A stretch of 61,102 bases of DNA, taken from positions 1-61,102 of the forward strand of contig JAADHS010000160.1 in NCBI GenBank assembly GCA_013151745.1. Reading direction: 5' to 3'. The stretch comes from Gammaproteobacteria bacterium. Lineage in GTDB: Bacteria > Pseudomonadota > Gammaproteobacteria > JAADHS01. Within the stretch, counting starts at the first letter, position 1. Each line of letters begins with the position of its first letter. The notes under the pieces were generated by a model that worked only from the letters and a program-made list of their open reading frames with translations, ran no database searches and was not told the origin of the DNA. Below, piece after piece: positions 1 through 61,102 of the stretch. The position numbers and the translations under genes were made by a program.

Positions 1-45
1 TGGCGGCGTTAAAATTCCTCGCAATAGCCAGCTATTACTCGTCAT
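1..45 (-). CDS. Possible 5' end of a gene running off the left edge (MTSNSWLLRGILTP...), perhaps a small lipoprotein
   Basis: ATG at 45 on the minus strand with an open frame to position 1; too short to identify. Confidence 0.25.
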   Translation of the reverse strand, partial: MTSNSWLLRGILTPP

Positions 46-204
46 TGTGCCTTACCATGAAATGAATTGAACGCACACTAACACCTGAATCTCAAACGCC
101 ACGGGTATATTGTGGTTATCATTTTTGATATCTGTTGTTTTTAGAGGGCTGCCGCTGAAGAAATTTCAGAAAGGGATTTTCAAGCCTCAAGTATGAGCAG
201 TATT

Positions 205-3129
205 TTATACTTGTACCTGCTCTGCCAGTGCATCATTAAGCTGGCGCTCGATTTTCCGTTTGTAATTCAAAAAATAAATAGTTTGTACATGCTCATCAAC
301 CCCACCATGACTTAACATCGCATGAGGCATATCCATATCTGTAATATAGATGGGGTAAGGTTCTCTATTTTTACGTAGCGACAGCACATGTTGAGCCACT
401 TTTTTGAAAAGAGCAGGCCCATATTCTGCTGAAGAAAACTCCATCTCATTACAATAAATCCGAAACACCGGGATATGATCAACTACCGCTCCAATGACTT
501 GTATATTAAACACTCGAGTTGGCCTTGAATTTTGGTGTAATTCACGCCTGGCAATACTAGGATCAGGCGACCCTGCTCTTGATATGATTTCAAAATATTC
601 GATGTCTTTTACTTCACTCATGTTTTCTTCTTCAAAGCCTATGATTTCATACCGTTGACGATTTAATATAGAGTCAAAAAATAGAGAAAAATGGGAAAGC
701 ACGGAACGACCATCAACAAAAGACATTTTTTGAAAGAATAATGAACCTCTTTCATCCAGCACATAAATTTCGGTAAGGACACCCGAAATTTGATAAAAGA
801 GCTGCACAACACCCGGACGATTAAACGAAAACAAGGAAGGAAGCAGCGTTTTTTGGAGAGCCTGCCGGTCTATTACAACAGGTCGATATCGATCATAATG
901 TTCGCCTAGTTGAGCAACTAACTCAGGGTAGGAGTGAGCCACTTCATAATTTAAAATATTATTTTCGATATCAGTAATGTAAAATTTATTTTCTACAGAA
1001 AGAATGTATCTTGAATCTCCTCCTTGTTCCGATTGATAAAAACAAGCAACCACATCTCGAAATAATTCTTCGATGCGTTTTTTTATGGTGATCGCTCTCC
1101 CTGACGAATAGCACTGAGCGGATAACTCTGGCGGGGTTACCCCCTTGCTTATTGGCGTCCATCTCACATATTCCCGCAAACATTCCAATAAACCTGATGC
1201 ACCCGTGTAACGTGATGTTAATACTTCCTTCCAGGTGGTAATGGTAATCATATCAAAGCTTAATGCCAAATTTTCCCCCAAACCGCCATAACTCAATGCA
1301 TCGTTATGATCGCTCATCAAATGATGGCCATTACGAGCGTATTCTTTCATGGGGTCGATGCCTAAATTCACAAATATACCCACATGTAGTGCCAACGCAC
1401 CTGTCATGAAATCTGATATTTCAGTCTTGATTACATTTTTTTCTGGAAACAAGCGTTGAAACGAAAATAACAGCTCTTTTAACTCTCGAGACGTAAAATC
1501 ACTTTCATTACTCTGCATGGCCAGCACAGTATTATTATTCATCATGGCATTGAAATGACACCAGGAAAGTAACTCAATAAGACTGTGCGATCGTCGCAAA
1601 GGCCGCTCTTTTATCGTTTCATTTTCCTTAAGAGGTGCTGTAAACAACAACCAACTTTCTTTACCATCTTGGCCCACTGAACGATAAAAAGATAAATGGC
1701 TTTCCCGAAGATTACTGGAAATGCCTCGATTGACAATTTCAACTTTTCCCGCCTTTCTTTCAAAAGCGGCATAAAGTTTACGACCGAGTATATTTAAATC
1801 TTTTTGGTTTATAGAAGCCAGTTGAGCGTGCTTTCGAGCAAAATCTGATAAAAATCGATAACTAAACGTGAGCGCTTTGACCAATGCCGCCCGCTCCTTG
1901 ACGACGCGCCCAATTTTCCATTCAGAGCGGGAATCAAGCATTGCCAAATAATCCTCTCGCCACGCCCAGGACTGGGTGACAGATTTCATTAAATCACGTC
2001 GCCAGCTTTCTTCTCGGCGTTTATCAGGAACACTGAGTGGTTCATTAACCTTGAAATAAAAACAGCGTCGCAATAAGGACAAGCGCTCACTTTCCTCTCT
2101 TTGTTCCAAATAATCTTCAAGTTTTTTATACATCATAATATAAGGGTCTAGCTCATCAAGATTGATTTCTCCGTCATAAATAGCTTGCTTAAATAAGTGG
2201 CATAGCAATTTGATATCAGGATATTCCGCAGCATAGCTTTCCATCAATAAAAGCTTAAGCACCGACTTATAAGGCGAATCAATACTTTTATACAATTGCC
2301 ATAGCGCCGCACCAAAAAACTCTTCCGCAGGCACACCAGGCAACGCACCAAGGTCTATATATTCATTCTTCGTGATAAAGCGCTTTGCCCGTAAAGATGC
2401 CGCATAAGCTTCATAATTATTTTCTTGGTCCGGTGGAATAATCCACCACAAGGGATAACGACCACACAGTAACAGCCCTGTTCTGTAAAACTCTTCCATC
2501 AACAAGTAGTGTTGCGCACTACCACTGCTTTCTGCTGAAATATCTTCGTGAACCCCCTTGCCGAAAGTTTCCGCTTCCACTAAGAAAAAATGAACCTCAA
2601 GATCAAAGCTCATCGCCCATTCTTCTATGGCTAATCCTTTTTGTCTAAGCTGTTTCAGCTGATCTCCGTCAAGTTCTTTGGTGTGACAGACCCAGATGTC
2701 AAAATCACTTTTTTTAGAATACGCTACGGTGCCACCACTACCCATAAGAAATAGTGAATAAATATCGAAGCGTAATAATGCTCTTCTTTTTTGATCAAAA
2801 CTTTTAGAAAACTTTTTTATGGTTTTAATCGTAAAATCAGAGGGGCGATATTCAGCAACCCCGGCTGGTGTGGATTTAGAAATAAATCCAGGCAAAGAGG
2901 GGTGATTAATATGAAATAATAACGGTAATACTTCGAGAAAATCACGCTGTCGTTCCCGCAAAGCGCTTTGCGTACGCTGTAATCTTTCTCTGTTTAGCGC
3001 CATAAAACGCTTTTTAACCGTATTGATTTCTTCTAAAGTTGGTTTTTCGCTTTTTAACATAGGGTCATACTCTGTATGACTTATCGGCTCAAGCACGCGA
3101 AGATTCAACAAATTTGCGACATCGGTCAC
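205..3129 (-). CDS. cyaA: Class I adenylate cyclase
   Basis: 974 aa; LPLLFHINHP, MGSGGTVAYSKKSDFDIWVCH, LLMEEFYRT, ALWQLYKSIDSPYKSVLKLLLMESY class I motifs. Confidence 0.95.
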   Translation of the reverse strand: MTDVANLLNLRVLEPISHTEYDPMLKSEKPTLEEINTVKKRFMALNRERLQRTQSALRERQRDFLEVLPLLFHINHPSLPGFISKSTPAGVAEYRPSDFTIKTIKKFSKSFDQKRRALLRFDIYSLFLMGSGGTVAYSKKSDFDIWVCHTKELDGDQLKQLRQKGLAIEEWAMSFDLEVHFFLVEAETFGKGVHEDISAESSGSAQHYLLMEEFYRTGLLLCGRYPLWWIIPPDQENNYEAYAASLRAKRFITKNEYIDLGALPGVPAEEFFGAALWQLYKSIDSPYKSVLKLLLMESYAAEYPDIKLLCHLFKQAIYDGEINLDELDPYIMMYKKLEDYLEQREESERLSLLRRCFYFKVNEPLSVPDKRREESWRRDLMKSVTQSWAWREDYLAMLDSRSEWKIGRVVKERAALVKALTFSYRFLSDFARKHAQLASINQKDLNILGRKLYAAFERKAGKVEIVNRGISSNLRESHLSFYRSVGQDGKESWLLFTAPLKENETIKERPLRRSHSLIELLSWCHFNAMMNNNTVLAMQSNESDFTSRELKELLFSFQRLFPEKNVIKTEISDFMTGALALHVGIFVNLGIDPMKEYARNGHHLMSDHNDALSYGGLGENLALSFDMITITTWKEVLTSRYTGASGLLECLREYVRWTPISKGVTPPELSAQCYSSGRAITIKKRIEELFRDVVACFYQSEQGGDSRYILSVENKFYITDIENNILNYEVAHSYPELVAQLGEHYDRYRPVVIDRQALQKTLLPSLFSFNRPGVVQLFYQISGVLTEIYVLDERGSLFFQKMSFVDGRSVLSHFSLFFDSILNRQRYEIIGFEEENMSEVKDIEYFEIISRAGSPDPSIARRELHQNSRPTRVFNIQVIGAVVDHIPVFRIYCNEMEFSSAEYGPALFKKVAQHVLSLRKNREPYPIYITDMDMPHAMLSHGGVDEHVQTIYFLNYKRKIERQLNDALAEQVQV

Positions 3130-3230
3130 CTATTTTCGAAAGCGTATTGCACTAATTAATTGATGTATTTATGGTTTGATAACGCACATCGCCTATTTTG
3201 GACTGTACAGACACCCGGTAAAACGTTTAA

Positions 3231-3258
3231 CCTAGAAAACGCAACTGGACACGGATGT
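3231..3258 (+). repeat. Dispersed intergenic repeat, copy 1 (CCTAGAAAACGCAACTGGACACGGATGT)
   Basis: Matches copies at 29792-29828, 32609-32640 and 41189-41225. Confidence 0.75.
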
Positions 3259-3484
3259 GGAAGATAGAGCGACGCAGGATGCTAAAGCCGAGAGGAAACA
3301 ATCGTAGTTGGCTTGGTTGGTGATGCAACTTTTCTTGCTCAGTCAAAAAAATCAATATCTTATGCTATAGACCGTGGATCAACAGTGTTTTTTTTGGGTT
3401 TAATCTGAGGCTCATTCATCCAGGTTCTTTTATTAGAAATACGAAATATGGGTCGTCTTTTCATCGCTATGGAGTACATCAACA

Positions 3485-4306
3485 ATGAGCAACTCGCTAG
3501 ACTCAACACTAGCTACTTTATCTTTAGAGACCGCCCCCATTGGCGTGTTGATTGTTCATACCAAAGGGGATATCATCTTTTTCAATAAAACGTTCAAGAC
3601 CCTGTTCCATATCAACCGCCCACCTGAAAGTGCCCATATTGACGCATTACCGACAACGCTTAGAGACGCCATAAAGAATCAAAAAGAAGAAATAACAATA
3701 CATAGCAAGGCAACAGATACAAAACATTTTTATAAATGTTGGTATAATCCATCCGTCGATGAAAAAGATCACTCAATTTGGTTTTTCCTGGATGTGACGA
3801 AAACGACCCAGGTCTATCAAGAGCGTGACCGTTTGGCGAACGAGCTGTCCAAAGTCTCTACGCGTGATCCGCAAACGGGACTCCCCAATAAAAGTGCCTT
3901 GATGCAAGGTCTGGAACCCTTGGTATCACGCAGCCGTCGCTATAACAATCCACTGTCCTTGATTCGCCTCCGCATTAATATAAAAGCAGAATATATTGAT
4001 CAGCTAGAAAATATTATGCTGCTTTTGTCTCGTTTTCTCCGAGATCAAATGCGCTGGGCCGACATGGTAGGCCGGTTAACGGCGAATGAATTTCTGCTAG
4101 TATTGCCCGAGACTGGAGAACAGGCAGCCAATACCCTGGCTCATAAAATAACGAAAAAACTCAGCCAGTTAGCTGTTCAAAAACAAGATTCCATACCCAG
4201 CATTTCTATTGAAAGTGGTGTCTCCAGCTGGTTCAAAGGGGATGATATGATGCGTTTGATCCATAATACAGAACAGAACCTGATACAAAACACAAAGCAA
4301 AGCTAA
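3485..4306 (+). CDS. PAS-like plus degenerate GGDEF domain protein
   Basis: RDPQTGLPN and RSRRYNNPLSLI motifs; active site reads TANEF; RWAD I-site retained. Confidence 0.85.
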   Translation: MSNSLDSTLATLSLETAPIGVLIVHTKGDIIFFNKTFKTLFHINRPPESAHIDALPTTLRDAIKNQKEEITIHSKATDTKHFYKCWYNPSVDEKDHSIWFFLDVTKTTQVYQERDRLANELSKVSTRDPQTGLPNKSALMQGLEPLVSRSRRYNNPLSLIRLRINIKAEYIDQLENIMLLLSRFLRDQMRWADMVGRLTANEFLLVLPETGEQAANTLAHKITKKLSQLAVQKQDSIPSISIESGVSSWFKGDDMMRLIHNTEQNLIQNTKQS

Positions 4307-4314
4307 AACCCCAA

Positions 4315-5700
4315 TTACAACGCCCTCTCCCTTGCAATTGCCGCTCGCACTTGTGAGGGTGCGGTTCCCCCAATATGATCACGCGCCGCCACGGAACCTT
4401 CCAAGCTAAGTACCGTAATAACATCTTGTTCTATGTCTGCAGAAAATTTTTGCAACTCCGCTAGAGACAGCTCCGACAAATCTTTATTTTGCTCAACACC
4501 ATAACGCACCGCTTGACCTACCACCTCATGCGCATCACGAAAAGCCAGGCCTTTACGTACTAAATAATCGGCCAGATCTGTCGCGGTTGAAAATCCTTGT
4601 AGCGCTGCCTTTTTCATATTTTTTTTATTGGCCATGATTACCGGTACCATATCAGCAAAAATACTCACCGACATTTTCACCGTATCAACCGCATCAAACA
4701 GCGGCTCTTTATCCTCCTGATTGTCTTTATTATAGGCTAGGGGCTGACCTTTCATTATAGTTAACAGGGCAATCAAATCACCATTCACTCTCCCGGTTTT
4801 GCCTCTGACCAGCTCGGGTATATCCGGATTTTTTTTCTGCGGCATAATGGAAGAGCCAGTGCAAAAACGATCGGGTAATTCGATAAAATTAAACTGAGCC
4901 GATGACCAGATGATCAGTTCCTCTGAAAATCGGGATAAATGCATCATAATAATCGCCGCAGAACTGCAAAATTCAATAGCAAAGTCTCTGTCGCTGACGG
5001 CATCCAGTGAGTTTTCACACAGCCCATCAAAACCCAGTAAAGACGCGGTATAGGCTCTATCAATGGGATACGTTGTCCCTGCCAGCGCCGCCGCCCCCAA
5101 TGGCATCCGGTTGACACGTTGGCGACAGTCCCTCATCCGCAAACCATCCCGTTTTAACATTTCGTACCAGGCTAATAAATGATGGCCAAAAGTGACCGGC
5201 TGAGCGACCTGTAAATGCGTAAACCCGGGCATGATCGTATCCGCTTCTTTTTCGGCCAAATCCAGCAGTCCATTTTTCAAACGATCAAGCTGCATCATCA
5301 AATTATCAATTTCATCACGTAAATATAAACGAATATCGGTTGCCACCTGGTCATTACGTGAACGCCCTGTGTGGAGTTTTTTGCCGGCGATACCTATTTT
5401 TTCTGTTAATTTTGCCTCAATATTCATGTGGACATCTTCCAGAGCAATTGACCACTCGAACTCACCCGCCTCAATATCCAACAAAATTTGATCTAAACCC
5501 TGGCAAATCGACGAACACTCATCCTCTGTCAGCACACCCACCTTAGCCAGCATCTGCGCATGCGCCTGAGAGCCAAGAATGTCATAACGATACAATCGTT
5601 GATCAAAACCCACAGAAGAATTGAAGATTTCTACGGCCACATGAGTCGCTTCGCTAAAGCGTCCTCCCCATAGCTTTCTTTTTGGTTCATTTTTTGACAC
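4315..5700 (-). CDS. argH: Argininosuccinate lyase
   Basis: [27 protein letters not shown]; GTG start at 5700 preceded by GGAG. Confidence 0.97.
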
Positions 5701-5808
5701 AAGGCACTCCAAATTTAAAAACAAAATCAACAGGTTACAAATCGTACTAGAACTCTAAGCCAATGCAAGGTAGCATGAGTGTTTTCCGTAAGTACACTTG
5801 AAACGACC

Positions 5809-6738
5809 ATGAGTAAACAAATTATTCGCATCGCAACACGAAAAAGTCCGCTGGCCTTGTGGCAAGCAGAATATGTGCGTGCAAATCTTGAGCAGGCTCA
5901 CCCTGGACTCTCCGTAGAACTTCTGACGATGACCACTCAAGGGGACAAAATACTAGACAGTCCGCTCGCTAAAATAGGTGGAAAAGGCTTGTTTGTCAAA
6001 GAACTAGAAAAAAGCCTTTTGGATAATGAAGCAGACATTGCGGTTCATTCTATGAAAGATGTTCCGGTAGAGCTGCCAATGGGCTTGCACCTGCCCATCA
6101 TCTGTCAGCGCGAAGACCCTACTGACGCCTTTGTTTCTAACGATTTTGCCTCCATTGATGATTTACCACAAGGCGCGATTGTCGGCACCTCCAGTTTGCG
6201 CCGCCAATGCCAGATTAAGCTAAAACGACCTGATTTAATCATCAAAGATTTGCGAGGAAATGTCGGCAGCCGACTCAAAAAACTTGATCAAGGTGATTAT
6301 GCCGCAATCATCCTGGCCTCCGCAGGTCTGATCCGTTTAAAATTGAATGAGCGCATTCGCGACCGCATCGACACCAACATATTACTACCCGCTATAGGAC
6401 AAGGCGCGGTTGGCATCGAATGTCGAAAAAATGACGATCAAACGCTTTCATTATTAATGCCACTCAATCATAAAGAAACCCAAATACGTGTTGCGGCAGA
6501 ACGCGCAATGAATCATAAGTTGGAAGGCGGCTGCCAGGTACCCATTGCCGGATACTCGGAACTTACTGATAACAAACTTTTTTTAAGAGGTTTGGTTGGC
6601 CAGCCTGATGGCCGTATTTTACTCAGAAGTGACGCCAGCGGAGCACCCGAAGATGCCGCAGCCATCGGCATCACCGTCGCCAATGACTTACTTAAACAAG
6701 GTGCAGATAAAATACTAAAAACACTTTATAATGGATAA
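5809..6738 (+). CDS. hemC: Hydroxymethylbilane synthase (porphobilinogen deaminase)
   Basis: [40 protein letters not shown]; start moved to ATG 5809. Confidence 0.97.
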
Positions 6739-6894
6739 ATAAAGAAATTTTTAATACTATTTTTAAGAAAACACTAGAAAAATGGCTCAGCTCAGTTTAA
6801 AGTTTGAGGCTGACACTCAGAAATAGGGCGTTCAGGTATCGTGCTCAATAGTGAGGCATCATTATTTTAACAACATTTCCGCAGGATTTTTTAT

Positions 6895-7674
6895 GTGAAT
6901 CAAAGCGCAGCAATACGTAAGAGTGTTCTAGTAACACGGCCTGCTGACCAAGGAATTGAACTTTGCAACGATATTGTAAACATGGGATGGGAATGCACCC
7001 TTTTCCCCACAATAGAAATAGTTAAAGCAAGCGAAAACGGCTCACTGAGCGCCGTAGTTAAAAACTTTAACACTTTTGACATTGCACTTTTTGTCAGCGC
7101 CAATGCCGTTACTTATGGCCTTAGATGGCTTAAAAAAAATCATCTAAGCTGGCCACAAAACGTACTGATTGGTGCCGTAGGCAAAAGCACAGCGAAATCA
7201 TTGGTTGTTCACGGACAGCTTCATGTTGACCTGATACCCGGTCAACGGTTTGATAGTGAGGGTTTGTTAGCCCTCAATGACTTGCAAAATGTAAAAAATA
7301 AAAATATTGTTATTTTCCGGGGCAACAGCGGCAGAGAGCACTTAGCGAACACCTTAAAAAAACGGGGCGCATCGATAACCTACGCAGAGGTCTATCAACG
7401 ACGCATGCCAAGCCAAAAAATAGCAAGCATGCTCAGTGAAGAACAACGAAACCGCATTAATATTGCCGTTTCAACCAGTAATGAAGGATTAGAAAATTTA
7501 TATATAATGACTGAAAAGGTACTTCGTCCCTGGTTATTGAATTTGCACCTGATAGTATTGAGTTCAAGAACCGTTGTTGTAGCGGAACAGCTTGGTTTCA
7601 AGCACAAACCATTTATAGCAACCCCCGTTGGCAACACAGCAATAACCGAAACATTAAAAAAAATTTTATTATAA
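6895..7674 (+). CDS. hemD: Uroporphyrinogen-III synthase
   Basis: VLVTRP, FVSANAV, AVGKSTA, DSEGLL, RGNSGRE; follows hemC. Confidence 0.93.
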   Translation: MNQSAAIRKSVLVTRPADQGIELCNDIVNMGWECTLFPTIEIVKASENGSLSAVVKNFNTFDIALFVSANAVTYGLRWLKKNHLSWPQNVLIGAVGKSTAKSLVVHGQLHVDLIPGQRFDSEGLLALNDLQNVKNKNIVIFRGNSGREHLANTLKKRGASITYAEVYQRRMPSQKIASMLSEEQRNRINIAVSTSNEGLENLYIMTEKVLRPWLLNLHLIVLSSRTVVVAEQLGFKHKPFIATPVGNTAITETLKKILL

Positions 7675-7719
7675 ACCGTTATTATATTTCGAAACCCACT
7701 ATAGGGGGAGACAGATTCA

Positions 7720-9225
7720 ATGAGCGAAAAACCAATACCAACCGAAGCTAAGCCTTCAGACTCAACGGCGACTGAATCAACCAGCACAAATAAGGCTCCC
7801 TCCACTGAAGCGAACACATCCAAACCAACCAGCAATATCAATATGAGTATTGCCGCGCCAAAACGACCCAGCAGCGCAGACGAAACACCGGCAAACACAT
7901 ATTCAAAGCGTCATGGTGGCAACGGACTCGCGACAACGGCCATTGTGCTGGCCTTGATTGCAGTTGTTGCAGGAGTTTTCCTATGGAATGAATTGTCAAC
8001 CGTCCAACGTGAATTAGCAGACACCACAGGGCTTGATCAATCCGAGCTGAATCAAATTCAGAGTACCCTTGAACAAAACTCTGAAAACCGCACCGACCAG
8101 ACCACAGCAGAACTTAAAACACTTGTTGCCGAAGCACAAAAAGAACTTGAAAGCGAGATAAAAGAATCTCTATCCCAGTTAGAAAACAATATTAATAGTA
8201 TATCCAGCAACGTTAAACAACAGGACGCAAATACAGCCGCATTGGTCGCGACAACTCGCGAGCTTCTAAAAGGTGAACTAAATCAAGCCACAACAAAAAC
8301 CAATGATGTCATAACACAAACTGATGGTACCCTGTCCGAACTAAAAGGTTCATTCAGTGAGCTGAAACTGCAAGTTCAAAATCGCCTGGATTCAACCATC
8401 GCCAGCCTGGATACCCGCCTTAAATCCACAGAAGACGAACAAACCAAGCTACAATTAATCGTCCAGAGATCACAAGAAGAACTCACTCAAGCCATCGGTA
8501 AAAACCGTACAGACTGGGCATTAAACGAAGTTGAACACATTTTAAGCATTGCAAACAATCAGGTCTCATTGGAAAGAAGCCCGGTAAAAGCCATTACCTC
8601 TTTACGCACTGCCAAGCAACGATTACAAAACATTGACAACCCCCAACTCACAAAAATACGCGAAGCGGTTAATACTGACATTGCAGCACTGGAGAGTCTT
8701 AAAACTCTGGATTTACATAACACGTCGCTCATGATCAACCGTCTGGCTGGCGAAGCAGGTAAATTACGCAATACCGTCACCAAGACAACACCCGCAGTAG
8801 AAGCATTGGCTACAGAGGCACCCATCGCTAAAGAAGAAAACATTGCCTCGACTTCGTTACTTGCAATTAAAGGTTTCGCCAGTGCCGCCTGGCAAGGTTT
8901 AAGTGCTGGTGTCACCATAGCAGAAGGCGGAGAGGTTATAGCCCCTTTACTACCCCCGGAACATGCTTTTTTTCTACAACAAAATCTGCAATTAAAGCTT
9001 GAAAGTGCGCGCTTGGCACTTTTACGACAGGACGATGCCAATTTTCATAGCAGTATTGCTGCGGCGAGAGACTGGACACAACGTTACTTTGATGCAAAAG
9101 ATGATACGACTCAACAATTTATTAAGGACTTAAACAGCCTGGATGCACTGAAACTGGATCCGACCCTGCCTGATATTTCAAATTCTTTAAGAGTATTAAG
9201 AGAAATCAAACCTTCTCTTTCTTAA
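7720..9225 (+). CDS. hemX: HemX-family membrane protein with long coiled coil
   Basis: Single TM, DWALNEVEHIL, PLLPP..FFLQQNLQLKLESARLALL, WTQRYFD; hemCDXY synteny. Confidence 0.88.
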   Translation: MSEKPIPTEAKPSDSTATESTSTNKAPSTEANTSKPTSNINMSIAAPKRPSSADETPANTYSKRHGGNGLATTAIVLALIAVVAGVFLWNELSTVQRELADTTGLDQSELNQIQSTLEQNSENRTDQTTAELKTLVAEAQKELESEIKESLSQLENNINSISSNVKQQDANTAALVATTRELLKGELNQATTKTNDVITQTDGTLSELKGSFSELKLQVQNRLDSTIASLDTRLKSTEDEQTKLQLIVQRSQEELTQAIGKNRTDWALNEVEHILSIANNQVSLERSPVKAITSLRTAKQRLQNIDNPQLTKIREAVNTDIAALESLKTLDLHNTSLMINRLAGEAGKLRNTVTKTTPAVEALATEAPIAKEENIASTSLLAIKGFASAAWQGLSAGVTIAEGGEVIAPLLPPEHAFFLQQNLQLKLESARLALLRQDDANFHSSIAAARDWTQRYFDAKDDTTQQFIKDLNSLDALKLDPTLPDISNSLRVLREIKPSLS

Positions 9226-9326
9226 AAAATTAGACTTATCCGGACTTTATTCGGGCGGAATGACAATAAACAACACACCTTTTTTTCAAGGCAACTTTTT
9301 AAGGTAACCAAGGGGAGCAAGCTATC

Positions 9327-10616
9327 ATGAGGTTCTTAATCCTAACGATAGTCGTTATACTGGGAGCGGTATATTTAGGCTTGGAAATTGAAAAATATCC
9401 TGGCCATGTCATGATTCAAATAGATGATGTAAAAACGATTAATGCGCCTATCGGCCTTACGCTCGGTGCATTATTGGCGGGTTTTATTATTTTTTATATT
9501 GGGGTCAGGCTACTTATAACTACAATACGAAGCCCTAAAACCATACGTCAATATACGAGCAATAGACGCGAAAAAATAGCGAACAATGCGCTCAATCAAG
9601 GTTTTTTACAACTGGCTCAAGGCCACTGGAAACCCGCGCAAAAACTCTTAAGCAAAGCTATGAAACACAAAAAAACAGCAGCTCTGAGTTATTTGGGTAC
9701 CGCAAGAGCAGCCCAGGAACTGGGCAACACAAAAGTTCGAGACAAATGTTTAAAACTTGCAGAAAACACAACCGCAACCTCAGATATCTCAGCTGAAATT
9801 ACAGCAGCCCAGCTTCTGATTACGGATAGAAAACTGGATCAAGCGGCGAACAAATTGCAACAACTGTTGCGTAAAGATCCCAAAAACACACTTATTTTAG
9901 CAGAGCTTAAAGATTGCTACATTAAAAGCCAGTCTTGGGAAGATCTCGCTGAAATCATCCACGACTTACAAGAATATAAAGTACTCACCTCTACAGAAAC
10001 TTTAGCTTTGGCTCGCAGCACCTTTGCTCATGTGCTTGGCAAGGCGTCTCAAACTGGAGAAGACAGCCGCGCTTTGGATGATGCTTGGGGATTGGTTCCT
10101 AGTGAAATGAGAAGAGACAAACAGATTCTGTCTCTATATATCCGTTACCTGCTCGAAAATGGTGAAGGTTCAAGACCTGAAAATATATTGCGCAACAAAA
10201 TCAAACAAGCCTGGGATGACAACCTAGTACACCTCTATGGGTTAGTCGATAGCGGTACTCCCGCACCTCAGCTTGCTACCGCAGAACGTTGGCTCAAGCG
10301 TCGCCCAGACAATGCGATACTACTACTCACTCTAGGAAGATTAGCACTGCGTAACCATTTATGGTCTAAAGCACGATCCTATCTTGAAAAAAGTGTCGAC
10401 CTGGATCCTCGCCCTGAAACCTACATGTTGCTAGGAAAGCTACTGGAACAAACGGGTGAAAATGTCATTGCTGGAGAGTGTTTCCGCGAGGGTCTTAATA
10501 TCACAGTTAGGGATGACCTGAAACTGGAACGCACGCCCATTGAGCTTATTAAAAACAGGCAATCCAGTGCATTATCCATCACCCCAACAACGGCATTAGG
10601 ACCCGTCGCAACGTAA
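9327..10616 (+). CDS. hemY: Heme biosynthesis-associated TPR protein HemY
   Basis: Two N-terminal TMs, TPRs, AERWLKRRPDNAILLLTLGRLALRNHLWSKAR. Confidence 0.9.
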   Translation: MRFLILTIVVILGAVYLGLEIEKYPGHVMIQIDDVKTINAPIGLTLGALLAGFIIFYIGVRLLITTIRSPKTIRQYTSNRREKIANNALNQGFLQLAQGHWKPAQKLLSKAMKHKKTAALSYLGTARAAQELGNTKVRDKCLKLAENTTATSDISAEITAAQLLITDRKLDQAANKLQQLLRKDPKNTLILAELKDCYIKSQSWEDLAEIIHDLQEYKVLTSTETLALARSTFAHVLGKASQTGEDSRALDDAWGLVPSEMRRDKQILSLYIRYLLENGEGSRPENILRNKIKQAWDDNLVHLYGLVDSGTPAPQLATAERWLKRRPDNAILLLTLGRLALRNHLWSKARSYLEKSVDLDPRPETYMLLGKLLEQTGENVIAGECFREGLNITVRDDLKLERTPIELIKNRQSSALSITPTTALGPVAT

Positions 10617-10638
10617 AACTTTTTTCATGTTGTGAACT

Positions 10639-10675
10639 AAAAAAACCCCGCGCAATATAGCAAGGGGTTTTTTTT
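10639..10675 (+). terminator. Intrinsic terminator after hemY
   Basis: AAAAAAACCCC...GGGGTTTTTTTT hairpin with U-tract. Confidence 0.8.
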
Positions 10676-10765
10676 CGTCCCTAAATACACGCCATTCTCG
10701 TAGCGTTTAAAGTTTAGGTGTATATAATAGATGCTACGAATTGAAATTAAAGTTCGCGGTAAACA

Positions 10766-12460
10766 ATGAGAGGATTCAAGTCAGTGCGATTGACGACATT
10801 TTTTCTAATTTTGGGAATACTATGGTTTATACCGGTTGCGCATGCTCAAGATGTCAATGTCCCAGACGATTATAGCACCATACAAGGTGCCATCGATGCA
10901 ATAGCTCAAACACCAGAGCTTGGGGATACGATTATTGTTGATGTCGGTACTTACGAAGAAAATATTAATTTAATTAGCAACATTACCCTGCGCGGCAAGG
11001 AAACAGCAAGGACGATACTCAAGGCTACTGATGAAAATATCCCGTTGCTACGAATGAATCAAGTCAGCAATGTAACATTGCAAAACTTCACTTTGAATGA
11101 AGGGAATATCGCTGTCGAACTACTAGATAGTTCCAATGTTTTGATTACAAACAATGTCTTCAATGCCGTAAACGAGACTGTAGATGTAGAGACGATCGGT
11201 ATCTCGGTTTTAGGTAATTTCAATTTCACTATCGAGATTGAGAACAATACGTTTTTTGATTTAGATCGTGCAGTTGTCTACAACAATGAAGCTGTAGAGA
11301 TACAAAACAATATTTTTTCTAAAAATGAACTGGCGATTGACAGTATCAATGCATTAGGTTCGATATCTTACAATTGTTTTTATGACAATAATCAACCAGA
11401 AGTACAAGGAACCAATGCAATCACCGGCAATGATCCTTTATTTGTTAATACCTCAATAAGTGATTTTCATTTGATAGAAGGGTCACCTTGTATTGATCAA
11501 GGGTTTGGCGATGATATTATTGATGAAAGCAATGCCGATATGGGTGCTTATGGTGGGCAATGGGCTGATATTTTTCCGTACCCGGTACAAATTTCGAGCG
11601 CGACGGATGCGACAGTCTCAGTGGGATCGCCTACTGTCGATATCACTTGGGGGAAAAACAATGCTTATCTGGTCACCCATACAACCAGACCAGGAGGCTA
11701 TAGAGTCCATTATGACTCAGACAACAGTGGCCCACCTTATAACGGCACCGATGCGGAAGGGGGTACGAAACCATCGCCTATTGATGTTGCTAACATCACC
11801 ACCTTTCGTCTTACGGATTTGTCTCCCGATCAGGCCGCGCCTTCAGCACCCGAGTTATTACGTCTCGATCTTGGCAATGGCCAATTTACAGCACATTGGA
11901 CAGCGCAACCCGGTGCGACAAGTTACAACATTCATTATGGTTTGAACGATACGCAAGAGAAACAAATCGCCGTTGGCAATGTCACGTCCTATACCATCAC
12001 AGGATTAGCCAATGGTGCAACCTATCTTGTTGCTATTACCGCCACTAGCCAGCCGACATACTATATCGCTATCACCACATACGACAACACAGGAAAAAGT
12101 GATAATGAAAGCACCCTGTCCGAAGAAAAAGAAGTGACGCTGGGTCAAGCATTCCACAGTGAATTATCCAATGAATTAACGGTCATTCCAGAGATGACAC
12201 AAGCCTTTCCTGATTTACCCAATGACGGTTGCTTTATCGCCACAGCCGCCTATGGTTTTTATAGTGCACCACAGGTTCAAGCTCTGCGCAATTTTCGAGA
12301 TAAGCATCTTTTAACACATCCGCCAGGTCGCGCATTCGTTCAATTTTATTATAAGCATAGTCCCCCACTTGCCACAACCATTGCCAAACGGCCATGGTTG
12401 AAAGTGCTAGTTCGTCTTGCTTTGGCACCATTTGTTATGATCGCATCGTTGTTCAGCTAA
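10766..12460 (+). CDS. Secreted beta-helix plus fibronectin type III protein with C-terminal CFI-box-CTERM domain
   Basis: Signal peptide (VAHA-QD); VPDDYSTIQGAID and Asn-rich beta-helix; SPCIDQG/DMGAYGG; FN3 motifs; GCFIATAAYG...LRNFRD...GRAFVQFYYKHSP. Confidence 0.8.
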   Translation: MRGFKSVRLTTFFLILGILWFIPVAHAQDVNVPDDYSTIQGAIDAIAQTPELGDTIIVDVGTYEENINLISNITLRGKETARTILKATDENIPLLRMNQVSNVTLQNFTLNEGNIAVELLDSSNVLITNNVFNAVNETVDVETIGISVLGNFNFTIEIENNTFFDLDRAVVYNNEAVEIQNNIFSKNELAIDSINALGSISYNCFYDNNQPEVQGTNAITGNDPLFVNTSISDFHLIEGSPCIDQGFGDDIIDESNADMGAYGGQWADIFPYPVQISSATDATVSVGSPTVDITWGKNNAYLVTHTTRPGGYRVHYDSDNSGPPYNGTDAEGGTKPSPIDVANITTFRLTDLSPDQAAPSAPELLRLDLGNGQFTAHWTAQPGATSYNIHYGLNDTQEKQIAVGNVTSYTITGLANGATYLVAITATSQPTYYIAITTYDNTGKSDNESTLSEEKEVTLGQAFHSELSNELTVIPEMTQAFPDLPNDGCFIATAAYGFYSAPQVQALRNFRDKHLLTHPPGRAFVQFYYKHSPPLATTIAKRPWLKVLVRLALAPFVMIASLFS

Positions 12461-12544
12461 CTAGAAACAAAGCAACTGAATTCCGACAAGCTAATGATCG
12501 CCTGTGCTGCCTTATCGCCCATAAATACAATTAGGAATATAGTT

Positions 12545-13237
12545 ATGAACCCGCCAATAAACCCATTTTTACACTTTATTTGTGTTTGTAGGTCTCGTCT
12601 ATTGGTTTGTATAGTCGGCGTTGTTTTATCTGTAGTCACGGCAACAGCACTGGCAGATGAAAACAGACCTTACTGGTCTACTGAGATTAAATTTGGTCAA
12701 TTTCATCCAGACTTGGAAGAGTGGGACAAGTTTTACGACGACGATTATATGAAACAATACAGTGTTGCGTTAGCCTATAAAATATTACGTCAAGTGGAGA
12801 TTGGCTTAGAGGCGAGTTACATGTCTCTAAATGGTCGCGGAGTTTTACCCCTGAATAATCAAGTCGGAGGAGAGGCTGATTACACTCTTGTTCCTGTCAG
12901 CGCTTATGTTACTTTAAGAGCCATTTTTAGCGAGAACCAACTTATTGTACCGTATGTTGGCGGCGGCATGACTCGTACTTCTTACAAACAAAATGTTAAC
13001 GAGGGTGAGACAAGTAAAGGTAAAACGAACGGGGTCTATTACAAAGCCGGAATACAATTTTTGTTAGATCGCCTTGATACCGGCTCTGCCAATGCACTAC
13101 AGCGTGACTTTGGCATTGATAATACCTACCTTTTTTTCGAATTTTCAAAAATCACTGCAGACATAGATGATGTACTTGGCAATAAAGTTGATTTGGGAGG
13201 TAAAAATTATTTTTTTGGTTTGTTATTTGAATTATAG
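12545..13237 (+). CDS. Outer-membrane beta-barrel protein (MXAN_2562-like)
   Basis: Signal peptide ending ALA-D; LIVPYVGGG, GIQFLLDRLD...DFGIDNTYLFFE; C-terminal amphipathic strand; start uncertain (12494 or 12545). Confidence 0.7.
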   Translation: MNPPINPFLHFICVCRSRLLVCIVGVVLSVVTATALADENRPYWSTEIKFGQFHPDLEEWDKFYDDDYMKQYSVALAYKILRQVEIGLEASYMSLNGRGVLPLNNQVGGEADYTLVPVSAYVTLRAIFSENQLIVPYVGGGMTRTSYKQNVNEGETSKGKTNGVYYKAGIQFLLDRLDTGSANALQRDFGIDNTYLFFEFSKITADIDDVLGNKVDLGGKNYFFGLLFEL

Positions 13238-13405
13238 AGCCCGAGTATCAATACGGTTCCTAGTACGCCGTCAAGGCTAATAGGTGCTAGAAGATAGCAC
13301 CCAAGAAGCCGAGCATAAAGGCAACTCAGGGAGCAGCAGGTTGCCGAGGAAAAGCTGAAGTGCGTGAAAACGTTTACAACCTAATTCCATAGGTACAGTT
13401 AATCT

Positions 13406-13591
13406 CTATTTTGTTTTACAGGTGTTAATACCCAGTAATGCATAAGGTGGACACCAGCTTATCAGTGCTGTGGCGATAAATACCAGGCCAATGGCGCCCC
13501 ACCAGCTTTGAAAGTAGGCTCCAACACCGATTGCAGCGAGTCCAGCAACAATACGAAGATTTTTATCCGTTTTTCCAACATTTTTCTGCAT
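13406..13591 (-). CDS. DUF2892 (YgaP-like) small membrane protein
   Basis: MQKNVGKTDKNLRI...WCPPYALLGINTC. Confidence 0.9.
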   Translation of the reverse strand: MQKNVGKTDKNLRIVAGLAAIGVGAYFQSWWGAIGLVFIATALISWCPPYALLGINTCKTK

Positions 13592-13734
13592 GATGTTTTT
13601 CCTTTTTCTGATATTTGATAGGATTCGATAGCCAATATAAGCTAAGGTTTGAGCGCTTGTCTGTGACTAAAATACCTTTCTCAAAAAAATAAAATGTAAT
13701 AAAGAGAGTGCGCATTCCCAAGTTTGAGAGCAGG

Positions 13735-14409
13735 CTATTGTCGATAATTTTGTAAGCCAGCCAGATTGACTACGGTCAGTTTACTGCGAGCGCCTTTGAT
13801 CAGCCCTTTGCCTTCAAATTCTTTGAGAATGCGACTTACCACCTCTCGGCTTGTACCTAGGTCAGAAGCGATTTCGTGATGGGTGATATTGAGAGTTTGG
13901 CCTTGCGATGCAATGGCAATCAGGTAGGCGGCAATGCGTTCGTCCATTCGGTGAAAGGCGACGCCTTCTAGAACAGCGATCACTTCCGTCAATCGTTTTG
14001 CAATTAAACCAAAAATGAAGGTATTCCAAGGTTTTGATTCACTCATCCATTCATGTACTTGTCTTGAGGGGACAAGCACCGCGTCCACATCCGTTTCTGC
14101 GGTTGCGATGGCGGGAAAGGGTGTGTTGCTCATTATGCACGAAGCGGTTAGTACACAACTATCACCTTTGCTAATGCGATAAAGTGTGATTTCACGACCC
14201 GAATCAGCCAGTTTATAGACACGAACCTGGCCTGAGACGAGCAATGCTAATTGATTACATTCCGTACCCTCTGATGCGATGGTGTGGCCGGCGGGAATAT
14301 GAATCAGGGAGGCGCTACGAAAAAACGGTTTACCAAACTCGGACGAGGGATGGTTTAAAAATGGAAAATACTCGCTTAGATGTTGCTGTTGTTTCAAATT
14401 TTCTATCAT
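13735..14409 (-). CDS. Crp/Fnr-family transcriptional regulator
   Basis: SGREITLYRISKGDSCVLT; HTH THHEIASDLGTSREVVSRILK. Confidence 0.92.
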   Translation of the reverse strand: MIENLKQQQHLSEYFPFLNHPSSEFGKPFFRSASLIHIPAGHTIASEGTECNQLALLVSGQVRVYKLADSGREITLYRISKGDSCVLTASCIMSNTPFPAIATAETDVDAVLVPSRQVHEWMSESKPWNTFIFGLIAKRLTEVIAVLEGVAFHRMDERIAAYLIAIASQGQTLNITHHEIASDLGTSREVVSRILKEFEGKGLIKGARSKLTVVNLAGLQNYRQ

Positions 14410-14423
14410 GACTTAACAGTTTA

Positions 14424-14494
14424 GGAATGAAACACAATAATTTATGCAAGTGGTGCACAAATTTGGTTTCTACAAGTTGTTTTATTCTCATTCC
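14424..14494. mobile_element. Short MITE-like element (family B), internally deleted copy
   Basis: Ends GGAATGA...TCATTCC, flanks TTA/CTA; shares TTATGCAAGTGGYGCACAAATTTRGTTTCTA with 15971-16099. Confidence 0.7.
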
Positions 14495-14581
14495 CTAGTC
14501 AGAGGGGTTTTTCAGCTCTCTACTCCAAATATAGCGATGGTGATGGTAGAAAACAAATGCTGAAAAAGAGTATAACAGCTA

Positions 14582-14626
14582 CGCCAAACATGACATAATC
14601 TGTTATATAAATGGTCATTATTGACA
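14582..14626. promoter_or_regulatory. Paired pseudo-palindromic activator sites upstream of the sigma54 regulator gene
   Basis: CGCCA-AACA-TGACA (14582) and GGTCA-TTAT-TGACA (14613), 31 bp apart; same arrangement at 20783/20814. Confidence 0.55.
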
Positions 14627-14635
14627 CGGAAGTGA

Positions 14636-15970
14636 ATGAAAAACCAGGCACCGGTCTTTACGCCACCGTCATCGCAACTATTGTCGGTTTTGGAGTATTT
14701 CCAAATGCCGGCTATTATCTTGAGCGTGGACTACCATATTGTTGCAGCCAACGCGGCTTACCGACGCTTATACGGTGAGGAACCTGCAGCAAAACATCGT
14801 TATTGTTATGAAGTTTCCCATGGATATCGAGTACCTTGTGATCAGGCGGGCGAAACCTGTCCGCTTAAAAATGCCATTGCTACGGGTCATAGCCAGAGAG
14901 TATTACACCTGCACCATACGCCACATGGTGAGGAGCATGTTGATGTTGAAACTTTTCCGATAAAAGATTCGTCAGGTAACATCATTTATCTGATTGAGTT
15001 GCTGCGCGCAACGAAGAGCGCAAGTAGCCAGCCCCTCGAATCGGGTCTGGTGGGACGGTCTCCACGCTTCAATAAAATGGTAGAGCTGATACAACGAGTG
15101 GCATCCAGCGATATTAATGTGTTATTGCTGGGTGAATCGGGGACAGGAAAAGAATTAGTCGCTCAAGCGATTCACGAAGGGGGTTCTCAGGCCAAAGCAG
15201 CGTTGGTTCCCTTGGAATGCTCTGGACTTTCAGAATCGTTGTTTGAAAGTGAATTGTTCGGTCATGAAAAGGGGGCGTTCACCGGTGCGAGCAATAGCAA
15301 GCCAGGGTTGGTGGAAACTGCAATCGGTGGCACGTTGTTTCTCGATGAAGTGGGTGATATTCCGCTCAGTCTGCAAGTTAAGTTGTTGCGCTTACTCGAA
15401 ACCGGAACATACCGGCGTGTTGGCTGTCCGGATCCTCGCAAGGCAGATTTTCGTCTGATCTGCGCCACGCACCGTGATCTGAAAGCCATGGTAAAAAGCG
15501 GAGAGTTTCGTCAAGACCTTTATTACCGCATCAGTAGTTTTCCCATTCACCTGCCCCCGTTACGTGACCGTGTAGAAGATATTCCGTTGTTAGTCGAAGC
15601 TTTGTTGACACGCATTCACGGAGACAGCCCGCCTGCTGTTGATGCTCAGGCATTGCAGTTGCTAAAAACGCATGAATATCATGGCAATATCAGAGAGTTG
15701 CGCAATGTGTTGGAATGGGCTCATTTAATGGCCAACGGTGAAATGATCAGAGCAGAGCATTTACCCGATGAATTTCAAGACCAGCAAAACGTCCCAAAAA
15801 GAGATTCCCCAGTTTCCTGGCAAGGTGAAATAATTTCTCTGGACAAAATGGAAAAAAATTACTTACGCTGGGTGCTCGTACACTATTCTGGAGATAAACG
15901 ATCCCTCGCCAAGCAGCTAGGAATCAGTGAACGGACGTTATATAGAAAAATTGAGCAATCGGGTAACTAA
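14636..15970 (+). CDS. PAS-domain sigma54-dependent Fis-family activator, FisR-like sulfane-sulfur sensor
   Basis: [21 protein letters not shown]-terminal HTH; C57/C68/C75 (Cx10Cx6C) in the PAS region; near pdo-tauE-sqr. Confidence 0.88.
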
Positions 15971-16099
15971 GGAATGAGAATGAAATAACTTATGCAAGTG
16001 GCGCACAAATTTAGTTTCTATTTGAGTGTTTTAGTTGAAGAACGCTCAAAGAGGAGCCGAAGTTGTGATGCCAGATGCACAAGTTATTTTACTCCTTCC
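15971..16099. mobile_element. 129-bp MITE (family B) inserted at the regulator stop codon
   Basis: Imperfect TIRs GGAATGAGAATGAAATAACTTATGCA / TGCACAAGTTATTTTACTCCTTCC; TAA direct repeats at 15968-70 and 16100-02; internal hairpin. Confidence 0.75.
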
Positions 16100-16240
16100 T
16101 AAAGAACGCGTACTTGCCTAAGCCATAATGGCTCTGTGTTAGCTTCTCGGTGGGTTCTCCTGATGAGTCGATTAGACAAATACAAGCAAAACTTGAGTTT
16201 TAAACAAGGAGGTTATAATGCGCTTGTTACTGCAAATATT

Positions 16241-17056
16241 TTAAAATGCACCAAAGACTTTTTTCAAAAGATCGCTGTTTCGCATGATGGGGTTATCTCT
16301 GATTTCTTTTTCTTTTTTTGCAATCATGGTCATTAAGCCTTCGATAGACTTGTTGGTTACATAGCTTTCGATATTGTCGTCTTTTTGACCGGGTAGATAA
16401 TCATCAACACCAAATTTGCTTGTTAATGATGAAACGGTATCATTTTGTAAAATACCAGATTTTTTTTTGTAGAACGATTGAAATGAATTGTAGTACTTGG
16501 CTATATTATTATTTTCCATGCTTTTTTTAACAATGGGTGTCACTATTGTTGTTAGGTTGTTTGTGCTGTTTGTTTTAAAATATTGCGTTGCAGCATCATC
16601 ATTACCGGCCAAAATATTTTTAGCATCGGTGATGCTCATATTTTTGATTGAATTTAAAAAAACTTCTGCAGTTTTTGGTGCGGCTTCTTCTGCTGCTCTA
16701 TTTAATGCAAGAATCAAATCATCTACATATTTTTCTCCGCCAACTTTTCGTATCAATTTTTCAGCCGTTTTCATATTTTTGGGAAGGGGGATGGTGACCA
16801 AGGGGTTATTCAGGTAGCCGCCTTTTTTGCCAAGATCCGTCACCGCGAATTTAACACCCTTTGCAAGTGCCTCTTTTAAGGCACCGCTCATGTCACTATT
16901 TGAAAGTCCTGATACTGTCTTGTTAGAATCTGACTGTGTAACAGGATTAATTTCTTTCGTTTTTTCAACCAGTCCATCAAGCTGATCTTGCCATCCTGCG
17001 TACAAATTTGCACTGAAAGTAAGTGAAGCCACAAGTGCTATTTTTATAGTTTTCAT
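16241..17056 (-). CDS. DUF4197 family exported protein
   Basis: Signal peptide MKTIKIALVA; ALKEALAKG, LNRAAEEAAP, IAKKEKEIRDNP...LLKKVFG; start moved to 17056. Confidence 0.88.
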   Translation of the reverse strand: MKTIKIALVASLTFSANLYAGWQDQLDGLVEKTKEINPVTQSDSNKTVSGLSNSDMSGALKEALAKGVKFAVTDLGKKGGYLNNPLVTIPLPKNMKTAEKLIRKVGGEKYVDDLILALNRAAEEAAPKTAEVFLNSIKNMSITDAKNILAGNDDAATQYFKTNSTNNLTTIVTPIVKKSMENNNIAKYYNSFQSFYKKKSGILQNDTVSSLTSKFGVDDYLPGQKDDNIESYVTNKSIEGLMTMIAKKEKEIRDNPIMRNSDLLKKVFGAF

Positions 17057-17117
17057 ATTGTACCTATTTGGGATAATTGTAATATATCTTAAAGTGGGTG
17101 AAATCCCGTGCCTAGTT

Positions 17118-17699
17118 TTATTCAGTTCTTTTCGAAAAAGGAACAAAGGCCGCTACGCGGTGGCAATATTCTTTATACTCGGGGTGAGCCAGTATCAGTC
17201 GCTGTTCTTCCAGTTTAGCACCAATAATGAAATAGATCGCAACCACAGTATATAAACTAATGGAATTAACACTTTGTTCTGGCATCGCGAACATAACCAG
17301 CATCATCGCTAAGTACATGGGGTGCCGAACGTAACAATAGATTCCTTTTTCAATAAAGGGATCGATGTTACCAGAATTGTTGCGTAGTCCCAAAAATACC
17401 CTCACGTCAATGGGCATCAGAGAGGCCAAAAATAGAGCAAGCCCCAGCAGTTGTATAACACGTAACAGCCATGCGATAGGGGCGTCAATGTGGTATAAAT
17501 TCGTATCGGGAAGCGAATGGACAAAGGCGAGCCACAGTAATGTCGTGAAAATAGCAAAGATCACATAGCTGAGTCGGTATTTTTGAGTGCTTAAGCCTGC
17601 CCGATAAAGTAATTTTTTGCATCTATTCTGCGCCAACAAACTATGAATTACAGCAAAAATGATGCCTGATACCCATATAGATATAACGGAAGTCAGCAC
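17118..17699 (-). CDS. Membrane methyltransferase, ICMT/MddA/nurim-like family
   Basis: Multi-TM; IHSLLA, GIYCYVRHPMYL, EEQRL, YKEYCHRVAAFVP. Confidence 0.8.
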   Translation of the reverse strand: MLTSVISIWVSGIIFAVIHSLLAQNRCKKLLYRAGLSTQKYRLSYVIFAIFTTLLWLAFVHSLPDTNLYHIDAPIAWLLRVIQLLGLALFLASLMPIDVRVFLGLRNNSGNIDPFIEKGIYCYVRHPMYLAMMLVMFAMPEQSVNSISLYTVVAIYFIIGAKLEEQRLILAHPEYKEYCHRVAAFVPFSKRTE

Positions 17700-17715
17700 T
17701 CGGTCGCACTCCTAG

Positions 17716-17874
17716 GAGGCTGTCCGAGAACAGACTGACCTACTGCGACCAAGCTCTTTTGGTCAAATTTTCCGATCATTTTCGTTAAATAGACCCATTA
17801 TTCGCCTCAAATGATCGAAAAATTTGACTCAAAATAGCTTGCTCTCGCTACGATCGCTATTCTCGGACAGCCTC
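17716..17874. mobile_element. 159-bp MITE (family A) with CTAG target duplication
   Basis: Perfect 15-bp TIR GAGGCTGTCCGAGAA / TTCTCGGACAGCCTC; CTAG at 17712-15 and 17875-78; interior is a long imperfect palindrome. Confidence 0.85.
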
Positions 17875-17899
17875 CTAGTGATCAAAACGCTTTTTAGGA

Positions 17900-19105
17900 T
17901 TAATTTCCGCTTAGGCTGAGGTCGCCCCCTTTCAGTAATACATCCCAATAAAATTTAGGTAAAATATACTTTTTAAAGTAGTACATACTGCGCCGTTCTC
18001 GACCTTGGTCAAAAGGGAAGGTTTCTTTTGGGCGAAGGTTATAATCAAATTCGGCGAGCACCAATTTTCCGTAACCTGTGACCAGAGGACATGAAGCGTA
18101 ACCATCATACGCTGCTTTTCCATTTTGCTCGTTCATTGTCGCAAGTAAATTGCTGGTTACAACGGGTGTTTGACTGCGGATCGCTGCTGCTGTTTTGGAG
18201 TTGGGTGTATTAGTACAATCCCCCAGACCAAAGATGTTTTTGTATTCTTTATGTTGCAAAGTATGTAAATCAACATCGACCCAACCTGCTTCGTCGCTAA
18301 TCGGGCTGGCTTTAATAAAATCGGGAGCCGCCATGGGTGGCGTAACGTGAATGAAATCATAACGAATGATTTTCTCTTCTTCTCCTGCTGAAAAGATGGC
18401 TTCTTTTTTATCGGGATTCAGCGCAATCAAGTTGGTTTGGTAGTTCATCGTCAAACCTTTTCTTTCAATGACACGGTTGAGTTCATCCGCGTATTTTTTT
18501 ACAGGAAAAATGCCTGGAGCTGCAGAACAAAAAATCATCTTCGTTTTGTCGCGAACCTTGTTTTTTCTAAAGGCATCATCGGCAAGATAAAGTATTTTTT
18601 GTGCCGCTCCAGGGCATTTGAAAGGCGGTGGAGGTTGTGTAAAAATCGCAGTTCCCCCTTGAAATTCTTTAATGGCTTTCCAGGTCAGGGGAGCGATGTT
18701 GTAGTCGTAGTTACTGACGACCCCGTTTTTACCCAGCTCTTCTTTTAATCCCGGTATTGTGTCCCAATTTATTTTAATTCCTGCGGCAACAACCAAGTAA
18801 TCGTAGGTCACGATTTGACCGGAGTCCATGGTGAGCTGATTTTCTTCAGGTGCTATTTCTGACACGCTTTCTTTTATCCATTTGACGCCACGTGGCACGA
18901 CCTTTTTCATTGGGCGTGCTGTTTTTTCCGCCGAATAAATTCCTGCACCCACAAAGGTCCAGCCGGGTTGATAATAATGGGTTTCTGCGGGTTCTATAAT
19001 GGCAATATCCAGCTTTTCTGCTTCCTTTGCCAGGTGAGCTGCAACAGCAATACCTCCGGTTCCCCCGCCGATGATGACGACTTGATGATGTTTTGAATTT
19101 TGCAT
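17900..19105 (-). CDS. sqr: Sulfide:quinone oxidoreductase, type II-like
   Basis: GGGTGG FAD motif, HYYQPGWT, FKCPGAAQKI, YDGYASCPLVTGYGKLVLAEFDY. Confidence 0.92.
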   Translation of the reverse strand: MQNSKHHQVVIIGGGTGGIAVAAHLAKEAEKLDIAIIEPAETHYYQPGWTFVGAGIYSAEKTARPMKKVVPRGVKWIKESVSEIAPEENQLTMDSGQIVTYDYLVVAAGIKINWDTIPGLKEELGKNGVVSNYDYNIAPLTWKAIKEFQGGTAIFTQPPPPFKCPGAAQKILYLADDAFRKNKVRDKTKMIFCSAAPGIFPVKKYADELNRVIERKGLTMNYQTNLIALNPDKKEAIFSAGEEEKIIRYDFIHVTPPMAAPDFIKASPISDEAGWVDVDLHTLQHKEYKNIFGLGDCTNTPNSKTAAAIRSQTPVVTSNLLATMNEQNGKAAYDGYASCPLVTGYGKLVLAEFDYNLRPKETFPFDQGRERRSMYYFKKYILPKFYWDVLLKGGDLSLSGN

Positions 19106-19140
19106 AATACCCTCTCCGTTAAAGAGCGCTACCTTGACCG

Positions 19141-19161
19141 TATTCTCGGACAGCTTCCTCG
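19141..19161. repeat. Solitary degenerate right end of MITE family A
   Basis: TATTCTCGGACAGCTTCCTCG, 19/21 identical to 17858-17878. Confidence 0.7.
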
Positions 19162-19166
19162 TCCTT

Positions 19167-19904
19167 TTACATAGTCAGGGTACGCCAGCTCATAAATATG
19201 CCCATTAAAACCAAAATAATACTAAAACTTTTTTGTAAATAGTGACCCGGAACTCTTTTCAATAAATAGGTACCTATTACGGTACCCATTGAAGCAATCA
19301 AAGCAAAAATAAATGTATCAAATATGGGGATTTCAATTTGACCAAGGTAGCTGATGCCTCCCGCAAGGGCATTCAGGGAGATTAATACCAGAGAATGGGC
19401 AACGGCTACTGGAAAGTGGCTGATACCCAGATAAATCAACGCAGGTACAAGTAAAAATCCTCCTCCGACCCCAAAGACTCCGGTCAAAATTCCGATTGCA
19501 AATCCGGTGACCGTTGCGGGTACAAAACGATAGAGACCAATACGATCAGCTAGCTTTATTTTACTGACCCACCATGTCACCGCAAAAATTAAAGCAGTAA
19601 ATAGCCCCAGTTGTAGTTGTTCAGGAAGGTATTGAGCGAATATCGAACCTGAAACGCTACCTACAATACCTGATAGCCCCAGTGTGACGACCAGTTTCCA
19701 TTGCAAACATTTCCAAACTCGTTGATGAACCAAGGCGACAAAAGAGACTAAGGTGACGATCCATAGACTCATTCCTATGGCTTGTTTTACCGGCATGTCA
19801 GCAAAATAAATCAACGCCGGAACGGTGACCATGCCACCGCCAGCACCAAACATACCCAGTATTATTCCTATGCCAAGCGCGGTTGGCCAAAGAAGTAATG
19901 TCAC
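19167..19904 (-). CDS. TauE/SafE-family sulfite exporter
   Basis: Multi-TM with duplicated GMFGAGGG / GVFGVGGG..VPAL motifs. Confidence 0.9.
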   Translation of the reverse strand: MTLLLWPTALGIGIILGMFGAGGGMVTVPALIYFADMPVKQAIGMSLWIVTLVSFVALVHQRVWKCLQWKLVVTLGLSGIVGSVSGSIFAQYLPEQLQLGLFTALIFAVTWWVSKIKLADRIGLYRFVPATVTGFAIGILTGVFGVGGGFLLVPALIYLGISHFPVAVAHSLVLISLNALAGGISYLGQIEIPIFDTFIFALIASMGTVIGTYLLKRVPGHYLQKSFSIILVLMGIFMSWRTLTM

Positions 19905-19928
19905 ATTGTTGCGCCTCGATTAAGACAG

Positions 19929-20606
19929 TTATTTTCCGCAGGATTGGTTGCTTGGAACAGCTTCCATAATCAGCTTGGGGTTGGCTAAATTTAATGTTTT
20001 CATAAATTCGACAAACTGACTTCGAGAAAGCTGTAGTCTTGGATTATGATTTTTTTCTTCACCTATTGTCGAGGTGGTTCGACCTTGATAATCGTGCCCC
20101 GGATAAACGATCGTTTTGTCTGGCAAAGTCAAGAGCTTGTTTTGAATTGAATCGTAGAGCTGTCCAGCATTGCCTTGTTGGAAGTCCGTTCTACCGCAAC
20201 CGCGAATAAACAGAGCATCACCGGTAAAAATAGCGTGACCTATTTTAAAACTTAAACAACCGGGAGTATGTCCCGGTGTCTCAAGCACATGAATGGAAAG
20301 TTGACCCAGAGTTAAGGTCTCACCCTCTTCTAATGCTAAATCGGCACATGCCACGCCATTTTTTTTGGCGACGCCTGTTTTACATTGCGTTTTTTCACGC
20401 AAATGACCACTTGCAGTAACATGGTCGGCATGAACATGGGTATCCAGAGCATATTTCAAATTCAGCTCCAACTCAGAAAGCAAACTCAGATCCCGGTCAA
20501 TTTGAGTCAGTACCGGATCGATGAGTACAGCTTCTTTACTTTCCGGGTCTGCAACAAGATAGCTATAGGTCCAGGTGTCGTAGTCAAACAATTGCCTTAA
20601 AATCAT
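19929..20606 (-). CDS. Persulfide dioxygenase (ETHE1-like metallo-beta-lactamase)
   Basis: THVHADH, TPGHT, RGCGRTDFQ, YPGHDY, C-terminal VPSNQSCG. Confidence 0.92.
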   Translation of the reverse strand: MILRQLFDYDTWTYSYLVADPESKEAVLIDPVLTQIDRDLSLLSELELNLKYALDTHVHADHVTASGHLREKTQCKTGVAKKNGVACADLALEEGETLTLGQLSIHVLETPGHTPGCLSFKIGHAIFTGDALFIRGCGRTDFQQGNAGQLYDSIQNKLLTLPDKTIVYPGHDYQGRTTSTIGEEKNHNPRLQLSRSQFVEFMKTLNLANPKLIMEAVPSNQSCGK

Positions 20607-20667
20607 CAGGGTTATCCTTGTGTTTTTGAGCCTGTTGCAAAGCGAATTTTCTCATTACAGCTGGTAA

Positions 20668-20684
20668 TAGCATTATTTACGCCA
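20668..20684 (-). promoter_or_regulatory. Sigma54 (-24/-12) promoter for pdo-tauE-sqr
   Basis: Minus strand TGGCGTAAATAATGCTA = GG-N10-GC, about 60 bp upstream of the pdo start. Confidence 0.7.
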
Positions 20685-20782
20685 AACAAACTGAATGGGT
20701 TGAAAATAACACTACTCTTTGATTTATAAATATAATTTATTATTGAGGTTAAATGGTTGTTATACGCACACTAGTCTGTGCA

Positions 20783-20827
20783 TGCCATTTTTGACGGTCT
20801 CTTTATAGGGGACTGACAAAAATGACA
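20783..20827. promoter_or_regulatory. Candidate upstream activator sequences for the sigma54 promoter
   Basis: TGCCA-TTTT-TGACG (20783) and TGACA-AAAA-TGACA (20814), 31 bp apart, separated from the promoter by an AT-rich tract. Confidence 0.55.
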
Positions 20828-21093
20828 TGTTGTAACAGGTTTAATTTTATTGTAAACGCTTACGGTGTCCCCCGGGCACTCAATTTCAATATAAAACCAT
20901 CTATTTAATCAGGTCAAAATGGCGGTGGTTTGATCTCAAAACCCGACTAGGCCAGGGTATGGAGGAGGTAGTGCAATGCAGGAAACAAGGCTAGGAGGCG
21001 AAGCAAAGGAAGTGATTGCGCGTCCATCCCTAAGAATGATATAAAAGAACGCTTTTAGGCGGCGTACTCATCACATTTTTTCAGGGAAGGGTC

Positions 21094-22599
21094 ATGATGG
21101 ATTTTATCGTAAAAAGTGGATTACCAGAAAAGCAAAGATCGGCCTGTATCGTTGTTGGTATTTTCCAGTCCCGCAAACTGACGGCTGTTGCCGAGCGTAT
21201 CGATGCAGCCTCAGACGGTCATCTTAGCAATATTTTGCGTCGTGGTGATATGGAAGGAGCCATTAGCCAATCCCTACTTCTTTATAACGTTCCTGGAACC
21301 TTGGCGGATCGAATTTTACTAATTGGCTGTGGTAAAGAACGAGAACTCGACGACAACGCATACCGTAAAATAATCCAGCAAACGGTGACGAGGCTGAAAA
21401 ATACAAGCGTAACAGAAGCGGTTTGTTACCTCTCCGAGCTTAATATTAAAGGTCGGGATATGCACTGGAAAGTACGCCAAGCGGTTGAAGTTACTGCGGA
21501 TATGACCTATCAATTCGATCAACTCAAAAGTACTAAAACAAAAAACAAGCGATCCTTACGTAAATTCATACTCACCGTACCCTCGCGACGGGATTTGACC
21601 AAAGCAGAAAAAGCAACTCTGGAGGGGAGTGCCATTGCTACGGGTGTTGATTTAGCCAAAACCCTGGGTAATTTACCCGGTAATATCTGTACCCCCAGCT
21701 ACTTGGCTGACCAGGCAAAAAGCATGGCCAAAAAAAACCGGGCAATGAAGGTCGAAATTTTAGAAGAAGCCGACATGAAAAAACTGGGCATGGGGGCCTT
21801 GCTCAGCGTCAGTCAGGGTAGCCGACAAGCGGCTAAACTCATTACTTTGGACTATCGGGGCGGCGCTAAAACGGCCAAACCTATTGTTTTAGTAGGAAAA
21901 GGTATTACTTTTGATTCCGGTGGGATTTCGCTCAAACCGGGTGGCAAGATGGATGAAATGAAATATGACATGTGTGGTGCCGCCGCCGTTATGGGTGCAA
22001 TGGCAGCGGTTTCCATGCTTAATTTACCGGTTAATGTGGTCGCGATTGTTCCGGCTTCCGAAAATTTACCCGATGGCTTGGCTTCCAAGCCTGGCGATAT
22101 TGTGACCAGCATGTCTGGACAGACCATCGAAATATTAAATACTGACGCAGAAGGTCGGCTCGTTTTATGCGATGCACTAAGTTATGCTGAAAAATTTGAT
22201 CCTGCTGTAGTGATTGATGTTGCCACCTTAACTGGTGCCGTGATTGTCGCTCTGGGACGGCATGCAAATGGTTTGCTGAGTAACCATCCGCCCCTGGTCA
22301 ATGATTTAAACAATGCCAGTAAAATCACGGGAGATCGCGTTTGGGAACTGCCTTTATGGGATGAATATCAAGATCAACTAAAAAGTAACTTTGCGGATAT
22401 GGCCAATATCGGTGGACGCGAAGGCGGTACTATTACGGCAGCTTGTTTTTTGTCACGATTCACTAAAAAATATCATTGGGCTCACCTCGACATCGCCGGT
22501 ACGGCCTGGAAATCGGGCGAAGCAAAAGGGGCGACGGGGCGACCGGTTCCACTTTTGGTGCAATATATCCTGGGCCGATCCGGGAAAAAGAAAAGTTAA
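21094..22599 (+). CDS. pepA: Leucyl aminopeptidase
   Basis: VGKGITFDSGG, MKYDMCG, NTDAEGRL. Confidence 0.97.
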   Translation: MMDFIVKSGLPEKQRSACIVVGIFQSRKLTAVAERIDAASDGHLSNILRRGDMEGAISQSLLLYNVPGTLADRILLIGCGKERELDDNAYRKIIQQTVTRLKNTSVTEAVCYLSELNIKGRDMHWKVRQAVEVTADMTYQFDQLKSTKTKNKRSLRKFILTVPSRRDLTKAEKATLEGSAIATGVDLAKTLGNLPGNICTPSYLADQAKSMAKKNRAMKVEILEEADMKKLGMGALLSVSQGSRQAAKLITLDYRGGAKTAKPIVLVGKGITFDSGGISLKPGGKMDEMKYDMCGAAAVMGAMAAVSMLNLPVNVVAIVPASENLPDGLASKPGDIVTSMSGQTIEILNTDAEGRLVLCDALSYAEKFDPAVVIDVATLTGAVIVALGRHANGLLSNHPPLVNDLNNASKITGDRVWELPLWDEYQDQLKSNFADMANIGGREGGTITAACFLSRFTKKYHWAHLDIAGTAWKSGEAKGATGRPVPLLVQYILGRSGKKKS

Positions 22600-22609
22600 T
22601 AACGCGATT

Positions 22610-23041
22610 ATGCAAGTCGATTTTTACTTATTAAATGTTTCTGAAACACGAGAAGGTGAGCACTTTGTTTGTCGTTTGACAGAAAAAGTTTTTCGCCAAA
22701 AACACTTTATTTATATCCATACCGATAATCAAAGTGCAACGTCGCGATTAGATGATCTGCTCTGGACATTCAGCCCAGGTAGTTTTTTGCCCCACGTCCT
22801 CGCTCACCACATGACAAAAGACGACAAGGTAAAAATAACCCTGGGATATGCAGATATTCCGGCCACCGCCCATGACGTGTTAATTAACATGGCAACGCAT
22901 GTCCCTCTGGCACACACTCAGTTTTCTCGTATTGCCGAAATTGTTTACAACACCGAGCCACATAAACAGCTCAGTAGAAAGCGCTACCGCTACTATCGAG
23001 AACAAAAATATGCAGTATCCTCACATGAAATGACAATTTGA
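22610..23041 (+). CDS. holC: DNA polymerase III subunit chi
   Basis: MQVDFYLL, CRLTEK, LDDLLWTFSPGSFLPH, RKRYRYY; start moved to ATG 22610. Confidence 0.93.
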   Translation: MQVDFYLLNVSETREGEHFVCRLTEKVFRQKHFIYIHTDNQSATSRLDDLLWTFSPGSFLPHVLAHHMTKDDKVKITLGYADIPATAHDVLINMATHVPLAHTQFSRIAEIVYNTEPHKQLSRKRYRYYREQKYAVSSHEMTI

Positions 23042-23161
23042 CAAACAAAATTTATGAGCAAAAAGAATTCCGTAAACATCGAAAGAAAAAGTCAAGACCG
23101 TGTACAATTAACGCTTTAAACACTCTCTGTCAAACTGAGCAAGCCAAAATTAATAAACAAT

Positions 23162-26014
23162 ATGGAAAAAACCTATAACCCATCTGAAATTGAATCAACT
23201 TGGTATCAAATCTGGGAAAAAAATCACTACTTCAAACCCAGAGGAGGAAAGGCCACCCCCTATTGCATTATGATCCCCCCGCCCAATGTGACAGGTCGCC
23301 TGCACATGGGTCACGCCTTCCAAGATACCATCATGGATACGTTGATTCGCTTTCATCGCATGAAAGGTGACAACACGCTATGGCAAGCCGGCAGCGACCA
23401 TGCGGGCATTGCCACACAAATGGTCGTTGAACGACAATTAGCCACCGAAAATTTGACACGACACGATTTGGGCCGTGAACAATTTGTTGAACGCACCTGG
23501 CAATGGAAAAAAGAATCGGGCGGTACCATTAGCCAGCAATTGCGTCGTATGGGCAGCTCTCTGGATTGGTCACGAGAACGATTCACTCTGGATGATGGCT
23601 TATCAAAATCAGTACAGGACGTTTTCATCCAGTTATATAACGAAGGGCTGATCTATCGAGGCAAACGGCTGGTGAACTGGGATCCTGTTTTACATACGGC
23701 CGTGTCAGACCTGGAAGTAATTTCAAAGGAAGAAAACGGTTCAATGTGGCATATGCGCTACCCATTAGCGAATGATGACGGTCATGTTATTGTTGCCACC
23801 ACCCGTCCTGAAACGCTGCTTGGTGATGCCGCTGTAGCGGTACATCCTGATGATGAACGATATCGCCACCTGGTTGGAAAAATGCTGAAACTACCGCTTA
23901 CTGGTCGTAACATTCCCATCATTGCTGACGAGTATGTTGACCCGAAATTTGGCACGGGTTGTGTAAAAATAACGCCAGCTCACGACAACAACGATTATCA
24001 GGTATGGCAACGGCACAATACTTCACCTGCACTTCAAGCCTTGCCATTCCATGGTTTAATCAACATTTTTACTATTGACGCCAGCATCAAGCAATCGCCT
24101 CAAGATGATGGGCAACAACATAATGAACTGAACTCCCCTCTGTTTACGGTCGACCTTATTCCCAAACCCTATCGAGGTCTGGATCGTTTTGTCGCACGCA
24201 AAAAAATAGTGGCCGATTTAGAGCAGACAGGCTTACTTGAAAAAATTGAAGATCATCGCCTGATGGTGCCGCGGGGTGATCGCTCACATGCGGTAATTGA
24301 ACCGCTACTAACAGATCAATGGTATGTCAAAACAGGCCCGTTGGCCGAACCTGCAATTCAAGCTGTGGAATCAGGAAAAATTAAATTTGTTCCTGAAAAT
24401 TGGTCTAATACTTACTATGAGTGGATGCGCAATATTGAAGACTGGTGTATTAGCCGTCAAATCTGGTGGGGGCATCGTATTCCCGCTTGGTATGACGATA
24501 CCGGAAAAATTTATGTCGGTCGCAATGAGGCTGAAATTCGTACACAACATAATCTCGACCCCCAGCTTGAACTGACTCAGGATCCTGATGTGCTTGATAC
24601 CTGGTTTTCCTCTGCGCTGTGGCCATTTTCTACATTAGGCTGGCCTGACAAAACAGAGGAATTAACAACTTTCTACCCAACGAGTGTTTTAGTTACCGGC
24701 TTTGATATCATTTTTTTCTGGGTGGCGAGAATGATTATGATGGGGCTTAAATTTACGGGAGAGATCCCGTTTAAAGAAATTTATATCCATGGTCTGGTGC
24801 GCGATGCCCAGGGACAAAAAATGTCCAAATCAAAGGGTAATGTTCTTGATCCCATCGACCTGATAGATGGGATCGACCTCGAAACGTTAATCAAAAAACG
24901 CGCTTCCGGTTTGATGCAACCCAAAATGGCAGAGCGCATCGAAAAAGAAACACGTCAGCAGTTCCCAGACGGCATACCGGCATTTGGTACCGATGCATTG
25001 CGCTTTACCTTTGCTGCTCTGGCCTCGACCGGGCGAGATATTCGCTTTGATATGGGCCGCATAGAAGGCTATCGAAACTTTTGTAACAAGCTGTGGAATG
25101 CGGCTCGTTATGTGTTAATGAACTGCGAAAACAAAAGCATTGACTTGACTCATCTTGAATACAGCCTGGCGGATCGCTGGATTATGTCCCGGCTACAAAC
25201 CACCATTCATAATGTGAATCGTCATCTGGATAGTTATCGCTTTGATCTCGCCGCCAATGAACTCTATGAATTCACCTGGAACGAATATTGTGACTGGTAT
25301 CTTGAATTAGTGAAACCGGCTCTGACTTCAACAAGCAGCTCAATAGCTATTCAAAATGGAGCCAGGTGGACTTTGGTCAGCGTACTTGAAACCGTTTTAC
25401 GTTTGGCTCACCCGATTATTCCGTTTATCACGGAAGAAATCTGGCAGCGCGTAGCACCGCTTATAAAAATAGAAGGCAAGACCATCATGATGCAAAGCTA
25501 CCCTGTTGCAGATAACAACAAAGTTGATCAAGATGCCGTTGCTGATCTGGAATGGGTACAAACTTTTATCCTGGGCGTCAGAAAAATTCGGGGTGAAATG
25601 AATATCCCTCCGAACAAACCGCTTCCCGTACTTTTAAGCCATGGGAGCGTCAACGACGAAACACGTCTTAACGCAAATACCCACCTTATTACAGCTCTAG
25701 CCAAACTGGAATCCATTACCTGGCTCAAAAATGACGACGAAGCACCGGAAGCGGCGACTTCGTTGGTCGGTAAAATGAAACTACTTATCCCACTGGCGGG
25801 CTTCATTGATAAAAATTCTGAAATCACCCGGCTTGAAAAAGAAATCTCAAAAAGAAAGACCGATCTAGAAAAAATTGAGGACAAACTCTCTAATGAACGT
25901 TTCGTCGCCAAGGCACCCGCCGCTGTAGTTGAAAAAGAAAAAACGCGCAGTACCACGCTGCGTCAGGAAATTCAGAATCTTAATGAACAATTTCAGCGTA
26001 TAAGTGATTTGTAA
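23162..26014 (+). CDS. valS: Valine--tRNA ligase
   Basis: [30 protein letters not shown]. Confidence 0.98.
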
Positions 26015-26081
26015 ACCACACATAAAAACCACTCAACAACTGATATTTTACTTTATACCAATAAAATATAAAATGGTGACG

Positions 26082-26143
26082 CTCTCCAGCCGCACTTGGT
26101 ATTTTTCAAGAGAGTTGTCGAGTGTCCTGTCGCTGTTGTCGAG
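26082..26143 (+). other. Possible att-site remnant: 3' end of a tRNA-Leu-like sequence plus short repeats
   Basis: CTCTCCAGCCGCAC (26082-95); GTTGTCGAG at 26114 and 26135. Confidence 0.35.
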
Positions 26144-26233
26144 CTGAAAGAGGTAATTAAATAATCAGTGTATAAGTCGAAAATCAAAATAATTCGATAG
26201 CGCTTCTACTTTGTAGCATGAGCTTCTGTATAT

Positions 26234-27094
26234 TCATGCTTTAAAATTTTTAACGCAATAGTCAATAAATACTCTCGTGATTCGCGATACATGTTTGCGG
26301 CTCGGATAAACAAGACTCACTTGCTGTACAGGCATGGGGTAATCGGGAAGCACCTCTATTAATTCTCCATTTTCGATCGGCTCTTGGCAATAAAACGGCG
26401 GCAATTCTGTAATGCATTTATGATTGAGAGCTAGGTAACGCATGTATGCATAATCATTCGCCCGAATAAAAGGTTTGATAATTACCTTTTCGTTACCTAA
26501 GGACCATACTATGTCCTGGTCTTTCTTAGCCCATGCAGCGCATTTGTGAGCGGCAACATCCAGTGGAATCTTGAACAAATTTTCGGCTAAAAATTCTGGC
26601 GATGCCACGACACGATGACTATAATTCAAAAGCAATCTTGCTATCGCTGATGGGTTAACTAAATCCCCAATTCTTAACGCCACATCGATTCCATCTTCGA
26701 TAAAGTCTAATCGCCTTTCTGTCACAAAAAGATCAATTTCGATGTTGGTGTACAGTTCCTGGAAGCTATCTAACATTTTCCACATTGGTTCGAAACTAGG
26801 TGGTAAGGAAAAGCGCAGGCGGCCTTTTAGGTTTTGCTGTTGCTCGGACAGTGCCAACAGTCCTGCGTCCATTTCTTCTAACCCTCGCGAGGCAAATTCA
26901 TACAATATTGCCCCTGCTTCAGTTAAACGCAGTTTCCGTGTTGAGCGCTCAAGCAAACGTACACCCAATGCTGATTCGAGAGCAGCAACTCGCCGACTGA
27001 CCGTCGCCACCGGTGCTGCCATAAAAGACGCGGCAGCCGAAAAGCTGCCTTTCGTCACTACATTGACGAACATGCGCGTCGAATTCAAATCCAT
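26234..27094 (-). CDS. LysR-family transcriptional regulator
   Basis: GSFSAAA..ATVSRRVAALESALGVRLLERSTRKLRLTEAG; start moved to ATG 27094. Confidence 0.95.
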   Translation of the reverse strand: MDLNSTRMFVNVVTKGSFSAAASFMAAPVATVSRRVAALESALGVRLLERSTRKLRLTEAGAILYEFASRGLEEMDAGLLALSEQQQNLKGRLRFSLPPSFEPMWKMLDSFQELYTNIEIDLFVTERRLDFIEDGIDVALRIGDLVNPSAIARLLLNYSHRVVASPEFLAENLFKIPLDVAAHKCAAWAKKDQDIVWSLGNEKVIIKPFIRANDYAYMRYLALNHKCITELPPFYCQEPIENGELIEVLPDYPMPVQQVSLVYPSRKHVSRITRVFIDYCVKNFKA

Positions 27095-27238
27095 AACCCC
27101 TCCTGCCAAGCCAGGTTTTTACCATGTCAGCACTTATTGTTCCATTTATGAGAAAGTTATTCAATAAAAAGCACTCTAATTATTATTGGAGTCTTCAATT
27201 AAGATAAGAATTTACTTAACCAATAAGGAAAACACGGT

Positions 27239-27688
27239 ATGAAATCACTATTGACGCTTTTAACCTTTTGCCTATTGTTAGCAGGATTAGCCCACGCTGG
27301 CGGTGACAAGCAGAAAATTAATAATCTTATTTCCCATTATGAAACTGCGCTTAATGGCAGCGACATAGACGGGGTTCTCGGCTTGTACGGGAAAAAGCCA
27401 GTCTTTATGCCACAACATGCTCCAGCGTACGTTGGCAGGGGTGCCGTTAAGCAAGCTTATACGAATGTATTTAACGCTATCAAGCTCGACATAAAATTCA
27501 CTACCCACGAGATTGAAGTGTTAGGCGACACCGCCTGGGCTCGAACCAGTTCTGCGGGAAAGACAACAATTCTAGCGGCTGATGTAGTTGTTAAAGAGGG
27601 TAATAACGAGCTTTTCATTTTTAAAAATGAAGATGGCAACTGGAAGATTCACCAGTACCTATTTTCTACTAATCAACCACGCCAATAA
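27239..27688 (+). CDS. Exported SnoaL/NTF2-like (DUF4440-type) protein
   Basis: Signal peptide; YETALNGSD, AWARTSSAG, ELFIF...WKIHQYLFS. Confidence 0.8.
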   Translation: MKSLLTLLTFCLLLAGLAHAGGDKQKINNLISHYETALNGSDIDGVLGLYGKKPVFMPQHAPAYVGRGAVKQAYTNVFNAIKLDIKFTTHEIEVLGDTAWARTSSAGKTTILAADVVVKEGNNELFIFKNEDGNWKIHQYLFSTNQPRQ

Positions 27689-27713
27689 CTGTGTTGGCAA
27701 TAGGAGAATCACC

Positions 27714-28697
27714 ATGAAAGCAATCATCGCAAAACAAACAGGTGGGCCGGAAGTGCTTAAGCTTGTTGATATTGATCAGCCCGTAACACAAGAAGGTGAG
27801 GTGAAAATTCGAGTAAAAGCATTCGGTCTTAACAAGGCAGAAAGCTACTACCGTAGTGGCAATTACGGTACTTTCACACCTGGCCAAGCGCTTGGTATTG
27901 AAGCCGTCGGCGAGATCATTGACGATCCAAGCGGTGAATTTCGCGTAGGCCAAAAAGTCGCAACTGCTATGGGCGGAATGATGTTCAGCCGCCACGGTGG
28001 TTACGCTGAATATATTACAGTTAACGCAAAAAATGTCATTGCAATTGATTCCGAAATAAGTAATGAACAACTCGCTGCATTACCAGAAGCGTATCTAACA
28101 GTATGGGGCGCGCTTGATAAAAATCTCAAAATCGCCTACGGCGAGAGCCTACTAGTGCGTGGTGCCACATCAAGTATCGGAATGGCCGCCGTGGTATACG
28201 CCAAAGCGAGAGGACTGACTGTTATTGCGACTACGCGTAACCCTGCCAGTGTCGATAAACTTAAATCTATAGGTGCAGATCATGTGGTAATCGACGATGG
28301 CGATATTCACGAAAAAGTAAGAGCAATTATACCTGCAGGTGTTGATAATGCATTGGAAGTGGTCGGTGCAGCAACATTAAAAGATACGTTCAAGACCATC
28401 CGCCAGTGGGGTCAAGTTGTGGTCGTTGGTTTGTTGGGCGGTCCATTAGTGCTAGAGTCATTTAATCTTATGGGCGACTTACCCAACACTGTTAAGCTTA
28501 GCTTTTTTGGCAGTGGTCTATTTGGCTCTGAAGCACTTCCACTAAATGAAAGTCCCCTAAATTGGGTCGCTGAGCAGATTGCAAGTGGCGTCATGCCGAA
28601 TACCATTGCAAAGATCTTTGATGCTGACGACATCCAAGAAGCACACCGCCTTTTAGACAGCGGAACTGCGAATGGAAAAATTGTTGTAACGTTTTAA
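27714..28697 (+). CDS. MDR-superfamily (quinone-oxidoreductase-like) dehydrogenase
   Basis: GGPEVLKL, GIEAVG, GGYAEY, RGATSSIG, GKIVV; AGGAG RBS before ATG 27714. Confidence 0.9.
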   Translation: MKAIIAKQTGGPEVLKLVDIDQPVTQEGEVKIRVKAFGLNKAESYYRSGNYGTFTPGQALGIEAVGEIIDDPSGEFRVGQKVATAMGGMMFSRHGGYAEYITVNAKNVIAIDSEISNEQLAALPEAYLTVWGALDKNLKIAYGESLLVRGATSSIGMAAVVYAKARGLTVIATTRNPASVDKLKSIGADHVVIDDGDIHEKVRAIIPAGVDNALEVVGAATLKDTFKTIRQWGQVVVVGLLGGPLVLESFNLMGDLPNTVKLSFFGSGLFGSEALPLNESPLNWVAEQIASGVMPNTIAKIFDADDIQEAHRLLDSGTANGKIVVTF

Positions 28698-28715
28698 TTT
28701 TACACATTTAATAAG

Positions 28716-28748
28716 CAGAGTACGAATTGTACTCTGTTAATTTTTTTT
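28716..28748 (+). terminator. Probable intrinsic terminator
   Basis: CAGAGTAC...GTACTCTG stem followed by a T-rich tract. Confidence 0.5.
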
Positions 28749-28803
28749 AAAACACCTGTTCGTCTTCATTTTTATAGGCCTAACAGTTTAAATCATCGGG
28801 CTT

Positions 28804-28870
28804 GTCCAACAAACGATTAAGATCGTGGTTCCCTCCTCGTCATCACACGATCTAACCTTATTCGTTGGCT
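28804..28870 (+). mobile_element. Solitary integron attC-like site
   Basis: GTCCAAC-N5-ATTAAGAT...ATCTAAC-N7-GTTGGCT with internal ATCGTG/CACGAT stem and one extrahelical base. Confidence 0.45.
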
Positions 28871-28883
28871 CTTGTGAAATTTA

Positions 28884-29160
28884 TTGGGGGTAATTGTGAA
28901 CGGATTGTATAAAATTATAAAAACTGTGTCTGAAATGGCATTTGCAATTCACGTAGCCGCAGAATTTGGTGCAGATTTTATTACAATTCCATTAGTGGAT
29001 AGAGAAAGTGATCACTCAGAACTTGAAGCAATCATTAAGAACTCTCCTTCGGTACTTTATACTGGGTTCTCCTGAGCAAGTATATGAAGATGCAGCTAAA
29101 ACATCAGCAGTAGGGTTTTCTGGATATAGTATTGAGCGGAATATATTTCAAATATTCTGA
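28884..29160 (+). pseudogene. Frameshifted C-terminal fragment of a DhnA-type class I aldolase
   Basis: HVAAEFGADF in one frame (stop 29075); GFSGYSIERNIFQ in the next frame (stop 29160). Confidence 0.55.
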
Positions 29161-29214
29161 TTCCAAAGGTATGGTAAATCAACTAAATTCAATTTTTAAG
29201 TAGAGGGCAGTAGA

Positions 29215-29622
29215 ATGTATTCATTTCATCATGTTGCGATTAGCGTATCTAATATCGAGTTATCGGGTGATTTTTATAAAGCTTTGGGGTACGAAGAAGC
29301 TTTACATTTTGATGCACAAAATGATTCTTTTAAAATAAAACACCTCAAACTCGGCGAGGCATTTTTAGAGTTATTTTGGTTCAAAAATAGCAGCCATGCA
29401 CCTAAAGAAAGCAAGGAATTAGGGACTGATTTACCAATAAATGGAGTCAAACACTTTGCGCTACAAGTAGGGAAAATTGAGGATGCTAAAGAAGATTTGA
29501 TAAAACGAAAAATTGCATCTGAAATTAAAATAAGGGAAGGAGAAATTGGAGTTAAATACTTTTTCATATGTGATCCAGATGGGATGCTAGTAGAAATACT
29601 AGAAGATAAACGAGGGCTATAG
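29215..29622 (+). CDS. VOC/glyoxalase-family protein
   Basis: FHHVAISVS, LELF, KHFALQV, FFICDPDGMLVEI; AT-rich. Confidence 0.9.
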   Translation: MYSFHHVAISVSNIELSGDFYKALGYEEALHFDAQNDSFKIKHLKLGEAFLELFWFKNSSHAPKESKELGTDLPINGVKHFALQVGKIEDAKEDLIKRKIASEIKIREGEIGVKYFFICDPDGMLVEILEDKRGL

Positions 29623-29791
29623 GTTAAGAAAAGAGAGGCAATGAAGAATATTAATGAAAAACGAAATTTTGCCATTTCTGTGTACCTATACCCGTAGCGA
29701 TTAAGTTTTCGGGCTGGCACTAATTATGATTGTTTACCGGACACCGTTAAGGTGACCACAATTTTTTCGCTATGTTATCTGAATCAATATT

Positions 29792-29828
29792 TTGCACTCT
29801 GTACTCGCGTCCAACTGAGTTTTCTAGG
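29792..29828 (-). repeat. Dispersed intergenic repeat, copy 2
   Basis: Reverse complement CCTAGAAAACTCAGTTGGACGCGAGTACAGAGTGCAA. Confidence 0.8.
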
Positions 29829-29863
29829 ATCATGCTATTATCGAAGCACAATTGTTGCCAAAG

Positions 29864-31354
29864 CTATTTCCGGAAATGGTAGTAACTGCCCAACGCGAGT
29901 ATGAACAACATCCACGTCACGATCGGCACATTGCCAAAACGTGCATAAGGTGTCAGGCCCGTCATCGGTTGCACGGTTTCTTTTAGAACGGCGATTTCCA
30001 AATCTGCCGAAACAGACTGAAAATTTCCCAGATGATTAACCACGGCAGTTATTCCGGTATTGGTTGCACGCAACATGGGTCGACCTAGTTCTAACGCTCT
30101 CATTTGCGCCATTTGCAAATGCTGGTAGGGGGCATCCGTCCCTTCAAACCAGGCGTCATTACTGACATTAACCAAGACGGTTGCTTGCGGTAATAATGCT
30201 ATCATTTCTTCGCCAAACGCATCTTCAAAACAAATAGAAATACCGACGTCTACCCCCGCCACATGCAACAAGGTTTGTCTTTTTTCTCCGGCACTAAAAT
30301 TGGACATCGGCACATTCATAAAATCAACCAAGGCACCCAAAACCGATTCCATGGGTAAATATTCGGTAAATGGCACTAAATGTTGCTTGTGATAAAAAGC
30401 ATTTTCTTTATTGTTTAATGCAATAACACTATTGTAATAACGATCTGTTTCCAAGTCCGTATAAAGCACGCCAAGCAAGATATCCGTTTTATTTTTTTGC
30501 GCTTCTATCTTGAGATCTTCGATAAAACCCAGTGAACGGTGATAAAAATCGGGTAAAGCCGTTTCCGGCCAGATAATTAAATCACTGTCCCAGTTGTCAC
30601 GACTTAAGTCTCGATATAAATCCATTGAAGGCTGGCGTAGCTCAGGCAACCACTTCTGATCTTGTGGAACATTGCCTTGAATCAAACTCACTTTTATGGG
30701 CTGACCCTGGGCTACAGTCCATTGTACTTGGGACAAAGCAAGACCAACCGCGATACTCGCAAACAAGATACAAGCGGCAACCCATGAAGACTCGCGTCGC
30801 ACAATGGCTACCGATAAAGCTGCAGCCGATAAAGCCAAAATCCAACTTAAGCCATAAACACCCAATATCGGAGCAAAGCCACTCAACGGACCTTCAATTT
30901 GGCTATACCCCACATTAAGCCACGGGAAGCCCGTAAAAATCATGCCTCGCAGCCATTCAATCAGCACCCAAACCGAAGCCAGTAACAACATACAGAAAAT
31001 TGGTTTACTTGTTTTAGACAGCAAACGAGCGGCTAACAAACCCGCAAGGGCAGGAAACAAAGCTAAAAATGCGACAAATACGGAAACAATAAAGAGGGAC
31101 AAACCCGTTGAAACCCCTCCATAGCCGTGGATACTGGTATAAATCCAGGTCACACCCAAACCAAACAAGCCCAGACCAAAAAACCAACCTCGCAAAAAAG
31201 CCTGCCTTGGCGTTGCCTCAATCCAGGAAAAAAATAATATCGCCAAAGATAACAAGGCGATAACATAGTAGTTATGCGGCGCAAACGCCATCGGCATCAT
31301 TGCACCCGCAATTAAAACGCCAACAATATGCCATTTTTCGTTTAAGCTATTCAT
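29864..31354 (-). CDS. lnt: Apolipoprotein N-acyltransferase
   Basis: FTGFPW, QGNV, IWPETA, KQHLVPFTEY, ICFED, VSNDAWF, RATNTG. Confidence 0.96.
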   Translation of the reverse strand: MNSLNEKWHIVGVLIAGAMMPMAFAPHNYYVIALLSLAILFFSWIEATPRQAFLRGWFFGLGLFGLGVTWIYTSIHGYGGVSTGLSLFIVSVFVAFLALFPALAGLLAARLLSKTSKPIFCMLLLASVWVLIEWLRGMIFTGFPWLNVGYSQIEGPLSGFAPILGVYGLSWILALSAAALSVAIVRRESSWVAACILFASIAVGLALSQVQWTVAQGQPIKVSLIQGNVPQDQKWLPELRQPSMDLYRDLSRDNWDSDLIIWPETALPDFYHRSLGFIEDLKIEAQKNKTDILLGVLYTDLETDRYYNSVIALNNKENAFYHKQHLVPFTEYLPMESVLGALVDFMNVPMSNFSAGEKRQTLLHVAGVDVGISICFEDAFGEEMIALLPQATVLVNVSNDAWFEGTDAPYQHLQMAQMRALELGRPMLRATNTGITAVVNHLGNFQSVSADLEIAVLKETVQPMTGLTPYARFGNVPIVTWMLFILALGSYYHFRK

Positions 31355-31571
31355 AATAGTAAGAGTGAGAGCGTTTCGCTGTTATCGTTGCACTAAGGGA
31401 CTGTAAATAATTTCTGTCAAGGAATATACCATTTTGCTTGCCCTGAGACATAAAAAGCTCGCTCTCAAAAAACGGGGGCTACCTCACTCAGCAACCGACC
31501 TGAACATCCGGTTTAAAAAACGTCTCCAAATACGGTAACATCATCCTGAATACCGTAAGGAGTGATTTGGA

Positions 31572-32435
31572 ATGACATTTTCAGACTTTATAACTCAACA
31601 TGAAATAACGATTCGTTTAAGCTTTTTTTTCGGCGTTTTTGCTTTGATGGCGCTATGGGAAATCAAAGCACCACGACGAGCGTTGATCGTCTCCAAGGCA
31701 ATGCGCTGGGTCAACAACCTGGGTCTGGTCGTGTTGAACAGTATTATTTTACGCTTGCTTTTTCCGGCAGCGGCAATCGGCGTAGCCGCTTTTGCGACTG
31801 AGCACGGCTGGGGGCTATTCAATCATTTCAGGATTCCCATTCCCTTGGCCGTGGTGCTTTCTGTCATCGCGATGGATTTCATCATTTACCTGCAACATGT
31901 GCTGGTTCATGCTATCCCCACCCTGTGGCGGCTACATCGGGTACATCATGCTGACCTCGATTACGATGTCACCACCGGGGCACGCTTCCACCCCATCGAA
32001 ATTATTCTGTCGATGTTGATCAAATTTGCCACTATTGTAGTGTTGGGCGCACCCGTTGTCGCCGTCGTGATTTTTGAAGTGATATTGAATGCCATGGCCA
32101 TGTTTAATCATGGTAACGTGGGTCTGCCCTCGAAACTGGATCGCTTCATGCGACTCTTTGTTGTCACACCGGATATGCACCGAGTACATCACTCAACTGA
32201 GGACAACGAAACCAACAGTAACTTTGGTTTCAACCTCTCAATTTGGGATCGCCTCTTTGGCACTTACATTGCTCAGCCTCGCGCTGGCCACCTTAAAATG
32301 GACATCGGCATTCACTACTACCGAGACCCCAAACAAGTTTCCCAACTTCCGGGCATGTTGACTCTTCCCTTTGTTGGTAAAATCACAGGGTATGCCATTA
32401 ATCGACGTGAGTGGAAAAAACCAAACAAAAAATAA
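31572..32435 (+). CDS. Sterol desaturase / fatty-acid hydroxylase family membrane protein
   Basis: His boxes HVLVH, HRVHH, FNHGN, HRVHH; NSNFGFNLSIWDRLFGT. Confidence 0.9.
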   Translation: MTFSDFITQHEITIRLSFFFGVFALMALWEIKAPRRALIVSKAMRWVNNLGLVVLNSIILRLLFPAAAIGVAAFATEHGWGLFNHFRIPIPLAVVLSVIAMDFIIYLQHVLVHAIPTLWRLHRVHHADLDYDVTTGARFHPIEIILSMLIKFATIVVLGAPVVAVVIFEVILNAMAMFNHGNVGLPSKLDRFMRLFVVTPDMHRVHHSTEDNETNSNFGFNLSIWDRLFGTYIAQPRAGHLKMDIGIHYYRDPKQVSQLPGMLTLPFVGKITGYAINRREWKKPNKK

Positions 32436-32608
32436 TAAAAATTTATCTCCCCACATGGGTACAAAGTGTCGCTACCTCGGTATTGATTTTATGCGTCCCT
32501 GCCAAAAATCGCCTCGCTTACGTGACAACGGATCCTTTTTGCCCCAACCACGCCCTGCGTAACCCCCCATGTCAGCATACCTGTCGCTGGAAAAAGTGCC
32601 CTTGTGGG

Positions 32609-32640
32609 GTACATTCGCGTCCAACTGCGTTTTCTAGGTT
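32609..32640 (-). repeat. Dispersed intergenic repeat, copy 3 (left bracket of the nikR locus)
   Basis: 32610-32636 is the exact reverse complement of 41191-41217. Confidence 0.85.
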
Positions 32641-32806
32641 CATGATAGACAATGACACAAAAAAGGTCTGCATCTCTCTGCCTCCCGATTGGCTAATTTG
32701 ATGAAGCCATATTTGATGTTTTTTTGATTTTTTTATGATATTTCCTTGACCTTGCGTTTATTACACTGCTCGAATAATAAGTACAGTTAAACCTAGGAAA
32801 AATAGT

Positions 32807-33751
32807 ATGAAGTATCAGATATGTGAAAAATGGTTTTTACTCACTTGTCTTTTTATTTTTGGCTTACCATCCGTCGCTTTTGCCGATGCTACCGATGCGG
32901 CTGACGGTCACCACGGCGCTGAAAGCAGCATCGAAATCGAATATTTTAATACAGGTAACTCGAAGTCCAATATCGGAAATGCACAAGTTGAGACCTCTGG
33001 TGTGCTTATTCAGACTGAGTACGAAGCAAACAACAAAGTCTTTTCTTTTAATTACGAACGTTGGAATTACAACTGGACAAACCCGGAGAATCTTCCTTTT
33101 TTTTCCGGTATATCCAATGTTCCCTGGAGTACTTTCAATACACTACAATTTGGTTTTGCTTATGAGCAAGAAATAAAGGATAAATGGGAATTTAATTATT
33201 ATGCTGAAGCTGAATCTTCTTTTGAAAAAGAAAGAAGTGGGTCTAATGAATATGAAATAGGTGTCGATTTTATTTATGAGTCATCCGAAGTATGGACTTA
33301 TACACTAAATGTTAATTTGGAATATTTGGATGCAACAGGCGTAGAACCAGGAGTAGATTTAGAAATCGAATGGAATCACCATAAAAAAGAAGGTTGGTCA
33401 GGTGAGTTTGAAATAAGCAGTGAATTTCCAGAAACGAGTTTGACTTATCACTTCAGCAAAGCACTTTCGACCACTATGTTTTATAATGAAAGCGGCACTA
33501 ACACGATTAGGCTCTCTGACAGCAGCCCAGTGAGCGGCATGCAAGGTGGTTATTTCGAAGACGAGTATAACAGTCTTGGCATGCAACTTGACTATGAGTA
33601 TGCGTATGAAAGTTACGTGTCGTTTTCATTTCAGAAAAACACGGGAAGGAGACTTTCCTTTGTCGACAGCTCAGGGAAAGAAGAAACAGAAACGACATAC
33701 GAATTTGCTGATACTATCGAAGCCTCAATTGGGTTGTCATATACATTTTAA
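32807..33751 (+). CDS. Putative outer-membrane beta-barrel protein, acidic and AT-rich
   Basis: Signal peptide ending AFA-D, DGHHG near the mature N-terminus, amphipathic strands, C-terminal GLSYTF. Confidence 0.7.
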   Translation: MKYQICEKWFLLTCLFIFGLPSVAFADATDAADGHHGAESSIEIEYFNTGNSKSNIGNAQVETSGVLIQTEYEANNKVFSFNYERWNYNWTNPENLPFFSGISNVPWSTFNTLQFGFAYEQEIKDKWEFNYYAEAESSFEKERSGSNEYEIGVDFIYESSEVWTYTLNVNLEYLDATGVEPGVDLEIEWNHHKKEGWSGEFEISSEFPETSLTYHFSKALSTTMFYNESGTNTIRLSDSSPVSGMQGGYFEDEYNSLGMQLDYEYAYESYVSFSFQKNTGRRLSFVDSSGKEETETTYEFADTIEASIGLSYTF

Positions 33752-34027
33752 TCCGTCATTTTACCGAGTTGTTATCTCCTTTTTTACCCTAACAGTACTT
33801 TGACACCCATATAACATGGTACTGATACTGCCAAAGTATATGTGATTGCTTTTTGAGTCGGCTCATTGCTTTTCTCTTGTTTCTTCGTTGTGGGGAATGT
33901 GAACAGGTATCCGTTATGAGTTCTTCAACTGACAAAGCCGGGATGATAAAAGCAGAAGTTATTGCGTTCCCACTCCTGACATGGCACAGTTTAAAAATAC
34001 TATAAATCGTGTTTGGAGGTTGTTTAC

Positions 34028-34498
34028 ATGTCTGAGTTGGTCAGGTTCGGCGTTTCTATTGATCATGGCCTGTTGGATCAATTTGATAAACAAATTGCCC
34101 GTAAGGGGTATAAAAATCGTTCTGAGGCCATTCGGGATTTGATTCGTGACCATATGGTAGAACAGGAATGGGAAGCCAATACGGAGACCGTCGGCACCTT
34201 CACCATGGTCTACGATCATCACACTCGAGACCTTTCGCTAACCTTAACGCACCTTCAGCACTCCTTTGTTGGCGAGATTTGCTCCGTACTGCATGTTCAT
34301 CTTGATCATAATAACTGCCTTGAAGTATTAGTATTGAAAGGCAAAGCCCAGTTGCTGCAATCACTGGCCGACAAGCTGGTCAGTGTACGGGGCGTTAAGC
34401 ACGGCAAACTGACCATGACAACGACCGGGGAGGCCATGCCAAGCGGTCCGGGAGACCATAGCCATGCACACTCTGATGACGGGCACTCCCATTCCTAA
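34028..34498 (+). CDS. nikR: Nickel-responsive regulator NikR with His-rich tail
   Basis: RFGVS beta-strand, [39 protein letters not shown]; tail [14 protein letters not shown]. Confidence 0.95.
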
Positions 34499-34514
34499 AT
34501 GGAAGAGTGACAAT

Positions 34515-34555
34515 AAAAAAAGCCGAAGGGGTCGCTGACCCACTTCGACTTTTTT
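34515..34555. terminator. Bidirectional intrinsic terminator between nikR and the porin gene
   Basis: AAAAAAAGCCGAAGGGGTC-GCT-GACCCACTTCGACTTTTTT. Confidence 0.8.
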
Positions 34556-34608
34556 GCTGTTTCATGCACCTACCGAAGCAGTATGCATATATTTTTTTCA
34601 GGTCAAAC

Positions 34609-35646
34609 CTAGAAACCCACCTGGAACTGGGCTAATAAAACATTGTCGGTATAGCCGATGCTTTCAACAATACCTGTAAAGCTATCGGTATCGCCACTGG
34701 CGAACACATAGTTCAACTGAATACGCGCATCTTTCTGCTTTTTAGCCAGAAAAATATTCCAACCAAGGTAGGTATTGCCCAGGCTGGTACTATTGCCACT
34801 GGCTGTTTCGCTGTCAGCAGCATAGTGACGAAGAACAATTTCGTTCATTTTATTGACTGCGTAACCACCATGCACATACCAAACACTTTCGTCGTAATCT
34901 TTCTTGCCTTTTACATTACTACCAAAAATGTACTCCGCTTTAAACGTCATCGCACCCATTTTGTAGTAACCGGCCAGATCAAATACCGTGTAATCTTCTG
35001 CAGCGGATCCTGAGTCCTGGGTGCTGACACCATAGGAAGCCTCAATGTGCAGATCTTCGTTCATGTCATACATCACCCGACCCGCGTAGGCCGTACCGTC
35101 ACCGGCTTCCCCAAAGTCAACGGCACCCGAACGCTGGGCAGGGTTGAATACACCTACATCATAACCAAAGCCCCCCAGCTTGCGACCGCTCACCATCAAA
35201 CCAGCAGCACGATTTAACACCAAATACGATTCCAAACCCCGCTTGGTAATATCCAACTGCTTGCTGGCGTTGCCGAAGTCCATGCCAACAGGTGTTTTGA
35301 AAATACCGGCACTGATCTTGGCAGCATCATTAAATTTATAACCCACCACCGCATCTTGGATGATTTCAGGTATACCGATGCGGTCACCTTTATCGGTTTT
35401 ATTGAAATCCGCTTGCAGCTTGCCCCACACTTTGCCATGTGTAATTTGGTAGCCCAGACGGATACTATCAGCACCAAAACGTAAGCTATCTGCCGTATTC
35501 CCTTCCTTGCCCTTACCAACAGCAGCGGTAATTTGAGAATAACCAAAGAAGTTGGCTTTCGTGCTACTTTCATCAGCGGCACTCACCATCATCGGTGCGG
35601 CAACAACCGCTGCGGCTGCGGCCAGGGTAATCACATTTTTTTTCAT
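34609..35646 (-). CDS. Porin (OprO/OprP-like)
   Basis: Signal peptide; FFGYSQ, IQDAVVGY, AGIFKTPVG; C-terminal AQFQVGF. Confidence 0.75.
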   Translation of the reverse strand: MKKNVITLAAAAAVVAAPMMVSAADESSTKANFFGYSQITAAVGKGKEGNTADSLRFGADSIRLGYQITHGKVWGKLQADFNKTDKGDRIGIPEIIQDAVVGYKFNDAAKISAGIFKTPVGMDFGNASKQLDITKRGLESYLVLNRAAGLMVSGRKLGGFGYDVGVFNPAQRSGAVDFGEAGDGTAYAGRVMYDMNEDLHIEASYGVSTQDSGSAAEDYTVFDLAGYYKMGAMTFKAEYIFGSNVKGKKDYDESVWYVHGGYAVNKMNEIVLRHYAADSETASGNSTSLGNTYLGWNIFLAKKQKDARIQLNYVFASGDTDSFTGIVESIGYTDNVLLAQFQVGF

Positions 35647-35882
35647 GAAACAATTCTCCCCAATATTCGAATTATTTTAATTCAAAAACATACTTCAAGC
35701 ATCAAGATTATATTTATAGCAGTAATCGATGGAAATGCAACACTTTTAATCATTATGTTACAGAGATTTATACCTTTTTGTTGTTTTTACGCAACAATCA
35801 TGTAAAGCGTATTGTGCTCTTTATATGTTGGCGTAAGGTATAATACTTATTACAATAATACTTAACACAGGGAGCCATAAAA

Positions 35883-36944
35883 GTGAAAAGAAATCTAACG
35901 ACGCTGTCGATAGCCGTAGCGCTGGCAACACCTTTAACCGCTGGGGCAGTCGAAGTTGCCGGTGAAAAACTGGACATATACAGCAAAATTCATGTTTCGA
36001 TTGACTATAGCGACCAAGATGATCCTGATGTCAATAACGATGGCATGAGTATTTCCAGTAACTCCTCTCTCCTCGGCTTTAAAGGCAAGCTACCCTTGGA
36101 AAACGGAATGAAAGTCATTTGGCAAGTTGAGCAAGAAGTACGTTGGGACGACAGCTCCACGGGTAATTTTGCCAATCGTAACAGCTATGTCGGATTGGCC
36201 AGCGACGCGAACAGCCTTCGCGTTGGTGTCTATGACACCCCCTTCAAAACTGTGGCCTCAAAATGGGGGTTATTTGGCGACTCCGTCGGCGAACGTCGAG
36301 GCATGCTCGGTGCTGGTAATCAAAATGGTAATCAACTCAACGAGCGCGTCAAAAACTCGGTGATGTACCAGTTCGAAAATGAGACACTGAATATTCAAGC
36401 CATGTATGCCGTAGAACCAGAAGACACTTCCAATGCGGTTGATGATAACGACAAAGCGATGTTTGGCGCTGGCGTATGGTGGAAAATCAGCAGCCTCACA
36501 CTCTCTATGGCTTACGAAAATTGGAAAGAACACAGTGCAATCCGGGATGGCCAAGCTTTCCGTGTTGCCGCTGTCTACGGTCTCGGCGACCACCAGTTGG
36601 GAGGCATTTATGAGAACATCGACTCCGATACAGTTAACGAATGGCAACGTAACGCCTTCGGCGTAAACTGGAAATGGCAGTTTACGGGGCACACTGATGT
36701 TCGTGCTCAATACATGATGGTAGATGATGCCGACAATTCACCGAACACCGCTGCCAGCAAAATCGGTCTCGGCGTCTTTCACAAGCTGGACAAAAAGGCT
36801 GACGTTTACGTCGCGTATGCGATCACCGACAATGACGATAATGCCCAATTCCAAGCGGTCGATGGTGGTCACGGCAATGAAGTCAAAACGGTTAATGGGG
36901 GCACCCCTAGCTCCCTCTCTCTGGGAATGATCTACAAGCTCTAA
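35883..36944 (+). CDS. General Gram-negative porin
   Basis: Signal peptide; SNSSLLGFKG, WQVEQ, RNSYVGL, GVYDTPFK; C-terminal LGMIYKL. Confidence 0.88.
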   Translation: MKRNLTTLSIAVALATPLTAGAVEVAGEKLDIYSKIHVSIDYSDQDDPDVNNDGMSISSNSSLLGFKGKLPLENGMKVIWQVEQEVRWDDSSTGNFANRNSYVGLASDANSLRVGVYDTPFKTVASKWGLFGDSVGERRGMLGAGNQNGNQLNERVKNSVMYQFENETLNIQAMYAVEPEDTSNAVDDNDKAMFGAGVWWKISSLTLSMAYENWKEHSAIRDGQAFRVAAVYGLGDHQLGGIYENIDSDTVNEWQRNAFGVNWKWQFTGHTDVRAQYMMVDDADNSPNTAASKIGLGVFHKLDKKADVYVAYAITDNDDNAQFQAVDGGHGNEVKTVNGGTPSSLSLGMIYKL

Positions 36945-36971
36945 AAGACGATACGCATACGAGCTAGGTAC

Positions 36972-37009
36972 GGTGATGACCGGGGAAATATTTTTCCCCG
37001 GTCATCACC
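36972..37009. terminator. Perfect 17-bp hairpin between convergent genes
   Basis: GGTGATGACCGGGGAAA-TATT-TTTCCCCGGTCATCACC. Confidence 0.75.
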
Positions 37010-37154
37010 TGTTTTCTGAAACTGAATCGCTCTTATCTAGCCCGAAATTCTCACAGGGACACGTGAAAATCGCGCAGTAGATTGTTTTCACAATGGATAT
37101 GGTAAGCAAGAAGAATAGAGATAGAGGTCGTGTGAATCCGGTGAGAAATGCGGG

Positions 37155-37763
37155 CTAGTTAGCATCGCGTATAAACGCAGCCAACAACACAGCCGCATCT
37201 CGTATCGCTACAGCAAATTCGCGAGTGGCCTTATCGGATGAAGCCAGTTCGTCGGCTTTGGCGATTAATTCTTCTAGGGAAAGTCCGGCGTAATCTGCAA
37301 TCAGAGCCGTACCCACATTGCCCTCAAAATCCACCACATATTTTTCATTGACACTCAAAATGGCCGCCTGAGTAAGGCGATGATCTGCATCAATGCCCAC
37401 AGCAAACTCAAGATCACCATGACGATAATTTGTTTTACCCACATAAGCGGCTCCGACGATCACGTTGCTCTGTCTATCGGTGGCCCGGTAGTAGCTGTAA
37501 AGTTTGTCATCCAACTCGACACGGTAGGTTTTTTTCGCCCACTCGACTCCATCGGCTTTCAATGGCTGTTTACGCTTGACGATTTTGGCACCAGCGGGCA
37601 ACATTTCTTTGAGTGCTGCTTTTTTCTTTATAAAATCGACGGTCGATCCCGCATGACCTTTATGCGCCTGGACATTTTGTGACCCGATGGCGAGAGTGAG
37701 ACCCACGACCAACAAGGGAGCAAACAAATAAACAAGCGGACGATGAGTATAATTCAATTTCAT
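37155..37763 (-). CDS. Exported hypothetical protein, FMN-bind-like, mature N-terminus HKGH
   Basis: Signal ending VQA-H; RHGDLEFAVGIDAD..L...ILSVNE resembles FMN_bind domains; no [ST]GA[ST] motif. Confidence 0.55.
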   Translation of the reverse strand: MKLNYTHRPLVYLFAPLLVVGLTLAIGSQNVQAHKGHAGSTVDFIKKKAALKEMLPAGAKIVKRKQPLKADGVEWAKKTYRVELDDKLYSYYRATDRQSNVIVGAAYVGKTNYRHGDLEFAVGIDADHRLTQAAILSVNEKYVVDFEGNVGTALIADYAGLSLEELIAKADELASSDKATREFAVAIRDAAVLLAAFIRDAN

Positions 37764-37795
37764 TTTAATTCCTTATATTAATGGTAATAGCGCAG

Positions 37796-38431
37796 CTAAT
37801 TTTGCTCTGCTGACTTCATCAGCCACAGCTCCCATAACACTCGGAATGAGATGAAAGCAAAGCAAAGCCCTATGGTCGTGCCCATGGCGACGGTCAGATA
37901 AGCAAAACTACCCGAAACAAAACGCACTAAATTGAGGCTGATAATATCGCCCCATAAACCGAAAAACAACAGTGTAACGACGAGAGCTTTAATCGTTTCT
38001 GTCAATTGTGTGAGACAAACAAGTCCCCCCATGGCCAGCAAAAGCAAAGCAAACGACAACAGATGAACATGAGAAACCTGCGCCAGAATTTGCGGCGGCA
38101 GCGTATCATCGCCACTCATTCCCGCACCATGATCCATCTTGGACATATCCATTTGCGAGTGATCCATTCCCTCCATACTCATTTCGCCTTCATCGTCGAA
38201 AGAAAATTCTTCTTCGGCAAAGCCTTGCTCGGCGATCGCGGTCGCCTCAGTACTGGAAAGGCTTTTATCGGCATAATGATCGGCAATGGCTTGTGGACTC
38301 ATACCGACGGACAACGCGGCATTAAACACCGCAGCTAAATAACCACTCCCCAAAATAATAATAAAACCACTGATTAAGATTTTCCATGAAAAAGACACCT
38401 TGGCAAAGTTAAATGCGCTGAGCATCATCAT
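37796..38431 (-). CDS. Integral membrane protein with Met/His/acidic loop and SHVHL motif
   Basis: About 4 TM segments; MSMEGMDHSQMDMSKMDHGAGM loop. Confidence 0.75.
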   Translation of the reverse strand: MMMLSAFNFAKVSFSWKILISGFIIILGSGYLAAVFNAALSVGMSPQAIADHYADKSLSSTEATAIAEQGFAEEEFSFDDEGEMSMEGMDHSQMDMSKMDHGAGMSGDDTLPPQILAQVSHVHLLSFALLLLAMGGLVCLTQLTETIKALVVTLLFFGLWGDIISLNLVRFVSGSFAYLTVAMGTTIGLCFAFISFRVLWELWLMKSAEQN

Positions 38432-38432
38432 C

Positions 38433-39239
38433 TTACTCTCCTAAATCGTGGGTTTTAACCCAAAGCACCGCACCCAGCTCAACAGGATAATTTTTTTCTT
38501 CATGACTCATCGTCTCTCCACTTTCAACCAGCGCGGCCATTCCCCACCAACCCGCTTTTGGCATAACATAAGCAAACACGCCATTGGCATCTGTTTTAAT
38601 AACTTGAGTGATAAAGGGATCAGCAGGTGCTTTAAGGTCACCCTTTTCATTATAATACTCAACCTCTACACGAGCAAAAGCCACCGGTTTGCCATTGTGT
38701 TTGACCACGCCACGAAACAAATTATTCGTCCACAGCCCATAGGGTCTGGCCAAGGGGATGATTTCCATGGGTAGACCCAGTTCATGATCCCAGCCTTCTT
38801 CCATGCCAAAGGCATTCACTACTGTTTTGGTGTAATGGATGATAAAGCGCTCTTCCGCAGCCTCCCAATATGGCTGAGGTTCAACGAAAAAAAGATGATC
38901 GCCGGGCTTGCGAATTTTATAACTGCTTTGATAAGCAGACAAGGTATCGCCGGCATGATCCTGATAGCTTGTCTGTTGCAGCTTGTCCAGTAAATCAGTC
39001 TCTTTTCCGGCCACCCAAACGCCAAAGCGTTTGGGTTTTTTCATATTGAGCCCCATACCTTCAAAGGGATGGGTAAAAATCAAATCAAGACGAAGCTCAC
39101 GACTTTCGCCTGCAGAAACAATTTCATCTGAAGGAATAATCATTTGAAAATGAGCGTAAGCGGGTGCAAACACACCCACCATACCGATCATCAATAGTAG
39201 CTTGCTCAAAAATCGTTTACACCACAACGTACTTGTCAT
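38433..39239 (-). CDS. DUF4198 family periplasmic protein, typically linked to Ni/Co transport
   Basis: AYA-HFQMIIPS, FTHPFEG, PYWEAAEERFIIHYTK, EIIPLARPYGL, GWWGMAAL. Confidence 0.85.
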   Translation of the reverse strand: MTSTLWCKRFLSKLLLMIGMVGVFAPAYAHFQMIIPSDEIVSAGESRELRLDLIFTHPFEGMGLNMKKPKRFGVWVAGKETDLLDKLQQTSYQDHAGDTLSAYQSSYKIRKPGDHLFFVEPQPYWEAAEERFIIHYTKTVVNAFGMEEGWDHELGLPMEIIPLARPYGLWTNNLFRGVVKHNGKPVAFARVEVEYYNEKGDLKAPADPFITQVIKTDANGVFAYVMPKAGWWGMAALVESGETMSHEEKNYPVELGAVLWVKTHDLGE

Positions 39240-39257
39240 AACACTCTCCTGTATGCC

Positions 39258-40292
39258 TTACAGAGCCGTACTCCAGCCCATACTCCAGCGATATTTTTCG
39301 TCGTTAGAGATGCCCGTTAGTTCTTGGTAGATAGGGAATGAAACATTGGCGTAAACACCCTGTTTCTTGTTAATTTTGAAATTAAGACCGGGCGAGAGAT
39401 AAATCACATCACCACCACTGTTTTTCTTAATTTCATCGTTCTCAATATCTTGTTCGAAGAATATACCATTTAACTCAATGACCGGCACAATTGAACTGTG
39501 ATGAGCAAAGCTCGTTGCCACATCAAACTGCCAGGAATTACCTGCACGAAATTGTTTGGCACCCTGAGTACCAAAACGATAGATTATATCCGCATCTAAA
39601 GCAATTTTTTTCGTGAGATGGCCACTATAGGCCACGCCACCTTGAAAGGTAATCGCACCACTACCGGGTTGGTTATGTGTACCAATGATCTCACTTTTGC
39701 CTGTTCCCTTGTTTATGTCCGTTTCATTTGTAATCTTGCCGGTAGGCAGAATGACACCGAACACAGAGGCCCACTGATTGTCGCCATCGTTGAAAAAGCG
39801 ATAGCGGCCTGTGACCAACATATCACCGAACCCTGGAGACTCTGAGGTAGAAGAGACACAATTGGCCGAACCAAGATCGCCCTTAACCGCCGGGTTACCA
39901 GCAAAACACTCGCTCGCATTTTGATCGCCGTTATCTTTAAAGCCTTTAAAATTGTTGTATTGCAGCATGATATTGATATCCATATCTTCATTGACCGGAA
40001 AGCCAAACGAAAGAAAATAGGCATCCTCACTAGAGTGCATATGTACATCTTCACCATCGGCTCTGAAATCTATCAACTGCTGATCGCTGAACGTTTCATA
40101 ACGACGCGCATCCCAGCGTAAACCAATTACTTTTTCTTCAAGAATGGCCGCACCCACCGAATTGATACTGCCAGAGCCCCCACCGCGAATCGATTCACCA
40201 TGAGCGTGAGCTAATGACATGCCTCCCAGTAGCAGGGGAAGACTTGCTGTGGTCAGTAATGACATTTTACGTAATAATTTGTGTCTGGACAT
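39258..40292 (-). CDS. Putative outer-membrane barrel ('transporter' / MetA-pathway-like)
   Basis: Signal AHA-HGES; GFGDMLVTGRYRF, GVILPTG, QPGSG, YLSPGL, FPIYQ; DVHMH motif. Confidence 0.75.
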   Translation of the reverse strand: MSRHKLLRKMSLLTTASLPLLLGGMSLAHAHGESIRGGGSGSINSVGAAILEEKVIGLRWDARRYETFSDQQLIDFRADGEDVHMHSSEDAYFLSFGFPVNEDMDINIMLQYNNFKGFKDNGDQNASECFAGNPAVKGDLGSANCVSSTSESPGFGDMLVTGRYRFFNDGDNQWASVFGVILPTGKITNETDINKGTGKSEIIGTHNQPGSGAITFQGGVAYSGHLTKKIALDADIIYRFGTQGAKQFRAGNSWQFDVATSFAHHSSIVPVIELNGIFFEQDIENDEIKKNSGGDVIYLSPGLNFKINKKQGVYANVSFPIYQELTGISNDEKYRWSMGWSTAL

Positions 40293-40325
40293 TTTGAACT
40301 CGACTCCCTAATGCTTTAAGTTTAA

Positions 40326-40511
40326 TTATTCGTGGTGACCATCATCATGTTGATGACTATGCTCAATTTCCTCGTGACTATGCTCGTGTTCATGCTCTTC
40401 TGTGACATCCCCATCATGAACATGAGTATGATGTCCGTCATCGTGACGATGGACATGGGTGTGAGTCACCTGACGGTGGATATGCCGATGATAAGTTACA
40501 TCACATGCCAT
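40326..40511 (-). CDS. 61-aa His-rich metal-binding protein (20 His)
   Basis: CAGGA RBS; (HX)n runs and two HDDGHH motifs; first gene of the operon. Confidence 0.75.
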   Translation of the reverse strand: MACDVTYHRHIHRQVTHTHVHRHDDGHHTHVHDGDVTEEHEHEHSHEEIEHSHQHDDGHHE

Positions 40512-40655
40512 CTGATTTTATCCTGCTTGAATATTAAAAAACCGAAAGGAGAATGGACATCTCGAACCTTATCGGCGTAACAATGAAAAAAGCAACAGCT
40601 TTTCTAGTACTTAATTTTCAGCTAAAAGCTTTATTTGCAAAACCAATTACCGCAA

Positions 40656-40714
40656 GTAGCATGATTTAGAGAATCATAGCACCGACCGTGCTACGATGTC
40701 AACACTCGTGCTAC
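40656..40714. promoter_or_regulatory. Candidate NikR operators overlapping a leftward sigma70 promoter
   Basis: GTAGCAT-N13-ATAGCAC-N5-GTGCTAC-N13-GTGCTAC; minus-strand TTGACA (40697-702), N18, TATGAT (40673-78) with extended TG. Confidence 0.7.
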
Positions 40715-40753
40715 TTTACCTGGGAAAATACGTTTTCCAAACTAAAGCTTCAC

Positions 40754-40783
40754 TTGAAATGGCCGTTAGTGAATCTGTATATT
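40754..40783 (+). promoter_or_regulatory. Candidate sigma70 promoter for the 88-aa His-rich gene
   Basis: TTGAAA-N18-TATATT. Confidence 0.45.
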
Positions 40784-40837
40784 CGACAACGGGGTTATCA
40801 AACTTCAATCTAAAAAACAATCAAGGAAACTTTGACT

Positions 40838-41104
40838 ATGGAAGGTAAGCACCAACATTCACATACCCACGAACATCAACACTCACATCAACATGAGCAT
40901 GTACATACGCACGAAGATGGCACTCAGCACAGTCACGGCCATGAACATAACCATGCGCACGCACATGGCCATGAACATGCGCATCAGCATAACCACGCGG
41001 CAGACAGCAATGAACATGACCATCAACATGAGGAAAGTGAACTAGAAGATCATGAGCACAACCACCCCGGCCATGAAAATGAATCCCACGATCATAGCCA
41101 TTAA
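40838..41104 (+). CDS. 88-aa His-rich protein (33 His), Hpn-like metal-storage candidate
   Basis: AAGGA RBS; runs of 11 and 12 alternating His joined by EDGTQ; downstream hairpin near 41125-41155. Confidence 0.85.
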   Translation: MEGKHQHSHTHEHQHSHQHEHVHTHEDGTQHSHGHEHNHAHAHGHEHAHQHNHAADSNEHDHQHEESELEDHEHNHPGHENESHDHSH

Positions 41105-41188
41105 AAAACCTACATAAACAAACACTCAGGCGTGTCTACGCAGTGCATGCCTGAGGTTAGTACCCTCTCAACAAAACGATAGATTAAT

Positions 41189-41225
41189 CTTAGAAAACGC
41201 AGTTGGACGCGAATGTAGAGTGCAA
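41189..41225 (+). repeat. Dispersed intergenic repeat, copy 4 (right bracket of the nikR locus)
   Basis: TAGAAAACGCAGTTGGACGCGAATGTAGAGTGCAA. Confidence 0.85.
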
Positions 41226-41295
41226 GTCGGATACGCACTAAAGAAGCAGTTATCAGTCAGGGCGTAATAAATTTTTTATTTTTACTCAGGCTAAA

Positions 41296-43761
41296 TCAAC
41301 GCCATTGAGATTCTGCCAACCACTTATCAAACTCATCGACTGGTAAAGGTCGACTGATGAAATATCCCTGCACCAAATCACACCCCAACTCAGCCAAGCG
41401 GTCATAACTTTCTTTATTTTCCACACCTTCCGCAATGACTTGCAAGCCAATATTGTGCGCCAAATCTATTATGGAACGCACAATGACCGCATCGTTGTCA
41501 TTGCTAAACATACCCATGACAAACCCCTTATCTATTTTTATTTCTTTCACAGGTAATTGTTTCAGATAGGCAAGAGAGGAATATCCCGTTCCAAAGTCAT
41601 CGATAGATAAATCAATGTTCATATCATTCAGATGCACCAACACCCCTTCCGCTCTTGCAGGATCGGCCATAATAGCTGTTTCGGTAATTTCGAACCAAAG
41701 CTTGCATTCGGCCCGCCCTAAATTACTCACAATATTAGAAACACGTCGAGGAAAGTCGCTATCCTGAAGGTTTCGCACCGATAGATTAATGGCCATATCA
41801 ACATGGATGCCTGCTTCGTACCATGTGCTTAGCTGCATCAAAGCACGCTTCAACACCCATAACGTCAGAGGCAAAATCAAACCACTTTGCTCAGCAAAAG
41901 GGATAAATGAATCCGGCAACATCAAACCTCGCTTAGGATGCTGCCAACGAACCAGGGCTTCAACACCCATCAAACGTCCAGATTGTAAACTTACTTTAGG
42001 TTGAAAATACAAGACGAGTTGATTTTGCTCTATGGCCTCTCTCAAATCACCCAATAGAGCCAAACTACTCGGTTTGTGCTCATCTTTTGCGGGGTCGTAA
42101 ATAGAAAAACCTTGAGCTGCGCGCTTGGCAACATACATTGCAACATCAGCCATTCTCAGCAATGTCATTTCATCCTTTGCATGCTCCGGATAAAGTGCCG
42201 CACCAATACTCCCACCCACATGTAACAATTGATCATCGATAAGAAATGCATTTTCCAATGAAAACAGCATTTTTTTAGCCACTTTTTCTGCATGTTCTAT
42301 ATCAGAAGAAGGCAATAACACAGCAAACTCATCGCCGCCCAAGCGGGCAATGGTATCGGACTCACGCAAAGTTTCTCGCATTCGAACAGCAACTTGCTGC
42401 AACACCACATCACCATAGTGATGTCCCAAAGTATCATTAATTTCTTTGAAGTGATCCAGATCCATTAACAATAAACTAAACTGCTCACCGGATCTCTGCG
42501 CCAATAAAACAGTCTGCTTTAATCGGTCCGTCAATAAGGTACGGTTAGGCAAACCCGTCAAGCTGTCATGCAATGCGGCATGCTCCATGATCGCCATTTG
42601 ACGCTTTCGTTCCGTAATGTCCCTGATCACACCAACAAAATAACGCCCATCATCAAGCAACATTTCACTGACACTCAACTCAATAGGAAAAATAGTACCA
42701 TCTTTTTTTAAGCCCTCCAGTTCACGAGCCGGTAGACCAATTATTTTCGGCTCCCCTTCATTCACATAAGCATTTACCGGTTTTTCATGGTGAGCAGCAT
42801 AAGGTTCCGGCATCAATACTTCAATCGACGCCCCAAATAATTCTTCATATTGATAACCAAAGGTCTGCAATGCAGCAGGATTAACTGATTCTATCTTACC
42901 CTGCTCATCCATAATTAAAATTCCTTCAAGTACACTATCCATGACGGCACTAACCCGGACTTCACTCTGCCGAATATGCTTTTGCATTTCGTTAAAACGT
43001 GCAGCTAACCTGCCTAATTCATCTTTTCGGTCAACCAATAGAAGAACTTCCCGGTCCCCTTCTGCAACGCTGGATATAGCGGTGAAAAGTTCAGACAACG
43101 GATCTAACACACTCCATCGAAAAATAAAAAAGAGTGCACTACCCAAGATTGAAACTAGGACGAAGGCAATAATCCACAAGTTGCGCTGTAACTGCGTGAT
43201 GCGTGCTGCTCTCGTTTCTGTGGAAATTGAAAGTTTCAGTACCCCTCTCAGACTAGCGCTTTCATAACCATGGCATGACAAACATGCGGTATCAGCCTTA
43301 ATCGGCATAAGCACCGTTATTTCATCGTTATCACCTAAGTTAAAAGAGGTGTTGCCACGCAGAGCCTGCTGAAAAAAATCGGCATCCGCTATTTGTATCT
43401 GTTGGAGAGGGGAAGGGGTTCGCTCAAATATGGGAATACTCAAGAATTCGTTAACGGCATTAACCGTTGATAAATCTGTGAAGGCTTCATTACCATCACG
43501 TCTGTAAATTTTAATATCCGCAATACCCTCGGCCTTGCCCATTCTATCCAGCCACTGGCGTGCGAGCGTACCTTGGCCATTGAGCATCAGCGTTTGTAAA
43601 CTGGCAAGCAACGTCTTGGCATGAACTTCTGCCTGATCAATTTCTTCTTGATAAATAGTATTGACCAACTGCTTCTGGATCCAAAACCCAGCCACCAACA
43701 TCAGCATAAACAAAACAGCCGACATCAATAAAGCCAAGCGCGTTCCCAGACTATTCATCAC
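41296..43761 (-). CDS. Membrane c-di-GMP cyclase/phosphodiesterase with periplasmic heme-c, HAMP, PAS, GGDEF and EAL domains
   Basis: Two TMs flanking CLSCH; DELGRLA; MPEPYAAHH PAS; RLGGDEF; EALVRW and DDFGTGYSS. Confidence 0.93.
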   Translation of the reverse strand: MMNSLGTRLALLMSAVLFMLMLVAGFWIQKQLVNTIYQEEIDQAEVHAKTLLASLQTLMLNGQGTLARQWLDRMGKAEGIADIKIYRRDGNEAFTDLSTVNAVNEFLSIPIFERTPSPLQQIQIADADFFQQALRGNTSFNLGDNDEITVLMPIKADTACLSCHGYESASLRGVLKLSISTETRAARITQLQRNLWIIAFVLVSILGSALFFIFRWSVLDPLSELFTAISSVAEGDREVLLLVDRKDELGRLAARFNEMQKHIRQSEVRVSAVMDSVLEGILIMDEQGKIESVNPAALQTFGYQYEELFGASIEVLMPEPYAAHHEKPVNAYVNEGEPKIIGLPARELEGLKKDGTIFPIELSVSEMLLDDGRYFVGVIRDITERKRQMAIMEHAALHDSLTGLPNRTLLTDRLKQTVLLAQRSGEQFSLLLMDLDHFKEINDTLGHHYGDVVLQQVAVRMRETLRESDTIARLGGDEFAVLLPSSDIEHAEKVAKKMLFSLENAFLIDDQLLHVGGSIGAALYPEHAKDEMTLLRMADVAMYVAKRAAQGFSIYDPAKDEHKPSSLALLGDLREAIEQNQLVLYFQPKVSLQSGRLMGVEALVRWQHPKRGLMLPDSFIPFAEQSGLILPLTLWVLKRALMQLSTWYEAGIHVDMAINLSVRNLQDSDFPRRVSNIVSNLGRAECKLWFEITETAIMADPARAEGVLVHLNDMNIDLSIDDFGTGYSSLAYLKQLPVKEIKIDKGFVMGMFSNDNDAVIVRSIIDLAHNIGLQVIAEGVENKESYDRLAELGCDLVQGYFISRPLPVDEFDKWLAESQWR

Positions 43762-43833
43762 CCAACCACAACCTTGTTTCCGCCGCTATAAACACAAACC
43801 ACCTATAAGCGCGCTCTTTGGTTTTCTACAATG

Positions 43834-45114
43834 TTACGGCTTTTGTATATCAGACCAGGTACTTTGAGCAATGCGCGCGACACCACCAAAACTACCTATC
43901 CAAATACTATCTTCAACGCCATCAGCCATGGAAAATACATTATTTGCAAACAAGCCATCACGCACTGTGAAATTGGTAAATGTGTTTTTTTCCTGATCCA
44001 TTCGTGCCAAGCCTTTACTCGTACCGACCCATAACGTATCACTCGTATCCATATAGAGCATAAAAATATGATTGCCTGGCAAGCCATCTGCCGTAGTGAA
44101 ATTCGTCCATTTATTTCCATCAAAATGAGCCAGCCCACCGCCCCAGGTGCCTGCCCAAACATCGCCGGACGCATCAACTTCCAAGGAAATAATATAATTA
44201 GGATTATAAGCGACATCGATATCCGACAAACCTTGCTCTGCTTTTTGTTGAGCATGATGCCGGGATGCTTTTGCCGGATCATTGGTAAATTTTATGGCAT
44301 CTCGCACTGATTCGATCGGCGCACCCAAACCATCTTCATGCTGCCAGTTTGTCCATTTTCCGTCTTGATAACGCGCCAAACCCGTTTCAGTTGCAAACCA
44401 CATCTCGCCATTCACACCTTCTTCAACACCGTAAACCCAGGGGTTGGGTAAGCCACCCTCTGTATTTTCTACCGTAAACGTATCCCAGCCCTCAGGGTCA
44501 TCCAAACGAGCACCCGCGACTCGATTCACACCAGACCAGGTCGCGATCCAAAGATCGCCATTGCTTGCCAGCTGGCTGTCATAAACAAATTGATCCGCCA
44601 AACCTTGCGGTACATTGTAATTGGACCACAAACCCGTGTTGACGTCCATGACCGACAAGCCTCCACCATAACTCCCGACCAGAAGACGATCATCAATACG
44701 GCTAACGTGAAAAATACCATTCGACAAAATACCGGGAGTTTTATTATCAAATACCGTGTATTGATCCGAACTTGTATCATAACGTATTACCCCACCGGAG
44801 GTTGCGAACCAAACTTGTCCGGCTTCCGCATAAATACCTTTGACATTGCGATTACCAATTTCAAAATGCGCAATACGCCCGGTATCAGGCAAACCTACCG
44901 TACCTGCTCCCGAATCCAGAATTTGTGCGCGTGCAGTTGCAGTTTGAATGGGCTGGGAAGAAGAGACATCGGTATTTATACTTGCGTCGGGCAAGTCACT
45001 CTCTTTAACAACCGTTTGCTCTTTAACAATCGGTTCTTGTTGTCCCAGATTATAAGAAAACAGCGCAATAGCCACGGCAATAACTAAAAAAATTCCAATT
45101 TTTTGGTAACCCAT
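43834..45114 (-). CDS. Exported beta-propeller protein (two-component-regulator propeller repeats)
   Basis: N-terminal TM; repeats W(F/I/V)(A/G)TxxG(L/V) and DGLxxNxV; YNPNY motif. Confidence 0.85.
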   Translation of the reverse strand: MGYQKIGIFLVIAVAIALFSYNLGQQEPIVKEQTVVKESDLPDASINTDVSSSQPIQTATARAQILDSGAGTVGLPDTGRIAHFEIGNRNVKGIYAEAGQVWFATSGGVIRYDTSSDQYTVFDNKTPGILSNGIFHVSRIDDRLLVGSYGGGLSVMDVNTGLWSNYNVPQGLADQFVYDSQLASNGDLWIATWSGVNRVAGARLDDPEGWDTFTVENTEGGLPNPWVYGVEEGVNGEMWFATETGLARYQDGKWTNWQHEDGLGAPIESVRDAIKFTNDPAKASRHHAQQKAEQGLSDIDVAYNPNYIISLEVDASGDVWAGTWGGGLAHFDGNKWTNFTTADGLPGNHIFMLYMDTSDTLWVGTSKGLARMDQEKNTFTNFTVRDGLFANNVFSMADGVEDSIWIGSFGGVARIAQSTWSDIQKP

Positions 45115-45136
45115 TAACCTCAGCCTCTAACTACGA

Positions 45137-46330
45137 TTACTTCTTCTGTTGCTGTCGCTCAGCGGGTTTGCCTTTAGCCAAACGCGCCACGCCCGTTCGT
45201 GTACCGACCCATATTTCACCCGCTGGAGTGGCTTGTATCGCATAAATACTATTACCCATTAAACCGTCTTTGCTTTGATAGGTCTGCCAGTTTTCACCAT
45301 CATAATAAGACAAACCTTGATTAGTACCAAACCAATAATTTCCATCTGCATCTTGATCCATGCTAAAGACCACATTACTTGCCAAGCCATCTTGAACCGT
45401 ATAGTTATGCCACTTTTTACCATCATAACGACTCACGCCCCCACCCCAGGTACCCACCCAAACATCACCAGAATCTGCTACCATCAAACAGAACACATAG
45501 TTTGGATTATAGGTTTCTCGCCCTTCGGTCAATATGCCCAGGTCATGGCGAGAGCGGGTACCCAGCCCAGTATTAATGCTGGTGGGTAAATCGGCTTCGT
45601 TGGCAGCGCCCATACCTTCTTTATTTGTCCAGGCGTGCCATGTCTCACCATCGTACATGGAGACGCCCCCTTCCGTACCCAGCCACACTCGATCCTGGGC
45701 ATCAACATCGATACCATAGACCCATTCATTGACCAGCTCTTCAACATAAGTTTCGAAATTCTCTCGCGCCGCATCCAGCCTGTTTACACCCGCCCAAGTA
45801 CCGATCCATAAAGTGCCATCGGACTGTTCAGTGATCGAATAAACCCAATAATCGGCTAAGCCGTGCATTGGAAAAAAGGTCTCCCATTCGCCCTTTTTAT
45901 AGGCCGTCAAACCACCGCCATTCGTGCCAAACCAACTGACTCCGGTTTTATCGACAAAAGCAGAAAAAATATATTCATTCGCCAGACCCTCCGCTCTTGT
46001 AAACACATCGCGCACATCTCGACTGAGTAAATCGATATAAAGCAGGCCGACTGAGGTGCCTATCCAAATGGCTCGTTCTGCTTTGTCCATCGCCAAAGAT
46101 CGTACATAAACATCTTTACCCACACCAAATGCTTCATGCACATAAAAGGTTTTTGCTTGCTGTACATTTTCATCGTTTTTTTGTGAAGGAAAAACGAGAG
46201 TAGACGTTTCAGCGGGCGCCTTAGGCAAGGAGGCATCAGAATCAAGTGCCTCCGAACCAGAGCTACACGATAACAACCCACCCAAAATACAAAATATAGA
46301 AAAATTTTTAAGAGTGGTCGAATACATCAA
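45137..46330 (-). CDS. Beta-propeller lipoprotein, paralog of the adjacent gene
   Basis: Lipobox GLLSC; same propeller repeats; SRH...YNPNY motif. Confidence 0.85.
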   Translation of the reverse strand: MMYSTTLKNFSIFCILGGLLSCSSGSEALDSDASLPKAPAETSTLVFPSQKNDENVQQAKTFYVHEAFGVGKDVYVRSLAMDKAERAIWIGTSVGLLYIDLLSRDVRDVFTRAEGLANEYIFSAFVDKTGVSWFGTNGGGLTAYKKGEWETFFPMHGLADYWVYSITEQSDGTLWIGTWAGVNRLDAARENFETYVEELVNEWVYGIDVDAQDRVWLGTEGGVSMYDGETWHAWTNKEGMGAANEADLPTSINTGLGTRSRHDLGILTEGRETYNPNYVFCLMVADSGDVWVGTWGGGVSRYDGKKWHNYTVQDGLASNVVFSMDQDADGNYWFGTNQGLSYYDGENWQTYQSKDGLMGNSIYAIQATPAGEIWVGTRTGVARLAKGKPAERQQQKK

Positions 46331-46344
46331 ATCGTCTTCTCAAT

Positions 46345-46656
46345 CTAGAGGAAAGTTCGAAGGTAAGCAACAACATCATCCATCTCATCACGAGTCAGAA
46401 TCCCCTGAAAAGCAGGCATGATTTCTTTACCTTGCTCGATAATGTCAAGCAAATCCCTGTTCGGTTTGAATAAACCCTGACCTCGGGTAAAATCCGGTAC
46501 ACTCGGCATCGTCCCCCGCCCGTCATTACCATGACAGGTCGTACAGTGACGACTGTATATTTGTCCACCATTGGCAGAATCAGCAGCATAAGTCACGCCA
46601 CTCAATAACAAACCCACAAGAAACATCGCGACGACACCCTGTCTTTTTTTAATCAT
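46345..46656 (-). CDS. Small monoheme c-type cytochrome
   Basis: Signal peptide, CTTCH, distal IMPAF; start moved to 46656. Confidence 0.9.
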   Translation of the reverse strand: MIKKRQGVVAMFLVGLLLSGVTYAADSANGGQIYSRHCTTCHGNDGRGTMPSVPDFTRGQGLFKPNRDLLDIIEQGKEIMPAFQGILTRDEMDDVVAYLRTFL

Positions 46657-46681
46657 GATTTCACTCCGAGTTTTTTCTGCC

Positions 46682-47245
46682 TTATTCAAGTTTATTAATT
46701 TCTTGTGTGATTTGATCAACCATGGTGCGCGTATGCCAAACTTGCTCGCCCACATAACGTGCAATTAAACGGCCATTCTTATCAATTAAAAAGGTATGTG
46801 GATAAGCCACAATGCCCAGCTTTTCATTCGCTTCTAGCCCGTCAATGTCGACATAATTATTGTAAGTCACCCCTTGGTCAGACAAATACTCCTGAACCAG
46901 GTCAACATCATGATCAATAGACAGGCCAACCACTGCAAAAGCATGTTCTTTTAGAATTTGCTCTAACTTTTCCAAACTCGGCAATTCTTTGCGACAGGGT
47001 GGACACCAGGTCGCCCAAAGATTCAAGAGCACAACTTTATCCTGTAGTCGTGCATTCAGCGATATCGGCTCTCCCTGCAATGTGCTCACGCTTAGCTCAG
47101 GAAAAGAGGTGCCTAGCGTGAGGCTATCAGGTGCCAGCTCTGATTGTTCACAGCCGCCCAACAACACACTAGCCATCAGCATCAATAACAGCTGGGTCTG
47201 TCTTTTTTTAAAACCTGAACTCTGCTTATGGCACCACATTGTCAA
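46682..47245 (-). CDS. TlpA-family thiol:disulfide oxidoreductase, probable lipoprotein
   Basis: LLGGC lipobox; NLWATWCPPCRKELP; start uncertain. Confidence 0.9.
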   Translation of the reverse strand: MTMWCHKQSSGFKKRQTQLLLMLMASVLLGGCEQSELAPDSLTLGTSFPELSVSTLQGEPISLNARLQDKVVLLNLWATWCPPCRKELPSLEKLEQILKEHAFAVVGLSIDHDVDLVQEYLSDQGVTYNNYVDIDGLEANEKLGIVAYPHTFLIDKNGRLIARYVGEQVWHTRTMVDQITQEINKLE

Positions 47246-48521
47246 TCATAATATTCAGCCCGACCTGGCCCACATCAATCACGGCCGTTGTGCCTTCGAA
47301 ATCACCACTTTGAGCGATGGCATCGCCTGACCTGGATATCCGGGCACTCACAATAATTTGCGGATAATCAGCCAGCGACATGCCCGACATCATCGCCATT
47401 TTTTCATCTAGAGTAAATTCATATGGCAAATCTTGCGCTTGTTTTTTCACTATCGCTAATGGCATACGCGGCCCGTCCACTGCACGCGCATAAATAAAAA
47501 CGGTATCAGTCGGTGAAATTTGTTCTTGATACTCTGGGTCAACTCGTACTGTACCCGAGACGAAAGTCGGGCCTTTTATCACCGCAGCGACCCGTTCTTC
47601 TTCTGGCGGAATAGCACGACCCTCTGCCCTGAGTCGCGCCTCTATCTCGGCTATATTGGTCTCCATTGTATTCGCTTCTTGCGAACCGGGCTGAACGATA
47701 TTTTTCAGTCTACGCCAATAAGACAAAGCAAGCTCATAATCACCCCGTTCATAATGATACGTTCCAGCCAGCCACAAAGATTGAACATTAACCGGGTTTA
47801 ACTCCAATGATTTTCGAATTAAACGCATAGGTCGACCATCCAGACTACCTTCTGCTGCCATGGCAAGCGTATCGGCAAAATCAGCAAGCAGTTGCGGATT
47901 TGTTTCAACCAACGGCATCGCTTTTTCAAACGCGATAACCGCATCAGCGTGTTTTTGTTGAAAGCGGTAAGAACGCGCCAACATCAACCAGCCTTCGATA
48001 TCATCAGGATTTTCTTCTAAACTCGCTGCCAACTGGTTCACCATCGCTTCAACCTGGGCACCGGTATCCGGATGTTCCACTGAAGCACTACCTGTATCGG
48101 AACCTTCTCCAGCTACCGCTACAACCGGAGGAACACCCGTCACCGCCGTTGGACTGCCTAACTCCATATAGAGTAAAATAGAACACAAGGGAATAAGCAC
48201 AGCCAAAGCAATCACTAATGGGCGGCCACTCGGCTCTGTTGTTGTCTGAGTGGTCGACCCACTGGCATTTTTTTTTGCACCCTCCACATCTTGCAAGAGA
48301 CGACGTTCAATTTCATGCTTCGTGCGCTCATAATATTCAAGGGTAATAGCACCATTTTGATTGTCGCGTTCCAGTTCAGCGAGCTGATCTTTATATATTG
48401 ATACGTTCAGTTCATCATGTTCAATGACTTTATCAGCCACCCTCTTGGACAACAAAGGCGGCAATACAAACAGCATTGCGGCAACAAAAAGACTAGCCGC
48501 AATAATCCAAAAAACAACCAT
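47226..48521 (-). CDS. ccmI: Cytochrome c biogenesis protein CcmI/CycH
   Basis: NVSIYKDQLAELE, EIERRLL, TPRs (GWLMLARSY), GPRMPLA...ARISRSG. Confidence 0.93.
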   Translation of the reverse strand: MVVFWIIAASLFVAAMLFVLPPLLSKRVADKVIEHDELNVSIYKDQLAELERDNQNGAITLEYYERTKHEIERRLLQDVEGAKKNASGSTTQTTTEPSGRPLVIALAVLIPLCSILLYMELGSPTAVTGVPPVVAVAGEGSDTGSASVEHPDTGAQVEAMVNQLAASLEENPDDIEGWLMLARSYRFQQKHADAVIAFEKAMPLVETNPQLLADFADTLAMAAEGSLDGRPMRLIRKSLELNPVNVQSLWLAGTYHYERGDYELALSYWRRLKNIVQPGSQEANTMETNIAEIEARLRAEGRAIPPEEERVAAVIKGPTFVSGTVRVDPEYQEQISPTDTVFIYARAVDGPRMPLAIVKKQAQDLPYEFTLDEKMAMMSGMSLADYPQIIVSARISRSGDAIAQSGDFEGTTAVIDVGQVGLNIMIDNVVP

Positions 48522-48524
48522 AAC

Positions 48525-49004
48525 CTACTTCTCCCCCGCCTCTTTATTAAGTAGAGCGGATACTCTGACCTGATCTTCCTTAGATAAGGGAGTCATATCA
48601 TCAATCACATTATCTTTTGTACGTGCTAAATTTTTGTATAGTAAAGCCAGCGCACCAAAGAATAATAAAGCCGGACCTAACCAAAGTGCTAAAGTAGAAA
48701 GCTTAAAAGCAGGTCGGTATCTTACAAAATCGCCGTAACGCTCTTCCATATAGCTCACTATTTCAGTTTCACCTTTTCCTTCTTCCACCATTTCACGAAC
48801 CTGTCGTCGTAAGTCAACGGCCACCCCAGCATCCGAGTCGGCTATAGTCTGGTTTTGACAAACCAGACAACGCAGCTCTTTAGAGATCTCCATGACCTGG
48901 GCTTCAACAACGGGATCCTCAGCCATGGGCGTCGCTTCTTTAGCCAAGCTATCCGTAACCCCAATTGCCAATAAAATAATAACCAGGCTAAAAAAGCGCA
49001 TCAC
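48525..49004 (-). CDS. ccmH: Cytochrome c biogenesis protein CcmH
   Basis: LRCLVCQNQ, RYGDFVRY. Confidence 0.95.
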   Translation of the reverse strand: MMRFFSLVIILLAIGVTDSLAKEATPMAEDPVVEAQVMEISKELRCLVCQNQTIADSDAGVAVDLRRQVREMVEEGKGETEIVSYMEERYGDFVRYRPAFKLSTLALWLGPALLFFGALALLYKNLARTKDNVIDDMTPLSKEDQVRVSALLNKEAGEK

Positions 49005-49546
49005 CCCTGCAACTCCTTGATTTTTGGAATAATAATTTTTTCTAAATCCTGGTACGTAACCGGACCGATATGCTTGTATTGAATGATGCCATTTTTATCA
49101 ATAATAAACGTTTCCGGCGCACCATAAACACCCCAGTCAATAGCCACACGACCCTCATAATCAAATGCAATATAAGTATAGGGATCCCCACCATGTGTAC
49201 GCAACCACAGCTGTCCGTCTTTACGCTCATCTTTATAGTTAAGCCCAACGATCGCCACAAAATTGCGCTTGGCTAATTCTATAAAAGCAGGATGCTCAAT
49301 ACGACACGAAGGACACCACGACGCCCAAACATTAAACAACCATACTTTTCCCTTCATCTGGCTCGTAGAAAAAGTTGCGTTGGCATCGTGCAGTGTAGGC
49401 AGCTCAAATACCGGCGCTGCTTTACCAATCAAAGGTGAGGGTACTTCTGAAGGCTTCAGAGATAACCCCCTATATAAAAAACCAGCCAAAATCAAAAACA
49501 GAGCCAAAGGCAACAAATAACGAAGAGAACGAAAAAAACGAGCCAT
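49001..49546 (-). CDS. ccmG: Thiol:disulfide interchange protein CcmG/DsbE
   Basis: WASWCPSCRIEHP, GLNYKD, GVYGAPET. Confidence 0.95.
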   Translation of the reverse strand: MARFFRSLRYLLPLALFLILAGFLYRGLSLKPSEVPSPLIGKAAPVFELPTLHDANATFSTSQMKGKVWLFNVWASWCPSCRIEHPAFIELAKRNFVAIVGLNYKDERKDGQLWLRTHGGDPYTYIAFDYEGRVAIDWGVYGAPETFIIDKNGIIQYKHIGPVTYQDLEKIIIPKIKELQG

Positions 49547-49550
49547 AATA

Positions 49551-51569
49551 CTACCCCTCCGCTGGCACAGCAGGGGAAGATTTGTTTCCAGATTTCCCTT
49601 CTTCTTTTTCGACTTTTAATGGATTACGACGACGCACTGTTAATCGATATCGTTTATCCGTCATTGCCAGCAAGCCACCCAAAGCCATAAAACCCGCACC
49701 GGCCCAAATCCAGGCGACTAAAGGTTTGTAATAGAGGCGTACACTCCAGGAACCACCACCGACAGGCTCACCTAGCGAAACATAAATTTGCTCAAAGAAG
49801 GTCGATTCAATAGCCGCCTCAGTCATCGGGTTAGTTTGCACGGTATAAACCCGTTTTTCAGGTTGCAACAAGGCAAAGGGCTTATCATCTTTACTCACAA
49901 CAATAATACCGCGTTGCGCTTCGTAATTGGGCCCAGGCACCTTGACCACACCATCAAACAAAAAGGTATAGCCCGACAAGGTGATCGTATCGCCCACATC
50001 CATGCGAACATCTTTTTCTTGTTCAAAACCTTTAACAAAAGTCACACCCAAGACAAAAATGCCAATACCAAAATGCGCAACAACCATGCCCCAAAAATGC
50101 ATAGGTTGTTTTGCCAACTTAACGATGACCGATTGATCGCTGTTCATTGAGTTAACACGGTTGACGATATTAACAAACACAGAGGCAATAACCCATCCTG
50201 CTAATAAGGTGCCGAAACTGACTAATAGCGATCCGCCCCCCATTAAAAGAGGTAAAACAATCGCCGCAATAACACCGGCAAGCAAGGCCCATTTTAAACG
50301 TGCCTTGAGTTCAGGGATTGCTGCCTGCTTCCACTTGGCTATCGGGCCAACCCCCATCAAAAATAACACAGGCACCATGAGAGGGAAAAATACAGCATTA
50401 AAATAAGGCTCACCCACTGACAGCTTACCCATCCCCATCGCATCATGAATAAGAGGATAGATCGTACCCAACAGGACTGCACCACAAGTCACGGATAACA
50501 TAACATTACCGGTTAACAACATCGATTCACGAGAAACCAATTTAAAGTCTCCGCCAAAACCGACTTTCGGCGCACGCCATGCAAATAATGCCAGTGAACC
50601 ACCGACGACGACCCCAAGGAAAAGCAAAATATAAGAACCTCGTTCTGGGTCGGTAGCAAAAGCATGAACAGAAACTAACACACCAGAACGCACTAAAAAC
50701 GTACCCAGCAAACTCAAAGAAAATACCGTAATGGCCAACAGCAAGGTCCAGTTACGAAATGTACCTCGTTTATCGGTGACCGCCAAAGAATGAATCAGTG
50801 CCGTCCCCGCGATCCACGGCAAAAAAGAAGCATTTTCTACGGGATCCCAAAACCACCAGCCACCCCAGCCCAGTTCGTAGTAGGCCCACCAGCTACCGAG
50901 TGCAATACCTACTGTTAAAAATGCCCAAGCTGCCGTCGTCCAGGGACGAGACCAGCGCGCCCAAGCGGCATCAATACGACCGCTGATCAACGCGGCAATC
51001 GCAAAAGCAAAGGCAACAGAAAAACCAACATAGCCCATGTACAAGAGCGGCGGATGAATCACCAAGCCTGGGTCTTGCAACAAAGGGTTGAGATCACGAC
51101 CATCCAGAGCCGCTGGAAACAGGCGCTCAAAAGGATTAGAAGTTAACAACAAAAACAAAAGGAAACCGATAGAAAGAAAACCCAACACACCCACCACGCG
51201 CGCAAGAGTCTGATCGTCAATACTGCGGCTAAAAAGGGTGACACCAACCGTCCATAAAGAAAGAAAAAGAATCCATAAGAGCATCGACCCTTCATGCCCC
51301 CCCCATACCGCAGCGAACTTGTACATGGTTGGCATCAATGAATTTGAATGATTCGCCGCATAAAGCACCGAAAAATCATCCTGTAAAAAAGCGTAGGTTA
51401 AACAAACAAAGGCTAAAGCGACAAACACACATTGCCCCTGAGCAACCGGTTTGGTCAGCGCCATCCAGGAGGCATAGCCCTTATGAGCACCGACCAACGG
51501 AAAAAATGTTTGTATTATTGACAAACACAAAGCGATAATCAGAGCTAACTGCCCTATCTCTGGAATCAT
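49551..51569 (-). CDS. ccmF: Heme lyase CcmF
   Basis: WGGHEGS, HPPLLYMGY, WGGWWFWDPVEN, SVHAF. Confidence 0.97.
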   Translation of the reverse strand: MIPEIGQLALIIALCLSIIQTFFPLVGAHKGYASWMALTKPVAQGQCVFVALAFVCLTYAFLQDDFSVLYAANHSNSLMPTMYKFAAVWGGHEGSMLLWILFLSLWTVGVTLFSRSIDDQTLARVVGVLGFLSIGFLLFLLLTSNPFERLFPAALDGRDLNPLLQDPGLVIHPPLLYMGYVGFSVAFAFAIAALISGRIDAAWARWSRPWTTAAWAFLTVGIALGSWWAYYELGWGGWWFWDPVENASFLPWIAGTALIHSLAVTDKRGTFRNWTLLLAITVFSLSLLGTFLVRSGVLVSVHAFATDPERGSYILLFLGVVVGGSLALFAWRAPKVGFGGDFKLVSRESMLLTGNVMLSVTCGAVLLGTIYPLIHDAMGMGKLSVGEPYFNAVFFPLMVPVLFLMGVGPIAKWKQAAIPELKARLKWALLAGVIAAIVLPLLMGGGSLLVSFGTLLAGWVIASVFVNIVNRVNSMNSDQSVIVKLAKQPMHFWGMVVAHFGIGIFVLGVTFVKGFEQEKDVRMDVGDTITLSGYTFLFDGVVKVPGPNYEAQRGIIVVSKDDKPFALLQPEKRVYTVQTNPMTEAAIESTFFEQIYVSLGEPVGGGSWSVRLYYKPLVAWIWAGAGFMALGGLLAMTDKRYRLTVRRRNPLKVEKEEGKSGNKSSPAVPAEG

Positions 51570-51604
51570 AGCACTCTCCTTGGAGTCTATTTTATAATGA
51601 CTAA

Positions 51605-52081
51605 TTAATTAGCTATTAAAGTCGTCGTGGTTGATTTGCTATCATTTTCAGCTTTTGCCTGCTGGCCTTTTTCCAACGCTTCTGCTACTTCAGGCGGCAT
51701 ATAGGTCTCGTCATGCTTGGCTAAGACTTCCTCCGCCCGAAACAGATTACTCGATTCCAGACGACCTTGTGTTACCACACCCTGCCCCTCACGAAACAAA
51801 TCGGGGAGAATGCCAACAAACACCACCGGCATATCAACTGCGTGATCCGTTACAATAAAGTTAACGGTCAAGCCATCGTCTTGACGTTCGATACTCCCCT
51901 CTTTCACCAAACCGCCTAAACGAAAGGGTCGATCAACAGGCGCTTCATTCGCCATGACCTGAGTCGGACTAAAAAAGAAAACCATATTACTTTGAAACGC
52001 ATTTAATACAAGCGCGGCAGCGATACCTATACCGGCTACGCCCCCCACAATAAATGCAATTTTTTTATACCTGCGCTTCAT
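51605..52081 (-). CDS. ccmE: Heme chaperone CcmE
   Basis: GILPDLFREGQG, LAKHDETY. Confidence 0.97.
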   Translation of the reverse strand: MKRRYKKIAFIVGGVAGIGIAAALVLNAFQSNMVFFFSPTQVMANEAPVDRPFRLGGLVKEGSIERQDDGLTVNFIVTDHAVDMPVVFVGILPDLFREGQGVVTQGRLESSNLFRAEEVLAKHDETYMPPEVAEALEKGQQAKAENDSKSTTTTLIAN

Positions 52082-52250
52082 CTTTTTGCCTCTTAGTCAT
52101 TCTTACCATACGACACACTCGCTGCCAAACCATTTTTCGGTGCTGCTTTAACCATACTAATTCAACGATAATGCAAAAAAGGGTCAATCCATAACAGCTC
52201 CACACATAAACGGAATACCGCCCCATATCCAGTGCTTCTGCAATGCTCAT
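52065..52250 (-). CDS. ccmD: Heme exporter protein CcmD
   Basis: MGRYSVYVWSCYG, TM plus basic tail; lies between ccmC and ccmE. Confidence 0.88.
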   Translation of the reverse strand: MSIAEALDMGRYSVYVWSCYGLTLFCIIVELVWLKQHRKMVWQRVCRMVRMTKRQKDEAQV

Positions 52251-52993
52251 TTTTTTTCACCTTCTTGCACGAGTGCTGCAACCCAATCCGTTTTGCTCTC
52301 GCGCTGTAAAATTTCAGTGCGAACACGAGAAAGCGCGACCCCTATGGTGTAAGACCAAAAGCAAAGTGTCATCAGCAAAATAGAAATCAGCATCTCTACG
52401 CCCATCGTCGATTCATTTAATTTCAATGAAGGCGGCTGATGCAAGGTACTCCACCAAATAACAGAAAAATAAATAATCGGAACATTAACAATGCCAACCA
52501 ACGCCAGCAATCCCGTTGCTTTTGCAGCACGACGGGGATCTTCAATCGCGGCACCCAAAGCAATAAACCCAATGTACAAAAAAAACAGGATGAGCTCACT
52601 GGTCAGGCGAGCATCCCATACCCACCAAGTCCCCCATGTGGGCTTACCCCATACCGCCCCTGTAACCAAGGCGAGAAAAGCAAAGAGCGCACCGGTCGGC
52701 GCTAAACTTTTAGCCATCATTGCTGACAAACGCGTATTCCAAATCAAACCTGACGCCGCCCACATCGCCATAACAACATAGATAAACATCGACATCCAGG
52801 CAGTAGGAACATGGATAAACATAATTTTATAAGACTGACCTTGCTGGTAATCTGCTAATGGCGCTTCAAAAAAAGAATAATAAAGACCCGCAATACCCAA
52901 CAATGCCGCTGCCCACATAAACCATGGAATCATCTTTCCTGCAAGGGGATAGAACGTCGCGGGGGCCGCATATTTAAATATATTAATTTTCAA
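52247..52993 (-). CDS. ccmC: Heme exporter protein CcmC
   Basis: IHVP, WGKPTWGTWWVWDARLT, TLHQ. Confidence 0.96.
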   Translation of the reverse strand: MKINIFKYAAPATFYPLAGKMIPWFMWAAALLGIAGLYYSFFEAPLADYQQGQSYKIMFIHVPTAWMSMFIYVVMAMWAASGLIWNTRLSAMMAKSLAPTGALFAFLALVTGAVWGKPTWGTWWVWDARLTSELILFFLYIGFIALGAAIEDPRRAAKATGLLALVGIVNVPIIYFSVIWWSTLHQPPSLKLNESTMGVEMLISILLMTLCFWSYTIGVALSRVRTEILQRESKTDWVAALVQEGEKK

Positions 52994-53001
52994 AAACTAA
53001 C

Positions 53002-53670
53002 CTACTCAACTGAAATTTTTAATGCTGCAGCCGTTGCCCAGGGTGCCAGCACCACAGAGACAAACAATCCCGCGCCCAATAAAGACAAGTGCGCCTGCGC
53101 ACCTAAGCCCGACGCACTGGCTTCCACCGCACCCGCACCAAAAACCAAAACGGGTATATATAAAGGCAAGATCAGCAAAGAGATCAACACCCCGCCCCCT
53201 CTGACCCCAAGCGTTAAAGCCGCACCAATCGCACCAATCAAACTCAAAATGGGGGTACCTAACATTAAAGCGCCTATCAATACAATGATAGCCTCGCCGT
53301 CCAAATCAAATTGCAAGCCCATCACTGGCGCAATAAAAACCAAAGGCAAACCGGAAACCAACCAATGCGCAAAAACTTTCCCTAAAACCAAGATAGACAA
53401 GGGTTGCGGCACCAACAACATTTGCTCCAACGTGCCATCAACATAGTCATTATAAAACAATCGACCCAATGCCAGCATGGAGGCCAACAATGCGGCAACC
53501 CAAACTACACCCGGCGCAATTTTCCTTAAAGTATCCGCCTCCGGGCCCACTCCTAAAGGAAAGAGGCTGACCACAATAATAAAAAAAAACAAAACGGTCA
53601 AAAAATCTGCGCGCCGTCGCATGGCTAACAGTAACTCTCTACGCACCACCGAAAAAAACGCAGAAAACAT
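53002..53670 (-). CDS. ccmB: Heme exporter protein CcmB
   Basis: LFPLGVGP, DYVDGTLEQ, LPLYIPVLVFG. Confidence 0.96.
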   Translation of the reverse strand: MFSAFFSVVRRELLLAMRRRADFLTVLFFFIIVVSLFPLGVGPEADTLRKIAPGVVWVAALLASMLALGRLFYNDYVDGTLEQMLLVPQPLSILVLGKVFAHWLVSGLPLVFIAPVMGLQFDLDGEAIIVLIGALMLGTPILSLIGAIGAALTLGVRGGGVLISLLILPLYIPVLVFGAGAVEASASGLGAQAHLSLLGAGLFVSVVLAPWATAAALKISVE

Positions 53671-53677
53671 AAAATTC

Positions 53678-54295
53678 CTAGTGTTTCAAATGGATATGAC
53701 GAACATGAACACCTTCAAGCGCAACTTCTTGGTGCGTCGTTAAAATCACCATCCCGCCTTGCTGCACATGATGGACAATCACATCCTGTAACACCGCAAC
53801 AGCGGCAACATCCAGCGCGGTAAAAGGTTCATCCAAAATCCATAACTTACTCTTATTCAATATAAAACGAGCTAATGCCGTACGTTTTTTTTGGCCTTGA
53901 GAAAGAACGCTGGTAGGTAATTCCTGGCAAATTTCCACACCTAATTTAGCCAAAACTAAAGAGATTTGCTCTTCCGTCACCCGCACACCAGCTAAATGGG
54001 CTGAAATCGTTAAATTTTCCAGGGCCGTCAGCTCATCCTTCAATCCATTCAAGTGGCCAAAATAGGAAATATGTCGATGATAATCCTCTGCAAGCTTGCT
54101 TGTTTGCTCGCCATCCCAAGTAATGTCACCTGCCTCAGGCACTACTAAACCACAGATTGCACGTAATAATGTGGTTTTGCCACTCCCATTGGGGCCATGC
54201 ACATACAGCACTTCACCTTCAGTCAAGCCAAAAGAGAGACCTTCGAACAATTGATTATCCCCTCGCACGCAGGCAAGATTACTTACTTCCAACAT
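53678..54295 (-). CDS. ccmA: Heme ABC exporter ATPase CcmA
   Basis: GPNGSGKTT, LSQGQKKR, WILDEP, TTHQ. Confidence 0.96.
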   Translation of the reverse strand: MLEVSNLACVRGDNQLFEGLSFGLTEGEVLYVHGPNGSGKTTLLRAICGLVVPEAGDITWDGEQTSKLAEDYHRHISYFGHLNGLKDELTALENLTISAHLAGVRVTEEQISLVLAKLGVEICQELPTSVLSQGQKKRTALARFILNKSKLWILDEPFTALDVAAVAVLQDVIVHHVQQGGMVILTTHQEVALEGVHVRHIHLKH

Positions 54296-54634
54296 AGCTC
54301 GTTACTATTTTTTATTGATGTCACTATTTAGCCCCCTGAAAAAGCGAATTTCAGGGAGAGTCTGAATCATTACTATGTGTTTGACTGCTCGCTGAGCAGT
54401 GACTTAAAATTTGCTAACTCTTTAATAAAAGGGGAGCACTGCACAGGTAAAAACAGGTGCCTCAAACACCTTAAATCCTTGGCAGAAATTCATTATTTTT
54501 TAACCACACTGTACGGCACACCACTTGTTTTTATTTAAAATTCAAATGATTAACAGAGGCGTGGTTACTTCTGCTCTTAAAATAACCTCTAACAGTATTT
54601 AATTATACTATAGCAACAGCAACTATTCAGCTAC

Positions 54635-55438
54635 TCATAAAGACCGCGCCAAACGAAATCCGTTCCCTGCATCATTCATATCCGCAACATAACTGCCACG
54701 AGTAGCAGAGCGAACATATTGACTCTCACTATTCCAAGCTCCGCCTCTTAACACTCGACTCGCACAATCGGCTTGCTCTGTCCAGGCTCGCCCATCACTG
54801 GGCGCATCGGTATAATTATCATGCCAACAATCTTCGACCCACTCCCATACGTTGCCATGCATATCGGCCAGCCCCCAGGCATTGCGTTGACGCTGCCCTA
54901 CCGGCCGAGTTCCTACATTTCCACTATGGCCATACCAAGCAAACTTAGCCAACTCATTTTTTGGAAAGGAGTATGATGTTGTTGTCCCACTACGTGCCGC
55001 GTACTCCCATTCCGCTTCTGTGGGGAGACGATACTTAGTCGTTTCTTCATGCTCGTTTAATCGCTGAATAAATTCCTGCACCTGAATCCAGGTGACCTGA
55101 TCAACTGGCCGTTTAGGATGTTTATAAAGGCTGGGATTACTACCCATCACCGCCACCCACTGCGCTTGCGTCACTTCAGTTTTACCCAAATAAAACGCGC
55201 CCAGCTTAACTTGTCGTTGCGGCCGTTCATTCGCTGAACCATCACGACCACCCATAGTAAATCGACCCGCAGGGATTATAGCCATAGGCAAATTCAGAGA
55301 CTCGACAATAAAACCAGGCTCTTCCTTTATTTTTTCTGCCTGCAACGAAGGCAACAAAACCGTCAGAACAACCGCCAATAGCAGCACAATAATTACGGGA
55401 AAACCCAACTGAAACCACACCTTTGACGCAGAACTCAC
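54635..55438 (-). CDS. Membrane-anchored FGE-sulfatase (SUMF1-like) domain protein
   Basis: FTMG, TEVTQAQW, RLPTEAEWEYAAR, DMHGNVWEW, RGGAW, GFRLAR; GTG 55438 after GGAGG. Confidence 0.88.
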   Translation of the reverse strand: MSSASKVWFQLGFPVIIVLLLAVVLTVLLPSLQAEKIKEEPGFIVESLNLPMAIIPAGRFTMGGRDGSANERPQRQVKLGAFYLGKTEVTQAQWVAVMGSNPSLYKHPKRPVDQVTWIQVQEFIQRLNEHEETTKYRLPTEAEWEYAARSGTTTSYSFPKNELAKFAWYGHSGNVGTRPVGQRQRNAWGLADMHGNVWEWVEDCWHDNYTDAPSDGRAWTEQADCASRVLRGGAWNSESQYVRSATRGSYVADMNDAGNGFRLARSL

Positions 55439-55554
55439 AACCAGCCCCTCCTTTTTTTTATTGGAAGCACAGTGTACATTGTAGCTAACATAAAACCCAC
55501 ACTCTTGGAAACGGACAGGATAGAACAATACAGTCCCTTAACTTTATTATTGAA

Positions 55555-56511
55555 ATGACTCAGACATTACAAAAACTCGAACATCGAATTAGCGAAACCA
55601 TCGTTGGCCAACAGGCACTCATTAAACGCCTCTTGATTACGCTGCTTTCTGACGGTCATCTACTCATCGAAGGCGCACCGGGGCTCGCCAAAACGACCGC
55701 AGTGCAAGCGCTGGCCGATGGTATCAACACTCAATTTCAAAGAATCCAGTTTACACCTGACTTAATTCCGGGCGATATCACCGGCACCGATATTTTCATT
55801 CCACAAGATGGACATTTTCAATTTGAAAAAGGCCCTATATTTAATCAGATTATTCTTGCTGATGAAATCAACCGTGCACCACCGAAAGTACAATCTGCGT
55901 TATTGGAAGCGATGCAAGAACGACAAGTCACCATCGGCAGCCACACCCGAACGCTTCCCGAGTTGTTTTTGGTGATCGCCACCCAAAACCCACTGGAACA
56001 TGAAGGTACTTTTCCACTGCCTGAAGCACAGCTTGATCGTTTTTTTATGAAGGTCAACTTAAACTACCCCAGCGTTGAAGAGGAACTGGAAATTTTGCAC
56101 CGTGACCTGGATCGCCACACCACGGCGGCAGCAACAAAAAAAGAACCGGTCATCAATGAGGCAGAGATACATACGGCTCGTCGCGCCGTACAACAAGTTT
56201 ATATCGACCCCATGCTAAATCGATATATCGTAACCCTGGTTCACGCCACTCGTGATCCCACACAATGGGCACCTCAATTAAACGAACATTTACAACGCGG
56301 CGCTTCACCTCGCGCCAGCCTCGCGCTTGCTCACGCCGCGCGAGCACATGCCTATTTAGCAGAGCGAGACTTTGTTGAACCCGGCGACATCACCGCCTTA
56401 GCAGAAGACATACTCAACCATCGCATCGCCTTGAGCTTTGCTGCACACGCAGAAGGTATGAGCACACGTGATGTGATTGACACCCTGCTTGATGTCGTAC
56501 CGATTCCCTGA
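55555..56511 (+). CDS. moxR: MoxR-family AAA+ ATPase
   Basis: GAPGLAKT, RIQFTPDL, DEINRAPPKVQSALLEAMQE, LPEAQLDRF. Confidence 0.95.
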   Translation: MTQTLQKLEHRISETIVGQQALIKRLLITLLSDGHLLIEGAPGLAKTTAVQALADGINTQFQRIQFTPDLIPGDITGTDIFIPQDGHFQFEKGPIFNQIILADEINRAPPKVQSALLEAMQERQVTIGSHTRTLPELFLVIATQNPLEHEGTFPLPEAQLDRFFMKVNLNYPSVEEELEILHRDLDRHTTAAATKKEPVINEAEIHTARRAVQQVYIDPMLNRYIVTLVHATRDPTQWAPQLNEHLQRGASPRASLALAHAARAHAYLAERDFVEPGDITALAEDILNHRIALSFAAHAEGMSTRDVIDTLLDVVPIP

Positions 56512-57413
56512 TGCCTTTCCTGTCCTCACCATTGATGAGTCACTCTGAGTTTACGCAGATACATGCTCAGGTCAGTTTATGGCGCAATCGTTCACACATT
56601 GCCCGCAGCTACGGATCCGGCACGCATCGTTCCTGCTTTCGTGGGCAAGGCTTAGAAACGGTTGATACCCGCCCCTACCAACCAGGCGACAACATTCGGC
56701 ATATGGATTGGCGTGCAACGGCGCGTAGCGGCAAGCCCATCAGTAAGGTCTTTATGGATGAACGACAGCATAATCTTTTTTTGCTTATCGATCGCCGCCC
56801 GGCGATGTTTTTTGGTACACGCAATATGCTCAAAGTCACTGCTGCAATTAAAACAGCGGCGATACTTGCTTTTTCCTCCATCATCAATCACGACCGGGTA
56901 GGCGGCATTATTATTGATCAGCAACAACAGACCTTGTTCCCGTCAACACGAGCGCTTAATGCGACGCTAAAGTTGCTAACCGCCGCCGCCGCACCACAAA
57001 CTGAAAACACCCGGCAAGAAAACAATTCACTCGACAAAGCGTTGGCCACCGCGCTCATCACCGTCCCGAATAACGCCACGCTATGCTTAATTAGTGACTG
57101 TGATTTTGTAACCGCATCACAAACACACAAGGCGATATACGCACTCATTGATAAACACCCGGTACAAGCCTTTCAAATAACCGACCCGGCAGACTACAAA
57201 CTAGAGAACGTAGGAAAACTACGCATTGCCTCGCCTGATGGCACAGCAACTTGCACGATTGATACCCGCAATAAACAAATTCGCGATGCCTATGCCGTCC
57301 GCGCAACTGAACAGCAAAAGTGTATTCGCTTACAACTACATAGATGGGGTATCAAGCACCATACCATTCAAACTAATTACGACATATCAACTCAAATTGA
57401 AACCTTAATATGA
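56511..57413 (+). CDS. DUF58 family protein
   Basis: RPYQPGDNIRHMDWRATAR, MFFGT, ISD. Confidence 0.9.
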   Translation: MPFLSSPLMSHSEFTQIHAQVSLWRNRSHIARSYGSGTHRSCFRGQGLETVDTRPYQPGDNIRHMDWRATARSGKPISKVFMDERQHNLFLLIDRRPAMFFGTRNMLKVTAAIKTAAILAFSSIINHDRVGGIIIDQQQQTLFPSTRALNATLKLLTAAAAPQTENTRQENNSLDKALATALITVPNNATLCLISDCDFVTASQTHKAIYALIDKHPVQAFQITDPADYKLENVGKLRIASPDGTATCTIDTRNKQIRDAYAVRATEQQKCIRLQLHRWGIKHHTIQTNYDISTQIETLI

Positions 57414-57850
57414 ACAAAGACATTCCCTTCAATATGCTGGCTGACATTGAGCTGCCTAACGAACCCAACTGGTATAGTGAGATCACTTTCGTTGTTATTG
57501 CGTCAGGCTTACTGCTCGCATTGATTGTTTGGCAAATAATTAAACGTAAACTTTCACAACAAACCAGGCTCGCAGAGCAGGCACTTGACGACGTCATCGA
57601 CCAACACCAATCAACGAGCATCAATCAACGAGAAGCGGCATTCCGTATTGCCACGGTATTGCGCCTCAGTCTCAATCTGTCACAACTGACACTACAAGCA
57701 CCTGATGCTCTGCAACATGAACAAACCCTTTGGCACAAAACCATCCAACAACTCGAACAGCTGCGTTACCAACACCACTGCGATACTCCGCTTTCCCCGG
57801 AATTAATCCAACAAGTACGGCGGTGGATTCAATACGGAGCAGCACACTAA
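57410..57850 (+). CDS. DUF4381-like small membrane protein of Bat operons
   Basis: LADIELP..P.W followed by a TM; position in the operon. Confidence 0.65.
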   Translation: MNKDIPFNMLADIELPNEPNWYSEITFVVIASGLLLALIVWQIIKRKLSQQTRLAEQALDDVIDQHQSTSINQREAAFRIATVLRLSLNLSQLTLQAPDALQHEQTLWHKTIQQLEQLRYQHHCDTPLSPELIQQVRRWIQYGAAH

Positions 57851-57854
57851 CATC

Positions 57855-58853
57855 ATGCTTCATTTTGACGCACCGCTATGGCTACTCGGCATCTTGCTTT
57901 TATTGATGGCTTATATAATTCAACGAAAACGACAGAGCACACCATCATCACCCACCCTCAGCACCCTGCGTCACCCCAAATACGCAATACTCAATGACAT
58001 TGCAACACAACAGCAAAAACGTGCCTCATCCACACCCTGGCTTTGGCTTGCAAGTTGTACTCTGCTCCTTATCGCACTCGCCGCACCCTACTGGCATGAC
58101 CCCAGTTCGGATCAACACGCCAATGGTCGTAATATTGTATTAGCGCTGGATGTATCCGATTCGATGCGTGCAGAAGATTTCATCATCGACGACAAGGTGG
58201 TCAACCGCCTGGCCATGCTTAAACACATTGTTGATCAATTCATCAAACAACAGACTGGCGATCGTTTCAGCTTAATTATTTTTGGCGATGATGCCTTTAC
58301 GCTCAGCCCACTGACCCGAGACCAAACCTTATTACGCAAGCTGCTCAGTGAACTTCAACCGAATATCGCCGGTATCAAAACAGCGTTGGGCGATGCTCTT
58401 TTTTTATCGATATCCCGCCTGGCTTCGGTAAATAATCAAGGGCTGGTGATTCTTTTAACGGATGGTGCGAACACCAGCGGTACACTACATCCAAAACAAG
58501 CATTACAGCTCGGTAAACAATCCGGGATCCCTGTTTACACCATCGGCATCGGTTCACATCGTCGCGTTGCTTTCCCCAAAGCCGAACTGGAAAAACCGAT
58601 ACTGACACATATGCCTCTGGATGAAACCTTACTACAGACGATTGCCAACGAAACAGGCGGACGTTATTTCAGAGCAGAGACCACTGAACTGCTAAGCCAG
58701 ATCACACAAGAAATCAGCGCCATCGAAACCATCACCAAAGAAGAAAAGCAAGCCATTTCCGGCACAGACGGTTACTGGATACCGGCATTACTGGCTTTAA
58801 TATTGTTGCTTTTGCATTACCATCTCAACTATAAGAAGGTTTTACCGGAGTAA
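57855..58853 (+). CDS. VWA-domain protein, BatA-like
   Basis: DVSDSM MIDAS, TALGDA, LLTDG, YTIGIG, TGGRYFRA. Confidence 0.9.
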   Translation: MLHFDAPLWLLGILLLLMAYIIQRKRQSTPSSPTLSTLRHPKYAILNDIATQQQKRASSTPWLWLASCTLLLIALAAPYWHDPSSDQHANGRNIVLALDVSDSMRAEDFIIDDKVVNRLAMLKHIVDQFIKQQTGDRFSLIIFGDDAFTLSPLTRDQTLLRKLLSELQPNIAGIKTALGDALFLSISRLASVNNQGLVILLTDGANTSGTLHPKQALQLGKQSGIPVYTIGIGSHRRVAFPKAELEKPILTHMPLDETLLQTIANETGGRYFRAETTELLSQITQEISAIETITKEEKQAISGTDGYWIPALLALILLLLHYHLNYKKVLPE

Positions 58854-58862
58854 CCCGCACAG

Positions 58863-60518
58863 ATGAATTTCTATGAACTACATTGGCGAGAACCCCTATG
58901 GCTAGCTGCGCTGTTGTTATTGCTGCTGTTGATATTTTTACAACACCGAAGTAAACACAAACAAAATTTTCGCTTGAGTCATTTTGCAGATCGTCACCTG
59001 TTGCCCTATTTTATCAACCCTGGAAAGCCATTCAGGTACGGACTAATTTATAGCGCCTACAGCCTGTTGATCTTAGCCTTGAGCGGCCCCTTTTTAGTCT
59101 CTGACCAGCAACAGCAAAACCAGCATAAAGCCCTCGACATTGTTTTAATTGTTGACATTTCACCCTCGATGAATGCAACAGATATCACGCCTAATCGCCT
59201 GACTCGCGCCAAAGCCGAGATCAAAGATTTACTCCAACTGAGGGCAAGAGACCGAGTCGCTCTGATTACTTTTTCTGCCAATGCTTACTTAACCTTGCCG
59301 CTAACTCACGATAAAGACGTCATCCAGCAATTTGTTCAGGCGCTCAGCAGCGACCTGGTTCGCCGTAAAGGATCTAATCTCAGCCGAGCCATTGAATTGG
59401 CACAAGAAACTTTATCAGCAAGTAAAAGCAACAGTCGCGCTATTATTTTATTAAGCGATGGCGAACATCACACGCCGCGCATACAGCAACAAGCAAAAAT
59501 GCTACAACAACAAAACATTCCACTATTCGTCATGGGCATAGGCACGACCAGCGGCGCACCGGTTATCGATCATACAGGCAACACCCTGACTCACCAGGGT
59601 CTGCCCGTCATCTCGAAACTCAATTCAACCGCATTACAAAGTCTCGCACAGATTACCCAAGGGGTTTATAGCACGCCAACAGCAGACAATACCGGTTGGG
59701 GAAAAATCAATATAGAACTCGAACAACTCAGCACGCTGAATTCTTACGAAACTTACACACAAGCGACCTTTAAATTACCCCCTTGGCTGCTCATGACAGC
59801 CTTAATCCTGATCTTGCTACCGGCTCTACCTCGCGTCCGTTTTATAAGCTGGACACTTTTTTTAATTTTGCCTGTGACCACACTTTCACCAAGCGCCACC
59901 GCCAGTGCCTGGCAAGAAGCTCAAGCCCTTGCCGCACTGAAAAACAATGACCTCAATGTGGCGGAAAATCATTACCGCAACATAGGAGGATTTAATGGCA
60001 ACCTGGGTCGCGGCAGTGTCGCTTATAAAAAACAGCTCTGGCCACAAGCCGCTAAAAATTTCAACAAAGCAGTGCAATCCGCACAAACAGATCAAGAGCG
60101 TGCCAAAGCCCACTACAATCTCGGCAATGCACTTACCCAAATGAAAAAAACCAAGAGCGCTGTCATGGCCTATAAACAAGCACTGCGTTTCCAGCCCAAC
60201 TATCCCCGCGCTACGTTCAACTTAAACCTGGTAGAGCGAATTCAACACCTCCCAGCAACGCAGGATAAAAAGCAAACCGACACCCACATGCAACAACAAA
60301 CGCCCACTCGTACCGAGCAAAATGAAACCGGCCACCGCCCTTCAAAAAATGAAGACAACAAAACCACAGCTCAAATAAAACAGGAAAAACAGAGCTTGCA
60401 AACAGGCGAGTTTCAAGGTGCTTACATTCCGGAGAAATTGGAAAAACTACTGCAAAAAAGATATCTGCGCCGGGATCAAATCGACGGACTGAGCAAAGCG
60501 GAAACAAAACCATGGTGA
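58863..60518 (+). CDS. VWA plus TPR protein, BatB/BatC-like
   Basis: DISPSM MIDAS, LSDGE, TPR AHYNLGNAL. Confidence 0.88.
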   Translation: MNFYELHWREPLWLAALLLLLLLIFLQHRSKHKQNFRLSHFADRHLLPYFINPGKPFRYGLIYSAYSLLILALSGPFLVSDQQQQNQHKALDIVLIVDISPSMNATDITPNRLTRAKAEIKDLLQLRARDRVALITFSANAYLTLPLTHDKDVIQQFVQALSSDLVRRKGSNLSRAIELAQETLSASKSNSRAIILLSDGEHHTPRIQQQAKMLQQQNIPLFVMGIGTTSGAPVIDHTGNTLTHQGLPVISKLNSTALQSLAQITQGVYSTPTADNTGWGKINIELEQLSTLNSYETYTQATFKLPPWLLMTALILILLPALPRVRFISWTLFLILPVTTLSPSATASAWQEAQALAALKNNDLNVAENHYRNIGGFNGNLGRGSVAYKKQLWPQAAKNFNKAVQSAQTDQERAKAHYNLGNALTQMKKTKSAVMAYKQALRFQPNYPRATFNLNLVERIQHLPATQDKKQTDTHMQQQTPTRTEQNETGHRPSKNEDNKTTAQIKQEKQSLQTGEFQGAYIPEKLEKLLQKRYLRRDQIDGLSKAETKPW

Positions 60519-61102
60519 AAATAAAAAAAGAAATTTGTAAGCTGGTCTTGTTATTTTTATTCACCGCGTCAAGCCTCGCTGCCGAGTTCACGGCTGAGGT
60601 GGATCGCAGCGAACTGAACGCCGACGAACATCTTACATTAACCTTATCACTGAACAACAGCGACACTCGGCTGCGCGCCCAAGGCGTCTCACCGAATATC
60701 GATTTATCTGTTTTAACCTCCGATTTTGACCTGGGTACACCAGAGGTGAAAAACCGTTACAATATCTATCGTAACCGAGGACGCTCTACTTCCAGCCTCA
60801 GCATTAGCCTTTTTCCTAAAGAAACGGGCAACTTCACCATCCCCGCCTTTCACCTTGACGGCTTGACAACCGCAACCTTACCCATTAAAGTTCAAGCCCC
60901 ATCGGATGCGCCACTGGCCTTTACCCAGGCCACCGTTAATCAGCAAAAAATCTGGGTGGGGCAGCAACTGGTCATCCATCTGGATCTCTTTACTCGTATC
61001 CCGTTAGAAAGTGCCAAACTGGGTGGCGCACTTGAAACCGAACCCACCCCACTGGAACTCATTGAACATATTCGGCTGCCGCGCACAGAACGAACTGAAA
61101 AA
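60512..61102 (+). CDS. BatD-family protein, truncated by the window end (not in the ORF track)
   Basis: MVKIKKEICKLVLLFLFTASSLAAEFTAEVDR..., LFPKETGNFTIPAF, KIWVGQQ; ATG overlaps the upstream stop. Confidence 0.85.
   Translation, partial: MVKIKKEICKLVLLFLFTASSLAAEFTAEVDRSELNADEHLTLTLSLNNSDTRLRAQGVSPNIDLSVLTSDFDLGTPEVKNRYNIYRNRGRSTSSLSISLFPKETGNFTIPAFHLDGLTTATLPIKVQAPSDAPLAFTQATVNQQKIWVGQQLVIHLDLFTRIPLESAKLGGALETEPTPLELIEHIRLPRTERTEK

Follow-up and report, generated by a model that had tools for sequence, protein, structure and literature searches.

A gene for the nickel-responsive repressor NikR, lying among outer-membrane barrel genes, a tight operon and His-rich reading frames but beside no nickel permease gene, raises the question of how the metal would enter the cell: by a self-contained alternative route, as the first-pass annotation had proposed, or by way of a conventional pump encoded elsewhere. 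The locus, part of a 61,102-nt stretch of DNA analysed as a whole (the window), comprises ten genes: nikR, three outer-membrane barrel genes, a five-gene operon on the minus strand that holds a fourth, and a divergent His-rich gene. The ORF list bears out this content and the positions of the genes, and the gaps within the operon, recomputed from it, are the 33, 18, 1 and 32 nt first reported. Families were assigned by Pfam and NCBIfam profile matches, within the window to the ten locus genes and ten flanking ORFs; the latter, which include the window's three longest, are housekeeping or signalling genes. No Ni/Co permease, ABC transporter or TonB-dependent receptor family is matched by any locus gene (0/10) in either collection, in line with the absence originally noted, and a survey of gene neighbourhoods shows the cluster to be conserved across related loci.

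The operon begins with His61 (40326..40511, minus strand), a 61-residue ORF with 20 His. Its divergent neighbour His90 (40838..41104, plus strand), listed from a TTG at 40832, has 33 His in the 88 residues that follow the ATG at 40838. Both lack a signal peptide; tblastn finds homologues of His61 in L003 and L010, and of His90 in L003, L013, L021 and L027. The second operon gene (39258..40292, minus strand) encodes an outer-membrane β-barrel of the Phenol_MetA_deg family (PF13557, 43.8 bits, cut-off 22), which we propose as the outer-membrane channel of the system. In 11 loci this slot is taken by a MetA-type barrel, in four others (L014, L025, L027 and L028) by a porin of the OprB family, an interchangeability that, judged from the sequences, would speak for a dedicated outer-membrane step. 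The third (38433..39239, minus strand) encodes a NikK-type periplasmic metal-binding protein of family DUF4198 (PF10670, 210.9 bits, cut-off 34), the only one in the genome. In every exported protein of the module the first residue beyond the predicted signal peptide is His: with a slash for the predicted cleavage, AHA/HGESIRGGG in the barrel (N-terminus kept in 10/10 orthologues), AYA/HFQMIIPSD in the DUF4198 protein (A/HFQM kept in 15/15) and AQA/HKGH in the product of the last gene. The outer-membrane channel, periplasmic metal-binding proteins, small inner-membrane protein and His-rich peptides claimed at the outset are all encoded, in roles that are predicted.

The last two genes specify putative accessory proteins that are conserved as a pair and had not been described before. 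TM211 (37796..38431, minus strand) is a four-helix inner-membrane protein of Pfam family PF27139 (Aq_1264_TM), a precomputed label borne by the window's own protein and by 97 of 100 matches. An acidic Met/His-rich loop separates TM1 from TM2; so Met-rich a loop is untypical for Ni(II), and counts against a nickel reading. In the AF2 model four long helices are seen and residues 70-108 are disordered. Among the invariant residues are H52, Y53, E73, D79, D109, Q118, H121, H123, C139, D162 and R170, and in the model the conserved polar ones appear to gather towards the periplasmic half, only C139 being placed at the cytoplasmic end. FMNl202 (37155..37763, minus strand) is an exported protein of 202 residues with an FMN_bind-like fold that lacks the flavinylation motif; its AF2 model (pLDDT 84.3) gives RnfG (8rb9_G, E 1.2e-3, TM 0.31) and NqrC as top Foldseek matches. 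A33, the predicted mature N-terminal H34, G36, H37 and the YRHG motif (Y113-R114-H115-G116) are invariant in 27/27 aligned sequences of this rare family, for which a search of 1.84 billion gives 68 representatives at E≤1e-3. The two genes adjoin in 22/27 loci. Complex prediction weakly supports the pairing, with a score of 0.40 (best of three controls 0.00), at least 50% of contacts agreeing between runs and partner pLDDT of at least 84; the mark applied is reached by 58/80 solved complexes and 2/110 mismatched pairs, and scores of 0.60 or less include only 7/80 solved complexes but both of the passing mismatches.

What ties the operon to NikR is its promoter. The best promoter-like site within 32400-41300 is a σ70-type sequence at 40673..40702 on the minus strand, TTGACA-N18-TATGAT with a TG extension (11/12 matches). 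Four NikR-type half-site boxes (40656..40714) cover its -35 and -10; on the plus strand they read [GTAGCAT-N13-ATAGCAC]-N5-[GTGCTAC-N13-GTGCTAC], and as also written GTAGCAC-N13-GTAGCAC-N5-GTGCTAT-N13-ATGCTAC. The promoter is kept in nine orthologous promoters, as is the arrangement box/-35/box/box(-10)/box, and NikR-type boxes also precede the clusters of L009, L025, L027 and L028. The operon's double box is the sole perfect one in the 3.70-Mb genome, and a perfect match is absent from all 100 shuffled versions of the window; with one mismatch or fewer there are 19 double boxes in 381 kb of related loci versus 6 in the 3.7-Mb genome, while at up to two mismatches the window's 2 matches compare with 0.83 expected, a number attained by 22/100 shuffles. 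The NikR signal predicted previously is GTGTTAC-[N13/14]-GTAACAC, plus its reversed form (PMC545781, Table 4), the latter predicted upstream of the separately located nikK of D. vulgaris. In half-site word and N13 spacing the boxes of the window equal that signal or its reversed form (PMC545781), although the N13-spaced boxes here are direct repeats and the published signal is an inverted one; among the orthologous promoters the inverted form is seen in L008 and L013 only. With four conserved operator-like boxes lying across its promoter, the operon is in all likelihood under Ni/NikR control, which supports the NikR link claimed for it. The leader of about 155 nt contains, just 5' of the His61 start, a terminator-like hairpin with a T-run (40536..40575, minus strand), its overall fold being not unusual (z -0.14), and His90 has a promoter-like site of its own at 40754-40783.

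The rest of the locus is less firmly attached. The nikR ORF, listed as 34013-34498 from a TTG, likelier starts at the ATG at 34028, behind GGAGG (34028..34498, plus strand). Its product, a ribbon-helix-helix repressor, matches NikR_C (107.1 bits), RHH_1 (26.9 bits) and NCBIfam NF003381 (204 bits, cut-off 105), and among solved structures it is best matched by Pyrococcus horikoshii NikR (2bj1, E 4.3e-45), with which its LQH...HVHxDxxNC stretch aligns; nikR lies inside 5/27 related loci. OMB314 (32807..33751, plus strand; 314 aa) matches no Pfam or NCBIfam family. Only three features mark it as a predicted outer-membrane barrel: a signal peptide, the C-terminal ending ...SYTF, and a lead in ESM-Atlas (score 0.98) towards clusters of DUF6268/OMP β-barrels; of the relatives, only the closest, L003, has it in synteny. 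The other two barrels are Pfam porins, one of Porin_4/Porin_O_P type (34609..35646, minus strand), the other Porin_4 at 127 bits (35883..36944, plus strand). A perfect 17-bp inverted repeat (36972..37009), likely a terminator, separates the latter from the convergent last gene of the operon. NikR-type boxes are found nowhere in the block of porins, OMB314 and nikR, neither upstream of OMB314 nor in the porin intergenic region 35647-35882, so its membership in the system is only putative; the whole block is missing at the equivalent position in L013.

Does the operon then replace a permease? We think it unlikely that TM211 is itself an inner-membrane permease, independent of any ECF/ABC pump, at the end of a path leading from outer-membrane barrel through periplasmic chaperones to TM211 and a His-rich buffer. 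The locus indeed lacks a permease, but the same genome, searched for nikMNQO, NiCoT and hupE, carries on contig C228 an ECF transporter, a NikL-like gene followed by cbiM (148 bits), cbiQ and the ABC ATPase gene cbiO; NiCoT and HupE were not found. Furthermore, in 9/27 related loci TM211 directly follows nikM-Q-O in the same gene string, four of which (L022, L025, L027, L028) have DUF4198 first and FMNl202 last, and there a second permease would be redundant. The homologues do not always sit with permeases: in the window and most closer relatives the operon stands without nik permease genes alongside, as a self-contained route would have it. CbiM is nevertheless detected in 20/27 genomes holding the module, and in a 401-genome class sample it accompanies full-length TM211 in 9/11 genomes, against 114/390 others at the Pfam cut-off or 27/390 at E≤1e-38, a threshold chosen after the results were seen. 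The 7/27 module-holding MAGs and 2/11 sampled genomes in which CbiM was not found favour independence, but these are MAGs or draft assemblies. So do the invariant polar residues in the TM211 helices (H121, H123, C139, D162), though a small four-helix bundle whose conserved polar residues appear to lie mostly in the periplasmic half would hardly suggest a permease. Also in favour is the absence of a NikR-type box before nikL-like/cbiMQO on C228, which makes coordinated regulation of both halves only putative; no B12 riboswitch was found at that locus.

We therefore consider that the operon (40511 to 37155) and the divergent His-rich gene probably, though by no means surely, make up the front end, outer and periplasmic, of a split ECF-type nickel importer (NikK-L-M-Q-O), detached from the pump and repressed by NikR. 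Under Ni scarcity NikR would leave the operator covering -35 and -10, and the operon would be transcribed; Ni(II) would pass the outer membrane via the MetA-family barrel, be captured in the periplasm by the DUF4198/NikK protein and be handed to NikM of the C228 transporter, whose job would be ATP-driven import. The cytoplasmic His-rich peptides would buffer Ni for urease, the alpha subunit of which is encoded on contig C142 of the same genome, a sign of nickel demand. Rather than a permease, TM211 and FMNl202 would be a station on the periplasmic side of the membrane where metal is handed over or selected. Since the module most likely feeds a conventional pump encoded elsewhere, it extends a known uptake system rather than opening a new permease-free route.

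Doubtful, to about the same degree as an independent TM211 permease, is a reading in which TM211 and FMNl202 handle copper, as a CopC/CopD-like N-terminal-His chaperone with a Met-rich membrane partner: the pair would travel with nickel-uptake genes to keep Cu off N-terminal-His nickel sites, or else cope with Cu entering together with Ni. The TM211 loop MSMEGMDHSQMDMSKMDHGAGM bears what we take to be a likeness to Met/His repeats seen in copper-resistance proteins, a His at the N-terminus is a classical site for Cu(II), and there is a weak NCBIfam CopI match (E 0.038). In four loci (L017-L020) TM211 lies next to a P1B ATPase that has two HMA domains and is presumably CopA-type, to judge from its CPC, YN and MxxSS motifs; the ATPase gene is convergent, however, and so not co-transcribed with TM211. 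In L025, L027, L028 and L030 FMNl202 is followed by a gene for a small CopZ-like HMA protein, and a DUF3347 protein lies within the L009 and L029 clusters. Against copper stand the NikR-type boxes at the operon promoter and before four further clusters, the embedding of the pair in nik operons, the absence of a copper regulator or copper enzyme among the window's locus genes (Pfam, NCBIfam), and the report that Cu gave IsDUF4198 no stabilisation (PMC12537917). With CopA/CopZ-like neighbours and a Met-rich loop, some copper-related role of the pair may exist beside the nickel import that we favour.

Very improbable is the reading as a small redox unit, in which a four-TM protein bearing heme or metal would work with a flavin-type periplasmic domain, on the model of flavinylated extracytosolic electron-transfer clusters, which often include DUF4198 (found in 1,500 PepSY-like flavinylation clusters; bioRxiv 10.1101/2021.01.07.425746). 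The nearest folds to FMNl202 speak for it, but FMNl202 has no Pfam FMN_bind match at E≤0.1 and no ApbE, PepSY or DUF2271 gene is found in the locus by Pfam or NCBIfam. Styrene oxide isomerase (8pnu), which we take to be a heme-binding membrane protein, is among the top structural rows for TM211, but at Z 11.5, under the meaningful level for helical bundles; and at the SGAT position, presumably the flavinylated motif of FMN_bind proteins, FMNl202 reads S-D-K-A-T, an invariant Lys replacing Gly.

The proposed front end has partial counterparts in several known systems. Helicobacter takes up nickel across the outer membrane through the NikR-regulated, TonB-dependent FrpB4 and FecA3; an outer-membrane step under predicted NikR control is shared, but the barrels here are MetA- or OprB-type without a TonB-dependent receptor domain, and the step would be passive or binding-driven. 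His61 and His90 recall Hpn and Hpn-like, the His-rich nickel-storage peptides of Helicobacter pylori, likewise small (about 60-90 aa), cytoplasmic and at least one third His, a likeness of composition only. In the copper uptake pairs CopC-CopD and YcnI-YcnJ a periplasmic mature N-terminal His binds metal beside a membrane partner, as FMNl202 is paired with TM211, but neither sequence nor fold revealed a relationship, and regulation and neighbours here suggest nickel. The FMN_bind domains of RnfG and NqrC, the closest solved folds to FMNl202 by Foldseek, differ from it in having no counterpart of HKGH and YRHG, and FMNl202 does not keep their flavinylation motif.

The DUF4198 protein shares its Pfam family, predicted periplasmic location and predicted mature N-terminal His with IsDUF4198, which binds Ni (Kd 18 nM) via that His and belongs to a family whose reported neighbours include NikR_C regulators (PMC12537917), and with Zcp, which serves Zn instead (PMC12663993). 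The metal thus varies within the family, a point against the nickel reading; no PDB chain detectably matches the protein in sequence, and regulation alone points to Ni as its metal. The closest parallel is with the NikKMLQO and Nik(MN)QO ECF-type transporters (PMC545781; PMC2667541), with which the genome has in common a DUF4198/NikK-type protein, NikL-like, CbiM, CbiQ and ABC ATPase proteins, and NikR-type GTnnnAC half-sites spaced by N13. A split arrangement too is known, nikK lying apart from nikMQO in D. vulgaris (PMC545781) and in Ca. Electrothrix gigas. Here, by contrast, nikLMQO showed no preceding NikR box, the operator is built of four boxes and not two, the detached nikK operon adds a dedicated non-TonB barrel and His-rich ORFs, and TM211 and FMNl202 fall outside the described set of Nik components (M, N, K, L, Q and O). 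What the locus most likely adds to this known uptake system is a channel for the outer membrane, a nickel binder for the periplasm and two hitherto uncharacterised partners.

We lean towards reading the module, that is, the gene set of the minus-strand operon running from 40511 to 37155, as the NikR-repressed front end of a split NikK-LMQO nickel importer, consisting of an outer-membrane channel, NikK, the TM211/FMNl202 pair and His-rich peptides. TM211, a membrane protein with four transmembrane segments, and FMNl202, an exported protein, would be new accessory parts of that importer. NikR binding to the promoter boxes, the metal carried and its flow are what we infer.

The operon begins with the gene of a His-rich peptide, His61 (61 aa; 40326-40511, -), and continues on the same strand with a MetA-type barrel (344 aa; 39258-40292; Phenol_MetA_deg, PF13557, 43.8 bits against a cut-off of 22), a NikK-type DUF4198 protein (268 aa; 38433-39239; PF10670, 210.9 bits), TM211 (211 aa; 37796-38431) and FMNl202 (202 aa; 37155-37763), the intergenic gaps in the ORF list being 33, 18, 1 and 32 nt. 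A second His-rich ORF, His90, lies on the opposite strand (40832/40838-41104, +). Beyond the operon's distal end are OMB314, a predicted outer-membrane barrel of 314 aa (32807-33751, +), nikR (34013-34498, +, with a likelier ATG start at 34028 behind GGAGG) and two genes assigned by Pfam to Porin_4 (34609-35646, -; 35883-36944, +). All gene positions of the first-pass annotation, with its four gaps, agree with the ORF list. OMB314, TM211, FMNl202, His61 and His90 found no match in the local Pfam and NCBIfam libraries; the barrel call for OMB314 rests on a signal peptide, a C-terminal ...SYTF and an ESM-Atlas lead to DUF6268/OMP clusters. Ten flanking ORFs, including the three longest of the window, encode housekeeping and signalling proteins (adenylate cyclase, ValRS, PepA, Ccm and a GGDEF-EAL protein). 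An ordinary cytochrome c maturation cluster (CcmF, CcmH/CycH) occupies 46345-52081 (-), downstream of the GGDEF-EAL and propeller genes.

The neighbourhood of nikR is specific to one lineage. At locus L013, from a relative, the FMNl202 gene is followed directly by a fatty-acid hydroxylase gene (L013:10755-12281), whose counterpart in the window lies at 31572-32435; because the OMB314-nikR-porin-porin block (32436-37154) is absent at this same junction, it is, on gene order, confined to the lineage of the window and of locus L003, whether inserted there or lost in L013.

The first-pass annotation had noted that the locus lacks a canonical nickel permease, and had proposed on that footing a self-contained alternative route for nickel. 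The observation stands: Pfam and NCBIfam detected no Ni/Co permease, ABC transporter or TonB-dependent receptor among the ten genes of the locus. The self-contained route finds no support as a replacement for a canonical permease. In the rest of the genome, an assembly of 292 contigs and 95.6% completeness, one contig (C228) carries a single CbiM (148 bits), CbiQ (110.8 bits) and an ABC_tran ATPase (104.9 bits), so that M, Q and O components are all present, and the permease is missing from the locus but not from the genome. Upstream of cbiM is a gene of 234 aa (L001:2546-3250, -), without a Pfam match, which we call NikL-like only because of where it lies and because its product has an N-terminal signal and a C-terminal transmembrane segment. 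Neither a NikR-type box upstream of these genes nor a B12 or NiCo riboswitch on their locus was found, the only Rfam hit being a chance snoRNA. Searches of the genome, at its 95.6% completeness, turned up neither NiCoT nor HupE/UreJ, and no [NiFe] hydrogenase large subunit; urease is encoded on contig C142, and the search for Ni-SOD, being silent in control genomes as well, is uninformative. The DUF4198 gene of the window is the sole copy in the genome and is not adjacent to nikM/Q/O, the cbiM/Q/O genes being on another contig.

Related loci place the pump and the module together. Scanning one genome per species with the TM211 alignment gave 28 stretches representing 27 distinct loci, since L015 and L021, on separate contigs from a single MAG, hold pieces of one TM211 gene (residues 1-125 and 82-211) and were counted once. 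All 27 are from MAGs labelled Gammaproteobacteria/Chromatiaceae/Tenderia, Nitrospirota/Nitrospira or Leptospirillia. By tblastn with the proteins of the window and of C228, FMNl202 comes next after TM211 in 22 of the 27 and is absent from L017-L020 and L026; DUF4198 is part of 17 clusters (immediately upstream of TM211 in 11, upstream of nik genes in four, and as a distant copy of 31% identity in two), a MetA-type barrel of 11 and nikR of five. The genes cbiM/cbiQ/cbiO lie directly upstream of TM211 in nine (L017-L020, L022, L025-L028), and in L022, L025 and L028 no more than about 50 nt separate the end of the cbiO ORF from the start of TM211. DUF4198 orthologues adjoin nikM/Q/O in L022, L025, L027 and L028, where the order is DUF4198-(NikL)-CbiM-CbiQ-CbiO-TM211-FMNl202; from this order we take the operon of the window to be the same gene set with its pump moved elsewhere. 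The cluster is conserved; the pattern that would tell against the first-pass proposal, homologues always sitting beside ECF/ABC permeases, is seen in nine loci but not in all. The self-contained route is accordingly improbable: the locus itself has no pump, but the genome does, and in other lineages the pump is joined to the module.

The company of CbiM extends to whole genomes. It was found in 20 of the 27 genomes holding related loci, L015 alone standing for the L015/L021 pair in this check. Full-length TM211 orthologues occur in 11 of 401 evenly sampled genomes of the class, and nine of these 11, which fall in seven families and as kin are not independent, have CbiM; of the remaining 390 genomes, 114 have CbiM when the Pfam cut-off is applied and 27 at E<=1e-38, a threshold chosen after a gap in the scores had been seen. 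At the outer membrane, L014, L025, L027 and L028 carry an OprB-family porin in the slot of the MetA-type barrel, and L009, L012 and L029 a MetA-like barrel; this non-orthologous swapping of barrel type argues for a dedicated outer-membrane step.

The regulator is a NikR, with an RHH_1 domain (26.9 bits against a cut-off of 20.5) and a NikR_C domain (107.1 against 22) in Pfam and 204 bits against NCBIfam NF003381 (cut-off 105). The nearest solved structure is that of Pyrococcus horikoshii NikR (2bj1, E 4.3e-45), in which lqh...lhvhmdehnc aligns with the stretch LQH...[10 protein letters not shown]; the His, His-x-His and Cys are conserved, and we assume them to act as high-affinity nickel ligands as in E. 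coli NikR. A His-rich C-terminal tail (34445-34498; [17 protein letters not shown]) extends outside the region aligned to solved NikR structures.

The site most like a promoter within 32400-41300, TTGACA-N18-TATGAT with a TG extension (40702 to 40673, -; 11 of 12 matches), belongs to the operon and is overlapped by four heptamer boxes at 40656-40714, which read on the operon strand GTAGCAC-N13-GTAGCAC-N5-GTGCTAT-N13-ATGCTAC. The perfect double box is unique in the 3.70-Mb genome and had no perfect match in any of 100 shuffles of the window. With up to two mismatches allowed the window holds two matches against 0.83 expected, a number that is not significant by count; both adjoin each other within the operon promoter. 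Nine orthologous promoters (those of the window, L003, L004, L007, L008, L009, L010, L013 and L021) share the arrangement box / -35 / box / box(-10) / box. At one mismatch or fewer, double boxes number 19 in 381 kb of related loci, spread over 12 of the 27, and six in the 3.7 Mb of the window's own genome; the five one-mismatch sites there outside the operon promoter are in or beside unrelated ORFs and were set aside. No NikR-type boxes precede the porins, OMB314 or nikR. In L010 a second pair of double boxes with a TTGA -35-like element (L010:10495-10553) lies just downstream of FMNl202 at the contig end, and suggests a further NikR-controlled gene past it. The operon leader, about 155 nt long, has two hairpins with T-runs (40536-40575 and 40586-40605, both -), one of them just before the His61 start, and a comparable hairpin with its T-run is seen in the leaders of L003 and L010; the leader may serve as an attenuator. 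As a whole it folds no better than shuffled sequence (z -0.14), and Rfam has no match in 32000-41500.

TM211 bears a recent Pfam family, PF27139 (Aq_1264_TM), by a precomputed label, given without a score, that P0001, the protein of the window itself, shares with 97 of 100 matches; its ESM-Atlas clusters are 95-100% PF27139. A literature search found no paper on the family. Invariant in 25 orthologues are H52-Y53, E73, D79, D109, Q118, H121-x-H123, C139, D162 and R170. Four long helices make up the AF2 model (pLDDT 73.8), together with an acidic Met/His loop (residues 70-108) that is disordered and that, by the positive-inside rule, would be periplasmic. Fold searches returned only helical bundles at Z <= 11.6 (4bpm 11.6, 8pnu 11.5), scores within the noise for such bundles, whose matches carry meaning from about 13 upwards; the likeness to MAPEG and styrene-oxide-isomerase 4-TM proteins, at about 11.5, is in this range. 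A look for longer, fused forms of TM211 found none, which is weak evidence. Distant Aq_1264_TM paralogues of 250-290 aa, in about 34 of 400 sampled Gammaproteobacteria, match only the C-terminal 100 or so residues; six of their neighbourhoods (L044-L049, from genomes G108, G411, G361, G180, G268 and G226), tried as a guide to function, have no common metal theme. In the first of them the paralogue adjoins a cytochrome bd oxidase. In one sampled genome (G281:C15:2593-2864) TM211 is matched only by short pieces, each in a small frame of its own (profile positions 119-161 and 157-209), which may be a decayed copy.

Several signs might point to another metal for the TM211/FMNl202 pair. A P1B ATPase gene is convergent beside TM211 in L017-L020 (about 10570-13130, -), its product having two HMA domains and the CPC, YN and MxxSS motifs that we take to be marks of the CopA type; a small CopZ-like HMA gene follows FMNl202 in L025 (11319-11564), L027, L028 and L030; and the TM211 loop is Met-rich, with a weak NCBIfam match to CopI (E 0.038). 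DUF4198 proteins, moreover, can serve zinc, as PMC12663993 describes for Zcp. Together these keep a copper-related role of TM211 and FMNl202 alive, and that the pair handles copper we regard as unlikely.

FMNl202 belongs to a rare family, with 68 representatives at E<=1e-3 and 29 at E<=1e-30 among 1.84 billion. His-Lys-Gly-His directly after the predicted cleavage site (A/HKGH, the slash marking the cleavage here and below) and Y-R-H-G are kept in 27 of 27 aligned members, and H-x-G-H in more distant ones down to about E 1e-30. No Pfam family, FMN_bind included, matches at E<=0.1, and NCBIfam RnfG does so weakly (E 0.014; 15 bits, cut-off 230). The model (pLDDT 84.3) has RnfG and NqrC as its top Foldseek matches, which are borderline (E 1.2e-3 to 0.1, TM about 0.3). 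The flavinylation motif is [S/T]GA[S/T]; it is absent from FMNl202, where the stretch reads S-D-K-A/P-T/S with an invariant K178. A redox role of the pair, to which RnfG and NqrC might be thought to point, is very improbable.

Modelled as a complex, TM211 and FMNl202 scored 0.40 against 0.00 for the best of three controls, the runs agreeing in at least 50% of contacts and the partner having a pLDDT of at least 84. The mark used is reached by 58 of 80 solved complexes and by two of 110 mismatched pairs, and scores at or below 0.60 are those of only seven of the 80 and of both passing mismatches; the prediction thus weakly supports a complex. The main-text passages covered on nickel and DUF4198 systems mention no component resembling TM211 or FMNl202; neighbours of this kind may already be listed in Supplementary Fig. 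2 of PMC12537917, which deals with the surroundings of DUF4198 genes, and in the additional files of PMC2667541.

All exported proteins of the module have His as their first residue after the predicted cleavage site. The MetA barrel reads AxA/HGESIRGGG in 10 of 10 orthologues; DUF4198 has a predicted signal peptide ending AYA/H in the window, and A/HFQMIIPSD in 15 of 15 orthologues. The replacement barrels follow suit, with A/HED... in the OprB-type porins of L014 and L027 and A/HHGG in the MetA-like barrels of L009, L012 and L029, as do the DUF3347 proteins of L009 and L029 (A/HPGH) and the NikL-like protein of C228 (AQA/HKLNMF). TM211 and FMNl202 might be a new inner-membrane metal station which, with the barrel, NikK and the NikL-like protein, all His-first, forms an N-terminal-His relay carrying nickel from the outer membrane to NikM, the Met-rich pair telling nickel from copper; such a step would explain the recurrent CopA and CopZ neighbours. 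In its boldest form, TM211 would itself be a small nickel permease. We hold this proposal to be doubtful.

The front-end reading matters in that little is known of the passage of nickel through outer membrane and periplasm where no TonB-dependent receptor takes part, and of what separates it from copper and zinc on its way to an ECF importer. The locus offers a compact, NikR-boxed set open to direct testing, with a non-TonB barrel, NikK, a rare exported HxGH protein and an Aq_1264_TM protein, and this set recurs in uncultured sulfur-oxidising Gammaproteobacteria, Nitrospirota and Leptospirillia, beside nikMQO or apart from it. It would be the first functional context for PF27139 and for the unnamed FMNl202 family of about 30 to 70 sequence clusters, and would carry the theme of a histidine coming first after signal-peptide cleavage beyond single proteins to an entire pathway.

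Parts of the system resemble ones already described. His61 (20 His in 61 residues) and His90 (33 in 88) are like the Hpn-like nickel-storage peptides in small size and very high His content, a likeness of composition only. The DUF4198 protein of the window has no sequence match to any PDB chain; for IsDUF4198, PMC12537917 reports the N-terminal His as a nickel ligand, nickel being bound with a Kd of 18 nM. The boxes equal in word and spacing the predicted comparative-genomics NikR signal GTGTTAC-[N13/14]-GTAACAC given in the Nickel section and Table 4 of PMC545781, the N13-spaced boxes of the window being direct repeats whereas the inverted form, GTAACAC-N13-GTGTTAT, is seen only in L008 and L013. 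The same section describes nikK sited apart from nikMQO as a known variant, with a predicted NikR signal, in reversed form, upstream of such a nikK in Desulfovibrio vulgaris.

Follow-up and report, generated by a model that had tools for sequence, protein, structure and literature searches.

The genes that follow ccmI in this DNA include a conserved core of three, which encode a small cytochrome c and two β-propeller proteins, here called propeller A (propA) and propeller B (propB). The window, meaning the whole stretch of 61,102 nucleotides that was analysed, belongs to a gammaproteobacterial contig, and the gene order seen in it is found again in 82 loci, spread over many gamma- and betaproteobacterial families and one Nitrospinota genome. 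Since the order is repeated across dozens of genomes, the arrangement is far beyond chance, and because the genes are conserved together elsewhere they are a real unit. The trio is widely conserved yet uncharacterised, and we tentatively favour the reading that it is a cytochrome-coupled periplasmic receptor that feeds interchangeable transmitters.

All genes of the cluster lie on the minus strand, in the order ccmABC(D)EFGHI, TlpA-like thioredoxin, monoheme cytochrome c, propA, propB and a GGDEF-EAL protein. The System I cytochrome c maturation operon comprises ccmA, B, C, (D), E, F, G and H (48525..54295; Pfam ABC_tran, CcmB, Cytochrom_C_asm, CcmE, CcmF_C, Redoxin and CcmH) and ends with ccmI (cycH; 47226..48521), which matches Ig_CycH (E 1e-34), TPR_CcmH_CycH (E 3e-20) and TIGR03142 CcmI (E 3e-32). 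The sequence-only reading had described five co-directional genes 3′ of ccmI with an overlap or gaps of no more than 72 bp, and this is borne out: the thioredoxin gene overlaps ccmI by 20 nt, and the later gaps are 25, 14, 22 and 72 nt.

The first of the five genes (46682..47245) encodes a TlpA/ResA-like periplasmic thiol:disulfide oxidoreductase (Redoxin, E 3e-23; CPPC at residue 81), a probable lipoprotein with the lipobox LLGGC, which scores below the curated cut-offs for both TlpA (E 1e-24) and ResA (E 1e-22). The cytochrome c ORF runs from 46345 to 46764, and its likeliest start is the ATG at 46656. The resulting gene (46345..46656) encodes a small soluble monoheme class I cytochrome c of 103 aa including its signal peptide (Cytochrome_CBB3, E 9e-14), with CTTCH at residue 38 and a probable Met ligand in EIMPAF. 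All members of the cytochrome c cluster have the CxxCH motif, and in 70 of 78 loci this first gene of the trio directly precedes propA. The propA and propB genes are themselves adjacent in all 76 related loci able to show the pair.

PropA (45137..46330; Reg_prop, E 2e-27) is a lipoprotein with the lipobox LLSC, a linker of about 35 aa and a seven-bladed Reg_prop β-propeller, and propB (43834..45114; Reg_prop, E 7e-18) consists of an N-terminal hydrophobic anchor in the inner membrane, a linker of about 55 aa and a Reg_prop β-propeller. The two are paralogues with 37% identity, and they are stand-alone proteins with no fused transmitter, as originally noticed. They also share the insert that had been noticed in both, SRHDLGILTEGRETYNPNY in propA (from residue 260) and SRHHAQQKAEQGLSDIDVAYNPNY in propB (from residue 284). 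The family-specific patterns of this insert are NTGLGTRSRHDL...TYNPNY in propA and DPAKxSxHHAxQKxEQGL...AYNPNY in propB, and the alignments, with 23 propA and 26 propB relatives, show no variation in its key residues, nor in propA Cys22 of the lipobox in the former and propB H286, H287 and YNPNY in the latter. Overall conservation is strong, with column identities that average 57–59% across Gamma and Beta lineages and Nitrospinota. In E. coli, a Ser at position +2 after the lipobox Cys targets a lipoprotein to the outer membrane; propA has Ser at this position, which suggests, by that sorting rule, that it is targeted to the outer membrane. An AlphaFold2 model of propA (pLDDT 84.6) finds its best PDB matches in the BT4663, BT3049 and BT4673 domains (E down to 4e-19, 20–24% identity), and the repeats are thus of the sensor type, as had been supposed. 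Among the best 120 longer relatives (28–40% identity), most are twin-propeller plus Y_Y_Y proteins fused to a kinase, sigma-54 AAA, SpoIIE or cyclase output.

The last gene (41296..43761) encodes an 821-aa protein with the domain order TM/heme-c sensor/TM/HAMP/PAS/GGDEF/EAL (GGDEF, E 2e-45; EAL, E 7e-77). Its motifs (RESD...GGDEF at 466–479; EAL at 601, EITE, DDFGTG, KID, EGVE and QGY) indicate that it is probably a bifunctional c-di-GMP enzyme. The heme motif CLSCH at residues 160–164 is flanked by two hydrophobic segments, and all 12 full-length orthologues retain CxxCH. Pfam scores for the sensor domain are sub-threshold (Mcp40H-20_sensor, E 1e-3; Tll0287-like, E 3e-3), and the best fold matches of its predicted structure are GSU0935 and GSU0582 (3b42, E 3.7e-5; 3b47, E 1.4e-3; 5b82 at rank 12), with low TM-scores of 0.30–0.52; judged from motif and model, the domain is of the c-heme sCache type. 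In an even sample of the class, every one of the 17 genomes with a strong match to this domain (E <= 2e-57) also has the trio, the match lying within 400 nt of propB in 16 of them and about 1.6 kb away in the remaining one, and the gene recurs beside the trio in eight families of the sample. Within it, the orthogroup is linked exclusively to the trio.

The trio's other neighbours vary. Of 57 loci, 42 have cytochrome c biogenesis genes upstream in the same orientation (System I in 20, System II in 21 and a CcmI-like gene alone in one), and none was found nearby in the other 15, including the Gallionella loci L003 and L054. Among the 53 loci in which both flanks are present, 38 have a signalling gene adjoining the trio: a kinase and a sigma-54 regulator in 16, these together with a hybrid PAS kinase in 10, and GGDEF-EAL in 12; the other 15 have none. 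The proposed association with both cytochrome biogenesis and signalling therefore stands. The trio swaps its signalling partner from lineage to lineage, and the sigma-54 regulator and the GGDEF-EAL protein are mutually exclusive, with no locus of the 53 carrying both. Ten Burkholderiales loci have, in place of the fused domain, a stand-alone Tll0287-like heme protein adjoining the kinase. Directly after propB there is a GGDEF-EAL gene in 13 of 63 loci, a Kelch propeller in 9 and a cytochrome in 7. Genes located downstream include an NHL propeller with a multiheme cytochrome (15 of 52 loci) and tri- or diheme cytochromes (18 of 52); in this genome the NHL propeller, a pentaheme and two triheme cytochromes are on another contig (C48:727-4884). 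The pentaheme cytochrome tracks the trio genome-wide, in that 25 of the 26 genomes that have it also have the trio, often on different contigs.

On the reading we tentatively prefer, the soluble monoheme cytochrome c, the lipoprotein propA and the membrane-anchored propB would make up a three-protein periplasmic module. What it signals to whichever transmitter the neighbouring gene encodes would be the state of the c-type cytochrome or electron-uptake chain in the periplasm, or a ligand linked to that chain. Here the transmitter would be the downstream GGDEF-EAL membrane protein, whose predicted periplasmic c-heme sCache-type domain would share a compartment with the trio and whose HAMP and PAS relay would set the balance of GGDEF against EAL activity and so the c-di-GMP level. 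Contact between the proteins, the redox nature of the signal and the direction of information flow are what we infer. The genes ride on the ccm operon, it would seem, because three of the six products require periplasmic heme attachment or thiol reduction. Points in favour of a receptor are the sensor-type fold and homology, the conserved trio, its interchangeable signalling neighbours, the exclusive orthogroup linkage and the c-heme sCache sensor domain, together with expression in Ca. Tenderia electrophaga. There, expression is recorded for every orthologue from Tel_16635 to Tel_16660, with length-adjusted values of 9.19 (ccmI), 8.56 (thioredoxin), 8.97 (cytochrome c), 8.52 (propA), 8.16 (propB) and 7.55 (GGDEF-EAL protein) (PMC5371394, supplementary file 3), and these are compatible with one transcript. 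The sequence-only reading had placed c-di-GMP turnover at the receiving end. This fits the 17 of 17 genomes above, but GGDEF-EAL is beside propB in only 13 of 63 loci and other lineages have a kinase with a sigma-54 regulator or a hybrid kinase; c-di-GMP turnover is not the core output, and the overall interpretation is supported in part.

Several observations count against a receptor, and some of them agree with its main rival, an electron-transfer scaffold or enzyme, which we consider possible if somewhat doubtful. Where a regulator is adjacent, a sigma-54 promoter separates the regulator gene from the Sel1/cytochrome c unit (as with TGGCACGGAAATCGCT in loci L042 and L062; such motifs are present in 16 of 70 loci, compared with 166 of 2754 background windows), so that there the trio is a regulated target and not necessarily an input. 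The periplasmic domain of the adjacent kinase is poorly conserved (34% mean column identity) beside the conserved propellers, which is odd if the two dock. The 15 loci with no signalling neighbour, and those with a Kelch propeller or cytochrome after propB, also sit badly with a receptor, and the co-occurrence of pentaheme and trio fits electron transfer at least as well. As a scaffold, the propellers would be tethered by their flexible linkers to the outer and inner membranes, as the propA Ser +2 and the propB anchor suggest, and would dock the small cytochrome c and organise the passage of electrons across the periplasm between multiheme conduits of the outer membrane and oxidases of the inner membrane; as an enzyme, they would carry out redox catalysis in partnership with the cytochrome. 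The signalling neighbours would then regulate the module or be merely co-expressed. High propeller conservation, the sigma-54 promoter of the loci that have a regulator, the downstream NHL, multiheme, tri- or diheme and Kelch genes, and the OmcE clusters (below) as an analogy speak for such a role, and the Tenderiales preprint (section 11) suggests that NHL propellers structure cytochrome complexes. Against it, the same propeller type is a sensor input in most of the longer relatives among the best 120, and neither alignment, of 23 propA or 26 propB sequences, contains a redox cofactor motif (no CxxCH and no conserved Cys besides the lipobox). The mutually exclusive signalling classes also argue against it, and the constant company of the GGDEF-EAL orthogroup is hard to square with that protein being an unrelated passenger.

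That the propellers and small cytochrome are specialised accessory factors, helping Ccm or Ccs with particular (multiheme) cytochromes by, for example, holding apocytochromes or handling heme, is unlikely. Biogenesis genes of both systems are frequent upstream, a TlpA/ResA-type thioredoxin is placed between them and the trio in 31 of 58 related loci, and the junctions with ccmI in the window are tight; this adjacency is equally explained by shared need, as three products of the unit are clients of Ccm or thiol reduction. C-type cytochromes are far more widespread than the propeller pair, which occurs in just 40 of 400 sampled genomes of the class and so is not a general factor. The loci lacking a nearby biogenesis gene also stand against it, and profile searches gave no similarity to known Ccm or Ccs components. 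Mere juxtaposition of unrelated genes after ccmI, with no common function, is highly improbable: scans of promoters (16 sites against 15.4 expected) and terminators (9 against 7.9) stay close to expectation and are uninformative, and it is already contradicted by the conservation across families and by the eight families in which the GGDEF-EAL gene accompanies the trio.

The cluster is already listed in the Tenderiales preprint, in whose words its three proteins "may be involved in regulation"; the preprint gives neither a function nor a wider distribution and does not mention the beta-proteobacterial sigma-54 form. As there, a bat-type operon is present in the window (55555-60518), whereas in Tenderia the NHL propeller, pentaheme and two triheme cytochromes follow the cluster directly. 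The OmcE nanowire clusters of Desulfuromonadia adjoin resB and ccsB and always include two β-propeller lipoproteins and multiheme cytochromes (PMC13712944). They resemble the present cluster in their adjacent heme maturation genes and two β-propellers, and differ in that here propA alone is a lipoprotein. Like the c-heme sCache/PAS-like sensors (the chemoreceptors GSU0582 and GSU0935, and Tll0287; DUF3365), the GGDEF-EAL protein has a predicted periplasmic domain that is enclosed by two TM helices and bears a single CxxCH close to its C-terminal end, and outputs of that group include GGDEF/EAL (preprint 10.64898/2026.02.01.703092). It falls short of the Pfam families (PF21563, 19.8 bits against a cut-off of 27; PF11845, 18.4 against 24.1), and when its profile is compared with that of the stand-alone Tll0287-like neighbours, the alignment covers no more than 25 columns at the heme motif, with a probability of 59%.

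TorT-TorS, LuxP-LuxQ and AioX-AioS-AioR are sensors that rely on a separate periplasmic binding protein, and the AioXSR regulator is sigma-54-dependent. The present loci would share with them the logic of a stand-alone periplasmic receptor whose gene adjoins that of a membrane transmitter, but TorT, LuxP and AioX have periplasmic-binding-protein folds, not propellers, and none is known to include a dedicated cytochrome c. In Bacteroides hybrid two-component sensors, paired propellers act jointly in the periplasm as the ligand-binding domain. BT4663 (PDB title) binds heparin fragments, and the BT4663, BT3049 and BT4673 domains (PDB 4a2l, 4a2m, 3v9f, 3va6) share the seven-bladed Reg_prop (PF07494) fold with the propellers described here. 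Unlike that type, the latter exist as two distinct proteins, the lipoprotein propA and the membrane-anchored propB, without a Y_Y_Y domain or fused transmitter; they carry the family-specific SxH...YNPNY insert and are encoded with a monoheme cytochrome c.

The sequence-only reading had described five co-directional genes behind ccmI, and Pfam and NCBIfam scans together with the junction coordinates agree with it on all points, both for the genes and for their spacing. The array lies on the minus strand. A gene for an FGE-sulfatase-like protein (54635-55528; E 6.5e-45), a kind of protein whose co-occurrence with the propellers the sequence-only reading had suggested checking, lies 340 nt upstream of ccmA; ccmA to ccmC and ccmE to ccmH occupy 54295 down to 48525 and, with ccmI (47226-48521; all by Pfam/NCBIfam), lead to a thioredoxin gene (46682-47245) that overlaps ccmI by 20 nt. 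A 103-aa monoheme cytochrome c (46345-46656; CTTCH, its start taken as the ATG preceding the signal peptide) is followed by two propeller proteins that are 37% identical, propA (45137-46330; 397 aa, lipobox LLSC, Reg_prop E 2e-27) and propB (43834-45114; 426 aa, N-terminal hydrophobic anchor, Reg_prop E 7e-18); these three are here called the trio. The last gene (41296-43761) encodes hDGC, an 821-aa protein with HAMP, PAS, GGDEF and EAL domains and a CLSCH motif at residues 160-164. The gaps after the thioredoxin gene are 25, 14, 22 and 72 nt. The thioredoxin, with a Redoxin match (E 3e-23), CPPC at residue 81 and a lipobox, is an exported protein with a CxxC active site like those of the TlpA/ResA family; NCBIfam gives it 87 bits for TlpA and 81 for ResA, short of the respective equivalog cut-offs (230 and 170), so that its membership holds at the family level only.

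The surroundings of the array contain several other gene sets. On the plus strand at 55555-61102, diverging from the FGE/ccm side, is a Bat/MoxR-type operon (MoxR AAA_3, DUF58, DUF4381 and two VWA proteins, one with TPR), a further ORF of which runs off the end of the window. The hDGC stop is followed by about 1 kb without a convincing gene (40293-41295), and directly downstream of the hDGC gene is what is likely a nickel-uptake-like set (37155-40292, minus strand; 34013-34498, plus strand; 34609-36944) with an outer-membrane channel (Phenol_MetA_deg), a DUF4198 protein and two family-less proteins, with NikR and two porins close by; the same genes are also found downstream in the 92%-identical relative L001 (L numbers denote loci in other genomes). 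A sulfur-related set at 17118-20606 (minus strand) comprises a Pyr_redox_2 flavoprotein (sulfide:quinone reductase-like), a TauE/SafE exporter and a metallo-beta-lactamase-fold protein, adjoined by DUF4197 and NnrU-like proteins. An Rfam scan of the whole window gave no match.

Both propellers score above the Reg_prop (PF07494) gathering cut-off of 20.4 bits (propA 92.2, propB 62.8), and the insert SRH...YNPNY that had been noticed in the two proteins is indeed present in each. An AlphaFold2 model of propA alone (pLDDT 84.6, with low confidence in the SRH loop at residues 256-263) has a seven-bladed propeller fold like that of BT4663: the top 10 Foldseek matches in the PDB are BT4663 chains (E 4e-19 to 3e-17, query TM-score 0.59-0.62), and the best matches overall are the periplasmic sensor domains of BT4663, BT3049 and BT4673 from Bacteroides hybrid two-component systems, followed by virginiamycin B lyase. 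The 120 best longer relatives (28-40% identity) are mostly twin-propeller and Y_Y_Y proteins fused to output domains (kinase, sigma-54 AAA, SpoIIE phosphatase or cyclase), and few are without a signalling domain. Thus the earlier assignment of these repeats to the ligand-binding type found in sensor kinases is upheld by fold and by relatives. No longer relative among these 120 reaches the approximately 50% identity typical of the subfamily, and so no fused "Rosetta stone" form was seen among them. A complex prediction for propA (56-397) and propB (76-426), each with its own alignment, scored 0.02 against a mark of 0.32 and speaks neither for nor against binding. A search of the ESM Atlas returned further unnamed Reg_prop clusters only.

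The propA search covered 5.8 billion proteins and gave 2621 relatives at E ≤ 1e-3 among 8000 candidates scored; the best 120 of them are 52-92% identical and are annotated as no more than "regulator" or "ligand-binding sensor domain-containing protein". A one-genome-per-species scan matched at least 601 stretches, at least 590 of which encode a propA relative. From these results 82 loci were compared, namely those most like the query profile plus four from a separate search; because they are the closest to the query and many are kin, the fractions that follow describe that set. They come from Chromatiales, Ectothiorhodospiraceae, Arenicellales, Tenderia, Porticoccus and Motiliproteus, and also from Gallionella, Rubrivivax, Hydrogenophaga, Rhodoferax, Noviherbaspirillum, Aromatoleum and one Nitrospinota genome. 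ORFs were called crudely (longest ORF from ATG, GTG or TTG) and labeled by phmmer against the window proteins and by all-against-all clustering, with representatives checked by Pfam; minus-strand members of the "Sel1" cluster were left out as antisense artefacts over kinase and regulator genes.

The neighborhood comparison proposed with the sequence-only reading shows the genes of the trio conserved together. propA and propB are adjacent in 76/76 loci with at least 1.3 kb beyond propA, and of the 78 loci that extend 400 nt or more upstream, 70 have a small CxxCH cytochrome directly before propA. When the Gammaproteobacteria were sampled evenly, the family was found at E ≤ 1e-60 in 40/400 genomes (36/348 high-quality genomes; 33/320 genera), nearly all carriers showing two adjacent matches, and the genome of the window itself has a single propA-propB pair. 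As a functional unit the trio is real, old and widespread; the window holds one lineage-specific form of it, and chance juxtaposition of the genes is excluded.

What accompanies the trio varies. Among 57 loci with at least 6 kb upstream, cytochrome maturation System I (CcmE/F/H) is present in 20, System II (CcsA/ResB) in 21 (in 5 of these with a CcmI-like gene), a CcmI-like gene only in 1 and none of these in 15. By their signaling genes, the 53 loci that cover both flanks fall into four classes: a HAMP histidine kinase with an NtrC-type sigma-54 regulator immediately upstream (16), this kinase and regulator together with a downstream PAS-PAS-kinase-REC-REC-Hpt hybrid kinase (10), a downstream GGDEF-EAL gene (12) and no signaling gene (15); the regulator and a GGDEF-EAL gene occur together in 0/53. 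In the 63 loci scored for the gene directly after propB, the heme-sensor GGDEF-EAL protein, the hybrid kinase and a Kelch propeller are each encoded there 9 times, a multi-domain cytochrome c 5 times, a shorter PAS-GGDEF-EAL protein lacking CxxCH 4 times and a multiheme cytochrome twice; the other 25 loci have different proteins at this place. Ahead of the cytochrome there is a Sel1-repeat protein in 30/58 loci, and ahead of the kinase a stand-alone Tll0287-like c-heme protein in 10/58 (CxxCH in 10/10). An NHL propeller with a multiheme cytochrome (15/52) and tri- or diheme cytochromes (18/52) are further companions, and ApbE also recurs.

The flavin transferase gene apbE follows the hybrid kinase in six Burkholderiales loci (L031, L036, L045, L062, L072 and L073), a hint that this version of the system includes a flavinylated periplasmic protein; a GAT-type flavinylation motif is not visible in the propA and propB consensus sequences. 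The periplasmic domain of the kinase has CxxCH in 0/31 cases, no Pfam family and weak conservation, and it offers no link to the hDGC sensor domain. With this kinase as query, no ortholog was found in the window's own genome, which returned only kinase-core matches (at most 31% identity).

In hDGC, hydrophobic segments at about residues 4-26 and 193-219 enclose the domain with CLSCH, and CxxCH is at the same place in 12/12 full-length orthologs; this conserved motif in a predicted extracytoplasmic domain between TM segments is one feature of c-heme sCache domains. The domain scores below the gathering cut-off of both candidate Pfam families, Mcp40H-20_sensor (PF21563; E 1e-3, 19.8 bits, cut-off 27) and Tll0287-like (PF11845; E 3e-3, 18.4 bits, cut-off 24.1). 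The PDB matches of its AlphaFold2 model (pLDDT 76.6) are headed by GSU0935 (E 3.7e-5), with GSU0582 at rank 4 (E 1.4e-3) and Tll0287 at rank 12, at low TM-scores of 0.30-0.52, and profile comparison with the stand-alone Tll0287-like neighbors aligned 25 columns around CxxCH only (probability 59%). A "sCache_heme" family with fusions to kinases, chemoreceptors and GGDEF/EAL enzymes is defined in a 2026 preprint (10.64898/2026.02.01.703092). The GGDEF domain of hDGC is intact with an RxxD I-site (RESD...GGDEF, 466-479; Pfam E 2e-45), and the EAL domain (Pfam E 7e-77) has EAL at 601, EITE at 691, DDFGTG at 721, KID at 742, EGVE at 778 and QGY at 798. We take these to be the usual catalytic motifs, and hDGC is accordingly predicted to be a bifunctional GGDEF-EAL c-di-GMP enzyme.

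The sensor domain was found at E ≤ 1e-15 in 24/400 genomes of the class sample, and its match table was compared with that of the propellers. All 17 strong matches (E ≤ 2e-57; 8 families) are in trio genomes and on the same contig as the propellers; 16 lie no more than 400 nt from the propB match and the remaining one about 1.6 kb from it. The weak matches number seven: four occur in trio carriers at some other place in the genome, and three in trio-less genomes. Among the strong matches, then, the enzyme was never seen without the trio, and the trio is often without the enzyme (23/40 genomes).

In beta-type loci the interval from the regulator gene to the Sel1/cytochrome unit contains a sigma-54 motif with intact GG and GC elements; it reads TGGCACGGAAATCGCT in L042 and L062 and is a perfect consensus in L051, L068 and L081. 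With at most two mismatches the motif is found in 16/70 loci, against a background of 166/2754 same-sized windows of the same loci, and 15 of these 16 are regulator-bearing. In ccm-linked gamma-type loci it is essentially absent (L030 only). The window's candidate for an internal sigma-54 promoter, TGGCCGTTTAATTGCA, is on the minus strand at 46775-46760, some 100 nt ahead of the start of the cytochrome c gene. It has two mismatches and was rejected, as window-wide counts are at chance (41 vs 38 expected) and the close relatives L001 and L002 have no counterpart. Since the motif is missing from ccm-linked gamma loci and the window candidate has no counterpart, read-through from the ccm operon into the trio genes would be the simplest reading for the window. 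A sigma-70 promoter and terminator scan of 40200-48600 was uninformative (16 and 9 sites vs 15.4 and 7.9 expected); its best sigma-70-like site, 11/12 with a TG extension, is at 40702-40673 (minus strand) in the 1-kb gap behind hDGC. Elsewhere in the window, a perfect sigma-54 consensus, TGGCACTTACATTGCT, lies at 32258-32273 (plus strand) inside the 3′ part of a fatty-acid hydroxylase gene, about 530 nt upstream of a 314-aa ORF (32807-33751) without a Pfam family.

A pentaheme-type cytochrome that follows the trio unit in many loci was found at E ≤ 1e-40 in 26/401 genomes, and 25 of these 26 have the trio, often on a different contig. Two further gene sets lie on other contigs of the window's genome. 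Contig C48 (727-4884) has, besides an NHL propeller and two tri-/diheme-type cytochromes, a pentaheme-type cytochrome that shares 75% identity with that of locus L005, and contig C124 (6096-16906) has two NHL propellers and a 963-aa open frame with multiheme similarity, a set that looks like a uet-type extracellular electron transfer cluster.

Two readings of the trio, as a receptor and as an electron-transfer scaffold or enzyme, are close to each other. A receptor is suggested by the sensor-type fold, by signaling neighbors in 38/53 loci whose kinds are mutually exclusive, by a c-heme sensor that is fused in the gamma type and stand-alone in the beta type, and by a GGDEF-EAL orthogroup that depends strictly on the trio. 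The sigma-54 promoter before the unit makes the trio a target and so points to a scaffold or enzyme, as do the conservation of the kinase sensor domain, weak beside the propellers' 57-59%, the presence of further propellers and cytochromes nearby, and the genome-wide tie of the pentaheme cytochrome to the trio. The two are mutually compatible and not exclusive, because an accessory protein can be both target and modulator of its sensor, as ZraP and CpxP are. The sequence-only reading had also offered the propellers as accessory factors for cytochrome maturation; System I or II is indeed upstream in many loci, but a general maturation factor is unlikely, given that the pair stands beside System II in 21/57 loci and beside neither system in 15/57, and that a System I (Ccm) component would be present wherever the system is and the pair is in 40/400 genomes (a count of the pair, not of Ccm).

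We put forward, tentatively and as a rather doubtful proposal, that the cytochrome c, lipoprotein propeller and membrane-anchored propeller make up a trans-periplasmic receptor of a new, cytochrome-coupled class, one that feeds interchangeable transmitters. Such a receptor would gauge how heavily the periplasmic c-cytochrome pool is loaded with electrons during extracellular or lithotrophic electron uptake, and the SxH...YNPNY inserts of both propellers might be a composite site for the cytochrome or a cofactor. In Tenderiales-like Gammaproteobacteria the reading would be passed to the c-heme sCache GGDEF-EAL enzyme, setting c-di-GMP and with it surface attachment, and in Betaproteobacteria to the kinase and sigma-54 regulator or to the hybrid kinase.

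About one in ten of the sampled class genomes carries the trio, and carriers include iron-oxidizing, electrode-oxidizing and denitrifying lineages. If the trio is a receptor, it would explain how the state of the periplasmic cytochrome chain is coupled to biofilm formation through c-di-GMP and to sigma-54-dependent expression in bacteria living on extracellular or mineral electron donors; current models of electroautotrophy and neutrophilic iron oxidation lack this link. If the trio is a scaffold, it would supply a structural part that those electron-uptake chains are missing. Both possibilities are testable in cultured carriers (Aromatoleum evansii KB740, A. toluclasticum, Hydrogenophaga, Rubrivivax, Noviherbaspirillum and Motiliproteus sediminis).

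Beyond one Tenderiales preprint, our literature search found no paper on these propellers (supplements of bioRxiv preprints, which were outside its scope, may hold orthogroup tables), and the words "propeller", "Sel1" and "ligand-binding" do not occur in the Gallionellaceae pangenome paper. The Tenderiales preprint describes exactly the window's neighborhood in Ca. Tenderia electrophaga, including the bat-then-ccm order (10.1101/2022.05.06.490989). According to this text and the Tel_16630-16660 coordinates, the "secondary c-type cytochrome cluster" of Tenderiales runs from a bat operon and type I ccm through a thioredoxin, a small cytochrome and two sensor-domain proteins to a heme c-di-GMP enzyme, the same order as in the window from 60518 down to 41296. 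In metatranscriptome data Tel_16630 to Tel_16660 are expressed, with length-adjusted values of 9.24, 9.19, 8.56, 8.97, 8.52, 8.16 and 7.55 and no response to electrode potential (FDR 0.30-0.99) (PMC5371394).

Compared with the Bacteroides hybrid sensors, in which two propellers, Y_Y_Y, a TM segment and a transmitter are in one chain, the window has its two propellers in separate genes, and neither propA nor propB has a PF07495 match or an output domain in Pfam. In two loci, L034 (Porticoccus) and L055 (Motiliproteus), propB is followed by a multiheme cytochrome, a PpiC-type isomerase, a protein of about 600 aa that matches no Pfam family, and then a cytochrome c7-like protein, a gene order that resembles uetA-uetB-uetC. 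In the Tenderiales cluster an NHL propeller, a pentaheme and two triheme cytochromes lie directly downstream, whereas the window has the nickel-uptake-like cluster at this place and its genome keeps the NHL, multiheme and tri-/diheme cytochrome genes on C48 (727-4884) rather than beside the trio.
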